Source of the DNA: a virus
Lineage: Duplodnaviria; Caudoviricetes
DNA length: 51,804 nucleotides
IMG/VR virus record: IMGVR_UViG_3300034110_000722
Coordinates: 1-51,804 of that record
Strand: one strand, 5' to 3'
The notes below the pieces were generated by a model. It was given only the letters and a program-made list of their open reading frames with translations, was not told where the DNA came from and searched no databases. A program made the position numbers and the translations under genes. This document shows, one piece after another, positions 1 through 51,804 of the stretch (positions within the stretch are counted from its first letter, which is position 1; every line of letters starts with the position of its first letter).

Positions 1-138
1 GCTGTAGCCGCGCATCCCGCTCAGGTCCGCTCAGGTCCGGCTGTAGCCGCGCATCCCGCTCAGGTCCGCTCAGGTCCGGCTGTAGCCGCGCATCCCGCTC
101 AGGTCCGCTCAGGTCCGGCTGTAGCCGCGCATCCCGCT
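1..138. repeat. 39-bp tandem repeat array (~3.5 copies), continuous with the array at the window end
   Basis: Unit GCTGTAGCCGCGCATCCCGCTCAGGTCCGCTCAGGTCCG repeated head to tail; the same unit occurs at 51662-51804. Confidence 0.97.
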
Positions 139-270
139 ATTGCGACGCATTCTCAAAAACTGTTGCGCAAACAAGCAATTATGTTGCGTCAATCAGCAAC
201 AATCATGCGCCGTTGTAATAAAATTGCGCGACCGAGCAACAATCGTGCGCCTGACCGCTCGAAAGTTGCG

Positions 271-375
271 TCAGGGGCGGGGCAATCCGGTTCAGGGGCG
301 GGGCAATCCGGTTCAGGGGCGGGGCAACCTCGTTCAGGGGCGGGGCAACCTCGTTCAGGGGCGGGGCAATCCGGT
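271..375. repeat. 21-bp tandem repeat (5 copies, two variants)
   Basis: TCAGGGGCGGGGCAATCCGGT x3 and TCAGGGGCGGGGCAACCTCGT x2. Confidence 0.95.
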
Positions 376-388
376 TCAATTGCAGCAA

Positions 389-417
389 TTGACACAATGC
401 GATTGCAGTGGTAAGTA
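389..417 (+). promoter_or_regulatory. sigma70-like promoter
   Basis: TTGACA-17 nt-TAAGTA upstream of an AGGGAG RBS and ATG at 444. Confidence 0.6.
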
Positions 418-443
418 TTGCACATATACAAGGGAGTGATTCG

Positions 444-539
444 ATGAAACGATCTGAAGCAATCATGTGGACCACGTGCCTGCTGCTCGGTGCAGTGGTG
501 TGGGCCTTGGCAATCCGAGGTGTCACATGCGTGGTCTGA
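444..539 (+). CDS. small hydrophobic peptide (31 aa)
   Basis: Hand translation MKRSEAIMWTTCLLLGAVVWALAIRGVTCVV; RBS and promoter upstream. Confidence 0.45.
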   Translation: MKRSEAIMWTTCLLLGAVVWALAIRGVTCVV

Positions 540-745
540 CCCGTCCCGATGGCTCGCGGGTGCTGCGATATGCACCGGGCGACGGCCATCTGTCCTACAA
601 CGTGGCAGACGAGCGCGGTCGATCGCTGCGCTACGATGTGACACGGCAAGAGGCCGAACAACTCTGCCCTGCTGGGTGGGTCATCTATGGTGATGGACCT
701 TACTGGCGGGCACGTCCCAACACCGACACAACCGGAGCAAACTGA
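527..745 (+). CDS. hypothetical protein
   Basis: GAGGT RBS before ATG 527; TGATG coupling to the next gene. Confidence 0.55.
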   Translation: MRGLTRPDGSRVLRYAPGDGHLSYNVADERGRSLRYDVTRQEAEQLCPAGWVIYGDGPYWRARPNTDTTGAN

Positions 746-1257
746 TGCAAAAATTCGATGCCGCAATTGTCGTTGACACCCGCCGCGCTGGCGAAACGTG
801 GTGCGTGTATGAGCACCAAGCTGTGATGCGCGAGGGTGAGCCGCCTGAGACTATCATGGTCGGTGCCTGCCGCCTCGTCGATGTCTATCACGTGCGGGAC
901 GGCAAGACGAACAGCGAGTGGTCGCAGATATTCGCAAACGGCGGACATGTCCTCGTGCGGATCGTCGCCACCACGCTCAACCGGCAGGATGCTTTCCGTG
1001 TTGCAGCCGAGATGGTGCGCGACAGCCGCCCGCAACCCCGCTGCAACCTGCTCGGTTACAATGTTCGTGGTGCTCGTCGCCCGGTGATCTGCCTGAACAA
1101 CGGCAAGCGGTATGAGACGCAGTTGCACGCTGCTGCGGAACTCGGCATTCACGCATCGGCTATCTCGCGGCACCTGCGCGGTCATGCTTCACGTGCTCAG
1201 GGGATGCAGTTCGTCTATGCGAGCGATGCACCTGAGCAGGCGCGGGAGGTTGTATAG
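745..1257 (+). CDS. degenerate GIY-YIG-like endonuclease with C-terminal NUMOD1-like DNA-binding domain
   Basis: N-terminal 'CVYEH...IMVG'; C-terminal 'RPVICLNNGKRYETQLHAAAELGIHASAISRHLRG...GMQFVY'. Confidence 0.6.
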   Translation: MQKFDAAIVVDTRRAGETWCVYEHQAVMREGEPPETIMVGACRLVDVYHVRDGKTNSEWSQIFANGGHVLVRIVATTLNRQDAFRVAAEMVRDSRPQPRCNLLGYNVRGARRPVICLNNGKRYETQLHAAAELGIHASAISRHLRGHASRAQGMQFVYASDAPEQAREVV

Positions 1258-1284
1258 CCGGTGAGCGTGTGATACACCGACGCG

Positions 1285-1521
1285 GTGAGCATCAACCGCA
1301 CCCTGTCCGCAATGCAGCAGTCCGCTCAGGTCGTCCATGTGGTGCCTGAGCGGACTGCTCGTGCATTGGAGCGGCGAGGTCTGGTGCGACGGACTGTAGT
1401 GGTGCCGCAGCCCGCAGAGGGTGTCGCGGTCAATCTGACTGTGCGGGGTAAGTCGTGGCGTGCTGCTGTCAGGTCCGCAGCGCCCGCACCAGTGATCGAG
1501 CCTGAGCAGCCGACAGAGTAA
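1285..1521 (+). CDS. hypothetical protein
   Basis: ORF in the operon, followed by a hairpin. Confidence 0.45.
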   Translation: MSINRTLSAMQQSAQVVHVVPERTARALERRGLVRRTVVVPQPAEGVAVNLTVRGKSWRAAVRSAAPAPVIEPEQPTE

Positions 1522-1524
1522 CAT

Positions 1525-1546
1525 CCCCCGGCTTGACGCGGGGGTT
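1525..1546. terminator. hairpin between convergent operons
   Basis: CCCCCG-8 nt-CGGGGG stem at the convergence point. Confidence 0.45.
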
Positions 1547-1621
1547 AGCAGGTGTTGCAGCCGCTTCGAGTTTCTTGGCTGCTGCGGCGCGCTTCTGCTT
1601 GGGTGTCTTAGTCGGCATCAC

Positions 1622-1837
1622 TCATACCTCGTGTTGCGGTGGGGCGGGAATGTTCGGCAAGCGCAACCAGTGAGTGCAAACCGCCCATCTACCCGTCCAA
1701 GGATTCAGAAGCGCGTTCTGTCGCATGTCATACTTCTTACCGATGAAGAACGGTGAATAGCCGTCACCCTGCGGCCTGAGACCTACTAACCACTCATCTC
1801 TCGGCGCACTCTCAATCGGCAACCACTGACTCATCAT
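1622..1837 (-). CDS. DUF551-like small phage protein
   Basis: 'WLPIESAPRD...THW..LP..P' pattern. Confidence 0.65.
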   Translation of the reverse strand: MMSQWLPIESAPRDEWLVGLRPQGDGYSPFFIGKKYDMRQNALLNPWTGRWAVCTHWLRLPNIPAPPQHEV

Positions 1838-4146
1838 TCATACCCCTGATCAATACCATACCGGGCGACATCCGCCCCACTGTGCAGCGAGTATAGCAGA
1901 CCGCACACCGCTACGTCCTCTTGGAAATACGGACGGATTTGCCGACCCGCTTCACGATAGCCCATCCCTTCAAGCACTGCACGGATCGCGTGGGGCGGCA
2001 GATTGCCGCGCACCACCTGCCGATCGCGCATGTGCTTCAGTGCTGCAATCTCCGACACCCAGCCAGCAGCGAAACCTGGTGCTCTCGTCTCAATCGCTTC
2101 AGCCAGAGCGCGCTCGATGGGTGAGCGGCTGATGCTCACTGCCTCATCCCAGCTGGTGGTGATGGGTGCGCGCATCGGAATGCTGTCGCGGCTGACCGGA
2201 CGGGTGGACAGGTAATGTGCGACATGCTTCTGCCCGTCACCCCTGAGCCACTTGTAGAGCGCCTTGAAATAGTCATCGTCCATGCCGCGCGCCAGCAGAT
2301 CGTCGAAGGTCTGGATCGGACTATAGAAGATCGCATAGCGGCGACCATTGCGCGACACCGGCACAGCGTCTTTCCAATTTGAGAAAAACATCCACTTGGC
2401 GCAGTTGTCTTCCATCTCCTGATCGACACCCTTGCTCTGCACCTCAATCAGTTCTTCGGAGATGAGCGGCTTGAGCACTTCGACGAGGTGCCGCTTTTCG
2501 TCAACCTTGATCTCGTCAGCAAGGATGAATACCTTGCCGCGCATCCACCCGTTGAATTTGCCGCCGCTGTCAGCCAGTTGCTGTGCATCGGGGAAGTGGA
2601 CGTAAGGTGCGCCGACTGCATAGGTCATGGCGATCTTGATCACGTTCTTGCCGATCCCCTCAGCCGACTGAATAACAGGTGCCCACGGGATCTTGAAGCC
2701 GGGGAACTGCACCACGGCAGCCATCCAGTCGAGCAGGATGTTCAGGTCGTTCGGGTCAGGAATGATCGCTTGCAGGTGGCGCAGGAACGGTCCTACGTCA
2801 CCCGGCACCGTGTCGATGGCTGGGCGGACGTAGGTATTCACACCCTTCCGACCGAGCACGTCCACAATGATTTCGGACGGTTCACGGTCTGGCAGGAAGC
2901 GCAGGTGATCCACCTTTGGCACCCGCCACAGTGTCGAGCGTGTTGCAGCCTTCCACGGTTCGTCCGTGGTCTTGCCGTCCTGCGTGATGATGAATTTCTT
3001 GCCGCTGTAGTCGCCGCTGTTGAAGCTGGTCTGCGTGTAGAACCTGCCGTTCGGCAGCATCATCTTGCCCATCGACCCGACGAAGACGCAGCCCTTGAAC
3101 CAGATTTTGCATTCCTCGGATGTCAGGAACTCACCGCTGCAATCCAATGCAGGCGGCTCCTGTGTGGGCATAGGCGGTGCAGATGGTGCGCGTGCTGCGG
3201 GTGCGGGTGTTGCGCCGCTCACTCCGAAAGATGTCATCGCTTTGAGTGAAGGTATGCGTGACACAAGTGACTTCCACCCAAGTTGCGTGCTGTCGATCGA
3301 GCGCCACAATTTTTCGTTCTCGGCAGCGCTATCGTTCGTATAACCAGAACACCAGTTGAGCCACATCGCTTTAAGGTCGTCAGGCTCCATCAGGGTCCAA
3401 CCCGACTGCTTGAATGCAGCGGTGATGCCGAGCCAATCCTCTCTCGACAACTCATTCGGATCAACCAGTTCAAGTGCGCGCTTCAACCATTCGACACTCG
3501 GTGCAGCAAGCGACACGTCACCCAAGTTGTGCCGTTCGCCGCCGCCGTCGATGACCGTGACATGCACAAGTGCTGCTTCGAGTTGATCCACAGTGAGCGG
3601 ATGACCGTAGCCAGGTAGTGCTTCGCAGTGCGCGAGATAGGGATGACTGTATTTATGATTGAGAGTCCCCGGCACCCTGAGCACGCGGGTAGCATCAATA
3701 ACCGCTTTGTCACCGTTGAACAGGGTGCGGAGTTTACGCTGAACCGTTTTGAAGCGATCATTGTCTTGATAGCCGATCACCGGCCAATATGTGTGATACT
3801 TTCCCGGAGATGAGAACACACGAAATCCAGGTGCGGGTAGCCATTGCGCAGCTGCTTCGGACTGCTGTTGAGCGTCGATGCCGTCGTGATCCACCACATG
3901 CGCTCGGATCATCTGGACGTTGTGCATTTCTCGACCGTGCCCGTCCATCTGTGAGACGGTAACGAAGCAACCGTGCTGCGCATTGTTCCACGCGCAAAGC
4001 CACTCCCAAGCCTGCGCAAGAGTGCCACGGAACACCTGACCCGGCGCACCGCGATCCACATCGGACAGGCAGCGCCAGTCCATGACGGATTCACTGCTGC
4101 CGCTCAGCGCCGTAACGTAAGCGCTTGCAAGTTCAAAATTCTGCAT
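1834..4146 (-). CDS. DNA primase-helicase (RepB-like primase, PriCT-2-like, P-loop domain)
   Basis: 'VVDHDG', 'SSPGKYHTYW', 'DATRVLRVPG', 'REDWLGITAAFK', Walker A 'EGIGKN', Walker B 'ILADE'. Confidence 0.85.
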   Translation of the reverse strand: MQNFELASAYVTALSGSSESVMDWRCLSDVDRGAPGQVFRGTLAQAWEWLCAWNNAQHGCFVTVSQMDGHGREMHNVQMIRAHVVDHDGIDAQQQSEAAAQWLPAPGFRVFSSPGKYHTYWPVIGYQDNDRFKTVQRKLRTLFNGDKAVIDATRVLRVPGTLNHKYSHPYLAHCEALPGYGHPLTVDQLEAALVHVTVIDGGGERHNLGDVSLAAPSVEWLKRALELVDPNELSREDWLGITAAFKQSGWTLMEPDDLKAMWLNWCSGYTNDSAAENEKLWRSIDSTQLGWKSLVSRIPSLKAMTSFGVSGATPAPAARAPSAPPMPTQEPPALDCSGEFLTSEECKIWFKGCVFVGSMGKMMLPNGRFYTQTSFNSGDYSGKKFIITQDGKTTDEPWKAATRSTLWRVPKVDHLRFLPDREPSEIIVDVLGRKGVNTYVRPAIDTVPGDVGPFLRHLQAIIPDPNDLNILLDWMAAVVQFPGFKIPWAPVIQSAEGIGKNVIKIAMTYAVGAPYVHFPDAQQLADSGGKFNGWMRGKVFILADEIKVDEKRHLVEVLKPLISEELIEVQSKGVDQEMEDNCAKWMFFSNWKDAVPVSRNGRRYAIFYSPIQTFDDLLARGMDDDYFKALYKWLRGDGQKHVAHYLSTRPVSRDSIPMRAPITTSWDEAVSISRSPIERALAEAIETRAPGFAAGWVSEIAALKHMRDRQVVRGNLPPHAIRAVLEGMGYREAGRQIRPYFQEDVAVCGLLYSLHSGADVARYGIDQGYE

Positions 4147-4711
4147 TGCGCAACTCTTTCAAGCGTTGGATCACTTCGGGTCGGTGCGCATGACGTTCGG
4201 CAACAGCGCAACACATCGCGATGAAGTCGATTTCAAGGTGTTGGTTTTTGCCTGTGTTGTACATATTGCATACGACTTGCGCGTTACGGAAGGTGTAACC
4301 TTGTTTCGGATCAATCCTGTCAATCGAAGATGCTGTGCCGACGCGACCACCTGTGCGCGGCGCTGCAAACTTCAAACCTGATTTTTCGCAGACGCCTCGC
4401 CTAAGTCGTTCTAAAACCCAATCGTTGGTGATTTCAAATTCAAGACTGTATTTTTTAGCTCTTGTGCGAGCCGATAAAATCAGAGCCTTTGCGTGACCTT
4501 CAAGTGTTTGTCGATAAGCGAGCATTCGCTTTATGGTTTTTTCCGAGTTCCGCACGTAGTGTTTCTTCGCGTAATCGGAACAACACGAACGACAGTGATC
4601 GGACAAACCGGTGTGCCGCTTACTGTGCTTGTTGTAGTTGTCACGGTGAAGCCACTTGTCACAGCCGGGGCAGTGCTTGTAGTCTCCGACCATTTCTTTT
4701 CTGACGCTCAC
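4133..4711 (-). CDS. free-standing HNH-like homing endonuclease 1
   Basis: CxxC...CxxC N-terminus, 'ARTRAKK', 'SIDRIDPKQGYTFRNAQVVCNMYNTGK'; GTGA overlap at start; AT-richer than neighbours. Confidence 0.75.
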   Translation of the reverse strand: MSVRKEMVGDYKHCPGCDKWLHRDNYNKHSKRHTGLSDHCRSCCSDYAKKHYVRNSEKTIKRMLAYRQTLEGHAKALILSARTRAKKYSLEFEITNDWVLERLRRGVCEKSGLKFAAPRTGGRVGTASSIDRIDPKQGYTFRNAQVVCNMYNTGKNQHLEIDFIAMCCAVAERHAHRPEVIQRLKELRNAEF

Positions 4712-5112
4712 GCCTTCCTCCCCCACACCGCTTCAACGTCCGCAACCCGCCACCGACGCGGCTGAGTGCCGGGGATCGGCGCGATTGCGAATCGCCCGTC
4801 TTCCAACATGTTGTAGAAGGTTTTTCGGCTGACACCGACCATTTTAGCGACACGACTTGCGTCGCAGGTGCTCGGCTTGCCGTCTCTTTTAACATGTGTC
4901 TTGTTGTAGAGAGGTTTTTCTGATTTTATCGCCAGTCTCTCAGATTCGGCTGCTTGAGACATGGTTTCAAAGTGTTCAATAGTGATTGCTGTAATTCTTC
5001 TGAACCAGTGCGATTCAGATTTGTGCTGCTTCACGCGCGTAAAGGTGCTGGCTGAGATACCAACATAGAGAAGAACACCGTCTCGGTCGTAGTGTCGATA
5101 CAACTCAGCCAT
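4708..5112 (-). CDS. GIY-YIG nuclease fused to AlpA/excisionase-like HTH
   Basis: 'LYRHYD..GVLLYVGIS....RVKQH...E..AI..EKPLYN'; C-terminal 'VAKMVGVSRKTFYNML'. Confidence 0.75.
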   Translation of the reverse strand: MAELYRHYDRDGVLLYVGISASTFTRVKQHKSESHWFRRITAITIEHFETMSQAAESERLAIKSEKPLYNKTHVKRDGKPSTCDASRVAKMVGVSRKTFYNMLEDGRFAIAPIPGTQPRRWRVADVEAVWGRKA

Positions 5113-5296
5113 CACTGCACCCCCCAACAAATGCTTCAACCGCAGCACGGTGCCACACAGGCGGCTCGATCCCGGTGAGCGGCTGCACGGGGCACACGCC
5201 GCGCTTGACCCACTTGCGTAGGGTTTTTCGATCTATCCCTAGTGCTGCGGCGGTCTCAGTGCTATTCAGCAGAGCCTTGGGGCTTGTGTCCGTCAT
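5105..5296 (-). CDS. MerR/excisionase-like HTH DNA-binding protein
   Basis: 'LLNSTETAAALGIDRKTLRKWVKRG'. Confidence 0.7.
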   Translation of the reverse strand: MTDTSPKALLNSTETAAALGIDRKTLRKWVKRGVCPVQPLTGIEPPVWHRAAVEAFVGGCSDG

Positions 5297-5393
5297 GATT
5301 CGGACACCTAACGCAGTGTTGCGGTGCTGGCAACCCCTTTTCACCCCGAAAATACCCACTTGACGCGAATCACTTCACCTGCCACCAGACGGC

Positions 5394-5579
5394 ATGGTTC
5401 AAGGCATCAAGAAAGACAAGCGTACTGATTCGGCGCTGCATGACATCGTGACCGGCACAGGTAACACACGTGCAGCACAAAATAAGAGATGGTGGGCTGC
5501 TCGACTGATGGGGCCGGATCGGCAGAAGTACAGCAGGATGCTGTTCGGGTTGCCGCCTTTGGATGGAGACAGTGAATGA
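5394..5579 (+). CDS. hypothetical protein
   Basis: First ORF after the divergent region containing TTGACG at 5360; ATGA coupling to the next gene. Confidence 0.5.
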   Translation: MVQGIKKDKRTDSALHDIVTGTGNTRAAQNKRWWAARLMGPDRQKYSRMLFGLPPLDGDSE

Positions 5580-5800
5580 CGCAGCAGAGACCGTTTGAAC
5601 CGGGTGAACATCACCGAATCGTGCTTGAGCACTATGCTGTTACGCTTGAGCGGATCGCGCAGTCAATGCAGGCTCGCGCTCGCCGCGAGGATGTCGAGGT
5701 GCTGTCGGAAGCGCACGGCTTCGACCTTGAAGCGATGGATCAATACGCCGATCAGGTACGCGCTGTGCGCTGTATGATCCAAATGGAGAATCGCAAGTGA
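5576..5800 (+). CDS. hypothetical protein
   Basis: GGAG RBS; overlapping start/stop on both sides. Confidence 0.6.
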   Translation: MTQQRPFEPGEHHRIVLEHYAVTLERIAQSMQARARREDVEVLSEAHGFDLEAMDQYADQVRAVRCMIQMENRK

Positions 5801-6459
5801 TCACCACCCATATCTCTCTCGACCTCGAAACCTGGGGCACCAGTCCCGGCTGCGACATCCGAAGCATTGGTGCGTGCTTGTTCGTCCCGCACACCGGATA
5901 CGTGGCAGACCCAACCGATCTGATCGAGCAGAATTGCAACGTCCCTCACACATTCTACATCGCCACAGACAACCCGCACGGCTATTGGGGCAACGGCAGC
6001 AGCCGCGACAGGTTCTTCGAGACGGGCAACCGTGGCGACCGCCTCAAGTATCCGCTGAAGCGCGATCCGAAGACCGTGCGGTGGTGGAGCAAGCAGTCGG
6101 CTGAAGCACAGGCTGCATTTGAGAAGCCGGTGGACTTGCGCATCGCTCTGAGCCGCTTCAGCGTGTGGCTGGCAGACGTGTCGCCGGATGTGACGCAGGT
6201 GCGGCTGTGGGCGCACGGCAAGCACTTCGACATTCCGATCCTCGCCGCAGCATATGAAGCAGTCGGACTGCCTGTGCCGTGGCATTACCGCGCACCCCGC
6301 GACACCCGCACCGCTTTCGACATGGCTGGCATCGACGATCACAGTGCGTGGCTGAAGCAGCATCCGGGGCCGCTCGGTGTGCCGCATCATGCTTTGGATG
6401 ACGCGATCTGTCAGGCTCGTGCGGTGTGCGGTGCTTATCGGGTGCTGCGAGATGCCTAA
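5797..6459 (+). CDS. 3'-5' exonuclease, DEDDh family
   Basis: 'SLDLETWG', 'WAHGKHFDIPIL', 'RDTRT', 'HHALDDA..QA'. Confidence 0.85.
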   Translation: MITTHISLDLETWGTSPGCDIRSIGACLFVPHTGYVADPTDLIEQNCNVPHTFYIATDNPHGYWGNGSSRDRFFETGNRGDRLKYPLKRDPKTVRWWSKQSAEAQAAFEKPVDLRIALSRFSVWLADVSPDVTQVRLWAHGKHFDIPILAAAYEAVGLPVPWHYRAPRDTRTAFDMAGIDDHSAWLKQHPGPLGVPHHALDDAICQARAVCGAYRVLRDA

Positions 6460-6682
6460 CCCGTCGAAATTCGTAGCGGGCTGTCCCAAGTGCGGCGGTG
6501 AGACAACCGTGAAGGACATGCGCCCGCTTCAGTCAGGCGATGTGACACGCCGCCGTGAGTGCAACGTGTGCAAGCACCGCTACACCACGCTTGAGATCGT
6601 CTATGACGGTCATGCCCGCAACAAAGAGGTTGCCCGATGGGCAGCGCAACACAACAGAGGAATGATTGACGATGGTGAGTAG
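6452..6682 (+). CDS. NrdR-like zinc-ribbon protein (no ATP cone)
   Basis: 'CPKCG..T.VKD.R......RRREC..C.HRYTT.E'. Confidence 0.7.
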   Translation: MPNPSKFVAGCPKCGGETTVKDMRPLQSGDVTRRRECNVCKHRYTTLEIVYDGHARNKEVARWAAQHNRGMIDDGE

Positions 6683-6899
6683 TATTCAATGCTATCTCGA
6701 CGGTGCAGGTGGTATTCACCGCAGCGCCGCAGACGCACACCGCGCAGACATGCAGCAGTGGCTTCAGGCGACTGGTGCCGTCAATGAAGCAAGTGCTGCG
6801 GCGCTCGCTCGTCTCGTGGTCGATGACCGCGACACGTTGTTTCAACTCGTGTCGATGCTTGAGGCTGTGGCGCGTGATGTGGTGGAGCAGACGGCATGA
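6672..6899 (+). CDS. hypothetical protein
   Basis: Coupled ORF in the operon. Confidence 0.55.
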   Translation: MVSSIQCYLDGAGGIHRSAADAHRADMQQWLQATGAVNEASAAALARLVVDDRDTLFQLVSMLEAVARDVVEQTA

Positions 6900-7405
6900 G
6901 TGATTTATTCCATCAGAGTCAGTTGCCGCCTGCGCAAAACAAGTTTCATGTCGGTAATGGGTCGGACGGTAAGCATTACTGGCTGACACCACCGGAACTT
7001 TTCGCGCGGTTGCACGCTGAGTTCAACTTCGACTTCGATCCCTGCCCTTATCCGTTGCCTGAAGGATTTGACGGCCTCACATGCGAGTGGGGTCGCAGCA
7101 ACTATGTCAACCCACCGTTTGGTTCAATCATGCACCAAGGGCCGGGTGAAAAGCGAGCGACCAAGAAGGGTCCGACCGCATGGGTTCGCAAGTCGATTGA
7201 AGAATGGCAGAAGGGTAAGCTGGTCGTGCTGGTTTATCCGGTTGACAAATGGTTGCTCATGCTCACGAAGTCGATCTTCGGTGACGCAGCGGACATTCGC
7301 AATCTGGGTGACGTGAAATGGTGCGCCACCGAAGATGGTTCGGCGGGTAAAGGCACCGGTCGCCACATTGCTTGTTTCATTCTCCGACCGAAAGGACTCG
7401 TGTGA
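6896..7405 (+). CDS. phage Dam-like N6-adenine DNA methyltransferase
   Basis: 'WLTPPELF...FDFDPCP...YVNPPFG'. Confidence 0.75.
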   Translation: MSDLFHQSQLPPAQNKFHVGNGSDGKHYWLTPPELFARLHAEFNFDFDPCPYPLPEGFDGLTCEWGRSNYVNPPFGSIMHQGPGEKRATKKGPTAWVRKSIEEWQKGKLVVLVYPVDKWLLMLTKSIFGDAADIRNLGDVKWCATEDGSAGKGTGRHIACFILRPKGLV

Positions 7406-7554
7406 TGCACGTTGAATACATCCGCCGCCGCGCTGAAGCACTGCGCACAGCCGCTGCGACCACTATGGACCCGAGTGTGCGCGACGACTACACGTCCGGT
7501 GCGCGCTATCTGGATCTGGTCGCTGATGAACTTGCAGCGGGGTTTCATGAGTGA
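7405..7554 (+). CDS. hypothetical protein
   Basis: TGATG-coupled small ORF. Confidence 0.5.
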   Translation: MHVEYIRRRAEALRTAAATTMDPSVRDDYTSGARYLDLVADELAAGFHE

Positions 7555-7798
7555 ATGGCGACACCAGGGCAAGCAGGTGCTTCAGGACGGGCGGCATTTC
7601 GCAGATGCAGTCGGTGAGTTAGAAGCGTTGATGATCGTCAATGCCATGCGGGCGGTGGATGAGCGGGCTGACTGGTCTGCATCACGTGCCGCACTCTGCC
7701 GCCCCCGCCGCGAAGGTGACGAGTATGTGTGCTCAAAGGGGTGCGGCGTCCGATGGGATGTGCGGGAGCCTGCGCCGCGTTGTGGGAGAGCGATATGA
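7547..7798 (+). CDS. hypothetical protein with Cys-rich C-terminus
   Basis: Coupled ORF; 'C...CSKGC.VRWD...C'. Confidence 0.5.
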   Translation: MSEWRHQGKQVLQDGRHFADAVGELEALMIVNAMRAVDERADWSASRAALCRPRREGDEYVCSKGCGVRWDVREPAPRCGRAI

Positions 7799-8049
7799 CT
7801 GAGCAGGTGAAGCGTTTCGTGCTGTTCGCTGGGTCGGACTATTATCCATCAGGCGGATGGGACGATTTCAGAAGTTCACATGATACAATCGAAGAAGCCA
7901 TCGCAGCCGCAGCGCTTCCGCATCGTTGGGGAACTGACTGGTGGCAGGTTGTGGACATTCAGAACGGCTACAAAGCCGCCGATTCGTGGTATAACCCCAC
8001 CGGGGATCAAGCGGTTGCAGCGGCACGTGCTCGCTACGATGCAATCTGA
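7795..8049 (+). CDS. hypothetical phage protein
   Basis: 'FVLFAGSDYYPSGGWDDF...WWQVVD' resembles a recurrent small phage family. Confidence 0.6.
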   Translation: MTEQVKRFVLFAGSDYYPSGGWDDFRSSHDTIEEAIAAAALPHRWGTDWWQVVDIQNGYKAADSWYNPTGDQAVAAARARYDAI

Positions 8050-8224
8050 TCTATTCCACGTCCCGCAGTGGCAAGTGAGCCAGTCGAGCGCTGGTCATAT
8101 GGTGCTGCTGCGGGACGGCTACCCGGTGGCTCAGGGCGCACTCAGCACCCTAAGCATTCATCCAAGCGCGCCGTTGTTCATCCGTGAAATGAGCGACGAT
8201 AGGATCACCAGCGACAAGCAGTGA
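8039..8224 (+). CDS. hypothetical protein
   Basis: Last ORF of the operon; converges with the next gene. Confidence 0.4.
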   Translation: MQSDLFHVPQWQVSQSSAGHMVLLRDGYPVAQGALSTLSIHPSAPLFIREMSDDRITSDKQ

Positions 8225-8449
8225 CTGGATGATCACCCGATCGCCTGCTGCGATGCCCGCCTGCTTCACTTCCTGCCGTAGCGCGGTGATGCCGCCCTCG
8301 AAGTGGAAAAGCACGCCAGCGTGGGACTTGCCGACGATCTTGCCGATGCCGCGCGCTGTCACAGCTGCCACGCCGCCCTGATGCCAGAGGGTGATACCCG
8401 CCTGGATCATTGCGGCTTTCTGCCGTTCGCCGTGCATATACTTTGCCAT
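8150..8449 (-). CDS. TetR-like HTH protein
   Basis: 'MIQAGITLWHQGGVAAVTARGIGKIVGKSHAGVLFHF'. Confidence 0.65.
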   Translation of the reverse strand: MAKYMHGERQKAAMIQAGITLWHQGGVAAVTARGIGKIVGKSHAGVLFHFEGGITALRQEVKQAGIAAGDRVIIQSLLVAGDPIVAHFTDEQRRAWMNA

Positions 8450-8471
8450 ATCTCAGTAATGCCCTGAAACC

Positions 8472-8693
8472 TTACAGGCTGTCAAGCCACAGGTCAGCAG
8501 GTGCCGCCCTGTAAGGCCCGTCAAGCGCAACAGTGGCGCGGTGTGTCAGTGCGTCAGGGACTGCTTCGTATGACCACCCGCGCCGCCCTTTGCAGGCTGC
8601 GACAGCCTGTTCGCGCCGTACAACCGCTCGCTTGACGCACTGCTGCGCATCTCGGATGATGAACACTGTGCCGCGATCGGCTAGAGGGTGCAT
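8472..8693 (-). CDS. hypothetical protein
   Basis: Fills the gap in the minus-strand operon. Confidence 0.45.
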   Translation of the reverse strand: MHPLADRGTVFIIRDAQQCVKRAVVRREQAVAACKGRRGWSYEAVPDALTHRATVALDGPYRAAPADLWLDSL

Positions 8694-9067
8694 AGCGACC
8701 GCACCTGCGCCGGATCGGTCACGAAGCCCCCGATGCCCCCGACCGATCGGATCAGGTCGATAAAGCGCGCTTGAGCCGCTGCCCGCTGATCGCCGGGGGT
8801 CATGTGCCAGTCGGAATGCTTGCATTCAATCGCTGTGAAGACACCGAGCGTGCGCCCCACATGATGCGGTTGGATCAGGACGGGCATGACTCCGATAAGG
8901 TCGCTGCTGGCGAGCGCCCGGTTCATTTGCTGAGAGTCGTTGCAGAGACCGTATCGAATGATGCGACCCTGCTTGTCCTCACAGGCTCCCACGTTGTTGC
9001 GATAGGCGAGCGCGCCGAGGCGTGCGAGTTCGAGGCGGACGCGCTGCTGTACGGCTGATTCAAGCAT
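8681..9067 (-). CDS. VRR-NUC domain nuclease
   Basis: 'ESAVQ..V...RNNVG...SSDLIG...FTAIECK...Q..F...I...GG'. Confidence 0.85.
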   Translation of the reverse strand: MLESAVQQRVRLELARLGALAYRNNVGACEDKQGRIIRYGLCNDSQQMNRALASSDLIGVMPVLIQPHHVGRTLGVFTAIECKHSDWHMTPGDQRAAAQARFIDLIRSVGGIGGFVTDPAQVRSLCTL

Positions 9068-9752
9068 TGATTTCGCTCCACACCCGACCGACTGCGGGGT
9101 AATAGTACGCCTGATCACGCTCAATCGACAACCATCTGCGACCTGTGCGCTCTGCTGCAACCGCTGTGGTTCCACTGCCGCCAAACGGGTCGAGTACCAG
9201 ATCACCTACGTCTGTGCTGTTCTCAATATAATGACACATTAATTCGGCTGGTTTTTCTGTCGGATGTCTTTTGTTGCGAGGGTTGTCAAACTTGAAACCT
9301 TGCGATGAAGACATGTCGTTGATGGGCTTTACGGGTCGTTTCGCTGCGAAAATTGTATATTCACAGTCCTTCATATACCATCTGTTTGCAGTCTTATTAT
9401 TCTTATCCCATCGAAGCAGGTTGTGAAAATGAAAACCGTGTTCTTCGACAGCATTCAAAGCGTCACGAAGGTTAAGGTTGTTAGTCATAAGATAAAGATG
9501 CGACGCCGGTTTTAACACTCGATGTAAAACAGGCAAGTAATCGTCAAAATTGATTTCGTTGTGTGTGAAAATTTTACCATCGTTCTTTGAAAGCACTGAG
9601 GTTTTCCAACCTGCTGCAAGTTTAGATGATGTACCACCACTAATCACTTTATATGGTGGATCAGTAACAACGCAATCAACACTGCCATCCGGCACAGCCG
9701 ACAGCAAATCAAGGCAGTCACCCAGCCAGAACTCTCCGTTGCCGATCTTCAT
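9060..9752 (-). CDS. N6-adenine/N4-cytosine DNA methyltransferase (beta class)
   Basis: 'GDCL', 'TDPPY', 'HPTEKP', 'VLDPFGGSGTT'; AT-rich core. Confidence 0.9.
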   Translation of the reverse strand: MKIGNGEFWLGDCLDLLSAVPDGSVDCVVTDPPYKVISGGTSSKLAAGWKTSVLSKNDGKIFTHNEINFDDYLPVLHRVLKPASHLYLMTNNLNLRDALNAVEEHGFHFHNLLRWDKNNKTANRWYMKDCEYTIFAAKRPVKPINDMSSSQGFKFDNPRNKRHPTEKPAELMCHYIENSTDVGDLVLDPFGGSGTTAVAAERTGRRWLSIERDQAYYYPAVGRVWSEINA

Positions 9753-11392
9753 ACCTGATACCAACCCTCCACCTTAGCAGCCAGCGCATCCATCTCAGCG
9801 CGCTTCCCGGCCATTGCAGTCAACACGTCCACACCGGTCGTCAGGTAAAAGCGCCGCAATATGCTCTGATCACTCTCACCCGCAGCACGTCGCACACCCG
9901 CCCACTGCTCGATGGCCTGCTTCAGACGTTCTTGGCTGGCATGACGCTCCATCTGCCGGTTCACCGCACCCGCAGCAGCCACCGGCCCCGCGACAGCCCC
10001 CACACGTTCCGCAACGTCGCCGGGTGCCTCAAGCTGCATCGCAGCGCGCATTGCGGCAAGTGTGGCGCGGTCGAGCAGCATCAGATCCCCGTCCACCTGC
10101 TCGATGCTGCGTGCGCCGCCCTCTGGCACAGGCGGTGCCTCGCCGCAATACGGACAGGCTGGCAGGCAGCGCTCATACGGGCGGCTGCACGACCGGCAGG
10201 CAGTGAGCGGTATGTCGTCTGGATCAGGCTCGCGCCTGCTGCGTTTGTCGCGGCGGTCGAGCGTCCACAGTCGGGGCCGGTCAGGCAGTCCGTGGCGTTT
10301 CCAATTGCTCACGTGGTCGATCACCCAGCCCGTCGTTTTGCCGGGGAAGACACGCATTGCACGTCCGAACATCTGAAGAAACTTGTTCAGCGATGCAGTT
10401 GGACGGGCCATGATGACCACTTCACACGCGGGCACGTTGAATCCCTCATCGAACAGATCGACGTTTACCAGCACCTGAATGCGACCGTCCTTGAAGCGGC
10501 GGATCATGTCACGCCTGACACCCGTGTCGGTCTTGGCGCTGACCGAAGCAGCTGGAATACCCGCTTCATTGAAGCGACTGGCGATTTCATTGGACGTTTC
10601 AACATCTGTAGCAAAGCAGATGGCGCGCTTGCCGTTCACCCAGCGTTGATACTCTGCAACCACATCCCCGACGATGTGCGACTTCTTGGATGCTTCGCGC
10701 ATCTTTACAGGACTGAAGTCGCCCTTCGCAGTGATCGCATCGTCACCGATTTCATAGTCCGACACCGGCACAATGATTTCATATTCGGACAGCGCACCCA
10801 TGTCGATCAGTTCGCGCATGGTAGGCCCGACACACATTGCATCAAACAGCCCCTCGTGATGACGACCGAGACCGTTACCGTCTGCGCGCGACGGGCAGGC
10901 TGTCACACCGAGACCGAATGCGTTCGGGAACAGTTCGACCGCCTTGCCCCAGGTGTTGCCTTTCAGCAGGTGGTGGGACTCATCGAGTGTCCAGCGGTTT
11001 ACTTGCTGACCCCACGACCGCAGTTCATCAATGCGGCTCATGATCGTTTGGACTGAGCCGACCGCGCAACGTGCGTCAGGGTTGTAAAATGACCGCCCGA
11101 ACTCAGCGCGGTGTTCTGCTACGATGCCAGCGATCGTTGATTTGCTGCCGATGATGCGATGCGGAATGCCGCGCTCTGCAACAGCCAGTGACATTTGCCC
11201 AACGAGTTCATTGCGGTGTGCCATGATACACTCAGTAAGACCCTGATTGTGCCCGTCGAGAATGATGTCCGTAGAAAGCACGGTCTTGCCACTGCCGGTT
11301 GGCGCGATCGCAAGCACGTTGCGAGCGCCGTTCTGCCACGCTTCATAGATGCGCCGCTTCAAGTCTGCTTGGTCTGGGCGGAGTGTGATCAT
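9749..11392 (-). CDS. superfamily 2 DNA helicase (RadD/YejH-like)
   Basis: 'PTGSGKT', 'DESHH', 'TACP', 'EGFNVP', 'QMFGRAMR', C-terminal CxxC-CxxC. Confidence 0.92.
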   Translation of the reverse strand: MITLRPDQADLKRRIYEAWQNGARNVLAIAPTGSGKTVLSTDIILDGHNQGLTECIMAHRNELVGQMSLAVAERGIPHRIIGSKSTIAGIVAEHRAEFGRSFYNPDARCAVGSVQTIMSRIDELRSWGQQVNRWTLDESHHLLKGNTWGKAVELFPNAFGLGVTACPSRADGNGLGRHHEGLFDAMCVGPTMRELIDMGALSEYEIIVPVSDYEIGDDAITAKGDFSPVKMREASKKSHIVGDVVAEYQRWVNGKRAICFATDVETSNEIASRFNEAGIPAASVSAKTDTGVRRDMIRRFKDGRIQVLVNVDLFDEGFNVPACEVVIMARPTASLNKFLQMFGRAMRVFPGKTTGWVIDHVSNWKRHGLPDRPRLWTLDRRDKRSRREPDPDDIPLTACRSCSRPYERCLPACPYCGEAPPVPEGGARSIEQVDGDLMLLDRATLAAMRAAMQLEAPGDVAERVGAVAGPVAAAGAVNRQMERHASQERLKQAIEQWAGVRRAAGESDQSILRRFYLTTGVDVLTAMAGKRAEMDALAAKVEGWYQV

Positions 11393-11970
11393 TTGTTGAA
11401 CTCAACCACACACTTGCAGAACATAATGTACTCTTCGTCCGTCATCTGATTTTTACCAATGTTGTAAGCCACACACACGACCTGAACGTTATCATCGGTG
11501 TAAGGGCCGAAGGGGTCTATTTTATCCAGCGATGGTGCGAAAGGGTTGTTCTGCTTTTCGGGGTGTGGTCTCAAATCGAACGGTATTGCTGTTCGTTCGC
11601 AGAAGCCTCTCGCTACCGCTTTTTCAATTTTTTCATAGGACAGATCGAAAAATATGTTGTTTTTCTTCGCTCTAACCTGAGCGCCTTTCCACATCTGTTT
11701 TGATCTGCCTCTTATCGACGACCGGTATCTGTCAGCGATACGCTTGTAGTCTTCAGCATGTTCAACTCTGTATCTTTTTTGACGCGCTCTTATTTCTTCT
11801 CGGTTCTGTTCATAGCGATTTTTGTGTTTCTCTTTGTTTCGCAGGTAAGAATCGCGGTTGTCTTCTCTACCACAGGGCTTGCATCTTTTTTGCAACCCGT
11901 CTTTAAACGCTTTGTTTTTCGCAAAGTCGCTGAATGGTTTCTCGATTTTACACTTATCACAACGCTTCAT
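11389..11970 (-). CDS. free-standing HNH-like homing endonuclease 2
   Basis: 'KRCDKC...RCKPC', 'AQVRAKK', 'PSLDKIDPFGPYTDDNVQVVCVAYNIGK'; AT-rich. Confidence 0.8.
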   Translation of the reverse strand: MKRCDKCKIEKPFSDFAKNKAFKDGLQKRCKPCGREDNRDSYLRNKEKHKNRYEQNREEIRARQKRYRVEHAEDYKRIADRYRSSIRGRSKQMWKGAQVRAKKNNIFFDLSYEKIEKAVARGFCERTAIPFDLRPHPEKQNNPFAPSLDKIDPFGPYTDDNVQVVCVAYNIGKNQMTDEEYIMFCKCVVEFNK

Positions 11971-12080
11971 ATCTTGTAACCAGTCGGCATGATGGCGAGC
12001 ACGTTGCGGTTGCCAGCTTGGTACGACTGGTAGATGCGCGCGATGATGTCGGATTGGTAGGGGCGCAGTTGGATTGTCAC
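11967..12080 (-). pseudogene. orphaned helicase N-terminus (37-aa mini-ORF)
   Basis: Hand translation MTIQLRPYQSDIIARIYQSYQAGNRNVLAIMPTGYKI aligns with helicase residues 1-33. Confidence 0.85.
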
Positions 12081-12694
12081 AGCGTGGCACCCCATTGTTC
12101 GGCCATCGCAGCGGCAAAACCGGCATAGAAGCGTGATCGCTCGTGCCCACGGTTCGGCCCAGGCGACATGTAGTGGATGCGCTCCCGTTCACGCTTCGGG
12201 AGTGTCATCATGTGTTCGTACACATTGTTCGTCTCCACCAGTCGCGGTAGGTTCCACAGCGCGAAACCTGTTTTCTTCTGCTCCGGGTGCCCGTGCTGCC
12301 ACGGGTGAATGTACTGCACGTCAGCTTGGTATGCACCACGCAGGACGGGGAATATAACTGACGCGGGGTTTTCGACCGCAACACGATCGCTCTGAGCGCG
12401 TGCAAGCCCTACAGTCTCGCACGTCCAGGCGATTGCCGCCAAACGCTTTCCGTAACCCGAGGATGTGGTTCCGTAGTGCATGTTACCGCAGACGGCCATT
12501 GCAGTGCAGTCAGGGTGCAGAACGATCAAGTCCCACCGCCGCAGCATGATAGCCGCCCGCACATCGCATTGCATGTGCCAAGTCGGATCACCTTCGCACG
12601 GCTTCAGGTCGCACGAGAATGCGTCGTGCCCGCAAGCACGGAACGCATCTCGCACTGTGGCGGAATACTCGCAACCAATCAGAACTGCTGTCAC
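12077..12694 (-). CDS. putative C5-cytosine DNA methyltransferase
   Basis: 'LIGCEYSATVRDAF...GHDAFSCDL', 'WDLIVLHPDCT', 'VENP'. Confidence 0.65.
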   Translation of the reverse strand: MTAVLIGCEYSATVRDAFRACGHDAFSCDLKPCEGDPTWHMQCDVRAAIMLRRWDLIVLHPDCTAMAVCGNMHYGTTSSGYGKRLAAIAWTCETVGLARAQSDRVAVENPASVIFPVLRGAYQADVQYIHPWQHGHPEQKKTGFALWNLPRLVETNNVYEHMMTLPKRERERIHYMSPGPNRGHERSRFYAGFAAAMAEQWGATL

Positions 12695-13119
12695 TTCCGA
12701 CTCACCACCCAAATTTCCCAATACCCGCACGACCCGACGCGCTTGATGCTGGTCGGCACCCATGCCGGATCGTGAACCACTGCGCCGCCTTGGCAGACGA
12801 CCACGTGATCGCCGCCCGCTCTGGTGTCGCTCGTGGTCGAGCCGAACAGCATCCAAGTGGTGTCAGGGTTGTTCGCGCCCATCCAGTCCAGCACGTCTTG
12901 CAGCGGCTGATCGTCCAGCGCAAACGCTGTGATCGTAAGCCCCCGCAAACCCAGCCAACGCCGCGCACTGGCACGTGCTTCTGTGCCGGTTGCGGCAAGG
13001 TCTGCAAAGTGCGGCACGTGCTCAGGGTCGAGATCCATGATCGACGCGATGCAGGCGCGCAGGCAGTCACCGTAGGACTGTGGGGGATCGTGGCGATTGC
13101 GGCACATTACGGGGGTCAC
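12691..13119 (-). CDS. putative C39-like cysteine peptidase
   Basis: 'QSYGDCLRACIASIM' ... 'DHVVV' ... 'VHDP' gives Gln-Cys-His-Asp order. Confidence 0.5.
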   Translation of the reverse strand: MTPVMCRNRHDPPQSYGDCLRACIASIMDLDPEHVPHFADLAATGTEARASARRWLGLRGLTITAFALDDQPLQDVLDWMGANNPDTTWMLFGSTTSDTRAGGDHVVVCQGGAVVHDPAWVPTSIKRVGSCGYWEIWVVSRK

Positions 13120-13721
13120 TTACACCACCCCGGCACAGCAGCTGCGACATGCGAGCGACCGTCCGTCACCCACGGTCTGAAAAATGCGACCCAATGTGCA
13201 GCATCCGAATCACGGACGCAGGTGGGTCGATTGCGCGGGTCAAGGTTCTGCTCCAACGTGACAACGCCGCTGGGTGCAGCCTTGAGCAATTGCGTCAGAC
13301 TGAGCAGATCGAGCGTCATGTGGCCCTGAGCAGCAGGCAGCGGTGTGCGGCACGGCTCAACGATTCGCTCATTCCAGGCGTCGAAGTCGGTGCCCGCGTC
13401 GGGCCAGTAGCCGATATTCTCCGAGATGCTGCACCCGAACGTGGTGATCGCGGTGGTGTAGCGCAGCGCCTCGACAGGTGTGAAGTCGATGAAGCCGCTG
13501 AACTGCGCCTCAGTGCGGCATTGCTCGACAAGCGCTGGGGTGGCGCGGATGTAGAAGGTGCCGGTGAACGGCTCGACTTCCTCGATCACGAGGTATGAGC
13601 GGTTTGATGCAAGAATCTTGCCGTTCTCAAGCCTGAAGCACTTGAAGGCTTCGTCGCAGTCCGAATCGGGTGCAGCGACGACATGGGACAGGCGAGCAAT
13701 GGTGTCGCAGGGGATACGCAT
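13116..13721 (-). CDS. possible beta-clamp-like protein
   Basis: 'KCFRLENGKILASNRSYLVI' and 'FDAWNERIV' loosely echo clamp motifs; replication context. Confidence 0.4.
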   Translation of the reverse strand: MRIPCDTIARLSHVVAAPDSDCDEAFKCFRLENGKILASNRSYLVIEEVEPFTGTFYIRATPALVEQCRTEAQFSGFIDFTPVEALRYTTAITTFGCSISENIGYWPDAGTDFDAWNERIVEPCRTPLPAAQGHMTLDLLSLTQLLKAAPSGVVTLEQNLDPRNRPTCVRDSDAAHWVAFFRPWVTDGRSHVAAAVPGWCK

Positions 13722-13770
13722 GTGATGGTGGCTCCAGTCGAGATACTTACCGCATTGAAGGTTTTTTCGC

Positions 13771-13799
13771 TTGCAGTCAACCCGTCACGTATGTATCAC
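13771..13799 (+). promoter_or_regulatory. sigma70-like promoter in a divergent region
   Basis: TTGCAG-17 nt-TATCAC before a GGAG RBS and ATG 13829. Confidence 0.55.
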
Positions 13800-13828
13800 C
13801 GCGACAGAAACAACGGAGAATCACCCTC

Positions 13829-14710
13829 ATGACTGCTTCACTCACTCTTACGGGATCGGTCGCCGCACTGACCGCCGCTCTTGCTGCTTTTGAGCGTGTC
13901 GATGGTGAGCCTGACGCTGGCTCTCGGACTGTCGCGCCGCTAACGCCTGCCAACAGCACGCTGTCGCAGGCGATCAGTTTCGCGGTTGCGGCTGACGCGG
14001 GAAACCCTTCCACCGACACTGGTGCTGGTATTCCGCAACAGATGCCGAGCCTGTCCGTTCCGAGTGGGGCTGCTCCGATCCCGACTGCCCCGATGCCGAG
14101 CATGTCGCCCGTCTCGACTACCATCCCTGCCATCCAGGATGGCGAGGATGATGAGGATGAAGCGGGTGCTGACACGGACGGCACCGGCACGGACGCTGAA
14201 GGTCTGCCGTGGGATGCGCGCATTCACTCGTCAAGCAAGAAAAAGACCGACAAGGGCTTGTGGGCTGCACGTCGCGGCGGGCCGAAGGGCGCGGAACTCG
14301 CGGTAATCAAGGACGAACTGCGCGGTGTGACGCAGGTGCCAATGCCGCTTCCGGTCGCACTCACACCTGTCCCGATGCCGCCGCCCGTGATTGAGCAGCC
14401 GGTCGCTGCACCGCTGCCGATGCCTGCTGTGATGCCGCCGCCCGTCCCGATGCCCGTTGCACCTGAGCCGGTCGCTGCACCGCTGCCTATGCCCACACCT
14501 GAGCCGGTCGCTGCACCCGCAGCAGCCGAAGAATGGGATTTCGCAAAGCTGATGGCACAGATCGGGCCGAAGATGGGCACCGTGATCGACCCGCAGTATC
14601 TGGCCCAGGTGTGCCAGCACTACGGCATTGGTGCGATCACCGACACTGCCACGAAGCCGGAACTGATCGGGCAGATCGTGGCGCAGTTCCAAGCGGATGG
14701 CCGCTGGTAA
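13829..14710 (+). CDS. Pro-rich replication-module protein
   Basis: 'DAEGLPWDARIHSSSKKK...W..RRG' core flanked by Pro/Ala repeats. Confidence 0.75.
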   Translation: MTASLTLTGSVAALTAALAAFERVDGEPDAGSRTVAPLTPANSTLSQAISFAVAADAGNPSTDTGAGIPQQMPSLSVPSGAAPIPTAPMPSMSPVSTTIPAIQDGEDDEDEAGADTDGTGTDAEGLPWDARIHSSSKKKTDKGLWAARRGGPKGAELAVIKDELRGVTQVPMPLPVALTPVPMPPPVIEQPVAAPLPMPAVMPPPVPMPVAPEPVAAPLPMPTPEPVAAPAAAEEWDFAKLMAQIGPKMGTVIDPQYLAQVCQHYGIGAITDTATKPELIGQIVAQFQADGRW

Positions 14711-14908
14711 ATCATAAGGTGAAACGTCGCGCGCCTGTTGCAACAGGTTCGGTCTGAGTAGCCTGAAGACACACGATAGGGGATCGGGCTGCGCGACACT
14801 GTGGCTTCTAACCCAACAAGAGATGTGGTCCGAGTTTCTTCGTGTGAGGTTGGCAGGGCGCGTGTCGATGACCCCTGCCAACCATCGGATGAGATGGAGT
14901 TTTACGGT

Positions 14909-15088
14909 ATGAACATCACGATTGAATACATTGATGACGGGCGTATTCAGGTGGTATTGCATGACGTGCAACGGCAACTGATTTTCACACCCGATGTGTC
15001 GCTGGCAACGATCCGAGAAGCGATCATCGGTGAGTTGCTGCCGAACCTGACAGACGTGATGCTGCGCATCGCAGAGTCGCGCGCATGA
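14909..15088 (+). CDS. hypothetical protein
   Basis: GGAG RBS; ATGA coupling. Confidence 0.5.
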   Translation: MNITIEYIDDGRIQVVLHDVQRQLIFTPDVSLATIREAIIGELLPNLTDVMLRIAESRA

Positions 15089-15297
15089 CAATCTTTCAAC
15101 ATCTGGACGGGGGTTTCTACGTCATCGCGGGGCAATACCCCGTCCAGATGAAGATGGATGATGGGCGGTGGGAACCTGCCGTCTATTACCGCCGCGTCAC
15201 CCGTTCAGTCGATGGGCGCTGGCAGTATGAAGGCAAGAACCACTTCTGCACGACGCAAGCGCGTTGGAATGAGCGGTTTACGAGGATTGAGGTATGA
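15085..15297 (+). CDS. hypothetical protein (possibly DUF1653-like)
   Basis: 'FQHLDGGFYVI...AVYY...W.ERF'. Confidence 0.55.
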   Translation: MTIFQHLDGGFYVIAGQYPVQMKMDDGRWEPAVYYRRVTRSVDGRWQYEGKNHFCTTQARWNERFTRIEV

Positions 15298-15497
15298 GTG
15301 AGAACAAGTCGTCTTCGAGTGGCGGTATCGGATTTTTCAGTCTGCTGACTATCGTGTTCATCACGCTCAAACTGACTGGCTACATCACGTGGTCATGGTG
15401 GTGGGTGCTCGCACCGCTTTGGCTTGTGCCAGTCGTCATCCTGTCCATTACTGCACTGGTGTTTCTGGTTGCGCTGCTGTTCGAGTCTCGCAAGTGA
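15294..15497 (+). CDS. small two-TM membrane protein
   Basis: 'LTIVFITLKLTGYITWSWWWVLAPLW'. Confidence 0.75.
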   Translation: MSENKSSSSGGIGFFSLLTIVFITLKLTGYITWSWWWVLAPLWLVPVVILSITALVFLVALLFESRK

Positions 15498-16579
15498 TTA
15501 GCGTCACAGCTACAGAACTGCCGCGCGTGATGCATTGCTTCGGCTCGCTGCAAATGCCGCAGGCTGTGCCGGGTGGCGGTGACACCACACAGCGCGACGA
15601 GGGCAATGCTGCACACTGGCTGGCCGAGCAGATGTTCAACGGCGCACCTGCTCACGCCGGTCTGACCGCACCGAACGGCTATGTCGTCACAGACGATATG
15701 GTGGAGCATGTGTCGCAGTATGTCAGCGCGCTCGACTGCGGCGAGATGGAAGCCGACACCAGTTACAGCGGTGCATCGTGGCAGGTGCGCGGTCGGGCTG
15801 ATCATCTGGTGTATCGCACACATGATGTCCTCACTCACTTCTCCACCAGTCTCACCATCGACGACTTCAAGTATGGCTGGCGGCTCGTCTCACCCGTCCG
15901 TAACTGGACGTTGATGAGCCATGCTATCGGTTGGATCATCCGCACACAGCAGCGTCCTGACCGCATCGTGCTGCGCATCCATCAGCCGCGTCCGTATCAT
16001 GCAGATGGGCCGCTGCGCGAGTGGTCATGCTCGTTTGAGGAACTGATGGGCTTCTACGCTCAGATCGACGCTCGCCTGTCCAACCCGACAGACGAACTGG
16101 TGACGAGCATGGAGCACTGCGCCAAGTGTCACGCCCTCGCCACCTGTCCGGCTGCTCGCAGTGCCAGCATGAACGCGCTGGACGTGATGGATCGCGTGTT
16201 CAGTGACGACTTACCGAAGCCGCTGCTGACCCGCGAAATGGAACTGATGCGGCAGGCGGTCAGCATGATCGAGGCGCGTCGGGACGCTATCGAGGAACTG
16301 GTGACGCACCGCATCAAGCAGGGCGAAGTGTTCGACGGTTACATGCTTGAGCGTCGGCACGGCCAGCGGCGGTGGAAGCCAGGATTGACCGGTAAAGTGC
16401 TGTCGATGCTGGCTGCTAAGGATCTGTCGAAGGATGGCGCAGTCACACCAGCTGAAGCAGAGCGGCGCGGTGTGAGCAAGGAAGCAATTGCAGCAATGAC
16501 GGACAGGCCGCTGCTTGATCCGAAGTTGAAGGCAGTGGACGTTGATGCCCGTGGACGGGCTTTGTTTGGAGACCAATGA
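15494..16579 (+). CDS. PD-(D/E)XK exonuclease (DUF2800/Cas4-like)
   Basis: 'EGNAAHWLAE', 'GRAD', 'IDDFKYG', 'IHQPR', 'HCAKC....CPA'. Confidence 0.8.
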   Translation: MISVTATELPRVMHCFGSLQMPQAVPGGGDTTQRDEGNAAHWLAEQMFNGAPAHAGLTAPNGYVVTDDMVEHVSQYVSALDCGEMEADTSYSGASWQVRGRADHLVYRTHDVLTHFSTSLTIDDFKYGWRLVSPVRNWTLMSHAIGWIIRTQQRPDRIVLRIHQPRPYHADGPLREWSCSFEELMGFYAQIDARLSNPTDELVTSMEHCAKCHALATCPAARSASMNALDVMDRVFSDDLPKPLLTREMELMRQAVSMIEARRDAIEELVTHRIKQGEVFDGYMLERRHGQRRWKPGLTGKVLSMLAAKDLSKDGAVTPAEAERRGVSKEAIAAMTDRPLLDPKLKAVDVDARGRALFGDQ

Positions 16580-16580
16580 C

Positions 16581-17630
16581 ATGCGAATGACTACCCTAAC
16601 CCCTCTCACCGCCGTTGCCTATAACAACGAAGGCAGCGGTCTGCTCACCCCGACCGGACGCATCGTGTGGGGCCACCCGCTTAAGCCGCGTCAGAAGATC
16701 GACAACGAGACGAAGCAGAAGGTGCTCGACCAGCAGGGTCAGCCGGTCATGGAAACGTCCTACGGGCTGGCGATCCCCATCGCTGAGTTCCAGCAGCACG
16801 TGTGGCCGGTGATGCACGCTGAAGCACTGAAGGGTTATCCCAACGGCGCACCGGGCAACTTCTCGTGGAAGATGACGCAGCCGACCGACATCGACAACAA
16901 GGGTCAGCCCTACAGCATCCGCGAAGGCTATGCCGATCATGTCGTGATTGCTGTTTCGACGCTGCTTGAGCCGCCACCTGCTTTCCGGTGGGACGCTGGC
17001 CGCAACCAGTGGGTGCAGATGCAGCCTGACGAGATCAAGTGCGGCGACTACATCCGCGCTGATCTGAATTTCAAGGTGAACGTCTCGACCAGCGCGACCC
17101 GCAAGCCGTCGCTCTATGTCAACCCGCGCGCGGTGCAGTTCGTCGGCTATGGTGCAGCGATCGTCAGCGCTGGGTATAACGTCGATCCGAGCAGCTTGTT
17201 CGGCGCTGGCCCTGCACCGCTGCCGCCCGGTGCAAGCGCTGTGCCGATCGGCGGTGCGCCTGATGTGGGGATGCCCGGTGCTGCTGCTATGCCCGGTGCT
17301 GCTGCTATGCCCGGTGCTGCTGCTATGCCCGGTGCTGCTGCTATGCCGGGTGCTCCGGTGGCTGCGATGCCGGGTGCTGCTGCGATGCCGAACCCTGCCC
17401 CTGCGGTGTCACCACCTCCCGCGCCTGTGACGGCACCGCCTGCGGCTACTCGACCCACTGACCCGTCGCACATCCACAACAACGGCAACGGCACCGAGCA
17501 GTGGTTCGTGAACGGTGCTTGGGACGGTGGTGCTCACCCTGTCCCGACTGCCGGTGCTGCTCTGCCGCCGCCTGCGACCGGATTTGTCGCACAAGCGGCG
17601 GGTATGCCGGGTGCGATGCCCCCGCGATAA
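16581..17630 (+). CDS. ssDNA-binding protein (DUF2815-like) with LxAxAY leader and Pro/Ala tail
   Basis: 'LLTPTGRIVW', 'IKCGDYIR', 'LYVNPRAVQFVGYG'; lies between exonuclease and polymerase. Confidence 0.7.
   Translation: MRMTTLTPLTAVAYNNEGSGLLTPTGRIVWGHPLKPRQKIDNETKQKVLDQQGQPVMETSYGLAIPIAEFQQHVWPVMHAEALKGYPNGAPGNFSWKMTQPTDIDNKGQPYSIREGYADHVVIAVSTLLEPPPAFRWDAGRNQWVQMQPDEIKCGDYIRADLNFKVNVSTSATRKPSLYVNPRAVQFVGYGAAIVSAGYNVDPSSLFGAGPAPLPPGASAVPIGGAPDVGMPGAAAMPGAAAMPGAAAMPGAAAMPGAPVAAMPGAAAMPNPAPAVSPPPAPVTAPPAATRPTDPSHIHNNGNGTEQWFVNGAWDGGAHPVPTAGAALPPPATGFVAQAAGMPGAMPPR
17271..17390 (+). repeat. 18-bp coding repeat (MPGAAA)n
   Basis: ATGCCCGGTGCTGCTGCT tandem copies plus variants. Confidence 0.9.
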
Positions 17631-17736
17631 CAGGGGAGTGTGTGGGCGCTGCGGTGCGGATTTGCTGAGAGGTGATCCGTGCCGCGCGCCTAGCCCGCTC
17701 CCGTTCGACGACTGCATTCCCTTTTGAGGTGGTGAG

Positions 17737-18087
17737 ATGAAAGAGCATAGTGAAATGGTGACGGCGCTGGTCAAGTCTGGCTCGCTGATCGTCCAGCAGA
17801 TGACACCTGAGAAAGCGGACGCATGGCACGCTGCCACAGGTGTCGCAGGTGAAGCGGGCGAATTGCTTGATGCGGTGAAGAAACACGCGATCTACAACAA
17901 GCCGCTCGACCGCGAAAACGTGATCGAAGAACTCGGTGATCTTGAGTTCTACATGGAGCAGTTGCGCCAGAATATCGGTGTGACCCGCGAAGAAACGCTG
18001 GTTCACAACATGGGCAAGCTGGCAGTCCGCTACAACGAGCTTCGTTACTCCGATCAGGCTGCACAGGCTCGCGCCGATAAGCAGTGA
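17737..18087 (+). CDS. mazG: MazG-like nucleotide pyrophosphohydrolase
   Basis: 'GVAGEAGELLDAVKK...IEELGDLEFY...N..KL..RY'. Confidence 0.85.
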   Translation: MKEHSEMVTALVKSGSLIVQQMTPEKADAWHAATGVAGEAGELLDAVKKHAIYNKPLDRENVIEELGDLEFYMEQLRQNIGVTREETLVHNMGKLAVRYNELRYSDQAAQARADKQ

Positions 18088-18217
18088 CCCACAAGACCCA
18101 ATGCCACAACCTAGCAGTGTGTCTCGACTGCGGCGCTCGATGCAATGCGACAAACGCCCGTCCGTGGGCGCATCATCACGCGCGGCATCACAGACACACT
18201 GTTGAACTGCAACTCGG

Positions 18218-18619
18218 ATGGGAGATACGACCGTGCAATCCCGCATAGACAGCTTCATGGAAGCGTTGGTGAATGTCGCCATCGGCTTCGGGATCAACTT
18301 CCTCGCCAACTGGCTCATACTGCCGTGGTATTTCGGGATTGAGCCTGATCTCGGCAGTTTCGCGCTGCTCGGTGTGATCTACACCTTCATCAGCATTGCG
18401 CGGTCTTATGTGATTCGCCGCGCTTTCAACGGACAGACGGTGTGGGAAGCGTTGAGCGGGCGGGTGCGCCCCAGACGGGATGCAGCACATGAAGCGGCGT
18501 ATCAGCGTGGCCTGCTGGACGGGCGAGAATATGTCGCACCTGAAGTCAGGGCACCATATGATCCGGTGTCGCAGAAAACCCTGTTTGAAGCGTGGATGGA
18601 CGGGGTGGACGACGCATGA
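18218..18619 (+). CDS. two-TM phage membrane protein
   Basis: 'QSRIDSFMEALVNVAIGF...SIARSYVIRRAFN'. Confidence 0.7.
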   Translation: MGDTTVQSRIDSFMEALVNVAIGFGINFLANWLILPWYFGIEPDLGSFALLGVIYTFISIARSYVIRRAFNGQTVWEALSGRVRPRRDAAHEAAYQRGLLDGREYVAPEVRAPYDPVSQKTLFEAWMDGVDDA

Positions 18620-18846
18620 CTGACGCACCCCCTCGCGCGCTGGACTGCGATGCCTATGTGCGGCTTGCTTGCCGTCCGATCATCGTCACGCTGAACGGTA
18701 TGCAGCAGCGATATGTTGCAGCCTATAACGTCGATGAAGGCTGGATCGAGCGTTACATCACGGACGAGCGCGGCAACCTGTCGATTTATGAAGACGAGTA
18801 TCGGAGTGAGATTGTTCGCGGTATTGTGATGGTGTTTTGGGGATGA
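18616..18846 (+). CDS. hypothetical protein
   Basis: ATGA overlaps on both sides. Confidence 0.55.
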   Translation: MTDAPPRALDCDAYVRLACRPIIVTLNGMQQRYVAAYNVDEGWIERYITDERGNLSIYEDEYRSEIVRGIVMVFWG

Positions 18847-19385
18847 GTGTTACCACCGATCATATACTGGATGACATGATGGGTTGCGCTCGATGTGATC
18901 GAATGCTTCCGTCCGCTTGGTTTCAGGCGCGCTCCGATACAGGTCGCAAGCGAACTGTTTGCCACGAGTGCCGAATAAATCAGATCAGTCAATGGCAGAC
19001 TGTAAACCGCGAACAAACACGAACGAATCAGCGTCGTTATAATCGCACGTTTCGCGGGCGAGCCATAATTCTCTTCAACGCCGCAAAAGCGAGAGCAAAA
19101 CAACGCAGTGAAGATTTCAGACTAGAATTACATCATGTGATTGAAATGCTTTCTGTCGGAGTATGTCAACGAACTGGTGTAGAGTTTGAATACGAAAACA
19201 CCGTAGGAGGCACGCAATCGCCTTACGCTCCGTCGCTTGATAGAATTGACAGAAACGGCATATATGAACCGGGTAACGTGCAGATAGTGTGCTTTTGGTA
19301 TAATGCTGCGAAACAACAGTGGCCTGAACACATCACCATTGAACTGTGCAAAAGCGTAGCGAGGAAACACAGTGATAGCGATTGA
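18843..19385 (+). CDS. free-standing HNH-like homing endonuclease 3
   Basis: 'CARC...CHEC', 'AKARAK', 'PSLDRIDRNGIYEPGNVQIVCFWYNAAK'; AT-rich. Confidence 0.8.
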   Translation: MSVTTDHILDDMMGCARCDRMLPSAWFQARSDTGRKRTVCHECRINQISQWQTVNREQTRTNQRRYNRTFRGRAIILFNAAKARAKQRSEDFRLELHHVIEMLSVGVCQRTGVEFEYENTVGGTQSPYAPSLDRIDRNGIYEPGNVQIVCFWYNAAKQQWPEHITIELCKSVARKHSDSD

Positions 19386-21399
19386 CAACGCTCAAGTTTG
19401 GGACTGCGAGTGTCTCCCTAACGTGTTTACGTTGTGCGCCACACCGTTGAACGGTGAGAGTTATAGTGTATGGGAGATCAGCGAGTTCCGCGACGATCGC
19501 GCTCAACTCATGCAATGGTTTAACTGGTTGAATCAAAATCAGATACCCATGATTGGATTTAATTCAATCAGCTATGATTATACACTAGCACACCTGCTGT
19601 TCACGCAGCCGAATGCGACATACCAGCAGTTGCACGCCAAGTCGCAGCAGATCATTCAGAATGGTTATGGCGACAACCGATGGGCACACATGATATGGGC
19701 TAGGGATCGTTTCGCTCCGCAAATTGATCTCATGTTGCTGCATCACTTCGATAACCGCGCCAAGACGACCAGCCTGAAGGCGTTGCAATTCGCCATGCGC
19801 TCGCAGTCCATCGTTGAGTCGGCCCTGCCGTTTGATCGGGCTGTCACCGCCGATGAGATTGAACAAGACCTGATCCCCTACAACAAGCATGACGTGCAGG
19901 AGACGAAGCAGTTCGCGCTGCACTCGCTTGACGCGATCCAGTTCCGCATCGGGCTGATCGACCAGTTCGGAATCGACTGCCTCTCGTGGAATGACACCAA
20001 GATTGGTGAAAAGATGCTGGAACAGCGTCTCGGTGACGATGTGTGCTACGACTGGTCGAGTGGCCGCAAGCAGCGCCGTCAGACCGTCCGCACGTCCGTC
20101 GCTCTGCGGGACATCATCTTCCCCTACGTCCGCTTCGAGCACCCTGAGTTTCAGCGGGTGCATCGCTTCATGCTTGACCAGGTGCTCACCCCTGACGAAC
20201 TGGACGGGCCTGAGAGCACGGCTATCCGCACCAAGGGTGTGTTCACCGACCTGAGCGCCGATGTGGGCGGGCTGACGTTCCACTTCGGCACGGGCGGCGT
20301 TCACGCCAGCGTTGAAGCACAGCGGTTCCATGCGACCGATGAATGGCTCATCAGGGACATCGACGTTGCGTCCTTGTATCCCTCGCTGGCGATCGTCAAC
20401 CGGCTCGCCCCGGCGCATCTCGGACAGGCGTTCGTTGCCGAGTATGCGAAGATCCCGGCAGAGCGCAAAGAGCACGCCAAGGGGACCTATATGAACGCGG
20501 CGCTGAAGCTGGCTGCGAATGGCGCATGGGGTAAGTCCAACAGCGCCTACAGCTGCTTCTATGACCCGGCCTACGCCATGACGATCCCGGTGAACGGACA
20601 GCTTCTGATCTGCATGTTGGTTGAGTGGCTATTGGCTGTGCCGACGCTTTCGCTCATCCAAGCGAACACGGACGGTGTGACGTATCGCATTCACCGCGAT
20701 CACTTGGAACAAGCGAAACAGATTGAGCAAGCATGGCAGGATTACACGTTGCTAGTGCTTGAAGATGCCGCATACTCAGATATGTGGATACGCGACGTGA
20801 ATAACTATGTCGCACGCGATACAGCGGGCAAACTGAAGCAGAAGGGAGCCTACTGGCACCCCGATCCGCTGGACTACGCAGGTAGCATCAGCACTGCATC
20901 ACCGCCCTCGTGGCACAAAGACCACAGCAATATCGTTAGCGTGCGAGCAGCAGTCCTAGCGATGGTGCATGGTGTCGATCCGGCAGACATTATCCGCGCT
21001 CATACCGATCCCTTCGATTTCATGCTCAGGTGTAAAGTGGGCCGCAGTGACCAGTTGATGCACGGTGATGCACAGGTGCAGCGGGTGTTTCGCTACTACG
21101 TCGCTCGCAACGGTGCGCCGCTCGTCAAGGTGTCGCCACCTGTATCGGGTGGTGTGGTCGGGCAATGGAAGCGGGCGAACGGTGTGACCAAAGCCGAGTA
21201 TGAGCGCGTGATGCGCGAGACTGGTGGCGAGTGGGACGGTCGGGTTTGCACGCAGAACCGGAGCAAATATGAGCAGCGCCGCACAACCGTCGAGAGTGGC
21301 TGGCTTGTCGCAGACTGCTGCGATGCTTCACAGTTCGATTGGAGCAACGTGAATTATGATTACTACATCGCTGAAGCTAGGAAGTTGGTGATACAGTAG
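19372..21399 (+). CDS. family B DNA polymerase with 3'-5' exonuclease
   Basis: 'WDCE', 'GFNSISYD', 'YNKHD'; 'DIDVASLYPS', 'KLAANGAWGK', 'NTDG'. Confidence 0.9.
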   Translation: MIAIDNAQVWDCECLPNVFTLCATPLNGESYSVWEISEFRDDRAQLMQWFNWLNQNQIPMIGFNSISYDYTLAHLLFTQPNATYQQLHAKSQQIIQNGYGDNRWAHMIWARDRFAPQIDLMLLHHFDNRAKTTSLKALQFAMRSQSIVESALPFDRAVTADEIEQDLIPYNKHDVQETKQFALHSLDAIQFRIGLIDQFGIDCLSWNDTKIGEKMLEQRLGDDVCYDWSSGRKQRRQTVRTSVALRDIIFPYVRFEHPEFQRVHRFMLDQVLTPDELDGPESTAIRTKGVFTDLSADVGGLTFHFGTGGVHASVEAQRFHATDEWLIRDIDVASLYPSLAIVNRLAPAHLGQAFVAEYAKIPAERKEHAKGTYMNAALKLAANGAWGKSNSAYSCFYDPAYAMTIPVNGQLLICMLVEWLLAVPTLSLIQANTDGVTYRIHRDHLEQAKQIEQAWQDYTLLVLEDAAYSDMWIRDVNNYVARDTAGKLKQKGAYWHPDPLDYAGSISTASPPSWHKDHSNIVSVRAAVLAMVHGVDPADIIRAHTDPFDFMLRCKVGRSDQLMHGDAQVQRVFRYYVARNGAPLVKVSPPVSGGVVGQWKRANGVTKAEYERVMRETGGEWDGRVCTQNRSKYEQRRTTVESGWLVADCCDASQFDWSNVNYDYYIAEARKLVIQ

Positions 21400-21898
21400 C
21401 GGCAGGCCGCGCCCAACTGAGCACGCGCATCCAGTCGTCCAACTGCTCATACGTCTCAGCGAGCGAACCGTTGTTGTCAATCAGGATCATGTCAGGCTCA
21501 AACCCGATCGTCAGGCTCGGATCGGGCGGTAGGCCGCGCGCTTCAGCATCGACCCACACGACCACATCGAACAGCCGCCGCGATGCGCGGTATTCTTCGA
21601 TCGAGCGCATCCCCACGTAGCAATCCGACACCCCCAAGACAGCCCGTGCGAGCCTGCTCAGGTCGTCAGCATTGTAGGACAGTATGATGTCGCGCCACAA
21701 GCAGCGGTGGTTCACCCGATCCTCGTAGCAAGCGTCCAGCGTGTCATAGACCAGCCCATGCTCAACCAGCGCCGGTCGCACCACTGTCTCAGCCAGAAAC
21801 AGGCTGCTCGACCTGAAGGACAGCCCGTGCCGCTCAGACAGATACTCCGCGACAGTATCCTTGCCGTGCCGCCCATGACCGAGAATGAGCAGCTTCAT
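21377..21898 (-). CDS. P-loop kinase (dNMP-kinase-like)
   Basis: 'LLILGHGRHGKDTVAE', 'IDNNGSL'. Confidence 0.75.
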   Translation of the reverse strand: MKLLILGHGRHGKDTVAEYLSERHGLSFRSSSLFLAETVVRPALVEHGLVYDTLDACYEDRVNHRCLWRDIILSYNADDLSRLARAVLGVSDCYVGMRSIEEYRASRRLFDVVVWVDAEARGLPPDPSLTIGFEPDMILIDNNGSLAETYEQLDDWMRVLSWARPAATVSPTS

Positions 21899-23184
21899 TC
21901 GCTGCTACCCCAAGCAGGCACCCTGATGCGGGGCTTGATCGGCTGAATCGGGTCTTCAAGTTGAATCGGCATCCGCTCGCGCAGACCCCATCGGCTGTGC
22001 AGCAGGAACAGGTTTTGCTGCGGTGGTTCAAGCACCACACGCAGATCATCCCCGTATTCGCTGTATCCTGGCACCGAACCATTGGACAGCACGTTGCCGG
22101 GGTTGCCGCTGGTGTGATAGTGGCCGTGCAGGATCAGATCCAGCTTCAGCCCCATGCTGGCATACTGTGCTTGGATTTTCTTGGTGCCGCGCACGATCGG
22201 CAGGAACGGGCCAGCAAACCCCTGACCACCACCCGTCCCCATCTTGTCACCGTGGGTGTTGAGGACGTTGCGACCGAAGATCGGTGTCACCTGATCCTTT
22301 GCCGCACTCATCTGGAACGTGACACGCGGATCATCTGCGAACTCGCGCTGCACCATCGCGCCGATCATCATGTCATAACTGAGACGGCTGTAGAGTTTGG
22401 CTGTGCTCTTGGGTGTGTTTCGACCGTGGTTCCCCGGCACACATGAGACATGGACGCGACCGAACGCTTCGAGCAGGTGCTTCACCCCTGCGGTCACTTC
22501 CTCGACCATCGCCTGCACCTGCTCGTGGGCTGTCAGGTCATTGGTGATGCGCAGTTCTTCATGGATGTCACCGCTGATGAGGTCGCCACCGAGCGCCAGA
22601 TAGGCACCTGTGCAGTCTGTATCGCTCGCCCAACGTGAGCCGATGTTGCAGGCGGCTGAGATGTAGCGGCGCATCCGCTGACGGCAGATTTCGCTGTTGA
22701 ACGCATTGATGCCGTGGATTTCGTCGGGTGCGATCACCTCACCCATGTGCACGTCCGAGAAGTGACAGCCGACGACCGATCGCGCCTTACCTACAGACGG
22801 CACAAGCGCATAGGACGGCACCTGATAAGGCACGTCCCGCACGCCTGACAACTGCTCGACAAGGTGCTCCATTTCACCGACCGCGCGCTCTGACGCAGCG
22901 GCTTTCTTGCGCCAGAATGCCGCATCGTGAACCTCACGAGCGGGCGGCGGGGGTGGCGGGGCTGGCTGAGGTGCAGCAGGTGTTGCATCCGGCACGTAGC
23001 CGCGAGCGGCAGCGCGCAGCTTGACCGCTTTGAGCGTCTTGGACGGCATGGACTTGTGGAAGCCCAACTGGCGGCAGACTTCAGCGCCGTTGCCTTGCGC
23101 CGCGATCACCGCTTCGAGCACTGCACGCTGTCGCGGCGTGCAGTAGTCCAGCAGCGCCGGATCAACCTTCAGAATACCACCCAT
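21895..23184 (-). CDS. calcineurin-like metallophosphoesterase with N-terminal HTH
   Basis: 'SDVH', 'GGD', 'GNHG', 'HGD', 'GHYH'. Confidence 0.8.
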   Translation of the reverse strand: MGGILKVDPALLDYCTPRQRAVLEAVIAAQGNGAEVCRQLGFHKSMPSKTLKAVKLRAAARGYVPDATPAAPQPAPPPPPPAREVHDAAFWRKKAAASERAVGEMEHLVEQLSGVRDVPYQVPSYALVPSVGKARSVVGCHFSDVHMGEVIAPDEIHGINAFNSEICRQRMRRYISAACNIGSRWASDTDCTGAYLALGGDLISGDIHEELRITNDLTAHEQVQAMVEEVTAGVKHLLEAFGRVHVSCVPGNHGRNTPKSTAKLYSRLSYDMMIGAMVQREFADDPRVTFQMSAAKDQVTPIFGRNVLNTHGDKMGTGGGQGFAGPFLPIVRGTKKIQAQYASMGLKLDLILHGHYHTSGNPGNVLSNGSVPGYSEYGDDLRVVLEPPQQNLFLLHSRWGLRERMPIQLEDPIQPIKPRIRVPAWGSSE

Positions 23185-23492
23185 CAGAAAACTCCGAGAA
23201 ACTTGCGACGACTCTTGCGGACTGCATCGCGGTCGCGTTGCTCACACCGCTCAACTATGCCGATTGCAGCACGTGTGCGCTCGTTGGCTTTGTCGAGTTG
23301 CCCGGTCTGAGCGTCTGCGAATACGATCCAGTCGCCAACGGTGGAACCTTGCGGCAAGTCCGCGCCCTGCACCCCCTCGCGCCATTCAATCGGCAGCAGG
23401 GTCGAGCAAGCAGTCGGCGTGCTCAAGATAGGCGGTGCGCTTACACAACCGCTCACGAGCGATACGGTCAAGGTCAGGATCGACAGGCGCAT
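23184..23492 (-). CDS. o-spanin-like lipoprotein
   Basis: Lipobox 'MRLSILTLTVSLVSGC'; overlaps the i-spanin 3' end. Confidence 0.7.
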   Translation of the reverse strand: MRLSILTLTVSLVSGCVSAPPILSTPTACSTLLPIEWREGVQGADLPQGSTVGDWIVFADAQTGQLDKANERTRAAIGIVERCEQRDRDAVRKSRRKFLGVF

Positions 23493-23769
23493 CAGCGCCT
23501 TGGGTGGAACGGATGACACGTTCTGTCTCCCTTGTGATGATGTCGGTGTGTCGCTCGTGCTCGATCGTGCGGCTGACGGTTTGGACTGCATCGGTGCCGC
23601 TGGCAAGGGCTGCTTCAGTCTGGTTCGTGCTGAGACGGGCTTGAGTCTTGGCGATCTGCCCGCTGGTGAGGCTGCTGACCAACCACCAGACGGCCAGGAT
23701 GCTCAGGGTGAGCGCGGCGGCAATCCAGATCCAGCGCGCCACACCGAGCAGGGGTTTCAGGTGCCACAT
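23386..23769 (-). CDS. i-spanin-like protein
   Basis: N-terminal TM followed by a helical region; lysis cassette position. Confidence 0.65.
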   Translation of the reverse strand: MWHLKPLLGVARWIWIAAALTLSILAVWWLVSSLTSGQIAKTQARLSTNQTEAALASGTDAVQTVSRTIEHERHTDIITRETERVIRSTQGADAPVDPDLDRIARERLCKRTAYLEHADCLLDPAAD

Positions 23770-23999
23770 TACTCGACTTCCTCTGGCACGCGCCACTTTG
23801 CACGAATTGCGTTGATGACACTGTTGATCTGCGAACCGATGAGCGCGACGATGACACCTAGCAACTCACCAGCACCATCAGGAACACCGCGCAGGACAAC
23901 AGCAATGAAACCGAAGCACAGCGTCAGCATCCCCAGCCCTGCAATCGTGAACATCCAGAACACGCTACCCTGCGAAAGCTTGGTAAGAAGATGCACCAT
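23769..23999 (-). CDS. two-TM holin-like protein
   Basis: Two hydrophobic segments and a charged tail, directly after the endolysin. Confidence 0.55.
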   Translation of the reverse strand: MVHLLTKLSQGSVFWMFTIAGLGMLTLCFGFIAVVLRGVPDGAGELLGVIVALIGSQINSVINAIRAKWRVPEEVE

Positions 24000-24688
24000 C
24001 AGGCCTCATTCGTGGAAACCACGCCCCCCGCCATTTGCGGCAAGCCCTGCGCCGGTCGCCCCTTCTGCGCGGGCCAACGGATCGCCACCTTGCGCGACTT
24101 GGCAATCGGCATGATGTTGACCGCGTTGGACTGGTTGCCGCCCAGCACGTAGTAATTGGCATGGCTTTCGCCGACGAGGAAGCCGACATGCCCGCCGCCC
24201 TGCCGTCCGAACACCACCACCGCGCCAACCGTGGGCGGGCATGGCACACCCCAATCCGCCCAGGCCTTCGCGCGCGGGAACAGCTTGGGGAACGGCAAGC
24301 CCGCCGCCTCGATGCAATGGGCTACAAACAGCCCGCACCAGGGCGTTTCATCATCGGTGAACCACCCCGCGCCAAGCCGCTTCCACCCGTCCGCGATCCA
24401 GCGATTGTGCTGCGGTCCGGGGATTTCGCGCTGCCCGATCAGCTCGCGCGCCTCGATCAGCCAGAGCGGTTCGCGGGCCGTGGGCGAAGGTGGCACAGCA
24501 GGCGATTTTGCTGGCCCTACCGCTGCGCTGCTTGAGGGCTTGGCCACCTGCCCCGCGCGCGGCACGCCGAACGCATCCAGCAAGCTATCCAGCGCCCCGA
24601 TACGCCGCGCGCCATCGGTCGGATCATTGAACACATCAGGCTTCACCTGCCGCACCGCCGCAAAGATCGGCGCTCTCGGATCAGTCAT
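23999..24688 (-). CDS. endolysin (TIGR02594/CHAP-like)
   Basis: 'GQREIPG..HN..I', 'DDETPWCGLFV', 'GGHVGF', 'LGGNQSNAV'. Confidence 0.85.
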   Translation of the reverse strand: MTDPRAPIFAAVRQVKPDVFNDPTDGARRIGALDSLLDAFGVPRAGQVAKPSSSAAVGPAKSPAVPPSPTAREPLWLIEARELIGQREIPGPQHNRWIADGWKRLGAGWFTDDETPWCGLFVAHCIEAAGLPFPKLFPRAKAWADWGVPCPPTVGAVVVFGRQGGGHVGFLVGESHANYYVLGGNQSNAVNIMPIAKSRKVAIRWPAQKGRPAQGLPQMAGGVVSTNEA

Positions 24689-25007
24689 CGTCCGTTTCCT
24701 TTTTCAGATCATCCAGCAGCTTGCGGGCGCGGCCCAGCACGGCATTTGGCGCACCGCGCGACCGGCGCTCGACCTCCTGCCAAAGCAGCTCAATCACGGT
24801 GAGGTGCTTCGCCGATGTTTCGCGAAGTTGCACGCGAAGGTCCGCCTCGCGCTTTGAGCTTTCGCTCTCGCGTTCCTGGCAGGCCCGCAGCTCGGCCTTG
24901 ACCTCGCCAAAGCCCTTCTCGACGCGCGCCCACAGCCATGCGATGCCTCCGCCCAGCAGGCCGATCGCGCCGGTCCCGGCGGTGATGATGGCAGCAAGCT
25001 CGCTCAT
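24681..25007 (-). CDS. single-TM coiled-coil protein (holin/antiholin candidate)
   Basis: N-terminal hydrophobic helix then a charged coiled coil; precedes the endolysin. Confidence 0.55.
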   Translation of the reverse strand: MSELAAIITAGTGAIGLLGGGIAWLWARVEKGFGEVKAELRACQERESESSKREADLRVQLRETSAKHLTVIELLWQEVERRSRGAPNAVLGRARKLLDDLKKETDDD

Positions 25008-25094
25008 GACGTCACCTCGCCAAACGTCTCACCCGCAGGCAAGGCGAATGCGCGATGGCGTCGGCCCATGAGCCGGGGGCGCTTCCGGTGTCGA

Positions 25095-25205
25095 TCACGC
25101 CAGCAATTCCGCAAGGCCAGGGTGTTCACCGCACAACGAAGGCACGTCCTCGGCAGGAACCTGACCAGACAAAATGCACGCGGCGAGAAGCTCAAGATTG
25201 CTCAT
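25095..25205 (-). CDS. small hypothetical protein (36 aa)
   Basis: Hand translation MSNLELLAACILSGQVPAEDVPSLCGEHPGLAELLA; GGAGG RBS. Confidence 0.5.
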   Translation of the reverse strand: MSNLELLAACILSGQVPAEDVPSLCGEHPGLAELLA

Positions 25206-25320
25206 TTTTTTCCTCCAATTCGGCAATACGCTTTGCCGCCATTTCGAGTTGTTCGGCTTTAACTTCCTGCTCGATCACAAGCCGACCAAGAACGAGCGCA
25301 ATTCTGTCTTGAGTGTTCAT
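25192..25320 (-). CDS. small coiled-coil protein (42 aa), possible fibre chaperone
   Basis: MNTQDRIALVLGRLVIEQEVKAEQLEMAAKRIAELEEKNEQS; ATGA overlap with the fibre gene. Confidence 0.5.
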   Translation of the reverse strand: MNTQDRIALVLGRLVIEQEVKAEQLEMAAKRIAELEEKNEQS

Positions 25321-26864
25321 ATCGTCTTCACCAGTGTGTTATCTACGTAAATCTCAACATTAGTTCCCGTCCAGCGGAACGAGAAAGCATTAGCCCCGCC
25401 CGAGCCGCGCCCTTGGATCATCGCGCCCGTGGTTCCATCAGCAGAGCCCGCCCAAATACCGTTCGTGTAAACGGAGTAGGGTCTGAAGATGAGCTGAGTT
25501 GCGGGCGTTCCATCAGGCATTTCGTCTGCAAAAATAACTGCGGCTTCTTCAATCGCGCCGCCTGCGGTCTTGCGCTGCCAGTTGATTACATGGCGTTCCG
25601 GCATTTCGATTGCGGAAAAGATGTTGGCACCGGGGTTTCGCTCGGCCAATGCCCCCACGCCGAACACAATGCCCGACAGCGCGCCGGGGTTTTGTTTCCA
25701 GCGGTTCGGGTTGGCTGTCCGATCAGCGGCAAAAGTGCCTGACGCGGGTGATGTATGCGCGACCAAGCAGCGGAAGATGGTGTTGGACGCGGTATCCTCA
25801 CGAATGTCGCCAACAGCATAAGCCGTGCTGTTCGCCCAATTCGGATAGTCAAGTTGAAGCTGTTGAAGGCCTGTAAATCCGGCGATAGCACTGAGGTGGT
25901 TTACGTCAGAAACCTCAAAACCCTCCTGCGCAATGTCAGACGGAATAAGGCTCATTCCAGCGCCGCTTTGTACCCACAGACCAACCCCACCCTTGACACT
26001 CCCGTTAGTCAGGGTGTACGGGGTGGTGGTGCTGTTGTCCCCGAAGTTTGCAACAGCAAGTTCGAGACCTGCGGTGAAGCCGTCGCAGTTGGGCATTCGA
26101 GCGGCGTCCCCGTAGAGACCCCACGCTTGTCCCACCGGCATGTCATTAATCGCAAAGCCCGAAACGCCAATCGTGGCGGGCTGAAACGAGGTAGCAGCGG
26201 CAGGCCAGTTGGCGCGCTTAGATGCCAGAGAGTGTCCGACAATAGCCATACTCCCCCAATGACTATCGACACCAAGGGTCGCTTCGCGCGGTGCCCAATT
26301 GTGCAGAGCGCGAGTGAGAGGGGACAGGCCGGTGTAATCGAAATACCCACCGAACGCGCCGTTGAATACCGACCAATCTCCTAGGTAGGTGCGCCCACCA
26401 TTGCGGAAAAACTCGCCGGAATACCCGACAGTCGGCGCAGCGGACGCGAAGAAGTTCGCAATGCGGGTCGCATCCGCGCCAGAGCCGTCATAGGTTACAC
26501 TGTGATCTGACGGGGTGCGAAGTTCATCCAGCTTCGCCTGCACCGTGCGCGAGGATGCACCCGTGCCGGATTGAATGAAGCCGATCTTGTCCGCATCAAT
26601 CCACGGTCCCGGATATTCGAGGTCTATGCCCTCATTGGCGATTGCAGCGGCAGCTACGGCAATGTCGCGGGCGGCTTCCGCATCATCCGCAAAGCCCTCG
26701 GCATCCTGCGCATGTTCCTTCGCGCTCTTGGTGCCAGCCCCGCCCGGTAGCGTGCCCTCAGCCCATGCTTGGGCGAGCGTGGCGGATGCGGCGGCGGCAG
26801 TGGTGTTCTCGCCCACCTGCACCGCGAAGGTCGTATCAACGGGGGTAACAGCAAAATTCGCCAT
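25317..26864 (-). CDS. tail fibre / receptor-binding protein with CBM5/12-like module
   Basis: 'IGFIQSGTGASSRTVQAKL'; 'WANSTAYAVGD...FRCLVAHTS...W'; position after the tail tip. Confidence 0.75.
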   Translation of the reverse strand: MANFAVTPVDTTFAVQVGENTTAAAASATLAQAWAEGTLPGGAGTKSAKEHAQDAEGFADDAEAARDIAVAAAAIANEGIDLEYPGPWIDADKIGFIQSGTGASSRTVQAKLDELRTPSDHSVTYDGSGADATRIANFFASAAPTVGYSGEFFRNGGRTYLGDWSVFNGAFGGYFDYTGLSPLTRALHNWAPREATLGVDSHWGSMAIVGHSLASKRANWPAAATSFQPATIGVSGFAINDMPVGQAWGLYGDAARMPNCDGFTAGLELAVANFGDNSTTTPYTLTNGSVKGGVGLWVQSGAGMSLIPSDIAQEGFEVSDVNHLSAIAGFTGLQQLQLDYPNWANSTAYAVGDIREDTASNTIFRCLVAHTSPASGTFAADRTANPNRWKQNPGALSGIVFGVGALAERNPGANIFSAIEMPERHVINWQRKTAGGAIEEAAVIFADEMPDGTPATQLIFRPYSVYTNGIWAGSADGTTGAMIQGRGSGGANAFSFRWTGTNVEIYVDNTLVKTI

Positions 26865-27253
26865 TATGCAGGCTCCGTCACAAAACCAGAGACAGGGAAA
26901 AGCCCGCCGAAAATGCGTTCGGGCGCGCCGCCGCTAAGGGTCAGCAGGAAGTCGAAAATCAGATCGGTGCGCCCGTCACCGTCACTGTCAGCAGGCAGTG
27001 CGCCGGTCTGCGTCCCTGTCAGGCTGATCGGCCAAGACGTCACGCCGTCCGCAAACACGGCGGTTCCGACCGTGAACGTAGCAAGCTCAGATGTCGCATC
27101 AGGTGAGGCTTTAACCGAACCTGCAAGCGTGGCACCGGTCACGTTGCCGGGATAGGTCACGGTATGGCTGACCGGCAGGCCGCGAACCGTCATCGGCATG
27201 TCTGCCCTCAGACCGCCTAGTGTCGCCAGCCAAGTATCGTATTGTGTAGCCAT
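26864..27253 (-). CDS. virion tail accessory protein
   Basis: Beta-rich ~130 aa; TAATG coupling to the fibre gene. Confidence 0.6.
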   Translation of the reverse strand: MATQYDTWLATLGGLRADMPMTVRGLPVSHTVTYPGNVTGATLAGSVKASPDATSELATFTVGTAVFADGVTSWPISLTGTQTGALPADSDGDGRTDLIFDFLLTLSGGAPERIFGGLFPVSGFVTEPA

Positions 27254-27326
27254 GCCTGTTTCCTTAACCTGAAAATAGCCGACCCGCAATAAAATTAGGG
27301 GCTGGGTGGGGTGTCAGTGAACGGGT

Positions 27327-27393
27327 TGATCTCACGGCTTTCAAACAAACGATAAGCCGCAAGTTGAGCGGCCTGCCGCGCGTTCTTCACGAA
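27327..27393. repeat. dispersed 67-bp copy of tail-tip gene segment 28171-28237
   Basis: 63/67 identical by hand alignment, same orientation. Confidence 0.9.
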
Positions 27394-27484
27394 TTTGTAA
27401 CGGATGCTTTTCGACTGCCCGCGCCCGTCTTCAGATGCACGGAGGGGAGGCGCGAAACGCGCTATTGAAGCGGGACACCAAGGA

Positions 27485-29380
27485 TCAGTTGGCAATGATG
27501 GTGAGATCGAGCCTCGTGCTGCTGGTCAAAATGCGCGCATCACCGCTGGTGCGGCGAAGCTGCAATTCAAACGTTACCGTGGTGTTTGGCGTGTCGAATG
27601 TGCCTTCGAACAAGGGCGCGAAATCAGCCGCCACCAGAACGCCGCCGCTAATCACGGGCTGCGAGGGTAGCACCGCCGCTTCCACCCCGTTCAACATCAG
27701 ACGTGCCTCAAAGTCTGCATTCGATCCGGTGAACGTGACCGCCTCAAAGAACGAGCCGCCGAAGCTGACGAAGTTTGCCGTGCCAGCGGGCGCATTAACT
27801 ATCGTTACGCTGTCAATCGCCTGCCACAGCCCGTTGTCAGCCGTGCCGTTGTTGCTGACCACGAACTCGTTACGGATTGCAGAAACCGGCACGGGGTCGA
27901 GACTGACGCTACCGCTGGTTTCGTCGCGCTCCTGAGCAGTCTGACCAATTGCGGGTGTCGGCGGCGGTGAAGCGGTGCGACCCAAACAGAAGTCATGCTT
28001 TTCGTCTGTTTCAGTCATCAGTTCCAGCGTGACCTTCATTGTCACGGGGTCGATGTTCCTGCTGAGAATGATGCACTCGCTGTCGATGCCGAGTTCCGGC
28101 ACATCAACATACAGGCATTCACCCGGTCGGTAGTGACGCAGACGCGGTTTGCAGACCAGCGTGATCGGACTGATCTCACGGCTGTCAAACAAACGATATG
28201 CCGCAAGTTGAGCAGCCTGCCTCGCGTTCTTCACGAAGTTGAACGGCCACACATCACGCTTTTCTTCACCGTCTTCAGTCAGGAATGTAGTGTTGACCAC
28301 AGCACCTGCGTCCACCATCTCCCAATTGTTTTCAGGGCTGATGTAGCGCGGAACAACCGTGTTCAAGCGATCCCGATAGGACTGCATGGTGACAACTGAC
28401 ATTTCATCGTCTGTTACAACGTCGGTGGTAGTGACTGTATCGAGCGCCACCTTCGGTGCTGAATACTTGAAGGTCAGCACACCACCGGGGATCGGTTCAG
28501 CCCCACCAGCGTAGCAAATATCCTTCAGGTTCGCCCAGCGATCACCAGGCTCACCGATCACACCGAAGATTGTCCACTCGTTCGCATCGCACACGTTCGC
28601 CCACGCTGCGACTACGTTCCAGTCGATGCCATCGGCAGGCATTCCGATACCGAACACCCGCTTGCCGTTCTGATAGCGCCCGTAAGCATAGGTAGCGGCA
28701 TGAAGCGCAGGGTTTTCAGACCACTCATAGGTGCTCTCATCACCGAGCCGATGCGAACCAGATCCACCGGGGAACGTGCTGTCTTTGCGCGGGTCATACA
28801 CCAGCACCCACTGACCGTATGCTGCAAGTGGGTCAATGCCGCTGGCGAACCGCTTGCCGTCCTTGTCGAACAGGAACGACCACCCGATTGCCGCAAGACC
28901 CGACAGTTTGTGCGCGCTGGTCCATCCGGGCGTGCCGCTCCACTGCGGCGAGAGAGCGGTTGCTTCAGGTGTCGCGCCCAGCTGCGTGTCGGTGAACAGA
29001 AAGCCGTTATACCAACTCGGCACAGTCTCGAAGTTGATGCGAGGGCTGATGCTCTGGACGGGGCCGAGCGAATACACCACCGCCATGAAGCGATACGGGT
29101 TGGGCACTTTCTTCAGTGTCGGCCCATATGCGGTGTCGTGTCGCAGCACACCACCCACCAACCCCTCACCCATCGCGTATGGTGTTGGTCCGTTCGGGTC
29201 GATCAGCATCCTTGATACCGACCCTCGCGCCGGGGGCGGCTTGGTGAGCAACTGCGCGCCAATGCTAGCAGTGACTGCGACTGCTGCGAATATCACCGCA
29301 AGGATGGGATTACCTGTGAAAGTGGCAACCGTGGCGATGACACCAGCGACCTTACCGACAACTCGAAGTGCCTTAGCCAT
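27485..29380 (-). CDS. tail tip / central tail protein
   Basis: 'VYDPRKDST...WSENPALH', 'AAWANVCD', 'PGECLYV..PELG'; synteny. Confidence 0.8.
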   Translation of the reverse strand: MAKALRVVGKVAGVIATVATFTGNPILAVIFAAVAVTASIGAQLLTKPPPARGSVSRMLIDPNGPTPYAMGEGLVGGVLRHDTAYGPTLKKVPNPYRFMAVVYSLGPVQSISPRINFETVPSWYNGFLFTDTQLGATPEATALSPQWSGTPGWTSAHKLSGLAAIGWSFLFDKDGKRFASGIDPLAAYGQWVLVYDPRKDSTFPGGSGSHRLGDESTYEWSENPALHAATYAYGRYQNGKRVFGIGMPADGIDWNVVAAWANVCDANEWTIFGVIGEPGDRWANLKDICYAGGAEPIPGGVLTFKYSAPKVALDTVTTTDVVTDDEMSVVTMQSYRDRLNTVVPRYISPENNWEMVDAGAVVNTTFLTEDGEEKRDVWPFNFVKNARQAAQLAAYRLFDSREISPITLVCKPRLRHYRPGECLYVDVPELGIDSECIILSRNIDPVTMKVTLELMTETDEKHDFCLGRTASPPPTPAIGQTAQERDETSGSVSLDPVPVSAIRNEFVVSNNGTADNGLWQAIDSVTIVNAPAGTANFVSFGGSFFEAVTFTGSNADFEARLMLNGVEAAVLPSQPVISGGVLVAADFAPLFEGTFDTPNTTVTFELQLRRTSGDARILTSSTRLDLTIIAN

Positions 29381-29802
29381 CAGACCCGCCAAGCCCCCTC
29401 AAGTTCGCCAAGTGAAACATCCAGCAGCACCATGTCTGGCACATCGTCGCGCCACCCGAACACCTTGAGCGGGCCAGCACAGATGAAAATAGCGTCGAGA
29501 CCGCCCGCGCCCTTGATCAGCGCCAGATCACCGAGCAGCATGGAGGCGGGTGCAATCCGCGACAGGTGAGCATCCAGCATGTCTGCCACATCATTCCAAC
29601 CGTTCGCCTGAAGCGCACGAGCAGCGCCTAGCGCGCTGTCAAACACGGGGATGTCCGGTAGATCGTAGCCCATTTCGGACAAGTGCGAGTGAGCCAGATG
29701 AACGCACGTTACACCTGACCAATCGAAGTCAACACCGCGATAGCGATCAAGGGTGCGCTGTGTCGCCTGCTTGCGCCTGATGAGGGGTGATACGGTTGTC
29801 AT
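29380..29802 (-). CDS. NlpC/P60-like tail assembly protein
   Basis: 'FDWSGVTCVHL', 'LLGDLAL', terminal 'AWRV'. Confidence 0.7.
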   Translation of the reverse strand: MTTVSPLIRRKQATQRTLDRYRGVDFDWSGVTCVHLAHSHLSEMGYDLPDIPVFDSALGAARALQANGWNDVADMLDAHLSRIAPASMLLGDLALIKGAGGLDAIFICAGPLKVFGWRDDVPDMVLLDVSLGELEGAWRV

Positions 29803-30410
29803 CTGTTTCGCACCGCTTCAAATACGTTGTTGAGCACGCTGGACCCAAAGCCTGTCGCCCTGCCCTGACCACCACCCGGCGCAGCCTCAACACCCCAAGC
29901 AATCGAGCCTGTCAAGCCTGTCGCGTTATCCTGTCCGAGTTCACCCGGCCAGACCGACTTGTGCCACGAAGGATTCATGGTGTTGCCGATGTTACGCTCG
30001 AAAAGCCGTTCAGCCAGACTGACGACTGAAACAGACAGGACGTATTCGCTCGCTGAACGCTTCAGTATCGTCTGGTCGAGTTGCCCATAGAACTCTACCG
30101 AGCCTGTGCTGATAACACCCGTGTCTGCATCGTATTCAGCGATGATGAATTGCACGGGTGATGTCTGATTGCCGGGTTGTGACAATTCTTCAGGTGCGCT
30201 GCTGTTCGGCGGTAGAATTGTCAGCACAACGGCGGGCACGATGTCCCCCACGCTCTCCGCCATTGTCTGCAATGCGCCGATTGTGCCGAAGACCGGATCA
30301 TCGCTACGGTATGTCTCACCTTCATACACGAAAAAACCACCGTCGCAGAACCGAAGCGTGCGATCGGGCAATTCAATCTTGACAAGTCCGGTGAGAGCAA
30401 TCCGGCTCAT
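29799..30410 (-). CDS. minor tail / hub protein
   Basis: Synteny; 'WHKSVWPGELG...IAWG'. Confidence 0.7.
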   Translation of the reverse strand: MSRIALTGLVKIELPDRTLRFCDGGFFVYEGETYRSDDPVFGTIGALQTMAESVGDIVPAVVLTILPPNSSAPEELSQPGNQTSPVQFIIAEYDADTGVISTGSVEFYGQLDQTILKRSASEYVLSVSVVSLAERLFERNIGNTMNPSWHKSVWPGELGQDNATGLTGSIAWGVEAAPGGGQGRATGFGSSVLNNVFEAVRNR

Positions 30411-30994
30411 TTGCGTTCTTCAATCACTATCGAAAGCGGAACCTGTCGCAGATCCTCGTATGAGTAACTGAACGATTCGCCCACCAGATCACCTTGGACG
30501 AACGGTCGAGAGAGTTCAACACGTGCGCCGTCAGGAAAGGGTGCTCGCAACGGTGGCTCGATCTGAATCGTCGCTGTCCCCGTGTTGCTGGCCCGAACAG
30601 TCTCGAATACACTGTGCAGATATGCGGTGCCGTCGGCTTCAACCAACGTCAGCCAGTAGTCCTGCTTGGCGGTGTAGCCGGGTGTGAGATTGCGGACTGC
30701 GATGCTTGTGCCGCTCTGTCCTGCGCCGTCTACAACAGGCAATCCTGGCGACCCCTGCTCTTGCGGTAGCAGCACGTCGATCTGCACACCCTGCCGCTTG
30801 CCGCGCTTGAGACGACTGAGGAAGCGAGCAGCCGTTTCAGGGCGCATCACCTCTCGCGGCCACGTGAACGCCATCCTGTGCCGACTACCGGGGCGCTCCA
30901 CACGCAGCGATGCAGCGCCGCGCTGGATCAAGCCGAAGTCCAGCATTTCAACAGTAGGGCGGTTCGGGCGCGGAAAGCGTGGTAGGACGATCAT
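30407..30994 (-). CDS. distal tail protein
   Basis: Directly after the tape measure; 'RVERPGSRH', 'IEPPLRAP'. Confidence 0.65.
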   Translation of the reverse strand: MIVLPRFPRPNRPTVEMLDFGLIQRGAASLRVERPGSRHRMAFTWPREVMRPETAARFLSRLKRGKRQGVQIDVLLPQEQGSPGLPVVDGAGQSGTSIAVRNLTPGYTAKQDYWLTLVEADGTAYLHSVFETVRASNTGTATIQIEPPLRAPFPDGARVELSRPFVQGDLVGESFSYSYEDLRQVPLSIVIEERK

Positions 30995-33666
30995 GCCAGT
31001 CGCCTCGTGTTCTTGAACGCGGTTTCATTCTGGCTGATGCGAGCGCCCGCCTGAGCGACCGTCGGCGCACTCTGACCGATGCGATCATCCACGTAGGCGT
31101 TGAAGCGCGGATCATCGGTTGTGACCCGCACCATGACAGTCTGCGGCTCTGCTGCTGTCACACGCACACCAAGCGAGCCGTCAGAGCCGCGCTTCAGCGG
31201 CATGACTGCTTCGGGGCCAGCCTCACCCATCACTCCGAAACTGCCGCCCTTGGCGAACTTGAACACTGTGGGATCGCTGTAGATGCCGTTGGTGAATGCG
31301 CCGCCCTTGGCGAACTCTTTCACGCTGCCACCACTCTTGCTGTTGTCGCCGCTCTTGCTCGCGCTGTTGGAGCCACCACCGCCACCAGAACTGCCGCTAG
31401 ATCCAAAGTTGGCCGCGAGATTCAACAGCGAGTTGAACGCTTGATCGACAGCTAAATCCAACAAGCGGTTGATTATCCGGTTCACCACATTCATCACAGC
31501 GTTCCCGAATGTCTCCCACACGCTCTGACCCTGCTGCAAACCGGACACCATGTCACCAAAGAAACCACGGAGGCTCTCACGTGCATCATCGAAACGCTGC
31601 TGCTGAAGTCGCACTTGCTCGGTCAATTCGCCGAAACGTGCCGCCTGCTGCCGAACGCTCTCAACGTATTCGGGGGTCAACTCGATGTTCTCACGTGCTG
31701 CGCGATTGAGCAAGTCGCTCTCGATGCGATACGCTGTGAGTGCTGCACCCGTTAGGCCGATCTCACCGCGCGACCGCTCCATTGCAGCAGTCTGCAACTC
31801 AAGGTTGCGAGTGAAGTCAGCAGTGAACTCGGCTGTGCGGTTTGCCTCACTCTGTGCCGCAATGTTGCCAGCGCGCTCACGCAGCAGCAGAATGTGCTTG
31901 CGCATTTCTTCGTTCATGTTTTTCAGGTCGATCTTGCCGACACTTACGGCATCGTTCAGCAACTGCTGGAATGCAGCGGTCTCTACGAGTTGACGGCCAG
32001 TCAGCCCGATCAATTCGGACTGCTGCTCAAGCTCCCTGATCTGCTCCTGATACGCACGGGTCTGCTCTGCTACAGCTTTATCGACCTGCGCGCTCGCCAT
32101 CGCCTCACCGAGACGCATCAGTTCTTCGCGGCGCTTCACGTCAAGCGTGATGCCCTGACTGGCTGCGTTGCGCAGCAACTCCTGCTGTGCGAGGAATCGC
32201 GCACCTGCCGCTTCAGTCATGCCGAGCGCCATCGTCTCGTCGGTGAGTGAGTTAATACGCTCTTGAGCGCGCTTGGTTAGTTCCTCGTAAGCCTTAGCTT
32301 GCCGCTCTGCTTCGGACTGCTGCGGTGATGCGCCGCCGCTAGCCCCTGCACCTTTCGGTGTGGCTGCTTTAGGCATGAGACCCCGCAGCATATCAGCGCC
32401 GGAACCGATGGTATCACTGACGAAGTTACCGATATCACCCACAACGTCGCGGTTTGCACTTGTGTCGAACTTAAAGCCGCTCAAGTCAATCTGGCCGACA
32501 GTCACGTCGAAGCCTAGCATTCTAGCGATGCCAGAGAACGCGCTGGTCAAGCCGTTGACAACTGTTTCGGCTGCGGTGACGATCGAGTTAAACGCGGTCA
32601 TGAAGAATCTCAAGATCGCGTTGGCTACAGCCCTGACAGTCTTCAGTATGCTTGTGAACACACCGCCGAACTTATCGTTCAGCAAGGACATGGCGGTAAT
32701 CACCAAGCCGATTGCAATGACGATGGCACCGAACGGATTGGCGGACGCGAACACGATCATCGCAACTGTGGCGCGACCGATCATCCCGTAGAGTGTCGCG
32801 CCGATGGTCGTCGCCAGCGAAAGCACGGCTGCAAGAATGCGCGGCCCGAAAGCTACAGCAGCGACCAATCCGAAATAGACAATTGCCTCAGATGCGCTCT
32901 CTGCCGCTGTAGCGAGCGTGTCCATGCCGTCAGCGACAACAGTAATCAGCGTCTTGGCTACCGACATCCAGTCCACCATTTGCAACCCTGCCGCGACAAG
33001 TGCGACAAGACCGATGGTTAGCACGGTGGTCATGTTGAACAACTGACGCAAACCAGCAAGCAGATTGCCCACACCGCCCTGCATAGCCGACGAAAGCTGC
33101 GTGCCCTGCTGCAATGCGATCAGCAGCGGCGACATGCCGCCCGCAGCAGTCACACCAATGTCTTGGAACTGAGCGGCGATGTTGCCTGGTGTGGACTGAA
33201 GCCGGTTAATGTTATCGTTCGCAGCTGCACCGAGACGATTGAGGCTGCTGGCTGCGCTGTTCGCCGCCGCTGGGACGGATGCTAGGCTGGCTCGATACGC
33301 TTTGATGTGAGCGTCTGCCGCACCTGTAGCGGTAGTGACGCGAGTGAGACCACCAACAAGGTTGTTGATCGGAGCCGACGCTCCTGCCGCCGCCATCTGC
33401 ACGGTCTTGATCGCAGTCCCGGCACCGAGCGCAGCCTTGCCGAACCGATCAGTCGGCGCAACCGCAGCAGCCGCAGCAGCGCGCACCTTATCAACGCCGC
33501 TTGCTGCGCCGCCCGTGACGGTCGTGAGACCGTGAGCAGCAGCGTTGAAGCGCTCAATGCCCTTCTCAGCCTTCTGTGCGGACGGCACCAGTGCATCGAG
33601 CGCCGCCTTACCATCCTTCAGCGGGCCGGTGGGCATCTCGATGCCGAGACGGGCGATCTCATTCAT
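30991..33666 (-). CDS. tape measure protein
   Basis: 'AQFQDIGVT..GGMSPL..LQQGTQL', hydrophobic and helical blocks, 'FAKGG...GEAGPEAVMPL'. Confidence 0.92.
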   Translation of the reverse strand: MNEIARLGIEMPTGPLKDGKAALDALVPSAQKAEKGIERFNAAAHGLTTVTGGAASGVDKVRAAAAAAVAPTDRFGKAALGAGTAIKTVQMAAAGASAPINNLVGGLTRVTTATGAADAHIKAYRASLASVPAAANSAASSLNRLGAAANDNINRLQSTPGNIAAQFQDIGVTAAGGMSPLLIALQQGTQLSSAMQGGVGNLLAGLRQLFNMTTVLTIGLVALVAAGLQMVDWMSVAKTLITVVADGMDTLATAAESASEAIVYFGLVAAVAFGPRILAAVLSLATTIGATLYGMIGRATVAMIVFASANPFGAIVIAIGLVITAMSLLNDKFGGVFTSILKTVRAVANAILRFFMTAFNSIVTAAETVVNGLTSAFSGIARMLGFDVTVGQIDLSGFKFDTSANRDVVGDIGNFVSDTIGSGADMLRGLMPKAATPKGAGASGGASPQQSEAERQAKAYEELTKRAQERINSLTDETMALGMTEAAGARFLAQQELLRNAASQGITLDVKRREELMRLGEAMASAQVDKAVAEQTRAYQEQIRELEQQSELIGLTGRQLVETAAFQQLLNDAVSVGKIDLKNMNEEMRKHILLLRERAGNIAAQSEANRTAEFTADFTRNLELQTAAMERSRGEIGLTGAALTAYRIESDLLNRAARENIELTPEYVESVRQQAARFGELTEQVRLQQQRFDDARESLRGFFGDMVSGLQQGQSVWETFGNAVMNVVNRIINRLLDLAVDQAFNSLLNLAANFGSSGSSGGGGGSNSASKSGDNSKSGGSVKEFAKGGAFTNGIYSDPTVFKFAKGGSFGVMGEAGPEAVMPLKRGSDGSLGVRVTAAEPQTVMVRVTTDDPRFNAYVDDRIGQSAPTVAQAGARISQNETAFKNTRRLA

Positions 33667-34062
33667 TTCTTGCCCTTCCCCTTATCGGTGATGTCGGCGC
33701 GCTTCGCCTCCAATTCTTTATTCATTTCGCTGCAAAATGCAACGTCCATCGCAAACAGAGCCTCTTGCTCCCACGGATGGACGATCTCACCCGTGAGAGT
33801 GCGCCATGCCAGCCATTCGGACGGGGGAATGGGGTCGCACACACCGTCGTGCCCGCGACCGACTGTAGCGCTCACCTGCATGAACCATTCCCACACGTGC
33901 TCACACCCGTCAGGGATGTCGAGCGGTGGCGCTTCTTGGTCGAAGCGAGCATAGCCGTCGCGCCGCGAAAGCATCACCCCGTCGAATTTCTTCCAAGGGG
34001 TGTCATACCGTGCGTAAGTGGTGATTGCGTCGATCAGTCCGTCTTGGAGAGATCGAAAAAAC
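33663..34062 (-). CDS. tail assembly chaperone, -1 frameshift extension (gpGT-like)
   Basis: The -1 frame is open from T TTT TTC (34055-34061) into 'VWEWF...IPPSEW.AW'. Confidence 0.8.
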
Positions 34063-34447
34063 TCTTGGTTTCACCAATCGCCTCTTGAATCTGCTCGCCG
34101 ATCCACGTGAGTTCAGTGACAAGCGCGATGAAGTTTTTCTGGTTGTATTCCGGCTGCTCACCGTGGAACGCAGGCATGTCCGCTTCCTCACCGGTCGGGT
34201 TGTACCACTCCCAATCGAGCGTGCCGCCGAACATAAGCATGTTGGCGTTGCGTTCCAGTTCGTCAGCCTTGAACGCTTTGTTCTTGGCTTGCAGCTTCAG
34301 GCTCTCGTCGGTGATCTGGCGCTTGATGCGCTTCAACCGGTCGTCTTCGATCGACATGACACGGACGCGCAGGCCGATGGGCTGACCGCTAACCGGGCTT
34401 ACGATTTCAATGGTGCGGTCGGTCGGCTTGAGGTTCGTCAGTTCCAT
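34034..34447 (-). CDS. tail assembly chaperone (gpG-like)
   Basis: Between tail tube and TMP; 'WIGEQI...SFF' with slippery site. Confidence 0.8.
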   Translation of the reverse strand: MELTNLKPTDRTIEIVSPVSGQPIGLRVRVMSIEDDRLKRIKRQITDESLKLQAKNKAFKADELERNANMLMFGGTLDWEWYNPTGEEADMPAFHGEQPEYNQKNFIALVTELTWIGEQIQEAIGETKSFFDLSKTD

Positions 34448-34459
34448 GTGTTGCTCCTG

Positions 34460-34696
34460 TTAGGCTGCGCGGCGCATAATGTTGTCAGGGTGAGCGGATG
34501 CCATAGCGTTAGCGAACCAACCGACCATCCACCCGTCAATGTCTTCGCCGGGTGCATTTGATGCGTTAGCGTCGATACCGTTGCGGTCACGAGTTAGTCG
34601 CCATGCGACCGCCCACTTCATAGCATCGGTTTCGCCAAGTGGGTAATTGGGGTCAGCCGCCATTGCTTCGCTGACCTCTTGTTCAATGTCCGTCAT
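34460..34696 (-). CDS. inserted hypothetical protein (moron-like)
   Basis: GGAG RBS; 'DAMKWA...WMVGWFANAM'. Confidence 0.6.
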   Translation of the reverse strand: MTDIEQEVSEAMAADPNYPLGETDAMKWAVAWRLTRDRNGIDANASNAPGEDIDGWMVGWFANAMASAHPDNIMRRAA

Positions 34697-34711
34697 GCGG
34701 TTGCTCCAAAG

Positions 34712-34746
34712 CAAAAGGGTGCCGACACACTGCGCCGACACCCTCA
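34712..34746 (-). terminator. intrinsic terminator after the tail tube gene
   Basis: GGGTGTCGGC...GTCGGCACCC stem followed by TTTT on the minus strand. Confidence 0.6.
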
Positions 34747-34795
34747 AACTGTCAAGGTGGTAAGTGGTCAGAGACCACCACCCGTGCCTGAGCGA

Positions 34796-35326
34796 TCAGA
34801 GACCGCTGACCGGATCGACCTTGATCTGCTTCTGAACCAGACCCAGCGTGAAGATTTCGAGGTCGAAGTCCTCGTTGCGACCGTTCGGCTCGCGCGGGCC
34901 TGCCACCAGACCGCGATTGTAGCGGATGGTCGGCTTGCTGTCGGGGTCGGCGTCAGGCTTGTCCGTGCCCTCGATCTTGAAAGCGTAGTAGAAGTTCGTT
35001 TGAGCAGCAGCGCGCAGAATGTCTTGACCTGCATCGGACGGATCGCGGGCGACTTCGATTTCCGGCGAGCCAGCGTCGGTCAGACCCTTCGCCTTCTGAA
35101 TGACCGCATCATCCCACGTGTCATAGTTCAGAATGTTGGTGTTATCGCCGGTCTCACCGACATTACCGACACCACCGACGAGCACCCAAGTCAGGGCTGC
35201 ATAAGCAGATGCGTTCAGATCAGTTGGTTGCGGGGTGGCGCAGACATACAGTTTGCTGCCAGCGTTGGTGTTGAAATAAGCTGCGGCGACCAGTGCGGTC
35301 GTCTTGGCGAGGACGGTGTTCTTCAT
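34796..35326 (-). CDS. major tail tube protein (with LxAxAY leader)
   Basis: 'TNAGSKLYVC', 'VGNVGETG', 'KAKG..DAG', 'DAGQ..LRAA'. Confidence 0.85.
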   Translation of the reverse strand: MKNTVLAKTTALVAAAYFNTNAGSKLYVCATPQPTDLNASAYAALTWVLVGGVGNVGETGDNTNILNYDTWDDAVIQKAKGLTDAGSPEIEVARDPSDAGQDILRAAAQTNFYYAFKIEGTDKPDADPDSKPTIRYNRGLVAGPREPNGRNEDFDLEIFTLGLVQKQIKVDPVSGL

Positions 35327-35760
35327 GGCTCAAGCCCTTTGCGATACGACTGGTACAAAATCGAAACGGGAAGCAGAACCTCACTGCCCTGCTCGATAAT
35401 ACCCGCTGGATCGGCTGTAGCATACACCTGAACGCCCGACAATAGGCGACCCTTGGTGAAGTAGCGTGTGATCGACTGAAGCAGCAGCGTCGGTGCGTAG
35501 ATACCACCACCATCGTTCGGCCAGTGCAGCACCAGTCTTAGGATACCGCGATGGTTCTTCTCGTCACCGAGGAAGTCACCTGTGCGGTTGTTCGGGAGCC
35601 ACACGATCTCAAGCCACTTCTGGTCGGCAGGTGGCGCAAACGCAGGCCCGCCCGACGTGCCAACCATCAGATACTTGACAGGCAGCGTCGGGCTGTCGCT
35701 CGCCGCAACTGCTGCGGTCACGGCAGTTTGCAGGGCTTCAATGATCGCTGGTTCGCTCAT
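35323..35760 (-). CDS. tail terminator protein
   Basis: Synteny; 'FAPP....WL', 'GIL...L.WP..GG', 'PVSI.Y'. Confidence 0.7.
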   Translation of the reverse strand: MSEPAIIEALQTAVTAAVAASDSPTLPVKYLMVGTSGGPAFAPPADQKWLEIVWLPNNRTGDFLGDEKNHRGILRLVLHWPNDGGGIYAPTLLLQSITRYFTKGRLLSGVQVYATADPAGIIEQGSEVLLPVSILYQSYRKGLEP

Positions 35761-36197
35761 CCTACGTCGTCGCTCACTTTCTTGCTCGCCAGATCGACAT
35801 ACTTTTGCCAGTTTTGCACGGGTATGTCCACGAAACCATCGTAGGTGTTTCGAGCCGCCGCATACGCAGCAGTCCAACCGAAGAAAAACGTGTCACCGAG
35901 TTTCAGGTCCATGATGACAGCAGCGAGTGGATAACCGTCGAAGTCATCGTAGATGCCTGTGTATTGCCCGACTGGCGCATCTGTTGGGCGCTGACTTTCA
36001 CCGGACGGCATTGATCCGATTGCGCCGCGACCTGAAGCCCTGAGAAAGCCTGTATCGACGCGCATCCGCCCACCCTTTGCTGTCGGGGTTTGCATGTCGT
36101 TCACCATGTCGAGAGCGGCAGTCTGGACAACTGCGAGCATTCGCTGCTCGGTCTCTTTGACCCAAGCGTTCATCGTGGCGCTGAAACTCTGGGTCAT
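35757..36197 (-). CDS. neck / tail-completion protein (HK97 gp10-like)
   Basis: 'RVDTGFLRAS', 'WTAAYA', 'GFV....QNW'. Confidence 0.8.
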   Translation of the reverse strand: MTQSFSATMNAWVKETEQRMLAVVQTAALDMVNDMQTPTAKGGRMRVDTGFLRASGRGAIGSMPSGESQRPTDAPVGQYTGIYDDFDGYPLAAVIMDLKLGDTFFFGWTAAYAAARNTYDGFVDIPVQNWQKYVDLASKKVSDDVG

Positions 36198-37216
36198 GTC
36201 ACACCCACCCCAAACCGAATCTCATAACGAATCCTGCACCTGCAACCGATGATTTCGCGCGCAGGTGCATCAAGCGACACGTCATGCGGGTGCATCAGCC
36301 GCGCACCCGTTACAGGTGACACGAACGGCTCATCCATTCCGACCGACACCCCGTCCAGAGCGCGATGACTGTCGCGCACCCTGCCATCCCCGGCGCTGTC
36401 CCACACCTTGCGGATGGCGCTCAGTGGCCGACCATTGCGCAGAGCCGCCTGCTTCACTGCTTCATATTCGCCACGGTTCAGTGCGGACAGTGCTTCGGTG
36501 CGTCCGATCTGCTCACCGCGATGCTTCAGCGCGTTGTCCTTGTAGAGACCGATCAGTTTGTCCACTGTGTCCCCGGACAGCGGACGGCCTGTGCGGATTG
36601 CCTCTTTCACCACATCGTCAAACCGGCTCGCTCGCAGCCCCATGTCGAAATACGATTCATCAAGCGTCAGCAGTTTCTGCCGTGCGCTCTCGACCCAGTT
36701 CAACTGCTGTGCGGTCAGCCCGATGCTGCCACCCTCGCGCCGTCCTGTTTGCCGGTTCACCCGCCCCACGAGATCCAATGCGACATTGCGTGGATTGCGA
36801 CCCTCACGCATCCCACGTTGCAATGCGTCACGGACGGACTGGCGAACGTCTTCCTCGATCTCGGTAATGAGACCGCTGGAACGCTGACCCAGCCATTGCT
36901 CTGCCGCACGGTCGCGGATGTCGAAACGAATCACTGTCTTTACTCCGTCGGCACCCGTAACATACTTTGGCAAACCTGCGATTAACGCAAGCCCGCCAGC
37001 CTCAAATGTCTGAGCGAGTGCGAAGTAGAAACCGTTGAACAGGGCGGGATTGAGACCGAGCGCACGTAGCACACCTGCTTCGTCACCGAGTTCAATCATG
37101 CGGATCACTTCGACAAGCAACGCCTCATCGCGCAACCGGCGAATACCGTCGAGTATCGCATCGCGCAACGCAGGCTCAAAACGAGCGAGTAGTTCGGTGA
37201 GTTGCTTCTCGGTCAT
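36194..37216 (-). CDS. head morphogenesis protein (Mu gpF/SPP1 gp7-like)
   Basis: 'IGRTE', 'KVWDSAGDGRVRDSH..LDG', 'IGCRC'. Confidence 0.85.
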   Translation of the reverse strand: MTEKQLTELLARFEPALRDAILDGIRRLRDEALLVEVIRMIELGDEAGVLRALGLNPALFNGFYFALAQTFEAGGLALIAGLPKYVTGADGVKTVIRFDIRDRAAEQWLGQRSSGLITEIEEDVRQSVRDALQRGMREGRNPRNVALDLVGRVNRQTGRREGGSIGLTAQQLNWVESARQKLLTLDESYFDMGLRASRFDDVVKEAIRTGRPLSGDTVDKLIGLYKDNALKHRGEQIGRTEALSALNRGEYEAVKQAALRNGRPLSAIRKVWDSAGDGRVRDSHRALDGVSVGMDEPFVSPVTGARLMHPHDVSLDAPAREIIGCRCRIRYEIRFGVGVT

Positions 37217-37581
37217 CAGCGCCGCACAATCACAGTCCAAGACACCGAATCACCCGCAGCAGGGCGCGGCATCACCACGTTGATCTTGTGATCCACACCG
37301 TCGATGCGAATGAAGTGACCTAACACCGGAGTGGGTGATACACCGTCGTTCGGAATGCTCAACTGCTTGTCCGTGCGAACGACACTGGTGCCATCGACAT
37401 ATTTCGTGCTGACGGGACGTGCCGTCGAATTGATCGTGACAGGCGTGCCTTTGACGGGTGCAGCAGGTGCATCAGGGCGTGAACCAGCGGGTACAGTGAG
37501 CGGCACGTAGCGCACGTCACCTTGCTTGAACTCAGCGTGCAGTTCGGACGACACCTGACGAAGATCATCGTAAATCGACAT
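37216..37581 (-). CDS. head closure protein
   Basis: Synteny; 'KYVDGT.V..TD', 'IDG'. Confidence 0.7.
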   Translation of the reverse strand: MSIYDDLRQVSSELHAEFKQGDVRYVPLTVPAGSRPDAPAAPVKGTPVTINSTARPVSTKYVDGTSVVRTDKQLSIPNDGVSPTPVLGHFIRIDGVDHKINVVMPRPAAGDSVSWTVIVRR

Positions 37582-37641
37582 TTAAACTTGACCACCCTGT
37601 AAGTTATGCTAACAACGCTGCGTCAACACAGGAGACACACA

Positions 37642-38019
37642 GTGACCACAACCAAGAAAGCCGCTGCACCCGCAGCGACCACCGCCAAGGTTGAACCGAT
37701 CGTTGCAACGGGCGATCTCGACATCACCCTGCCGCCCAAGCCGACGCGCGCTGGCAACGGCAAGGGCAAGTATCCCTTCGACACCCTCGAAGTCGGCAAG
37801 TTCTTCAGCGTGAAGAACAAGACGCGCCGTGACCTCTACACCGCAGTCAACAACGCGAACAAGCGCTACCGCAAGGAACTTCCGGCAACCCCCGGCAATC
37901 CGCCGCAGGTGATTGTTGAGCGCGAGTTCTACGCGGTCGATGTGGATGCTGCAACGGCTGAAGCGCTCAAGGGATCGGCGCATGAAGGCGCGACCGTCCT
38001 GATCATTCGCAGCAAGTAG
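37642..38019 (+). CDS. hypothetical DNA-binding protein on the opposite strand
   Basis: AGGAG RBS; 'KYPFDTLEVGKFFSV'; followed by its own terminator. Confidence 0.75.
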   Translation: MTTTKKAAAPAATTAKVEPIVATGDLDITLPPKPTRAGNGKGKYPFDTLEVGKFFSVKNKTRRDLYTAVNNANKRYRKELPATPGNPPQVIVEREFYAVDVDAATAEALKGSAHEGATVLIIRSK

Positions 38020-38047
38020 CCCCCCTCCCACTGCTTGCTGTGGATAG

Positions 38048-38085
38048 CCCCCGCGCTCGCTTCGGCTGATGCGCGGGGGTTTTTT
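38048..38085 (+). terminator. intrinsic terminator
   Basis: CCCCCGCGC...GCGCGGGGG followed by a T-run. Confidence 0.8.
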
Positions 38086-38582
38086 CATGCGCGCACCACA
38101 CCGCTGCTGATTGAGGACACACCGCCGTTGCCTTCAAGCAGTGGTGCGAGGATCTGACCGATGACCGGAAACTGCACCTGCACCTGCTCGGCACTCAGAG
38201 ACAGGTATTCGGCGCTCACCGACCCTTCGATGCTGACGCGCTTGTAGCGGTTGGGGGTGTAATCGGACTGAAGCACTGTCTCGTCCTGCAAGTGTCGCAG
38301 GGCTGCTTCGTATGTGGCGTTCTCGATCTCGGTCGGGACGGTGGTTGCATCGACCGGATAACCTTCACGATCCTGCACCCAGCTGCGCGGCCAGTCGCGG
38401 GTCTGCTGCTGCCGGTTCCCGACCTTGTAGCCAGGCCAGCGATAACCGAACGCACCGTCGAGCCATTCGGACGCGACGAGCAGCGCCACAGTCACGTCAT
38501 CGGTGTGATGCTGCGTCGTGTGGCGACCACGAGCAAGGTGATACGCTTGGAAGCCTGCTGCGGTGCCGTAGAAGTCGCTCAT
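38085..38582 (-). CDS. head-tail adaptor (DnaT-like)
   Basis: 'YH.ARG', 'ALL.AS.WLD', 'WPR', 'VP.EI..A..EAA'. Confidence 0.8.
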   Translation of the reverse strand: MSDFYGTAAGFQAYHLARGRHTTQHHTDDVTVALLVASEWLDGAFGYRWPGYKVGNRQQQTRDWPRSWVQDREGYPVDATTVPTEIENATYEAALRHLQDETVLQSDYTPNRYKRVSIEGSVSAEYLSLSAEQVQVQFPVIGQILAPLLEGNGGVSSISSGVVRA

Positions 38583-38633
38583 GTCACTCTCACGCTGAAG
38601 GGCGGCAGTTGCCCACCGCCCTCATATCATGCG

Positions 38634-38990
38634 TCAGCCCTGCGGCGCAATGGCAGCGAGAGCAGCGGTCGCTTCGGCTTCGGTGCCGTAGCCAGTGTCA
38701 GCGATGCCGAGTGCCGCAGCCGCTTCACCTTCGACCTTCTGACCCATCAGGTCAGCGATGAAGAACTTGCGGCCCTGCTTCATCACGATCAGTTGCGCGG
38801 GCTGCTGCGGTTCGGTGGTGACAGTGGGTTCGAGCACAGTTTCATCGGTGCTCGGCTCGTCAGCCAGTTCCATCGTTTCAGGGTCGAAATCCGACTCGTT
38901 GATGCGGACATGCGTGCCGTCACGGACGATGGTGACGGTTGGCAGAATGCCGTGCGAATATGCGACAGCGATCAAGGGAATGAGTTTCAT
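38634..38990 (-). CDS. small head-associated protein (with LxAxAY leader)
   Basis: Directly after the capsid gene; 'LPTVTI...INESDFDP'; GAGG RBS. Confidence 0.7.
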   Translation of the reverse strand: MKLIPLIAVAYSHGILPTVTIVRDGTHVRINESDFDPETMELADEPSTDETVLEPTVTTEPQQPAQLIVMKQGRKFFIADLMGQKVEGEAAAALGIADTGYGTEAEATAALAAIAPQG

Positions 38991-39032
38991 GTCAGGTTCC
39001 TCGTTGAATGAGATGTAAACCTTACCACAATG

Positions 39033-39069
39033 AAAACGGCCCCGCCACCCGTAAGTAGCGAGGCCGTCT
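39033..39069 (-). terminator. intrinsic terminator after the capsid gene
   Basis: ACGGCCTCGC...GCGGGGCCGT followed by TTT on the minus strand. Confidence 0.7.
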
Positions 39070-39086
39070 CTCGGTGCAACCCGGAT

Positions 39087-40328
39087 TTAGCCGAGCAGGA
39101 GCGAAATATGCTCCGTTTTCGATGCGTGAGTCCCCCACGCCAGACCGATCTCACCGTACATCATACGATAGCCGGGATACACAGCGAACTCGAAGGTGAG
39201 GCCGCTGCGCGGATCAGTCACGGTCGTCACGTCGATCGCCAGATCACCCTGAACCGGGCGAGCAGGCGGGCGGGCGGCGAGGTGCAGCGCATCCATCGAG
39301 AAGCCGACACCAGCGACATTGTAGCTGGCCGTGCGGGTGATCGCAGTCGTCGAAGCGGGGATCGCCTGACGAAGACCCGGAGCAGCGAGGACGATGGTGC
39401 CTCCACCCGACACGTCCGCGTCACCCGACACGAGCAGGTAACGATTGGCATCACCAGCGAACGACACCACGTCACCAGCGACGAACGTGCCGGTGCCTGC
39501 CGAAGCGAGCGTGATGGTGGTCGCGCCGACAGCGTAGCCGGCGTTGTTCGTGGTTGCGCTGGTTGCGGTGCCTGCGGTGTGCGAGCGAGCCTGACCGGTT
39601 TCCTTGACCGAGAAGCCGAAGATGTCGAGCAGTTCGCCCTGACGCAGCGTCATCTGATCGCCAGCTTCGTTCACGCGGGTCAGGTTCTTCACCGAACGCA
39701 GGTTCGCACCGGCGCTGGTGTTGAGGACCATCGAACGACCGGTCATCGGCGCACCGTTGTCGTCAAGGATCTTGCGAACCTGAGCGACATCGTTGAGGTG
39801 ATCGACACTGGTGCCAAACGGGGTGGTGCCAGCGGTGCCCCATGCACGCGATGCAGCGATGCGAGCAGTGGTCGCCAGATCACCTTCGACCTCGTTGGTG
39901 AGGGTGCGAAGCGCCTGAGCGATGATCATCGCCTGAGCCGACTGGTAGTTCGGGCCAGAACCAGCATTCAGAGCGCGCTGTTCTTCACCGACGAAGTTGA
40001 ACTTCGCAGCACGTGCCTTGGTGATGGTCATGGTGCCGGTGTCGAACACGTTGTCGTTGTTCGAGGGCGGGGTCATCGCGGGAACGATGTCGCTCGCGGT
40101 CTGCGGCGGTGCGATCGGATAGGTGACGGTCTGGCCGACAGCAGCAGCTTCGACACCAGGCGCACGCATCACGGACGGAATATAACCGACGAGTTCGCGC
40201 GACACCACGTCCATTGCGGTGTAGATGTCACCGAGGATTTCGGTCAGTGTGTTGGCGTATGCGTAGGCGGACAGGTTGCCGATCATCGGCGCAGTGCGCG
40301 CACGCAGAATGTTCTTCATGTTGGACAT
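39087..40328 (-). CDS. major capsid protein (P22-coat-like, with LxAxAY leader)
   Basis: 'ANTLT...DVVSRELVGYIP', 'TDPRSGLTFE', 'AWG'; follows the scaffold gene; GAGG RBS before ATG 40328. Confidence 0.9.
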   Translation of the reverse strand: MSNMKNILRARTAPMIGNLSAYAYANTLTEILGDIYTAMDVVSRELVGYIPSVMRAPGVEAAAVGQTVTYPIAPPQTASDIVPAMTPPSNNDNVFDTGTMTITKARAAKFNFVGEEQRALNAGSGPNYQSAQAMIIAQALRTLTNEVEGDLATTARIAASRAWGTAGTTPFGTSVDHLNDVAQVRKILDDNGAPMTGRSMVLNTSAGANLRSVKNLTRVNEAGDQMTLRQGELLDIFGFSVKETGQARSHTAGTATSATTNNAGYAVGATTITLASAGTGTFVAGDVVSFAGDANRYLLVSGDADVSGGGTIVLAAPGLRQAIPASTTAITRTASYNVAGVGFSMDALHLAARPPARPVQGDLAIDVTTVTDPRSGLTFEFAVYPGYRMMYGEIGLAWGTHASKTEHISLLLG

Positions 40329-40362
40329 GACGAGCCTCATGGTTGGAGATTTGGGGTTTTCG

Positions 40363-40414
40363 GCCCGTTCATCTCGAACTGCGGCTCAGTGCCCGATCAT
40401 CACGATCTGCGGCT
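40363..40414 (-). promoter_or_regulatory. tandem hairpin pair in the capsid 5' UTR
   Basis: AGCCGCAGATCGTGATGATCGGGC and AGCCGCAGTTCGAGATGAACGGGC. Confidence 0.65.
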
Positions 40415-40422
40415 GAGTGTGA

Positions 40423-40451
40423 GTGATATGCTATGTTGCGGCGGGTGTCAA
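40423..40451 (-). promoter_or_regulatory. sigma70-like capsid promoter
   Basis: TTGACA-17 nt-TATCAC on the minus strand. Confidence 0.65.
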
Positions 40452-40476
40452 ACCGGTAACACCCGCCGCACGCAAA

Positions 40477-41289
40477 TTAGTCAACGACCTTCAGTTCACC
40501 CTTGGCGACCTTCTGACCGATGCTCGCCTTTTCCATCGGCCCCAGCTTGTCATAGTCGGCGCGCTTCATCACGTTGCCGCCGCCACGATTGCCACCTGCG
40601 CCGCCCGAACCGCTGCCGCTTGCGGTGGGTGCGCGCAGCAGTTGATCCTTGTCCTGGCGCTCGCTGATGAACATCTCAAATGCTTCATCGACCGAAGCGA
40701 TCTCGCCGCGCGAGTTGTAGATCACATCACCGTTCGGACGCACCGGCACAAGCTGACCGTCTTCGATCTTGAAGCGATCGCTGTATGCAGCAGTGACGAA
40801 ATCCTGCGGCACAGCCAGTCGCTCACTGAGGAACTTGCTGCTGGTGAACGCATTCTTGCGTAGCAGGTTGTCGCGGTCGCGCTCGATCTGCGTCAGCTTC
40901 TCGTCGCGTTCCTTCAGTTGCGTTTCATACTGCGAGGTGATCGACTGCTTGATCTTGTCGATTTCACCCTTCTCGACCATCTTACTCAGGTCGAGATCCT
41001 TGGTCTTCTCGATTGCATCACGCGCTGCATCAGGGTCGAGATCACCGAACTTGGCGAGTTTGTCCTGTGCTTCCTTGGCAGCGCGCCGATGTGCGGCACT
41101 CTCGCTGTTGATGCGCTGGATGTAACCACCCGCGATTGCGGTTTCCTTGCCGCTGTCGTCGAGCATGATCGGGTTACCGGATGCGTCAGTGACGAGGTTG
41201 CCGCTGTCGTCGGTCTTCCAGCCTGCCTTGTTGTCGTAGGCGAGCGCGGTGAGTGCCGTGGTGAGGCTCAGGACGGTGAGACGCTTCAT
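40477..41289 (-). CDS. scaffolding protein (with LxAxAY leader)
   Basis: Coiled coil, 'SGSGSGG', position between portal and capsid; GAGG RBS. Confidence 0.8.
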   Translation of the reverse strand: MKRLTVLSLTTALTALAYDNKAGWKTDDSGNLVTDASGNPIMLDDSGKETAIAGGYIQRINSESAAHRRAAKEAQDKLAKFGDLDPDAARDAIEKTKDLDLSKMVEKGEIDKIKQSITSQYETQLKERDEKLTQIERDRDNLLRKNAFTSSKFLSERLAVPQDFVTAAYSDRFKIEDGQLVPVRPNGDVIYNSRGEIASVDEAFEMFISERQDKDQLLRAPTASGSGSGGAGGNRGGGNVMKRADYDKLGPMEKASIGQKVAKGELKVVD

Positions 41290-41357
41290 GGTGTTTCCTC
41301 TGGTTGGTTCTGAGCGATACTTACCGCATGGATAGCATGGGTGCAAGCCCTGTCGGA

Positions 41358-42875
41358 CTATGCCAACGGCTCCACGTCCTCACCCGTCCCCGGCGTATCA
41401 GCCAGCAGCCGGATGCGCTCACGCTCCATCGTGAAGTTGCTGGACAGGATGCCGCGCCGCTTCAGTTCCTCGCAATACGTCTCGTGGCTGATGTCGCCGC
41501 GAGTGCGGGCACTGTCCAGTGCGCCGAGGTCTTCGCCTTCCATCCAGTCGTCGAACTCTGCAAAGACGTGAACGGTCGGGTCATAGTCGATACCCATCCA
41601 CTTTGAGGTCAGCAGCAGCGCGTTCTCAAGCGCGTTGGACAGCATCAGCGCCCACGCCTTCACCGCGCTCTTGGCCTTCCCAGCTGCGACTGCTGCTGTG
41701 ATGACCGTGATGTTGCTGCTTGACGCGGTGAGCGGCTGACGGCCCAACTCGCGCAACCGGCGCTCGGTTGCTTCAATGCGCGCTTCGAGGAACTTGAGCG
41801 ACTCCGAACCAGGCTCGACATATGCCCAATTCCCCGCAGGTCCACCATCGTCGCGCGGCGGCGACCACAGCACGCGGTTCGGGCCGACAGCGATCTTGGT
41901 CTGCGGCTTCCCGTCGCGTCCGTTCGGCGGCTTGATCCCGTTCGCAGCGAGCATCGGGTATGCAGTCAACTGGCTCGCGTGCTCAAGCCCTGTCTCCTGC
42001 CGGAACATTTGGATCTGCAACTCGACGGCAGCACGCATGGGCGGCACGAAGCGCCACTGACGGCCCTCGCGCCGCCCCGTGACGAACGGAACAAGCGGAA
42101 TCTCACCGATGCTGATCTCACCACTGTCGAGCAGGAAGTATTCCTTCTGCTTCGTGGTGTCGTTGACAGCTTTCTGCCAGAGTTGCCATGTGACACCGAG
42201 ATCAGTCCGCTCAAAGATGCGGACATGATCGGGATCACCCGGCTCGAAAATCTTGATGTAGGTCAGCACTTCGTCGCTGCCGATCATTTTGCTGCGCACG
42301 TCAAGGACGTTGCGAGCCAGAATGTGCGTCCAGTACGGGCGCAGACCCTGAGCGCGTGCTTCAGCGATGGTCAGTGGTCGATCCGCTTCGACCTTGCTGT
42401 AATCGACCATGATCCAGTCGATTGCGTGATTGATCCCGTTGAAGAACACCTGCGATGCGAAGACGGTCAGGTTGCTACCCGACCCATCCACATTGTAGCA
42501 GAAATCCTCAATCTCGTCGGGGATACCGTCATCTTCGGTGTCTTCGGTTGCGTCGGTCTGATCGCTGACGAGTTGAACAGGCTGCTCGAACGGCTTGCCT
42601 GCAAGCGATTCCGCAATGTCCGAATACACGTTCGTCATCACCGCACAGGACGAGCGAAATTTGTAGTCTTCTGCTTCCTCGTCACGGAACTTCGGCAGGA
42701 ACTCGTCGAAGTGCATTTTCATGCCTTCGATGCCGTCGAGCACCGCATCCACCTTTTCGTGGTATCGGAACATGAACGCGCTGTCGGTCGAGCGCTTCTC
42801 CATCACATCGACAGCAACGCCGCCGCTGGGTGGTGCGGACGCATAGGCTGCGGCGGTGAGCGGACGGAGTTTCAT
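41358..42875 (-). CDS. portal protein (DUF4055-like, with LxAxAY leader)
   Basis: 'FLPKF..E...DY..R', 'IMVDY', 'RPYW', 'IPLVPF', 'PPM'; follows TerL. Confidence 0.85.
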   Translation of the reverse strand: MKLRPLTAAAYASAPPSGGVAVDVMEKRSTDSAFMFRYHEKVDAVLDGIEGMKMHFDEFLPKFRDEEAEDYKFRSSCAVMTNVYSDIAESLAGKPFEQPVQLVSDQTDATEDTEDDGIPDEIEDFCYNVDGSGSNLTVFASQVFFNGINHAIDWIMVDYSKVEADRPLTIAEARAQGLRPYWTHILARNVLDVRSKMIGSDEVLTYIKIFEPGDPDHVRIFERTDLGVTWQLWQKAVNDTTKQKEYFLLDSGEISIGEIPLVPFVTGRREGRQWRFVPPMRAAVELQIQMFRQETGLEHASQLTAYPMLAANGIKPPNGRDGKPQTKIAVGPNRVLWSPPRDDGGPAGNWAYVEPGSESLKFLEARIEATERRLRELGRQPLTASSSNITVITAAVAAGKAKSAVKAWALMLSNALENALLLTSKWMGIDYDPTVHVFAEFDDWMEGEDLGALDSARTRGDISHETYCEELKRRGILSSNFTMERERIRLLADTPGTGEDVEPLA

Positions 42876-42910
42876 GGTGGTTGGATAGCGTATCAGAGGC
42901 TGCGATGCAA

Positions 42911-44623
42911 TCACCCTGAATACCCCCCGATCTGAAGCGCACCCGCGCCGCTGTTCGGTGCAGGTGCGAAACACATCACCGTTGCGTCGGCCAAGTTGGG
43001 GCTTCGCGTACCCGCAGGACTCTTATCGACGAGCAGGCGCAAGCTACTCGTGCTGCGCTTACTCTGCACCTGAGCCAATTCTTTCATCAACTGCGGCAGC
43101 ACAGTAATGTCGGAACTCAGCGAAATCAACTCACCGCCATCATACAGGTCGCCGTGCGTGCGCGCTCGCCACGTCTTGTAGAACCGAGCGCGCACCGACC
43201 ACCACGCCTGAGCCTTGAAGTTGTGGTAGAAGTCGCGGTTCAGCGGGCTGTTGTCGTCCCCCTCAATGACACGCTCGAACGGGCGCAACACCGCGCCGCC
43301 CGCGTTCCAAGGTGTCAGGACGAACTCATCCGCATCGACTGCGCCGCTCTCGACCAGCCGGTTGAACTCGCTCTTGACCCCCGACCCGATGCCAATCGCG
43401 TCATATTGAATCTCAATGCCGCGCAAGCGTCGGTCGCGCAGATCGGCCAGCATGTTGCGGGTCGTGACACCAGGATCACGCTCGCCCCAATCGCGCGCAT
43501 GACGCAGGACGTAACCCTGTCGCAGTGCGATCGCGTTCTTGTCCGCACCCTCGTCAGCCACGTCGAGACCGGCCATCCAATGCTCGGACTGAGCGATTGC
43601 AGCGAGTGCCGGGATGTGCAGGTGTGCATCAACCGCTGCGGTGATCCACTCGTAGGAGATGATCGTGTTCTCGACCGCTGCCGAGTAGTTGCGATCCACT
43701 TCCTGCGCGAAGACGTGCTGCATCCCCTCGCGCTCGGCTTTGGCCTTGCGCTGGTCATACCATTCCTGCGTTTTCTCAGGGTGATCGCGCCAGTCCATGA
43801 TGAACACTCGCGGCGTGCCCTTGGGTATCTGCGCTCCGGGATACCATATCTCGCCCGACTCGCGGCGACGATGAAACACGTTGCCGAGACCGTTCACGCT
43901 GCTGATGTCGATCTGGACATCGGTGTTGTCACCGAGCGCCGCTTCAATCAGTTCCGGTCGTTCGTAATGGGCCGCTTCATCCTTGAAATACCGTGACTTA
44001 CGACCACCACGACCGATATTGTCGCCGCTCTCGCCTGAGATAATCGAGCCGTTTTCCTCGTTGATGATCTTCATCAGCGCTGTGGACCAACGGGGTCGAA
44101 ACTCAGGCGGAAGGCGGCGGATAATCAACCGCATCTTCTCGAAAATGCTATCAGCATCACCCAGCTTGTCCACCAGATCCTGCTTGCGTGACCCCCAGCC
44201 GGTTGCGTCGTTCGGGATGTATTTGAGACACCAGACGCAGTATGCGCAGGCGAGCCATGTTGCACCCATGTCGCGCGCTTTTTCGATCAGACCGCTCTCA
44301 CCGTCGCGTCGTAGCGCCTCGAAAAACTCGATCAGTTCAGCCTGTTTCGCAAAGAATACGAAGGGCATCCACTTGTTTTGTTTTTTCCGAGGATTGAACG
44401 TGTCGCACCAGTGCTGAATCCACTCAGCGGGACGTGTGCTGTAATATGCGTCGGCTGCTGCGAGTGCTTGTCGATCCTGTCGTAGCACTGTCAGCGTTTG
44501 AATGCGCCAAGCGTAAACACCCGTGTAATCAGGGGGCCATTCCTCGTGTTGCAACGTACGAGGCTTCCACGGTGTTACAAGTCGCTCGGTGTGCTCAGGT
44601 GGTGCGAACAGATCGGGTGTCAC
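42911..44623 (-). CDS. terL: terminase large subunit
   Basis: 'EKARDMGATW', 'FKDEAAH', 'GLDVADEGAD', 'SPNLADA'. Confidence 0.92.
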   Translation of the reverse strand: MTPDLFAPPEHTERLVTPWKPRTLQHEEWPPDYTGVYAWRIQTLTVLRQDRQALAAADAYYSTRPAEWIQHWCDTFNPRKKQNKWMPFVFFAKQAELIEFFEALRRDGESGLIEKARDMGATWLACAYCVWCLKYIPNDATGWGSRKQDLVDKLGDADSIFEKMRLIIRRLPPEFRPRWSTALMKIINEENGSIISGESGDNIGRGGRKSRYFKDEAAHYERPELIEAALGDNTDVQIDISSVNGLGNVFHRRRESGEIWYPGAQIPKGTPRVFIMDWRDHPEKTQEWYDQRKAKAEREGMQHVFAQEVDRNYSAAVENTIISYEWITAAVDAHLHIPALAAIAQSEHWMAGLDVADEGADKNAIALRQGYVLRHARDWGERDPGVTTRNMLADLRDRRLRGIEIQYDAIGIGSGVKSEFNRLVESGAVDADEFVLTPWNAGGAVLRPFERVIEGDDNSPLNRDFYHNFKAQAWWSVRARFYKTWRARTHGDLYDGGELISLSSDITVLPQLMKELAQVQSKRSTSSLRLLVDKSPAGTRSPNLADATVMCFAPAPNSGAGALQIGGYSG

Positions 44624-44874
44624 TCGTCATCACCGTCGATGCACTCGATCAATTGTCGCTTGACGCATTCCAGCGCACCTATCGTTGAGTAGCCACCCGG
44701 TTTGCCAGCGACCCAATAACCGCACCGAGCGGTGTGCAGGACGTAAACGGCTGTCAGACCAATAATCTCGCCGCGCTCGGCTTGTTGCAGCATGTCGCGC
44801 AGTGCATCGACCGTCGATTGCACAACTTCCGGTTCATAGGTGATAGCCCCCGGCAGTGCTGTAACATTGCTCAC
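44620..44874 (-). CDS. hypothetical protein
   Basis: Coupled between TerS and TerL; 'AERGEIIG...IGALE'. Confidence 0.6.
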   Translation of the reverse strand: MSNVTALPGAITYEPEVVQSTVDALRDMLQQAERGEIIGLTAVYVLHTARCGYWVAGKPGGYSTIGALECVKRQLIECIDGDDE

Positions 44875-45503
44875 CCGTCATCTCCGATCAGTCGCGCGTA
44901 TGCTTCACCTGCTTCGGTGGCGCTGACACCTTCAGTCAGAGCAGGTGCTTCCTGTGCTGCACGGTCGGCGCGACGGGACGGATTGTCGCCATCGTCCAGA
45001 CCGAGATATGCCGCCCACATCTTGAGAGCGGCCATTTTGTCGTGTGCCTGAATTTTGACCTTGGTGCGGCTGTTGTTCAGATTGTCAGTCTGCTCGACCT
45101 CGATCTGCTTGATTGCACCGGACTGCTCGGCCTGGCGCAGACGTGCCATGTCGAACTGCGGATGACCAAGCGCATCGACGGTGAAAAACTCCGTCAGGTC
45201 GAACTGAGCAATCGTGACCACCTCACGAATCCAGTGTTCTTCGGTGATCTCATTCGCATCAGCGCGCTGCAACACCTGCTCGGTGATAGCCGCCTGCACG
45301 AGTGGTCGATCCAGCCAGCCGTGATGATCCCGCTGCCGCAGCGCGTCGGGCACAGGGTGTCGCAGGGCAAGCCGGATCGACCGGTTTGCCACCCGCGCCG
45401 CTTCAGCCAGTGCATCAACCAGCTGATCGACGAACCGCCGCTCTGCTGCTGAGATCTGACCGTATGCGGACTGAAACATGCCTTGTGGTGCCAATGCGTT
45501 CAT
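44871..45503 (-). CDS. terS: terminase small subunit
   Basis: 'AIKQIEV', 'KIQAHDKMAALKM...LG'; upstream of TerL; TTGACC promoter upstream. Confidence 0.75.
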   Translation of the reverse strand: MNALAPQGMFQSAYGQISAAERRFVDQLVDALAEAARVANRSIRLALRHPVPDALRQRDHHGWLDRPLVQAAITEQVLQRADANEITEEHWIREVVTIAQFDLTEFFTVDALGHPQFDMARLRQAEQSGAIKQIEVEQTDNLNNSRTKVKIQAHDKMAALKMWAAYLGLDDGDNPSRRADRAAQEAPALTEGVSATEAGEAYARLIGDDG

Positions 45504-45536
45504 TGTCGCACTGATACGGGCGATACACCCGTGGGG

Positions 45537-45731
45537 TCAAGATTTTAAGTGTTGTCTCAACTCAAGCACAAGCGCTTCTAACGCTTCCACCTGATCGCGC
45601 AAGTGCATCTCAGAACGAATTGTGCCGCTCGGATCGCAGTCTGTTTCCAGCATCATGATGTACCTGCGCACGTTTTCCGGCAGGGCTTTGAAATCGTCAC
45701 TTGTGAGCCGTGGTCGGTCCTCAGCCATCAT
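45537..45731 (-). CDS. hypothetical protein
   Basis: ATGA-coupled small ORF. Confidence 0.55.
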   Translation of the reverse strand: MMAEDRPRLTSDDFKALPENVRRYIMMLETDCDPSGTIRSEMHLRDQVEALEALVLELRQHLKS

Positions 45732-46027
45732 TCCACCTCATCAAACCGCTGACCAATACGACCGCTCGCTCCATAGCGACCCATGCCGCGCCGTCGCACC
45801 TGCTTGCGGTAATTCTCACTCGGCATCACTGTCACGACTGTCCAGCCTTGCAGCACGATGCGCTGACCACCATGCAGACGGACGAACCGAGCGCCGATCT
45901 CAGCAGCGCACCGGACGGCAGGGCTGTCGAGGGCTGTTGCAGCCTGCTCAGGTGTTACAGGTGCGACACGCTCGATGTAGCGCTCGATTGCGTGGATTGT
46001 TACATGCACGTGCTGCTCGTCGGTCAT
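45728..46027 (-). CDS. hypothetical protein
   Basis: 'VTIHAIERYIERV...VVTV'. Confidence 0.6.
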   Translation of the reverse strand: MTDEQHVHVTIHAIERYIERVAPVTPEQAATALDSPAVRCAAEIGARFVRLHGGQRIVLQGWTVVTVMPSENYRKQVRRRGMGRYGASGRIGQRFDEVE

Positions 46028-46174
46028 GGGCTGTATCGCAATGCGTTACCGAGCGCACCCTGAGCAGTGTCGCCGCATTGTATTACCGTGACGCGACCTG
46101 CTGCGTCGTAGCCAGTGCATTTCCATGCGTTCAGAGTCCTGCTGGTTGCTTCAGGGTGATGCAGCAGTTCGTAT

Positions 46175-46390
46175 CTAACGGTCATCATACTCCCTCTCGC
46201 CTGTGCAGATGCGTGCTGCTACCGTCTCAACGATCTCAGCAATACCCCTGCGGTCGCGGCCATGCAACAGTCCGAGACCGATGCAAAGACTCTCAATGAT
46301 GACCCACTGCGCCGCTTCATCCTGCGTGTGACGCGCGAGCAGCGGCATGACCTCTCGGACGGTGGTGTTGTGTGCTTGGCTGGGGGTCAC
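46175..46390 (-). CDS. hypothetical protein
   Basis: Coupled ORF. Confidence 0.5.
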   Translation of the reverse strand: MTPSQAHNTTVREVMPLLARHTQDEAAQWVIIESLCIGLGLLHGRDRRGIAEIVETVAARICTGEREYDDR

Positions 46391-47103
46391 AGTGTCACCA
46401 CAGGTGCTTCAGCGATTAGACGAAGCAGTGTGTCGCGCTGTCTCAGTCGAGCATGAGCAGCAGCAGCATAAGCAGCACGAGCAGCAGTGTCAGCAGCACG
46501 AGCAGCATAAGCAGCAGCGCGAGCAGCAGCATCAGCAGCGCGAGCAGCAACATAAGCAGCAGCGCGAGCAGCAACATAAGCAGCAGCGCGAGCAGCAGCA
46601 TGAGCAGCAGCGCGAGCATCAGCATCAGCAGCGCGAGCAGCAGCATCAGCAGCGCGAGCAGCAGCGCGAGCAGCAGCGCGAGCAGCAGCAGCAGCGCGCG
46701 ACCATTCACCGCCTGCTGCGAGTTTGTCCATGCCAGCGATCACAGCGTCGATCTCGGGCATCTGCACGGGCAAGGCGCGCAACTCGCTCGCCAGAAAAGC
46801 CCAGTGTACCCGCGACAGATCCTTGCCGTCACAGCCGATCGCAGCAGGCAAACCAGCAAAGAAATGCTTGGCTTCAGCGGGCGGAAGTGCCTCAAAAATC
46901 CCTTCAGCGATCCGAAGCAAGGGTAGTGTCAGACCGAACTGCTCGATTGCCACCGTGGGGTCGCTGCTGTGGGACAGGCAACCGATGAAGCACCCGCGCC
47001 CGTTGTCCCAGTAGGTGCCCTGCACAACCTGATCGGCTGCAACGTGTGCTGCGACCTGAGCGGTGAGGACGTCGAAATTCTTGGTGAGTATGCTGGTGGT
47101 CAT
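46387..47103 (-). CDS. hypothetical protein with Ala-rich repeat
   Basis: AGGAG RBS; 'QGTYW..GRGCFIGC'; (AARAA)n encoded at ~46450-46700. Confidence 0.75.
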   Translation of the reverse strand: MTTSILTKNFDVLTAQVAAHVAADQVVQGTYWDNGRGCFIGCLSHSSDPTVAIEQFGLTLPLLRIAEGIFEALPPAEAKHFFAGLPAAIGCDGKDLSRVHWAFLASELRALPVQMPEIDAVIAGMDKLAAGGEWSRAAAAARAAARAAARAADAAARAADADARAAAHAAARAAAYVAARAAAYVAARAADAAARAAAYAARAADTAARAAYAAAAHARLRQRDTLLRLIAEAPVVTL

Positions 47104-47116
47104 AGTGTGTCTCCTG

Positions 47117-47464
47117 TTAGTTGGTTGCGAGCCATTGGGCGATATGAGCGGGTGCTGTGAATGAACCATTCCGGGTCTGGACGGTAGCCCTTCCGCCGAT
47201 CGGGGCCAGCAGCACACCAGTGATCCCCAGCATCTGAGCAACCGAGCCGAGTGGGGCACCTGTTGCGGTTGTGCAGGTCTGAGCCTGCATCGTCAGAGCG
47301 CGCTCACCTATCTCAAGCACCGTTCGGGCTGCGTCGATGTGAGCCTTTCGGACGTTGACCATATCAGGGTGGTCGAAATCATAGCCCTTCCACGATCCGG
47401 CGCGCTGCCGATGTTCAAATGTTGCGCGTGCAGCGCGTTCGACAAGTGCTTCACTTATCAGCAT
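47117..47464 (-). CDS. hypothetical protein
   Basis: AGGAG RBS before ATG 47464. Confidence 0.5.
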   Translation of the reverse strand: MLISEALVERAARATFEHRQRAGSWKGYDFDHPDMVNVRKAHIDAARTVLEIGERALTMQAQTCTTATGAPLGSVAQMLGITGVLLAPIGGRATVQTRNGSFTAPAHIAQWLATN

Positions 47465-47743
47465 GTCTGTCTCCTGTGAGTCGCAACACTCTTACACGAT
47501 GGTAAGTTTTAATCAACCGAAAAATATGTAGCGCTGCGGCGGGCGGATCGACCCCCGGTATGGGGGTGGGGTGTCGCTTGTTACAGGTTGGTAGGTTTTT
47601 AGCGGTTGTTGCGGGTGAAAAATTTGTGTGGCGGTAAGTAGCAACATTATTGCGGGGCGGGGGGGTCATACGCAACATTATTGCGCAATCGCCGCAAGTC
47701 ATTGAATTTGTTGAGTTTTACCCATGTGGCCGCCTGGCTGGCA

Positions 47744-47962
47744 GCTGCTCGATCTGCTCAGGCTGCTCGATCTGCTCAGGCTGCTCGATCTGCTCAGGCT
47801 GCTCGATCTGCTCAGGCTGCTCGATCTGCTCGATCTGCTCAGGCTGCTCGATCTGCTCAGGCTGCTCGATCTGCTCAGGCTGCTCGATCTGCTCAGGCTG
47901 CTCGATCTGCTCAGGCTGCTCGATCTGCTCAGGCTGCTCGATCTGCTCAGGCTGCTCGATCT
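47744..47962. repeat. 18-bp tandem repeat (~12 copies, one with a 9-bp slip)
   Basis: GCTGCTCGATCTGCTCAG repeated in non-coding DNA. Confidence 0.97.
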
Positions 47963-48059
47963 AGCAGATGCAATCCCCTGCTATTGCAGCAATTGACGCA
48001 ATCAGGGCAAATTGCGCAATCCGCTGCAAGAATTAAGGTTGACTGCAATTGCGTTGCGG

Positions 48060-48351
48060 ATTGCTGCAAAATGCGGGATGCGGGAAGGTTGCGGCGATTG
48101 CTTTGCAAATCGCGTTGTCACAATTCACCTGACCCCAACTTTGTATGAGTTTAGGACGTATTCTGATAGTATACATTATTATATATTATTCATAAAGTGG
48201 GGAGTCAGGTATATTGAAAAGGTGTTAGATTCGCAATAACAGCGCTGCAATATGGTTCGATTGCAGTAAACCATAAACCTTGCGACGATTGCGACATACT
48301 TTTGTTCTATCAATCGCCGCAACCTTCCCGCATCCCGCATTTTGCAGCAAT
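48060..48351. repeat. 41-bp perfect inverted repeat enclosing an AT-rich core
   Basis: 48060-48100 ATTGCTGCAAAATGCGGGATGCGGGAAGGTTGCGGCGATTG is the reverse complement of 48311-48351. Confidence 0.95.
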
Positions 48352-48563
48352 ACCCTATAATCCCGCAACCTATAACCGCCACACTATGCAACGATTGCAG
48401 CAATCACATACAATTCACAAACTGCAATGAAAGGTTAAGAACAAGATTGCAGCAATCGCCAAAGATAGCGCTTGACGCATTGCGCCTATCGCGTCACTGT
48501 CTGGCAGTATGGTGCACCGCGCCGCAAGCACTAAGGCGCGCCGTGTGGAACGGAGTATCTGAG

Positions 48564-48953
48564 ATGCATGGACTCGTATATCAACGCATTGCAAACGCAT
48601 TGCAGGCAAGCGCTACGTGTGAAGCGCGCGGCAACATTGAATGGCGCGACATTTGGCAGAATAGGCTTGACGCTATAGAGCGCGACATCCTGCCGAGCGG
48701 TAGCGGATTCGATTCAGGCTCTCAAATTGACCGTGATAGCACAAACAAGCGAATCGTGATTGAAACCGCTTTTCACCACATGAATGAAAACGGCTACTAT
48801 GACGGATGGACTCACCATAAGGTAATCATCACGCCTTGCTTGTCCCATGGGTTTGAATTGCGCATCACGGGCAGGGACAGAAACGCAATCAAAGACCACA
48901 TCGCGGATTGTTTCTCTCACGCGTTGCGCTTGGACTACCCATGGCCGCAATGA
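48564..48953 (+). CDS. hypothetical early protein
   Basis: GGAG RBS; 'LPSGSGFDSG...FHHMNENGYYDGWT'. Confidence 0.7.
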   Translation: MHGLVYQRIANALQASATCEARGNIEWRDIWQNRLDAIERDILPSGSGFDSGSQIDRDSTNKRIVIETAFHHMNENGYYDGWTHHKVIITPCLSHGFELRITGRDRNAIKDHIADCFSHALRLDYPWPQ

Positions 48954-49072
48954 CTAACGCCCTAGCATGGCTTGTCCTGACAGTAGCAGGAATCGCCGCA
49001 ATTGTATCACTTGCCGACTCGCTTGTGCGGGCTTGGCATGCATGGGTTGACCTAACAGACGGAGAGTAACCT

Positions 49073-49636
49073 ATGGTACGGGTAATTGAGACTACACTCT
49101 ATGCATTCGACGAATTGAGCGATGAGGCAAAAGAGCAAGCACGCGATTGGTATCGCAACGCCGGTGACTGTTGGGGATGGGCAAGCGATTGGATTGCCAG
49201 CGCACAAGCCTTTGAGCGTATCGCGCCGATTAAGATTCGCGGATGGGACATTGAGCGCGGTAACGTGAATGTTGAGTGGTCCGGCCCCGATTACGCGTGC
49301 CGCTATGATCACTCCGACGCAATTGGCGAATTGTCAGGCTTGCGCGCTTGGAAGTGGCTGCAAAATAATGATTGGTTCAAGTGGGCGCACGATAACAAGC
49401 AAGGCGCGTGTAATATGACCGGCTATTGCGGCGATTGCCCGTTCGGAGATGCGATTGCAGCATATGCCGATAAGCCTTTGAGCGTGCCGGATCTTGAGCA
49501 GGTCTTCTATGAAGCTTGTCAGGCATGGGTGTATGCCGCGCGCGACGACTTGGAACACAGTTACAGCGACGAGTCAGTTGATGAGCATATCCGCATTAAC
49601 GAATATGAATTTACGGCTGAGGGAGATGCGGCATGA
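49073..49636 (+). CDS. hypothetical acidic early protein
   Basis: GGAG RBS; 'YAFDELSDEAKEQARDWY...SDESVDE.I..NEYEF..EG'. Confidence 0.75.
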   Translation: MVRVIETTLYAFDELSDEAKEQARDWYRNAGDCWGWASDWIASAQAFERIAPIKIRGWDIERGNVNVEWSGPDYACRYDHSDAIGELSGLRAWKWLQNNDWFKWAHDNKQGACNMTGYCGDCPFGDAIAAYADKPLSVPDLEQVFYEACQAWVYAARDDLEHSYSDESVDEHIRINEYEFTAEGDAA

Positions 49637-49971
49637 ACGGCAAGCGCAACAGGTGGTCCGTAACGTATGAAATTGTCACGCCTGAATCAGCTGAGCAAGG
49701 CGACGCGGAAGAGCGCGGCTATATCTCGCAAGGCGTGACATTGCGGGAAGCTATCACGGATTTATTCAGCACGCGAACAAGTCAATGCGAGGGCGTGACT
49801 GCAATTGAGGCAAACGACTCAGACGCAGCGCGCGCGCGATGGATTACGGTCTATAACGGCGATGAGTATCTTACAGGCGCGCGTGAGAATCGCAGTTTGC
49901 ATATGCCAGACAATTTGACATCTGCTAGCCGCGCGCGGCTTGTGCGATTGTTGGAGCGCGGGCAATGGTGA
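49633..49971 (+). CDS. hypothetical early protein
   Basis: 'TYEIVTPESAE.GDAEERG'; ATGA coupling. Confidence 0.7.
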   Translation: MNGKRNRWSVTYEIVTPESAEQGDAEERGYISQGVTLREAITDLFSTRTSQCEGVTAIEANDSDAARARWITVYNGDEYLTGARENRSLHMPDNLTSASRARLVRLLERGQW

Positions 49972-50150
49972 CAAACGCACAATGGGCCGTAGTGCCTGAC
50001 TTGCGCCCCTGGCGCGGTGACACAAGGCGTAATGCCGCGCCATACGTCCTGACTGACTCGCAGTTTTGGGACGGATACAACCTAGCGTGCTACGCAAAGC
50101 GCGAATTGAACAATCGCGGCATTGCCTGCTACGTGGAGCTACTGCAATGA
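49965..50150 (+). CDS. hypothetical early protein
   Basis: Coupled ORF. Confidence 0.5.
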   Translation: MVTNAQWAVVPDLRPWRGDTRRNAAPYVLTDSQFWDGYNLACYAKRELNNRGIACYVELLQ

Positions 50151-50362
50151 CCCTACTAACCGCAACACTCAGTCACCACTACACCCGCGCATCGATCGAA
50201 ACAATCAAGCGGCACGCATCATCTCAGCGCGGCTTGTGCCAGACTAGCGCGTTGCGCCTGCTACGCCGCAATGTTAGAGACGCGGCACCTGGCACGAATC
50301 GCGCGCTGCAATGGAGCACGGCGCGGCAAGTGTTGGAATTGATTCAGAGAGGTGAGGTATAG
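50147..50362 (+). CDS. hypothetical early protein
   Basis: GGAG RBS; ATGA overlap. Confidence 0.5.
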   Translation: MTLLTATLSHHYTRASIETIKRHASSQRGLCQTSALRLLRRNVRDAAPGTNRALQWSTARQVLELIQRGEV

Positions 50363-50364
50363 AC

Positions 50365-50757
50365 ATGACTCAGAAAGCGAACATCACGGCAATGCGTGAG
50401 ACATCGCGCAACATGTATCGAAAGGATGCGCTATCGCGTGAAATAGCCGTGCTAGATCCGTCCAATGGATACGCAATCGTCACCGCGCGGCTCTATTATC
50501 CGGGTAACACGGCCTATGCGTGCATCTGGATTAGCAGCACGTCCAAAACGCCTTACGCGCGCGGCACCGGCAAAGCTGGCGGATACGGCTATCATAAGGA
50601 AAGCGCTGCACTGTCTGAGGCTATCGCCGATGCGGGAATCAAACTGTCCGAATGCATCTCAGGACGAGGTGAACGCGCAATGCGCGATGCGTGTGAAGCA
50701 ATCGCCCGCGCTGTAACCGGCAAGCGGCGATTCATCGTGCATGAGGCGCACGCCTAG
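50365..50757 (+). CDS. hypothetical early protein
   Basis: GAGG RBS; 'GKAGGYGYHKESAAL..AI..AGI'. Confidence 0.7.
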   Translation: MTQKANITAMRETSRNMYRKDALSREIAVLDPSNGYAIVTARLYYPGNTAYACIWISSTSKTPYARGTGKAGGYGYHKESAALSEAIADAGIKLSECISGRGERAMRDACEAIARAVTGKRRFIVHEAHA

Positions 50758-50824
50758 CAGTGTCCTTCGCGTTGCGGCATGTGCGAGCGTGCTGCAATCG
50801 AATAGCATTGGAAAGGGTAACACT

Positions 50825-51544
50825 ATGACTCAGAAATACTATGACACGCACACGCCAGACGGTAAGTTTAGCTATCTGATTCCTGCTGATAGCAGTTTCC
50901 AAGCGCGGCAACGCGCAAGCGCTCGCACGCGCGGCAATGTCCCGTATATCGAATTTATGGCGATTGCGCGGGATGAGGTTAGGGTTGCACCTGTCCCCTT
51001 TGCGGGATTCTATAACAGCACGCACGATGATAACTTGCAGCAAGCGCTTGAGTCCCTTGCACAAGATGAGGGCGGCGAAACGATTGCCAGCGAATTGGAA
51101 CGCTTAGAGCGCAACATTCAATGGCGCGCTGCAATGCTCGCCTATGCGCAGCTGTATTGCGAGCGCTTGGCAGATGAAACAAGCGCGCAATGGGAATTTG
51201 CGAAGTTGGATTCACCGCGCGAATATAATTTTCGCACTGATGAAATTGACGTGACTGTCAGTCTGGCAGAATTGCAGCGAATGCTTGACGCGGTGGATCT
51301 TGCAGCGCTGCAAGCGCTTGCTACTGATAGGCTGTCACCGCACTCTGGATTCATTCCCTTCTATTCGTCCCAGGTTGACGATTGGGGCGCGCTAGAAGAT
51401 TGGGATTCTCCCCTGCTAGGCTTGCTCATCGAATGCTACTGCGATTCAATGGATCAGGACAGGGAAGCGCGCGATTGCTGGCTTGTTGACGATTGCAACA
51501 GCGATGTCACGGCATGCATAGAAGCGGGATTGCCAGCTGAGTAG
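50825..51544 (+). CDS. hypothetical acidic early protein
   Basis: 'PFAGFYNS...SPREYNF.TD.I...SGF..FY'. Confidence 0.7.
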   Translation: MTQKYYDTHTPDGKFSYLIPADSSFQARQRASARTRGNVPYIEFMAIARDEVRVAPVPFAGFYNSTHDDNLQQALESLAQDEGGETIASELERLERNIQWRAAMLAYAQLYCERLADETSAQWEFAKLDSPREYNFRTDEIDVTVSLAELQRMLDAVDLAALQALATDRLSPHSGFIPFYSSQVDDWGALEDWDSPLLGLLIECYCDSMDQDREARDCWLVDDCNSDVTACIEAGLPAE

Positions 51545-51574
51545 CGAATCCCGTTAAATCCCGCGCCCTGTAAT

Positions 51575-51610
51575 AAGCGCCGCGTCCCTAGTGGATTGCG
51601 GCGCTTTTTT
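51575..51610 (+). terminator. intrinsic terminator
   Basis: AAGCGCCGC...GCGGCGCTT followed by a T-run. Confidence 0.85.
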
Positions 51611-51661
51611 CATTGCGTGCCAAGCCTGGGAGATGAGTAACATGACAGACGGTTGACGCGC

Positions 51662-51804
51662 CAGGTCCGCTCAGGTCCGGCTGTAGCCGCGCATCCCGCT
51701 CAGGGCCGCTCAGGTCCGGCTGTAGCCGCGCATCCCGCTCAGGTCCGCTCAGGTCCGGCTGTAGCCGCGCATCCCGCTCAGGTCCGCTCAGGTCCGGCTG
51801 TAGC
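51662..51804. repeat. 39-bp tandem repeat array, continues at position 1
   Basis: Same unit as 1-138, with one single-base variant. Confidence 0.97.

What the first reader, a model, noticed from the sequence alone, without database searches (positions are those of the whole stretch)
35276..42875. Six unrelated proteins share an N-terminal leader ending in L-x-A-x-A-Y: candidate leader-processing system
Seen in sequence: portal MKLRP-LTAAAY-ASAPP (42843-42875); scaffold MKRLTVLSLTTA-LTALAY-DNKAG (41236-41289); major capsid MSNMKNILRARTAPMIGN-LSAYAY-ANTLT (40257-40328); small head protein MKLIP-LIAVAY-SHGIL (38958-38990); tail tube MKNTVLAKTTA-LVAAAY-FNTNAG (35276-35326); SSB MRMTTLTP-LTAVAY-NNEGS (16581-16622). 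All are 11-24 aa leaders with an early basic residue and invariant L, A, A, Y. Codons differ (CTC/CTG/TTG, TAT/TAC), so the constraint is on the peptide and not the DNA. From my recollection of the family, capsids of this type usually start at about MANTLT, exactly after the Tyr. Established analogy: S. aureus phage 80alpha capsid and scaffold carry an L27-like leader removed by the host cysteine protease Prp, but that motif is different. Inference: a shared cleavable propeptide or docking tag that licenses assembly, targets proteins or masks them from host sensors. No prohead protease is visible in the head module.
Basis: partly seen in the sequence, partly recalled or inferred. Interest (0 to 1): 0.92.

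Follow-up and report, generated by a model that had tools for sequence, protein, structure and literature searches.

The report
Shared clip-off leader on phage proteins
Six unrelated proteins of this phage, and their counterparts in a whole family of related phages, start with the same kind of short add-on peptide that is probably cut off, possibly by the phage's own small protease, which would be a way of handling head, tail and replication proteins together that has not been described for tailed phages.

Summary
L-x-A-x-A-Y occurs 8 times in all six frames of the window, and 6 of these lie at the stated N-termini, against about 0.06 expected.

The leaders are translated extensions. They hold the only in-frame start before conserved residues. 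Leaderless capsid and tail-tube homologues begin with Met at the place of the Tyr.

The leaders vary far more than the protein body, except at P6, P4, P2 and P1. They recur in 13 related genomes, including Rhizobium phages P106B and RHph_X2_24, and in all of the 120 best metagenomic tube homologues that could be read (113 of 120). The general form is a basic start, almost no acidic residues, and an end of L-x-A-x-[AG]-[YF].

Best reading: a removable propeptide. Cleavage itself is not shown.

A candidate enzyme is a phage-encoded 142-aa Cys-His-Asp papain-like protein at 12691-13119. Its nearest solved fold is a C39 leader-peptidase domain. It occurs in every near-complete leader-bearing genome examined. 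It is absent from 13 phages whose tube lacks a recognisable leader, but it also occurs in some leaderless phages.

Prp was not found. Six literature searches found no description.

The parts
42843..42875 (-). Portal leader, 11 codons, first part of the portal gene 41358-42875 (Pfam DUF4055).
   Evidence: Relatives keep the end motif while the rest of the leader differs. There is no Shine-Dalgarno-like run upstream. An in-frame ATG 24 codons downstream cannot be excluded as a second start for this gene alone.
41236..41289 (-). Scaffold-like protein leader, 18 codons, gene 40477-41289 (Pfam DUF6651).
   Evidence: GAGG lies 8-11 nt before the ATG. A leader ending in [AGV]-[YF] is present in 12 of 12 family genomes that have the gene. 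The homologues in Caulobacter phage DMCA and Microcystis phage Me-ZS1 are leaderless.
40257..40328 (-). Major capsid protein leader, 24 codons, gene 39087-40328 (P22-coat-like, PF11651).
   Evidence: Leaderless homologues start with Met at the place of the Tyr. A leader is present in 12 of 12 family genomes that have the gene.
38958..38990 (-). Small head-module protein leader, 11 codons, gene 38634-38990. Function unknown.
   Evidence: The leader occurs only in the window's close relatives (L002-L006, G001). The orthologues in P106B, X2_24 and G166 are leaderless; G160 probably is too, but its ORF shows no start codon at the head of the printed stretch.
35276..35326 (-). Tail tube protein leader, 17 codons, gene 34796-35326 (weak PF08813 match).
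   Evidence: A leader is present in 12 of 13 family genomes. About half of 59 IMG/VR homologues are leaderless and start with Met at the junction. In the AlphaFold model the leader and junction have pLDDT below 50, while most of the body is at 73-93 apart from a weak loop at 62-72.
16581..16622 (+). Gp2.5-like ssDNA-binding/annealing protein leader, 14 codons, gene 16581-17630.
   Evidence: GGAG lies 10-13 nt before the ATG. A leader is present in only 3 of 13 family genomes (window, G001, G163). The other 10 start a few residues before the conserved core.
12691..13119 (-). Candidate leader peptidase, 142 aa, a stand-alone papain-like Cys-His-Asp protein (PHROG 5845, function unknown).
   Evidence: C19, H105 and P118 are invariant and D117 is nearly invariant. 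Model pLDDT is 93.6. The top PDB fold match is the chain of PCAT1, a peptidase-containing ABC transporter (probability 0.98, E 0.017). The link to the leaders is inferred from co-occurrence only.
13743..13754 (-). 12-nt promoter-like word upstream of the operon 13721 to 12691 that ends with the candidate peptidase. The same word stands upstream of the scaffold gene (41317-41328) and the small head gene (39018-39029).
   Evidence: There are 6 matches against 0.65 expected. Its function was not tested, and it is only a hint of shared regulation.

Best explanation
The six N-terminal stretches are translated propeptides. Each is a short module with a basic start, an uncharged, Ala/Leu/Thr-rich middle and an end of L-x-A-x-[AG]-[YF]. 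A lineage of P106B-like siphophages has added this module in front of several unrelated proteins: always the scaffold and capsid, usually the tube and portal, and sometimes the SSB, a small head protein and a DUF7303 protein.

The most likely course is this. The precursor is made, and an endopeptidase recognises the last six or so residues of the leader. It cuts at the junction: after the aromatic residue, or one bond to either side. This leaves the N-terminus that leaderless homologues have after Met removal.

The most likely enzyme is the phage's own 142-aa papain-like cysteine peptidase (12691-13119). It is encoded in the replication module, so it could be present before both the SSB and the late proteins are made.

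Shown: the leaders exist, are translated, are lineage-specific additions, are constrained at the junction, and co-occur with the peptidase gene.

Inferred: that cleavage happens, where it happens, which enzyme does it, and what the cell or phage gains. Possible gains are holding self-assembling proteins inactive until cut, or tying essential proteins to the phage's own enzyme.
For: 1. Enrichment is far beyond chance: 6 observed against 0.06 expected, with a maximum of 2 in 5000 shuffles.

2. The leaders are translated. No other in-frame start precedes residues conserved in homologues. GAGG or GGAG stands 8-13 nt before the ATG of the scaffold, capsid, small head and SSB genes.

3. The leaders are additions. 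Capsid homologues align from residue 25/26 in 22 of 30 listed phage records, and from residues 23-27 in 30 of 32 bacterial loci. Leaderless capsid and tube proteins begin with Met at the place of the aromatic residue. Leaderless SSB, small-head, scaffold and portal homologues start within a few residues of the junction.

4. The conservation pattern is that of a processing site.
- In 39 distinct leaders, P1 is Y 31 / F 8, P2 is A 33 / G 6, P4 is A in 30 and P6 is L in 31. One acidic residue occurs in 564 positions.
- In 88 distinct tube leaders, P1 is F 45 / Y 34 / H 4 and P2 is G 46 / A 39.
- Column entropy is 2.26 bits in the leader against 0.80 in the body.
- Lengths run from 11 to 26 residues.

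5. The module has been gained or lost on different proteins in different genomes. This fits a portable tag that is not part of the fold. AlphaFold gives pLDDT below 50 for the tube leader.

6. The candidate enzyme.
- C19, H105 and P118 are invariant, and D117 is nearly invariant, in 30 aligned family members.
- The model is confident.
- The best PDB match is the C39-bearing transporter PCAT1, followed by other papain-like enzymes.
- An ESM Atlas neighbour cluster has PF03412 on 11% of its members.
- A Yersinia phage homologue is annotated as a C39 family peptidase.
- It is the only peptidase-like protein found besides the CHAP endolysin.

7. Co-occurrence.
- All 6 leader-bearing genomes that are at least 87% complete and were found without using the peptidase carry it: window, G001, P106B, X2_24, G163 and G170.
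- None of 13 records whose tube protein lacks a recognisable leader carries it. Eight of those are at least 90% complete.
- None of the leaderless Rhizobium phages X3_2 and TM3_3_9 is among the 17 records that hold a homologue.

8. The same 12-nt upstream word precedes the peptidase operon, the scaffold gene and the small head gene.
Against: No data here show cleavage.

The peptidase family also occurs in phages whose structural proteins have no such leader:
- Xanthomonas phage Mallos, the uncultured siphovirus MW202621 and Microcystis phage Me-ZS1.
- G172, where none of the family's structural proteins was found and a loose motif scan gave only two doubtful hits.
- Fold relatives in very different phages: Sansa, phiRSL1, CcrColossus and a mycobacteriophage. 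Their N-termini were not read.

The enzyme therefore has, or also has, some other job.

The co-occurrence follows phylogeny. The leader-bearing phages are one family with one type of replication module, and the leaderless comparators are mostly proviruses. The association may be inheritance rather than function. Nine of the 13 family genomes were found through the peptidase itself.

The fold match to C39 is weak by E-value (0.017; no PDB match at 0.001 or better). None of the 30 family members matches Pfam PF03412. The junction is not Gly-Gly.

Leaderless homologues work without any leader, so the benefit of having one is unexplained.
Confidence: 0.42

Rival explanations
1. The leaders are removable propeptides, but a host cytoplasmic endopeptidase cuts them. 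The phage would mimic the N-terminus of a host protein, as staphylococcal phage 80alpha mimics the L27 extension cut by Prp. The phage papain-like protein would then do something else.
For: The precedent exists. Prp and 80alpha appear in passages of PMC9405229 and in the abstract listing of PMC5744158. Both motifs end in an aromatic residue before a small or polar one. The phage peptidase family also occurs in leaderless phages, so it need not be the leader enzyme. The two cultured leader-bearing phages both infect Rhizobiaceae.
Against: Prp (PF04327) was found in 0 of 151 genomes sampled from the order of a Hyphomicrobiales MAG, while the control genomes matched. The motif differs from the L27 motif. 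No host protein with such a leader is known to me, and none was searched for. Other Rhizobium phages with homologous tube proteins have no leader, so the host does not impose one.
Confidence: 0.2
2. The leaders are not cut. They stay on the proteins as a functional tag. Possible roles are a site for a chaperone or an assembly or replication compartment, a membrane anchor, or a 5' coding element that raises expression.
For: Nothing here proves cleavage. The leaders resemble hydrophobic binding peptides: a basic start and an uncharged core. Most begin Met-Lys or Met-Arg. The tagged set includes abundant or self-assembling proteins.
Against: The strongest constraint is on the last two residues, exactly at the border with the homologous part. 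The length and the remaining sequence drift freely. This is what a cutting site looks like, and a binding helix would not be expected to look so. The module sits on seven different folds and comes and goes between close relatives. A hydrophobic tail of 11-26 residues kept on a capsid N-arm, a tube protein and an SSB would have to be harmless in all of them. An expression element would not need an invariant small-aromatic pair at its end.
Confidence: 0.28
3. The leaders are true Sec signal peptides cut by host signal peptidase I, and the proteins pass through or act at the membrane.
For: The leaders have a positive start, an uncharged core, and small residues at the third-last and last positions before the aromatic residue (A in 30 of 39 at P4, A or G in 39 of 39 at P2). 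Read one bond earlier, that is the small-x-small rule as I recall it. Some family members have 22-26-residue leaders that look like textbook signal peptides.
Against: The window's portal, small-head and SSB leaders are 11-14 residues with a core of 5-8 residues. That is too short for export, by the usual lengths as I recall them. Val stands at the would-be -1 position in 3 leaders (G165 capsid, G171 capsid and scaffold). Capsid, portal, scaffold, tube and a DNA-binding protein must act in the cytoplasm, where the DNA and ATP are. No signal-peptide predictor was at hand.
Confidence: 0.04
4. The finding is chance, or an artefact of wrongly chosen start codons in an Ala-rich, high-GC genome.
For: The genome is about 59% G+C, and Ala and Leu are common. 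The portal has no ribosome-binding site before the leader ATG and has a later in-frame ATG.
Against: Shuffles that keep N-terminal composition give 0.066 cases against 6 observed. The motif is kept in orthologues at 50-90% identity whose leaders otherwise differ. Conserved mature residues lie upstream of any other start.
Confidence: 0.01

Closest known systems
Host Prp cleavage of the L27-like leaders on capsid and scaffold proteins of Staphylococcus phage 80alpha
   Same: A short N-terminal leader is shared by unrelated phage proteins. The head module has no prohead protease. The leader ends in an aromatic residue and a cysteine protease is involved. (Motif and distribution are from passages of PMC9405229; the 80alpha facts are from the abstract listing of PMC5744158 and from recall.)
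   Different: The motif is different. The host group is different, with no Prp found in 151 sampled genomes of the likely host order. There are six to seven substrate families, including a tail protein and a replication protein, instead of two head proteins. The candidate enzyme is phage-encoded and of another fold family.
C39 peptidase domains of bacteriocin/peptide exporters (PCAT1) that remove double-glycine leaders
   Same: This is the nearest solved fold to the candidate enzyme. Both have a Cys-His-Asp arrangement with similar spacing (the PCAT1 residue numbers are recalled). The job of C39 domains is to remove a 15-30-residue N-terminal leader at a small-residue motif.
   Different: There is no sequence-level match: 0 of 30 family members hit PF03412. 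The phage protein is a stand-alone 142-aa ORF and is not fused to a transporter. The junction is [AG]-[YF] and not Gly-Gly. The substrates are large cytoplasmic proteins rather than exported peptides.
Consensus-site processing of many virion precursors by one viral protease (T4 gp21, phiKZ gp175, adenovirus adenain, poxvirus I7L; all recalled)
   Same: One short motif is shared by many otherwise unrelated viral proteins. In adenovirus and poxvirus the enzyme is a viral cysteine protease and DNA-associated proteins are among the substrates.
   Different: In tailed phages the known cases act inside the prohead, on head proteins only, by serine proteases encoded in the head module. Here the motif is also on a tail tube and an SSB protein, the leader is strictly N-terminal, and the candidate gene lies in the replication module.
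Sec signal peptides and signal peptidase I
   Same: A basic start, an uncharged core and small residues near the end.
   Different: Many of these leaders are too short. There is a constant aromatic residue at the junction, Val stands at the critical position in three cases, and the substrates are cytoplasmic.

Membership tests
Prp / long-L27 leader system (80alpha type) | A Prp cysteine protease (Pfam PF04327) in host or phage | tested here: not met
   0 of 151 genomes sampled from the order of G006 matched, while the controls Bacillus, Thermotoga and Lactococcus did. No such match among 40 window proteins. The window's own host is unknown.
Prp / long-L27 leader system (80alpha type) | The leader carries the L27 motif ending ...LQ(F/L)F before A(S/H)KK | tested here: not met
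   The motif here is L-x-A-x-[AG]-[YF] followed by variable residues. The L27 motif is as quoted in PMC9405229.
Prp / long-L27 leader system (80alpha type) | The leader is removed from the capsid and scaffold proteins | not testable with these tools
   Leaders are present on both proteins, but cleavage needs protein chemistry.
C39 leader peptidase with double-glycine leader | Papain-like fold with a Cys-His-Asp triad | tested here: met
   C19, H105 and P118 are invariant and D117 is nearly invariant. Model pLDDT is 93.6. Top PDB hit is PCAT1 at probability 0.98, E 0.017, TM 0.52, followed by other papain-like enzymes. The geometry of the triad in the model was not inspected.
C39 leader peptidase with double-glycine leader | Sequence match to Pfam PF03412 (Peptidase_C39) | tested here: not met
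   0 of 30 family members matched at E up to 1. No PDB sequence match. The only leads are an Atlas neighbour cluster with PF03412 on 11% of members and one depositor's annotation.
C39 leader peptidase with double-glycine leader | Gly-Gly (or Gly-Ala/Ser) at the last two leader positions | tested here: not met
   The last two positions are [AG]-[YF].
C39 leader peptidase with double-glycine leader | Peptidase fused to, or beside, an ABC exporter | tested here: not met
   In the window it is a 142-codon ORF between replication genes. Only homologues of 78-249 residues were searched, so fused forms elsewhere were not looked for.
Sec signal peptide / signal peptidase I | Basic start, hydrophobic core of sufficient length, small residues at -3 and -1 | tested here: inconclusive
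   The charge and small-residue pattern fit in most leaders. The window's 11-14-residue leaders are short, and Val stands at -1 in 3 leaders. No predictor was available.
Sec signal peptide / signal peptidase I | The substrate is exported | not testable with these tools
   By inference it is not: capsid, portal, scaffold, tube and SSB act in the cytoplasm.
Prohead-protease maturation (HK97 gp4, T4 gp21, phiKZ gp175 types) | A protease gene in the head module | tested here: not met
   Head-module proteins match portal, DUF6651, P22-coat, Mu F, adaptor and head-closure families only.
Prohead-protease maturation (HK97 gp4, T4 gp21, phiKZ gp175 types) | Substrates are head proteins | tested here: not met
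   The tail tube protein and a Gp2.5-like SSB also carry the leader.

The most novel reading that the evidence does not exclude
A family of tailed phages makes its key self-assembling and DNA-binding proteins as leader-tagged precursors. These include the scaffold, capsid, portal, tail tube and, in some members, the SSB. The phage activates all of them with its own small C39-like leader peptidase. This would be a genome-wide pro-protein system borrowed from the logic of bacteriocin and RiPP leaders. It could time assembly, or it could lock essential proteins to the phage's own enzyme, so that recombinants or cheaters without the enzyme fail.
Probability: 0.3. Interest if true: 0.85.

Novelty: new variant of a known kind. 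Interest (0 to 1): 0.72.

Why it matters
Proteolytic maturation in tailed phages is known as a head-only event run by a prohead protease, with the staphylococcal Prp case as the one host-run exception. Here a single portable leader marks head, tail and replication proteins across an abundant family of environmental phages: 727 tube homologues at E up to 1e-5, and every one of the best 120 that could be read (113) is leader-bearing. Two cultured Rhizobium phages belong to this family.

If the leader is cut, this defines a new recognition motif. It would probably also give the first function for a widespread, uncharacterised family of small phage cysteine peptidases, and it would raise the question of why a phage makes its proteins wait for a cut.

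The finding also matters for annotation. These leaders look like signal peptides and could cause capsid and tail proteins to be called secreted.

The question is directly testable, because P106B and RHph_X2_24 are in culture.

Tried and rejected
1. Near-identity DNA search of the head region against the phage collection: no match.

2. Literature. The six searches were: P106B; Prp/L27/phage; N-terminal leader/host protease; C39/propeptide/tail tube; signal peptide/capsid/scaffold/tube; Rigallicvirus. They gave only the Prp and 80alpha papers and nothing on this motif. The P106B genome paper is not held, and I do not know whether it reports virion protein termini. Supplements were not consulted.

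3. Complex prediction of the peptidase with the first 45 residues of the tube protein: no verdict, score under the mark and controls not run. It counts neither for nor against.

4. Sequence searches of the peptidase against PDB chains and Pfam: nothing. BFVD gave only uncharacterised phage proteins.

5. The idea that the peptidase marks leader-bearing phages only: rejected. Mallos, MW202621 and Me-ZS1 carry it without leaders, and so, less surely, does G172.

6. Peptidase search in five fragmentary relatives: nothing matched, but all are under 60% complete, so the result is uninformative.

7. The VRR-NUC-like seventh N-terminal match: rejected as chance.

8. A DNA-level repeat as the cause of the motif: rejected, because synonymous codons vary.

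9. Cluster look-up for source names of NCBI-held homologues: no names, so no host clue.

10. No tRNA genes in the window.

12. Not done: a scan of a host proteome for the motif (no host genome can be laid in the script box, and the motif would hit true signal peptides); a signal-peptide predictor; inspection of model coordinates; a phylogenetically corrected co-occurrence test.

Full report
**What the window is.** The window is a complete IMG/VR virus record of 51,804 bases with direct terminal repeats, at about 59% G+C.

Its gene content is that of a siphophage:
- Structural genes: small and large terminase, portal (DUF4055), a DUF6651 scaffold-like protein, a P22-coat-like capsid protein, head-tail adaptor, head closure protein, Mu F-like protein, tail terminator, tail tube, assembly chaperone, tape measure and distal tail proteins.
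- Lysis: a CHAP endolysin.
- Replication module: primase, helicase, two exonucleases, a Gp2.5-like SSB, MazG and a DNA polymerase.

The polymerase did not match Pfam; I name it by similarity to the annotated polymerases of P106B and RHph_X2_24.

The closest cultured relatives are Rhizobium phage vB_RglS_P106B and RHph_X2_24 (genus Rigallicvirus). They are syntenic, with 40-60% protein identity.

- The strict pattern L.A.AY occurs only eight times in roughly 100,000 six-frame codons. Six of these lie 5-22 residues after the ATG of the six named genes.
- Of the other two, one is internal to the tube protein. The other lies in a VRR-NUC-like protein whose relatives read other residues there and have no extension, so it is chance.
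- In a rough list of 71 ORFs, six carry the pattern in their first 45 residues. Five thousand shuffles gave a mean of 0.056 (whole protein) or 0.066 (N-terminal residues only), and never more than two.
- A looser pattern found no further N-terminal case in the window.
- The codons for the shared residues differ between genes, so the constraint is on the peptide.

**Are the leaders translated?** For five genes there is no other ATG, GTG or TTG between the leader and residues that are conserved in homologues. GAGG or GGAG lies 8-13 nt before the leader ATG of the scaffold, capsid, small-head and SSB genes, and a weaker AAGGG lies before the tube gene. The portal has no such run and has a later in-frame ATG, so for the portal alone a second start cannot be excluded. 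Its leader is nevertheless conserved in relatives whose sequence otherwise differs.

**Are the leaders additions?** Yes, in every family.
- Capsid: 22 of the 30 listed phage records align from residue 25 or 26. Only P106B (two records), RHph_X2_24, DMCA and one bat-associated siphovirus align earlier. DMCA has a stop codon there and is leaderless. Of 32 loci in bacterial genomes, 30 align from residues 23-27 and two are partial. Leaderless capsids start with Met at the place of the Tyr.
- Tube: all 33 phage records listed align from residue 18-25. Among 59 IMG/VR loci, a script classed 25 as leader-bearing, 27 as leaderless and 7 as unclear, with a few misparsed either way. The leaderless ones begin with Met directly before the same conserved residues.
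- SSB, small head protein, scaffold and portal: leaderless orthologues start within a few residues of the junction.

**How far does it reach?** I compared thirteen related genomes: the window, G001, G160-G163, G165-G167, G171, G174, P106B and RHph_X2_24. They share terminase, portal, scaffold, capsid, tube, SSB, Mu F and adaptor genes.

| Protein | Leader found in |
|---|---|
| Scaffold | 12 of 12 genomes with the gene |
| Capsid | 12 of 12 genomes with the gene |
| Tube | 12 of 13 |
| Portal | 9 clearly; 2 clearly leaderless; 2 unclear |
| SSB | 3 of 13 |
| Small head protein | only the window's close relatives |
| DUF7303 protein | P106B, RHph_X2_24, G167 and G163, but not the window |

- In 39 distinct leaders, P1 is Y 31 / F 8, P2 is A 33 / G 6, P4 is A in 30 and P6 is L in 31. 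There is one acidic residue among 564 positions.
- In the 13-genome comparison, three leaders have Val at P2 and two end in His.
- In the large protein collection the tube protein has 727 homologues at E up to 1e-5. Of the best 120, 98 could be parsed, giving 88 distinct leaders. P1 is F 45, Y 34, H 4 and other 5; P2 is G 46, A 39 and P 2. Lengths are mostly 15-19 residues. The 15 unparsed sequences that were printed also show a leader.
- Column entropy in a 66-sequence alignment is 2.26 bits over the leader and 0.80 over the body. The low-entropy positions are at the fourth-last, second-last and last leader residues and at an Ala further upstream.

**What it most likely is.** Four features together describe a processing signal:
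- a portable N-terminal module on seven different folds;
- free to vary in length and sequence, but fixed at its last residues;
- placed exactly where leaderless relatives begin;
- gained and lost on individual genes between close relatives.

If leaderless proteins lose their Met before Ala, as is usual (recalled), a cut after the aromatic residue would give the same mature end in both forms. The bond could still lie one residue to either side. Papain-like enzymes often read a bulky residue at P2 (recalled). In a few tube proteins the aromatic residue appears to be the first residue of the conserved part.

AlphaFold, run with 66 sequences, folds most of the tube body at pLDDT 73-93, apart from a weak loop at residues 62-72. 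It leaves the leader and junction below 50. That fits a detachable piece but is weak evidence.

**Which enzyme?** Prp is unlikely. Its family was found in none of 151 genomes sampled from the order of a Hyphomicrobiales MAG, while the control genomes matched. The L27 motif is also different.

Among 40 window proteins, the only peptidase-like match in Pfam is the CHAP endolysin. However, the 142-residue ORF at 12691-13119 (PHROG 5845, function unknown) has these properties:
- 107 homologues;
- Cys19, His105 and Pro118 invariant and Asp117 nearly invariant among 30 aligned members;
- a confident model, pLDDT 93.6;
- as best solved-structure match, the peptidase-bearing transporter PCAT1 (probability 0.98, E 0.017, TM 0.52), followed by other papain-like enzymes such as a Josephin-type clippase, staphopain, Tae4-type amidases, IdeS-type proteases and AvrPphB.

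A neighbouring Atlas cluster carries Peptidase_C39 on 11% of its members. One depositor calls a homologue a C39 peptidase. At sequence level there is no match to Pfam or the PDB. I therefore call it papain-like and C39-like in fold, not a member of C39.

C39 domains remove N-terminal leaders from peptides. This is what makes the protein an attractive candidate.

**Does it go with the leaders?** Partly.

For the link:
- Every leader-bearing genome that is at least 87% complete and was found without reference to the peptidase has it: the window, G001, P106B, RHph_X2_24, G163 and G170, so 6 of 6.
- None of 13 viral records whose tube protein lacks a recognisable leader has it. Eight of these are at least 90% complete and most are proviruses. 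The two positive controls matched in the same search.
- The leaderless Rhizobium phages X3_2 and TM3_3_9 are not among the 17 phage records with a homologue.
- A 12-nt word (6 matches against 0.65 expected) stands 22-30 nt upstream of the start of the scaffold gene, the small head gene and the operon that ends with the peptidase.

Against the link:
- The leader-bearing phages are one family, so this co-occurrence may be shared descent.
- Nine of the thirteen family genomes were found through the peptidase.
- The family also occurs without leaders in Mallos, MW202621 and Me-ZS1. Less surely it does so in G172, where none of the family's structural proteins was found and a loose scan gave only two doubtful hits.
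- Fold relatives sit in quite different phages, whose N-termini I did not read.

The pattern is "needed but not sufficient" at best. One leader-bearing fragment (66% complete) showed no peptidase, which says nothing.

**Rivals.**
- A host endopeptidase remains possible.
- An uncut tag (chaperone, compartment or membrane site, or expression aid) is not excluded. It fits poorly with a constraint that is concentrated at the very junction.
- The leaders resemble Sec signal peptides, and some family members look like textbook ones. However, the window's shortest leaders are 11-14 residues, Val occupies the critical position in three cases, and the substrates are cytoplasmic.
- Chance and mis-annotation are excluded.

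**Comparison with what is known.** The system works like the 80alpha/Prp case and like consensus-site processing by T4 gp21, phiKZ gp175, adenain or poxvirus I7L (recalled). It is not a member of any of these. The motif, the candidate enzyme, the position of its gene and the range of substrates (head, tail and replication proteins) all differ. Six literature searches found no description.

I rate it a new variant of a known kind.

Noticed in passing
window 13743-13754(-), 39018-39029(-), 41317-41328(-), 407-418(+), 48079-48090(+), 48321-48332(-): A 12-nt word, TGYGGTAAGKWT, occurs 6 times against 0.65 expected. Four copies lie 22-30 nt upstream of an ATG with a ribosome-binding site: the scaffold gene, the small head gene, the operon holding the candidate peptidase, and a small ORF near 444. 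It may be a phage-specific promoter or processing site. The upstream regions of the scaffold and small-head genes in relatives appear to keep it (read from translations).
   Followed up: partly
window 37606-38019(+): A DUF7303 protein is encoded on the opposite strand inside the head module. Its counterparts in P106B, RHph_X2_24, G167 and G163 carry the same kind of leader, but the window's copy does not.
   Followed up: partly
window 46450-46695, 47744-47962, 51662-51804: Three tandem-repeat arrays near the right end: period 21 x 10.7, period 18 x 12.7 and period 39 x 3.7. The first underlies a long Ser-rich ORF that is probably not a gene.
   Followed up: no
window 8681-9067(-): A VRR-NUC-like protein matches L.A.AY near its N-terminus by chance. 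Twelve relatives read other residues at that place.
   Followed up: yes
window 4708-5148(-) and 745-1257(+): A GIY-YIG plus HTH protein, and a protein with a weak I-HmuI NUMOD-like match. These are possible homing endonucleases.
   Followed up: no
L058 (Xanthomonas phage Mallos) 6690-7361: In Mallos the homologue of the candidate peptidase lies directly upstream of the portal gene, in the head module, although the structural proteins of that phage show no such leader.
   Followed up: partly
G174 (L125-L128), tube gene near 51383(-): One family member has a leaderless tube protein that starts with Met at the junction, while its scaffold, capsid and portal keep leaders. This looks like a natural loss of the leader on one gene.
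   Followed up: partly
window 444-539(+): A small ORF of about 31 codons with a hydrophobic stretch, preceded by the promoter-like word and a ribosome-binding site.
   Followed up: no
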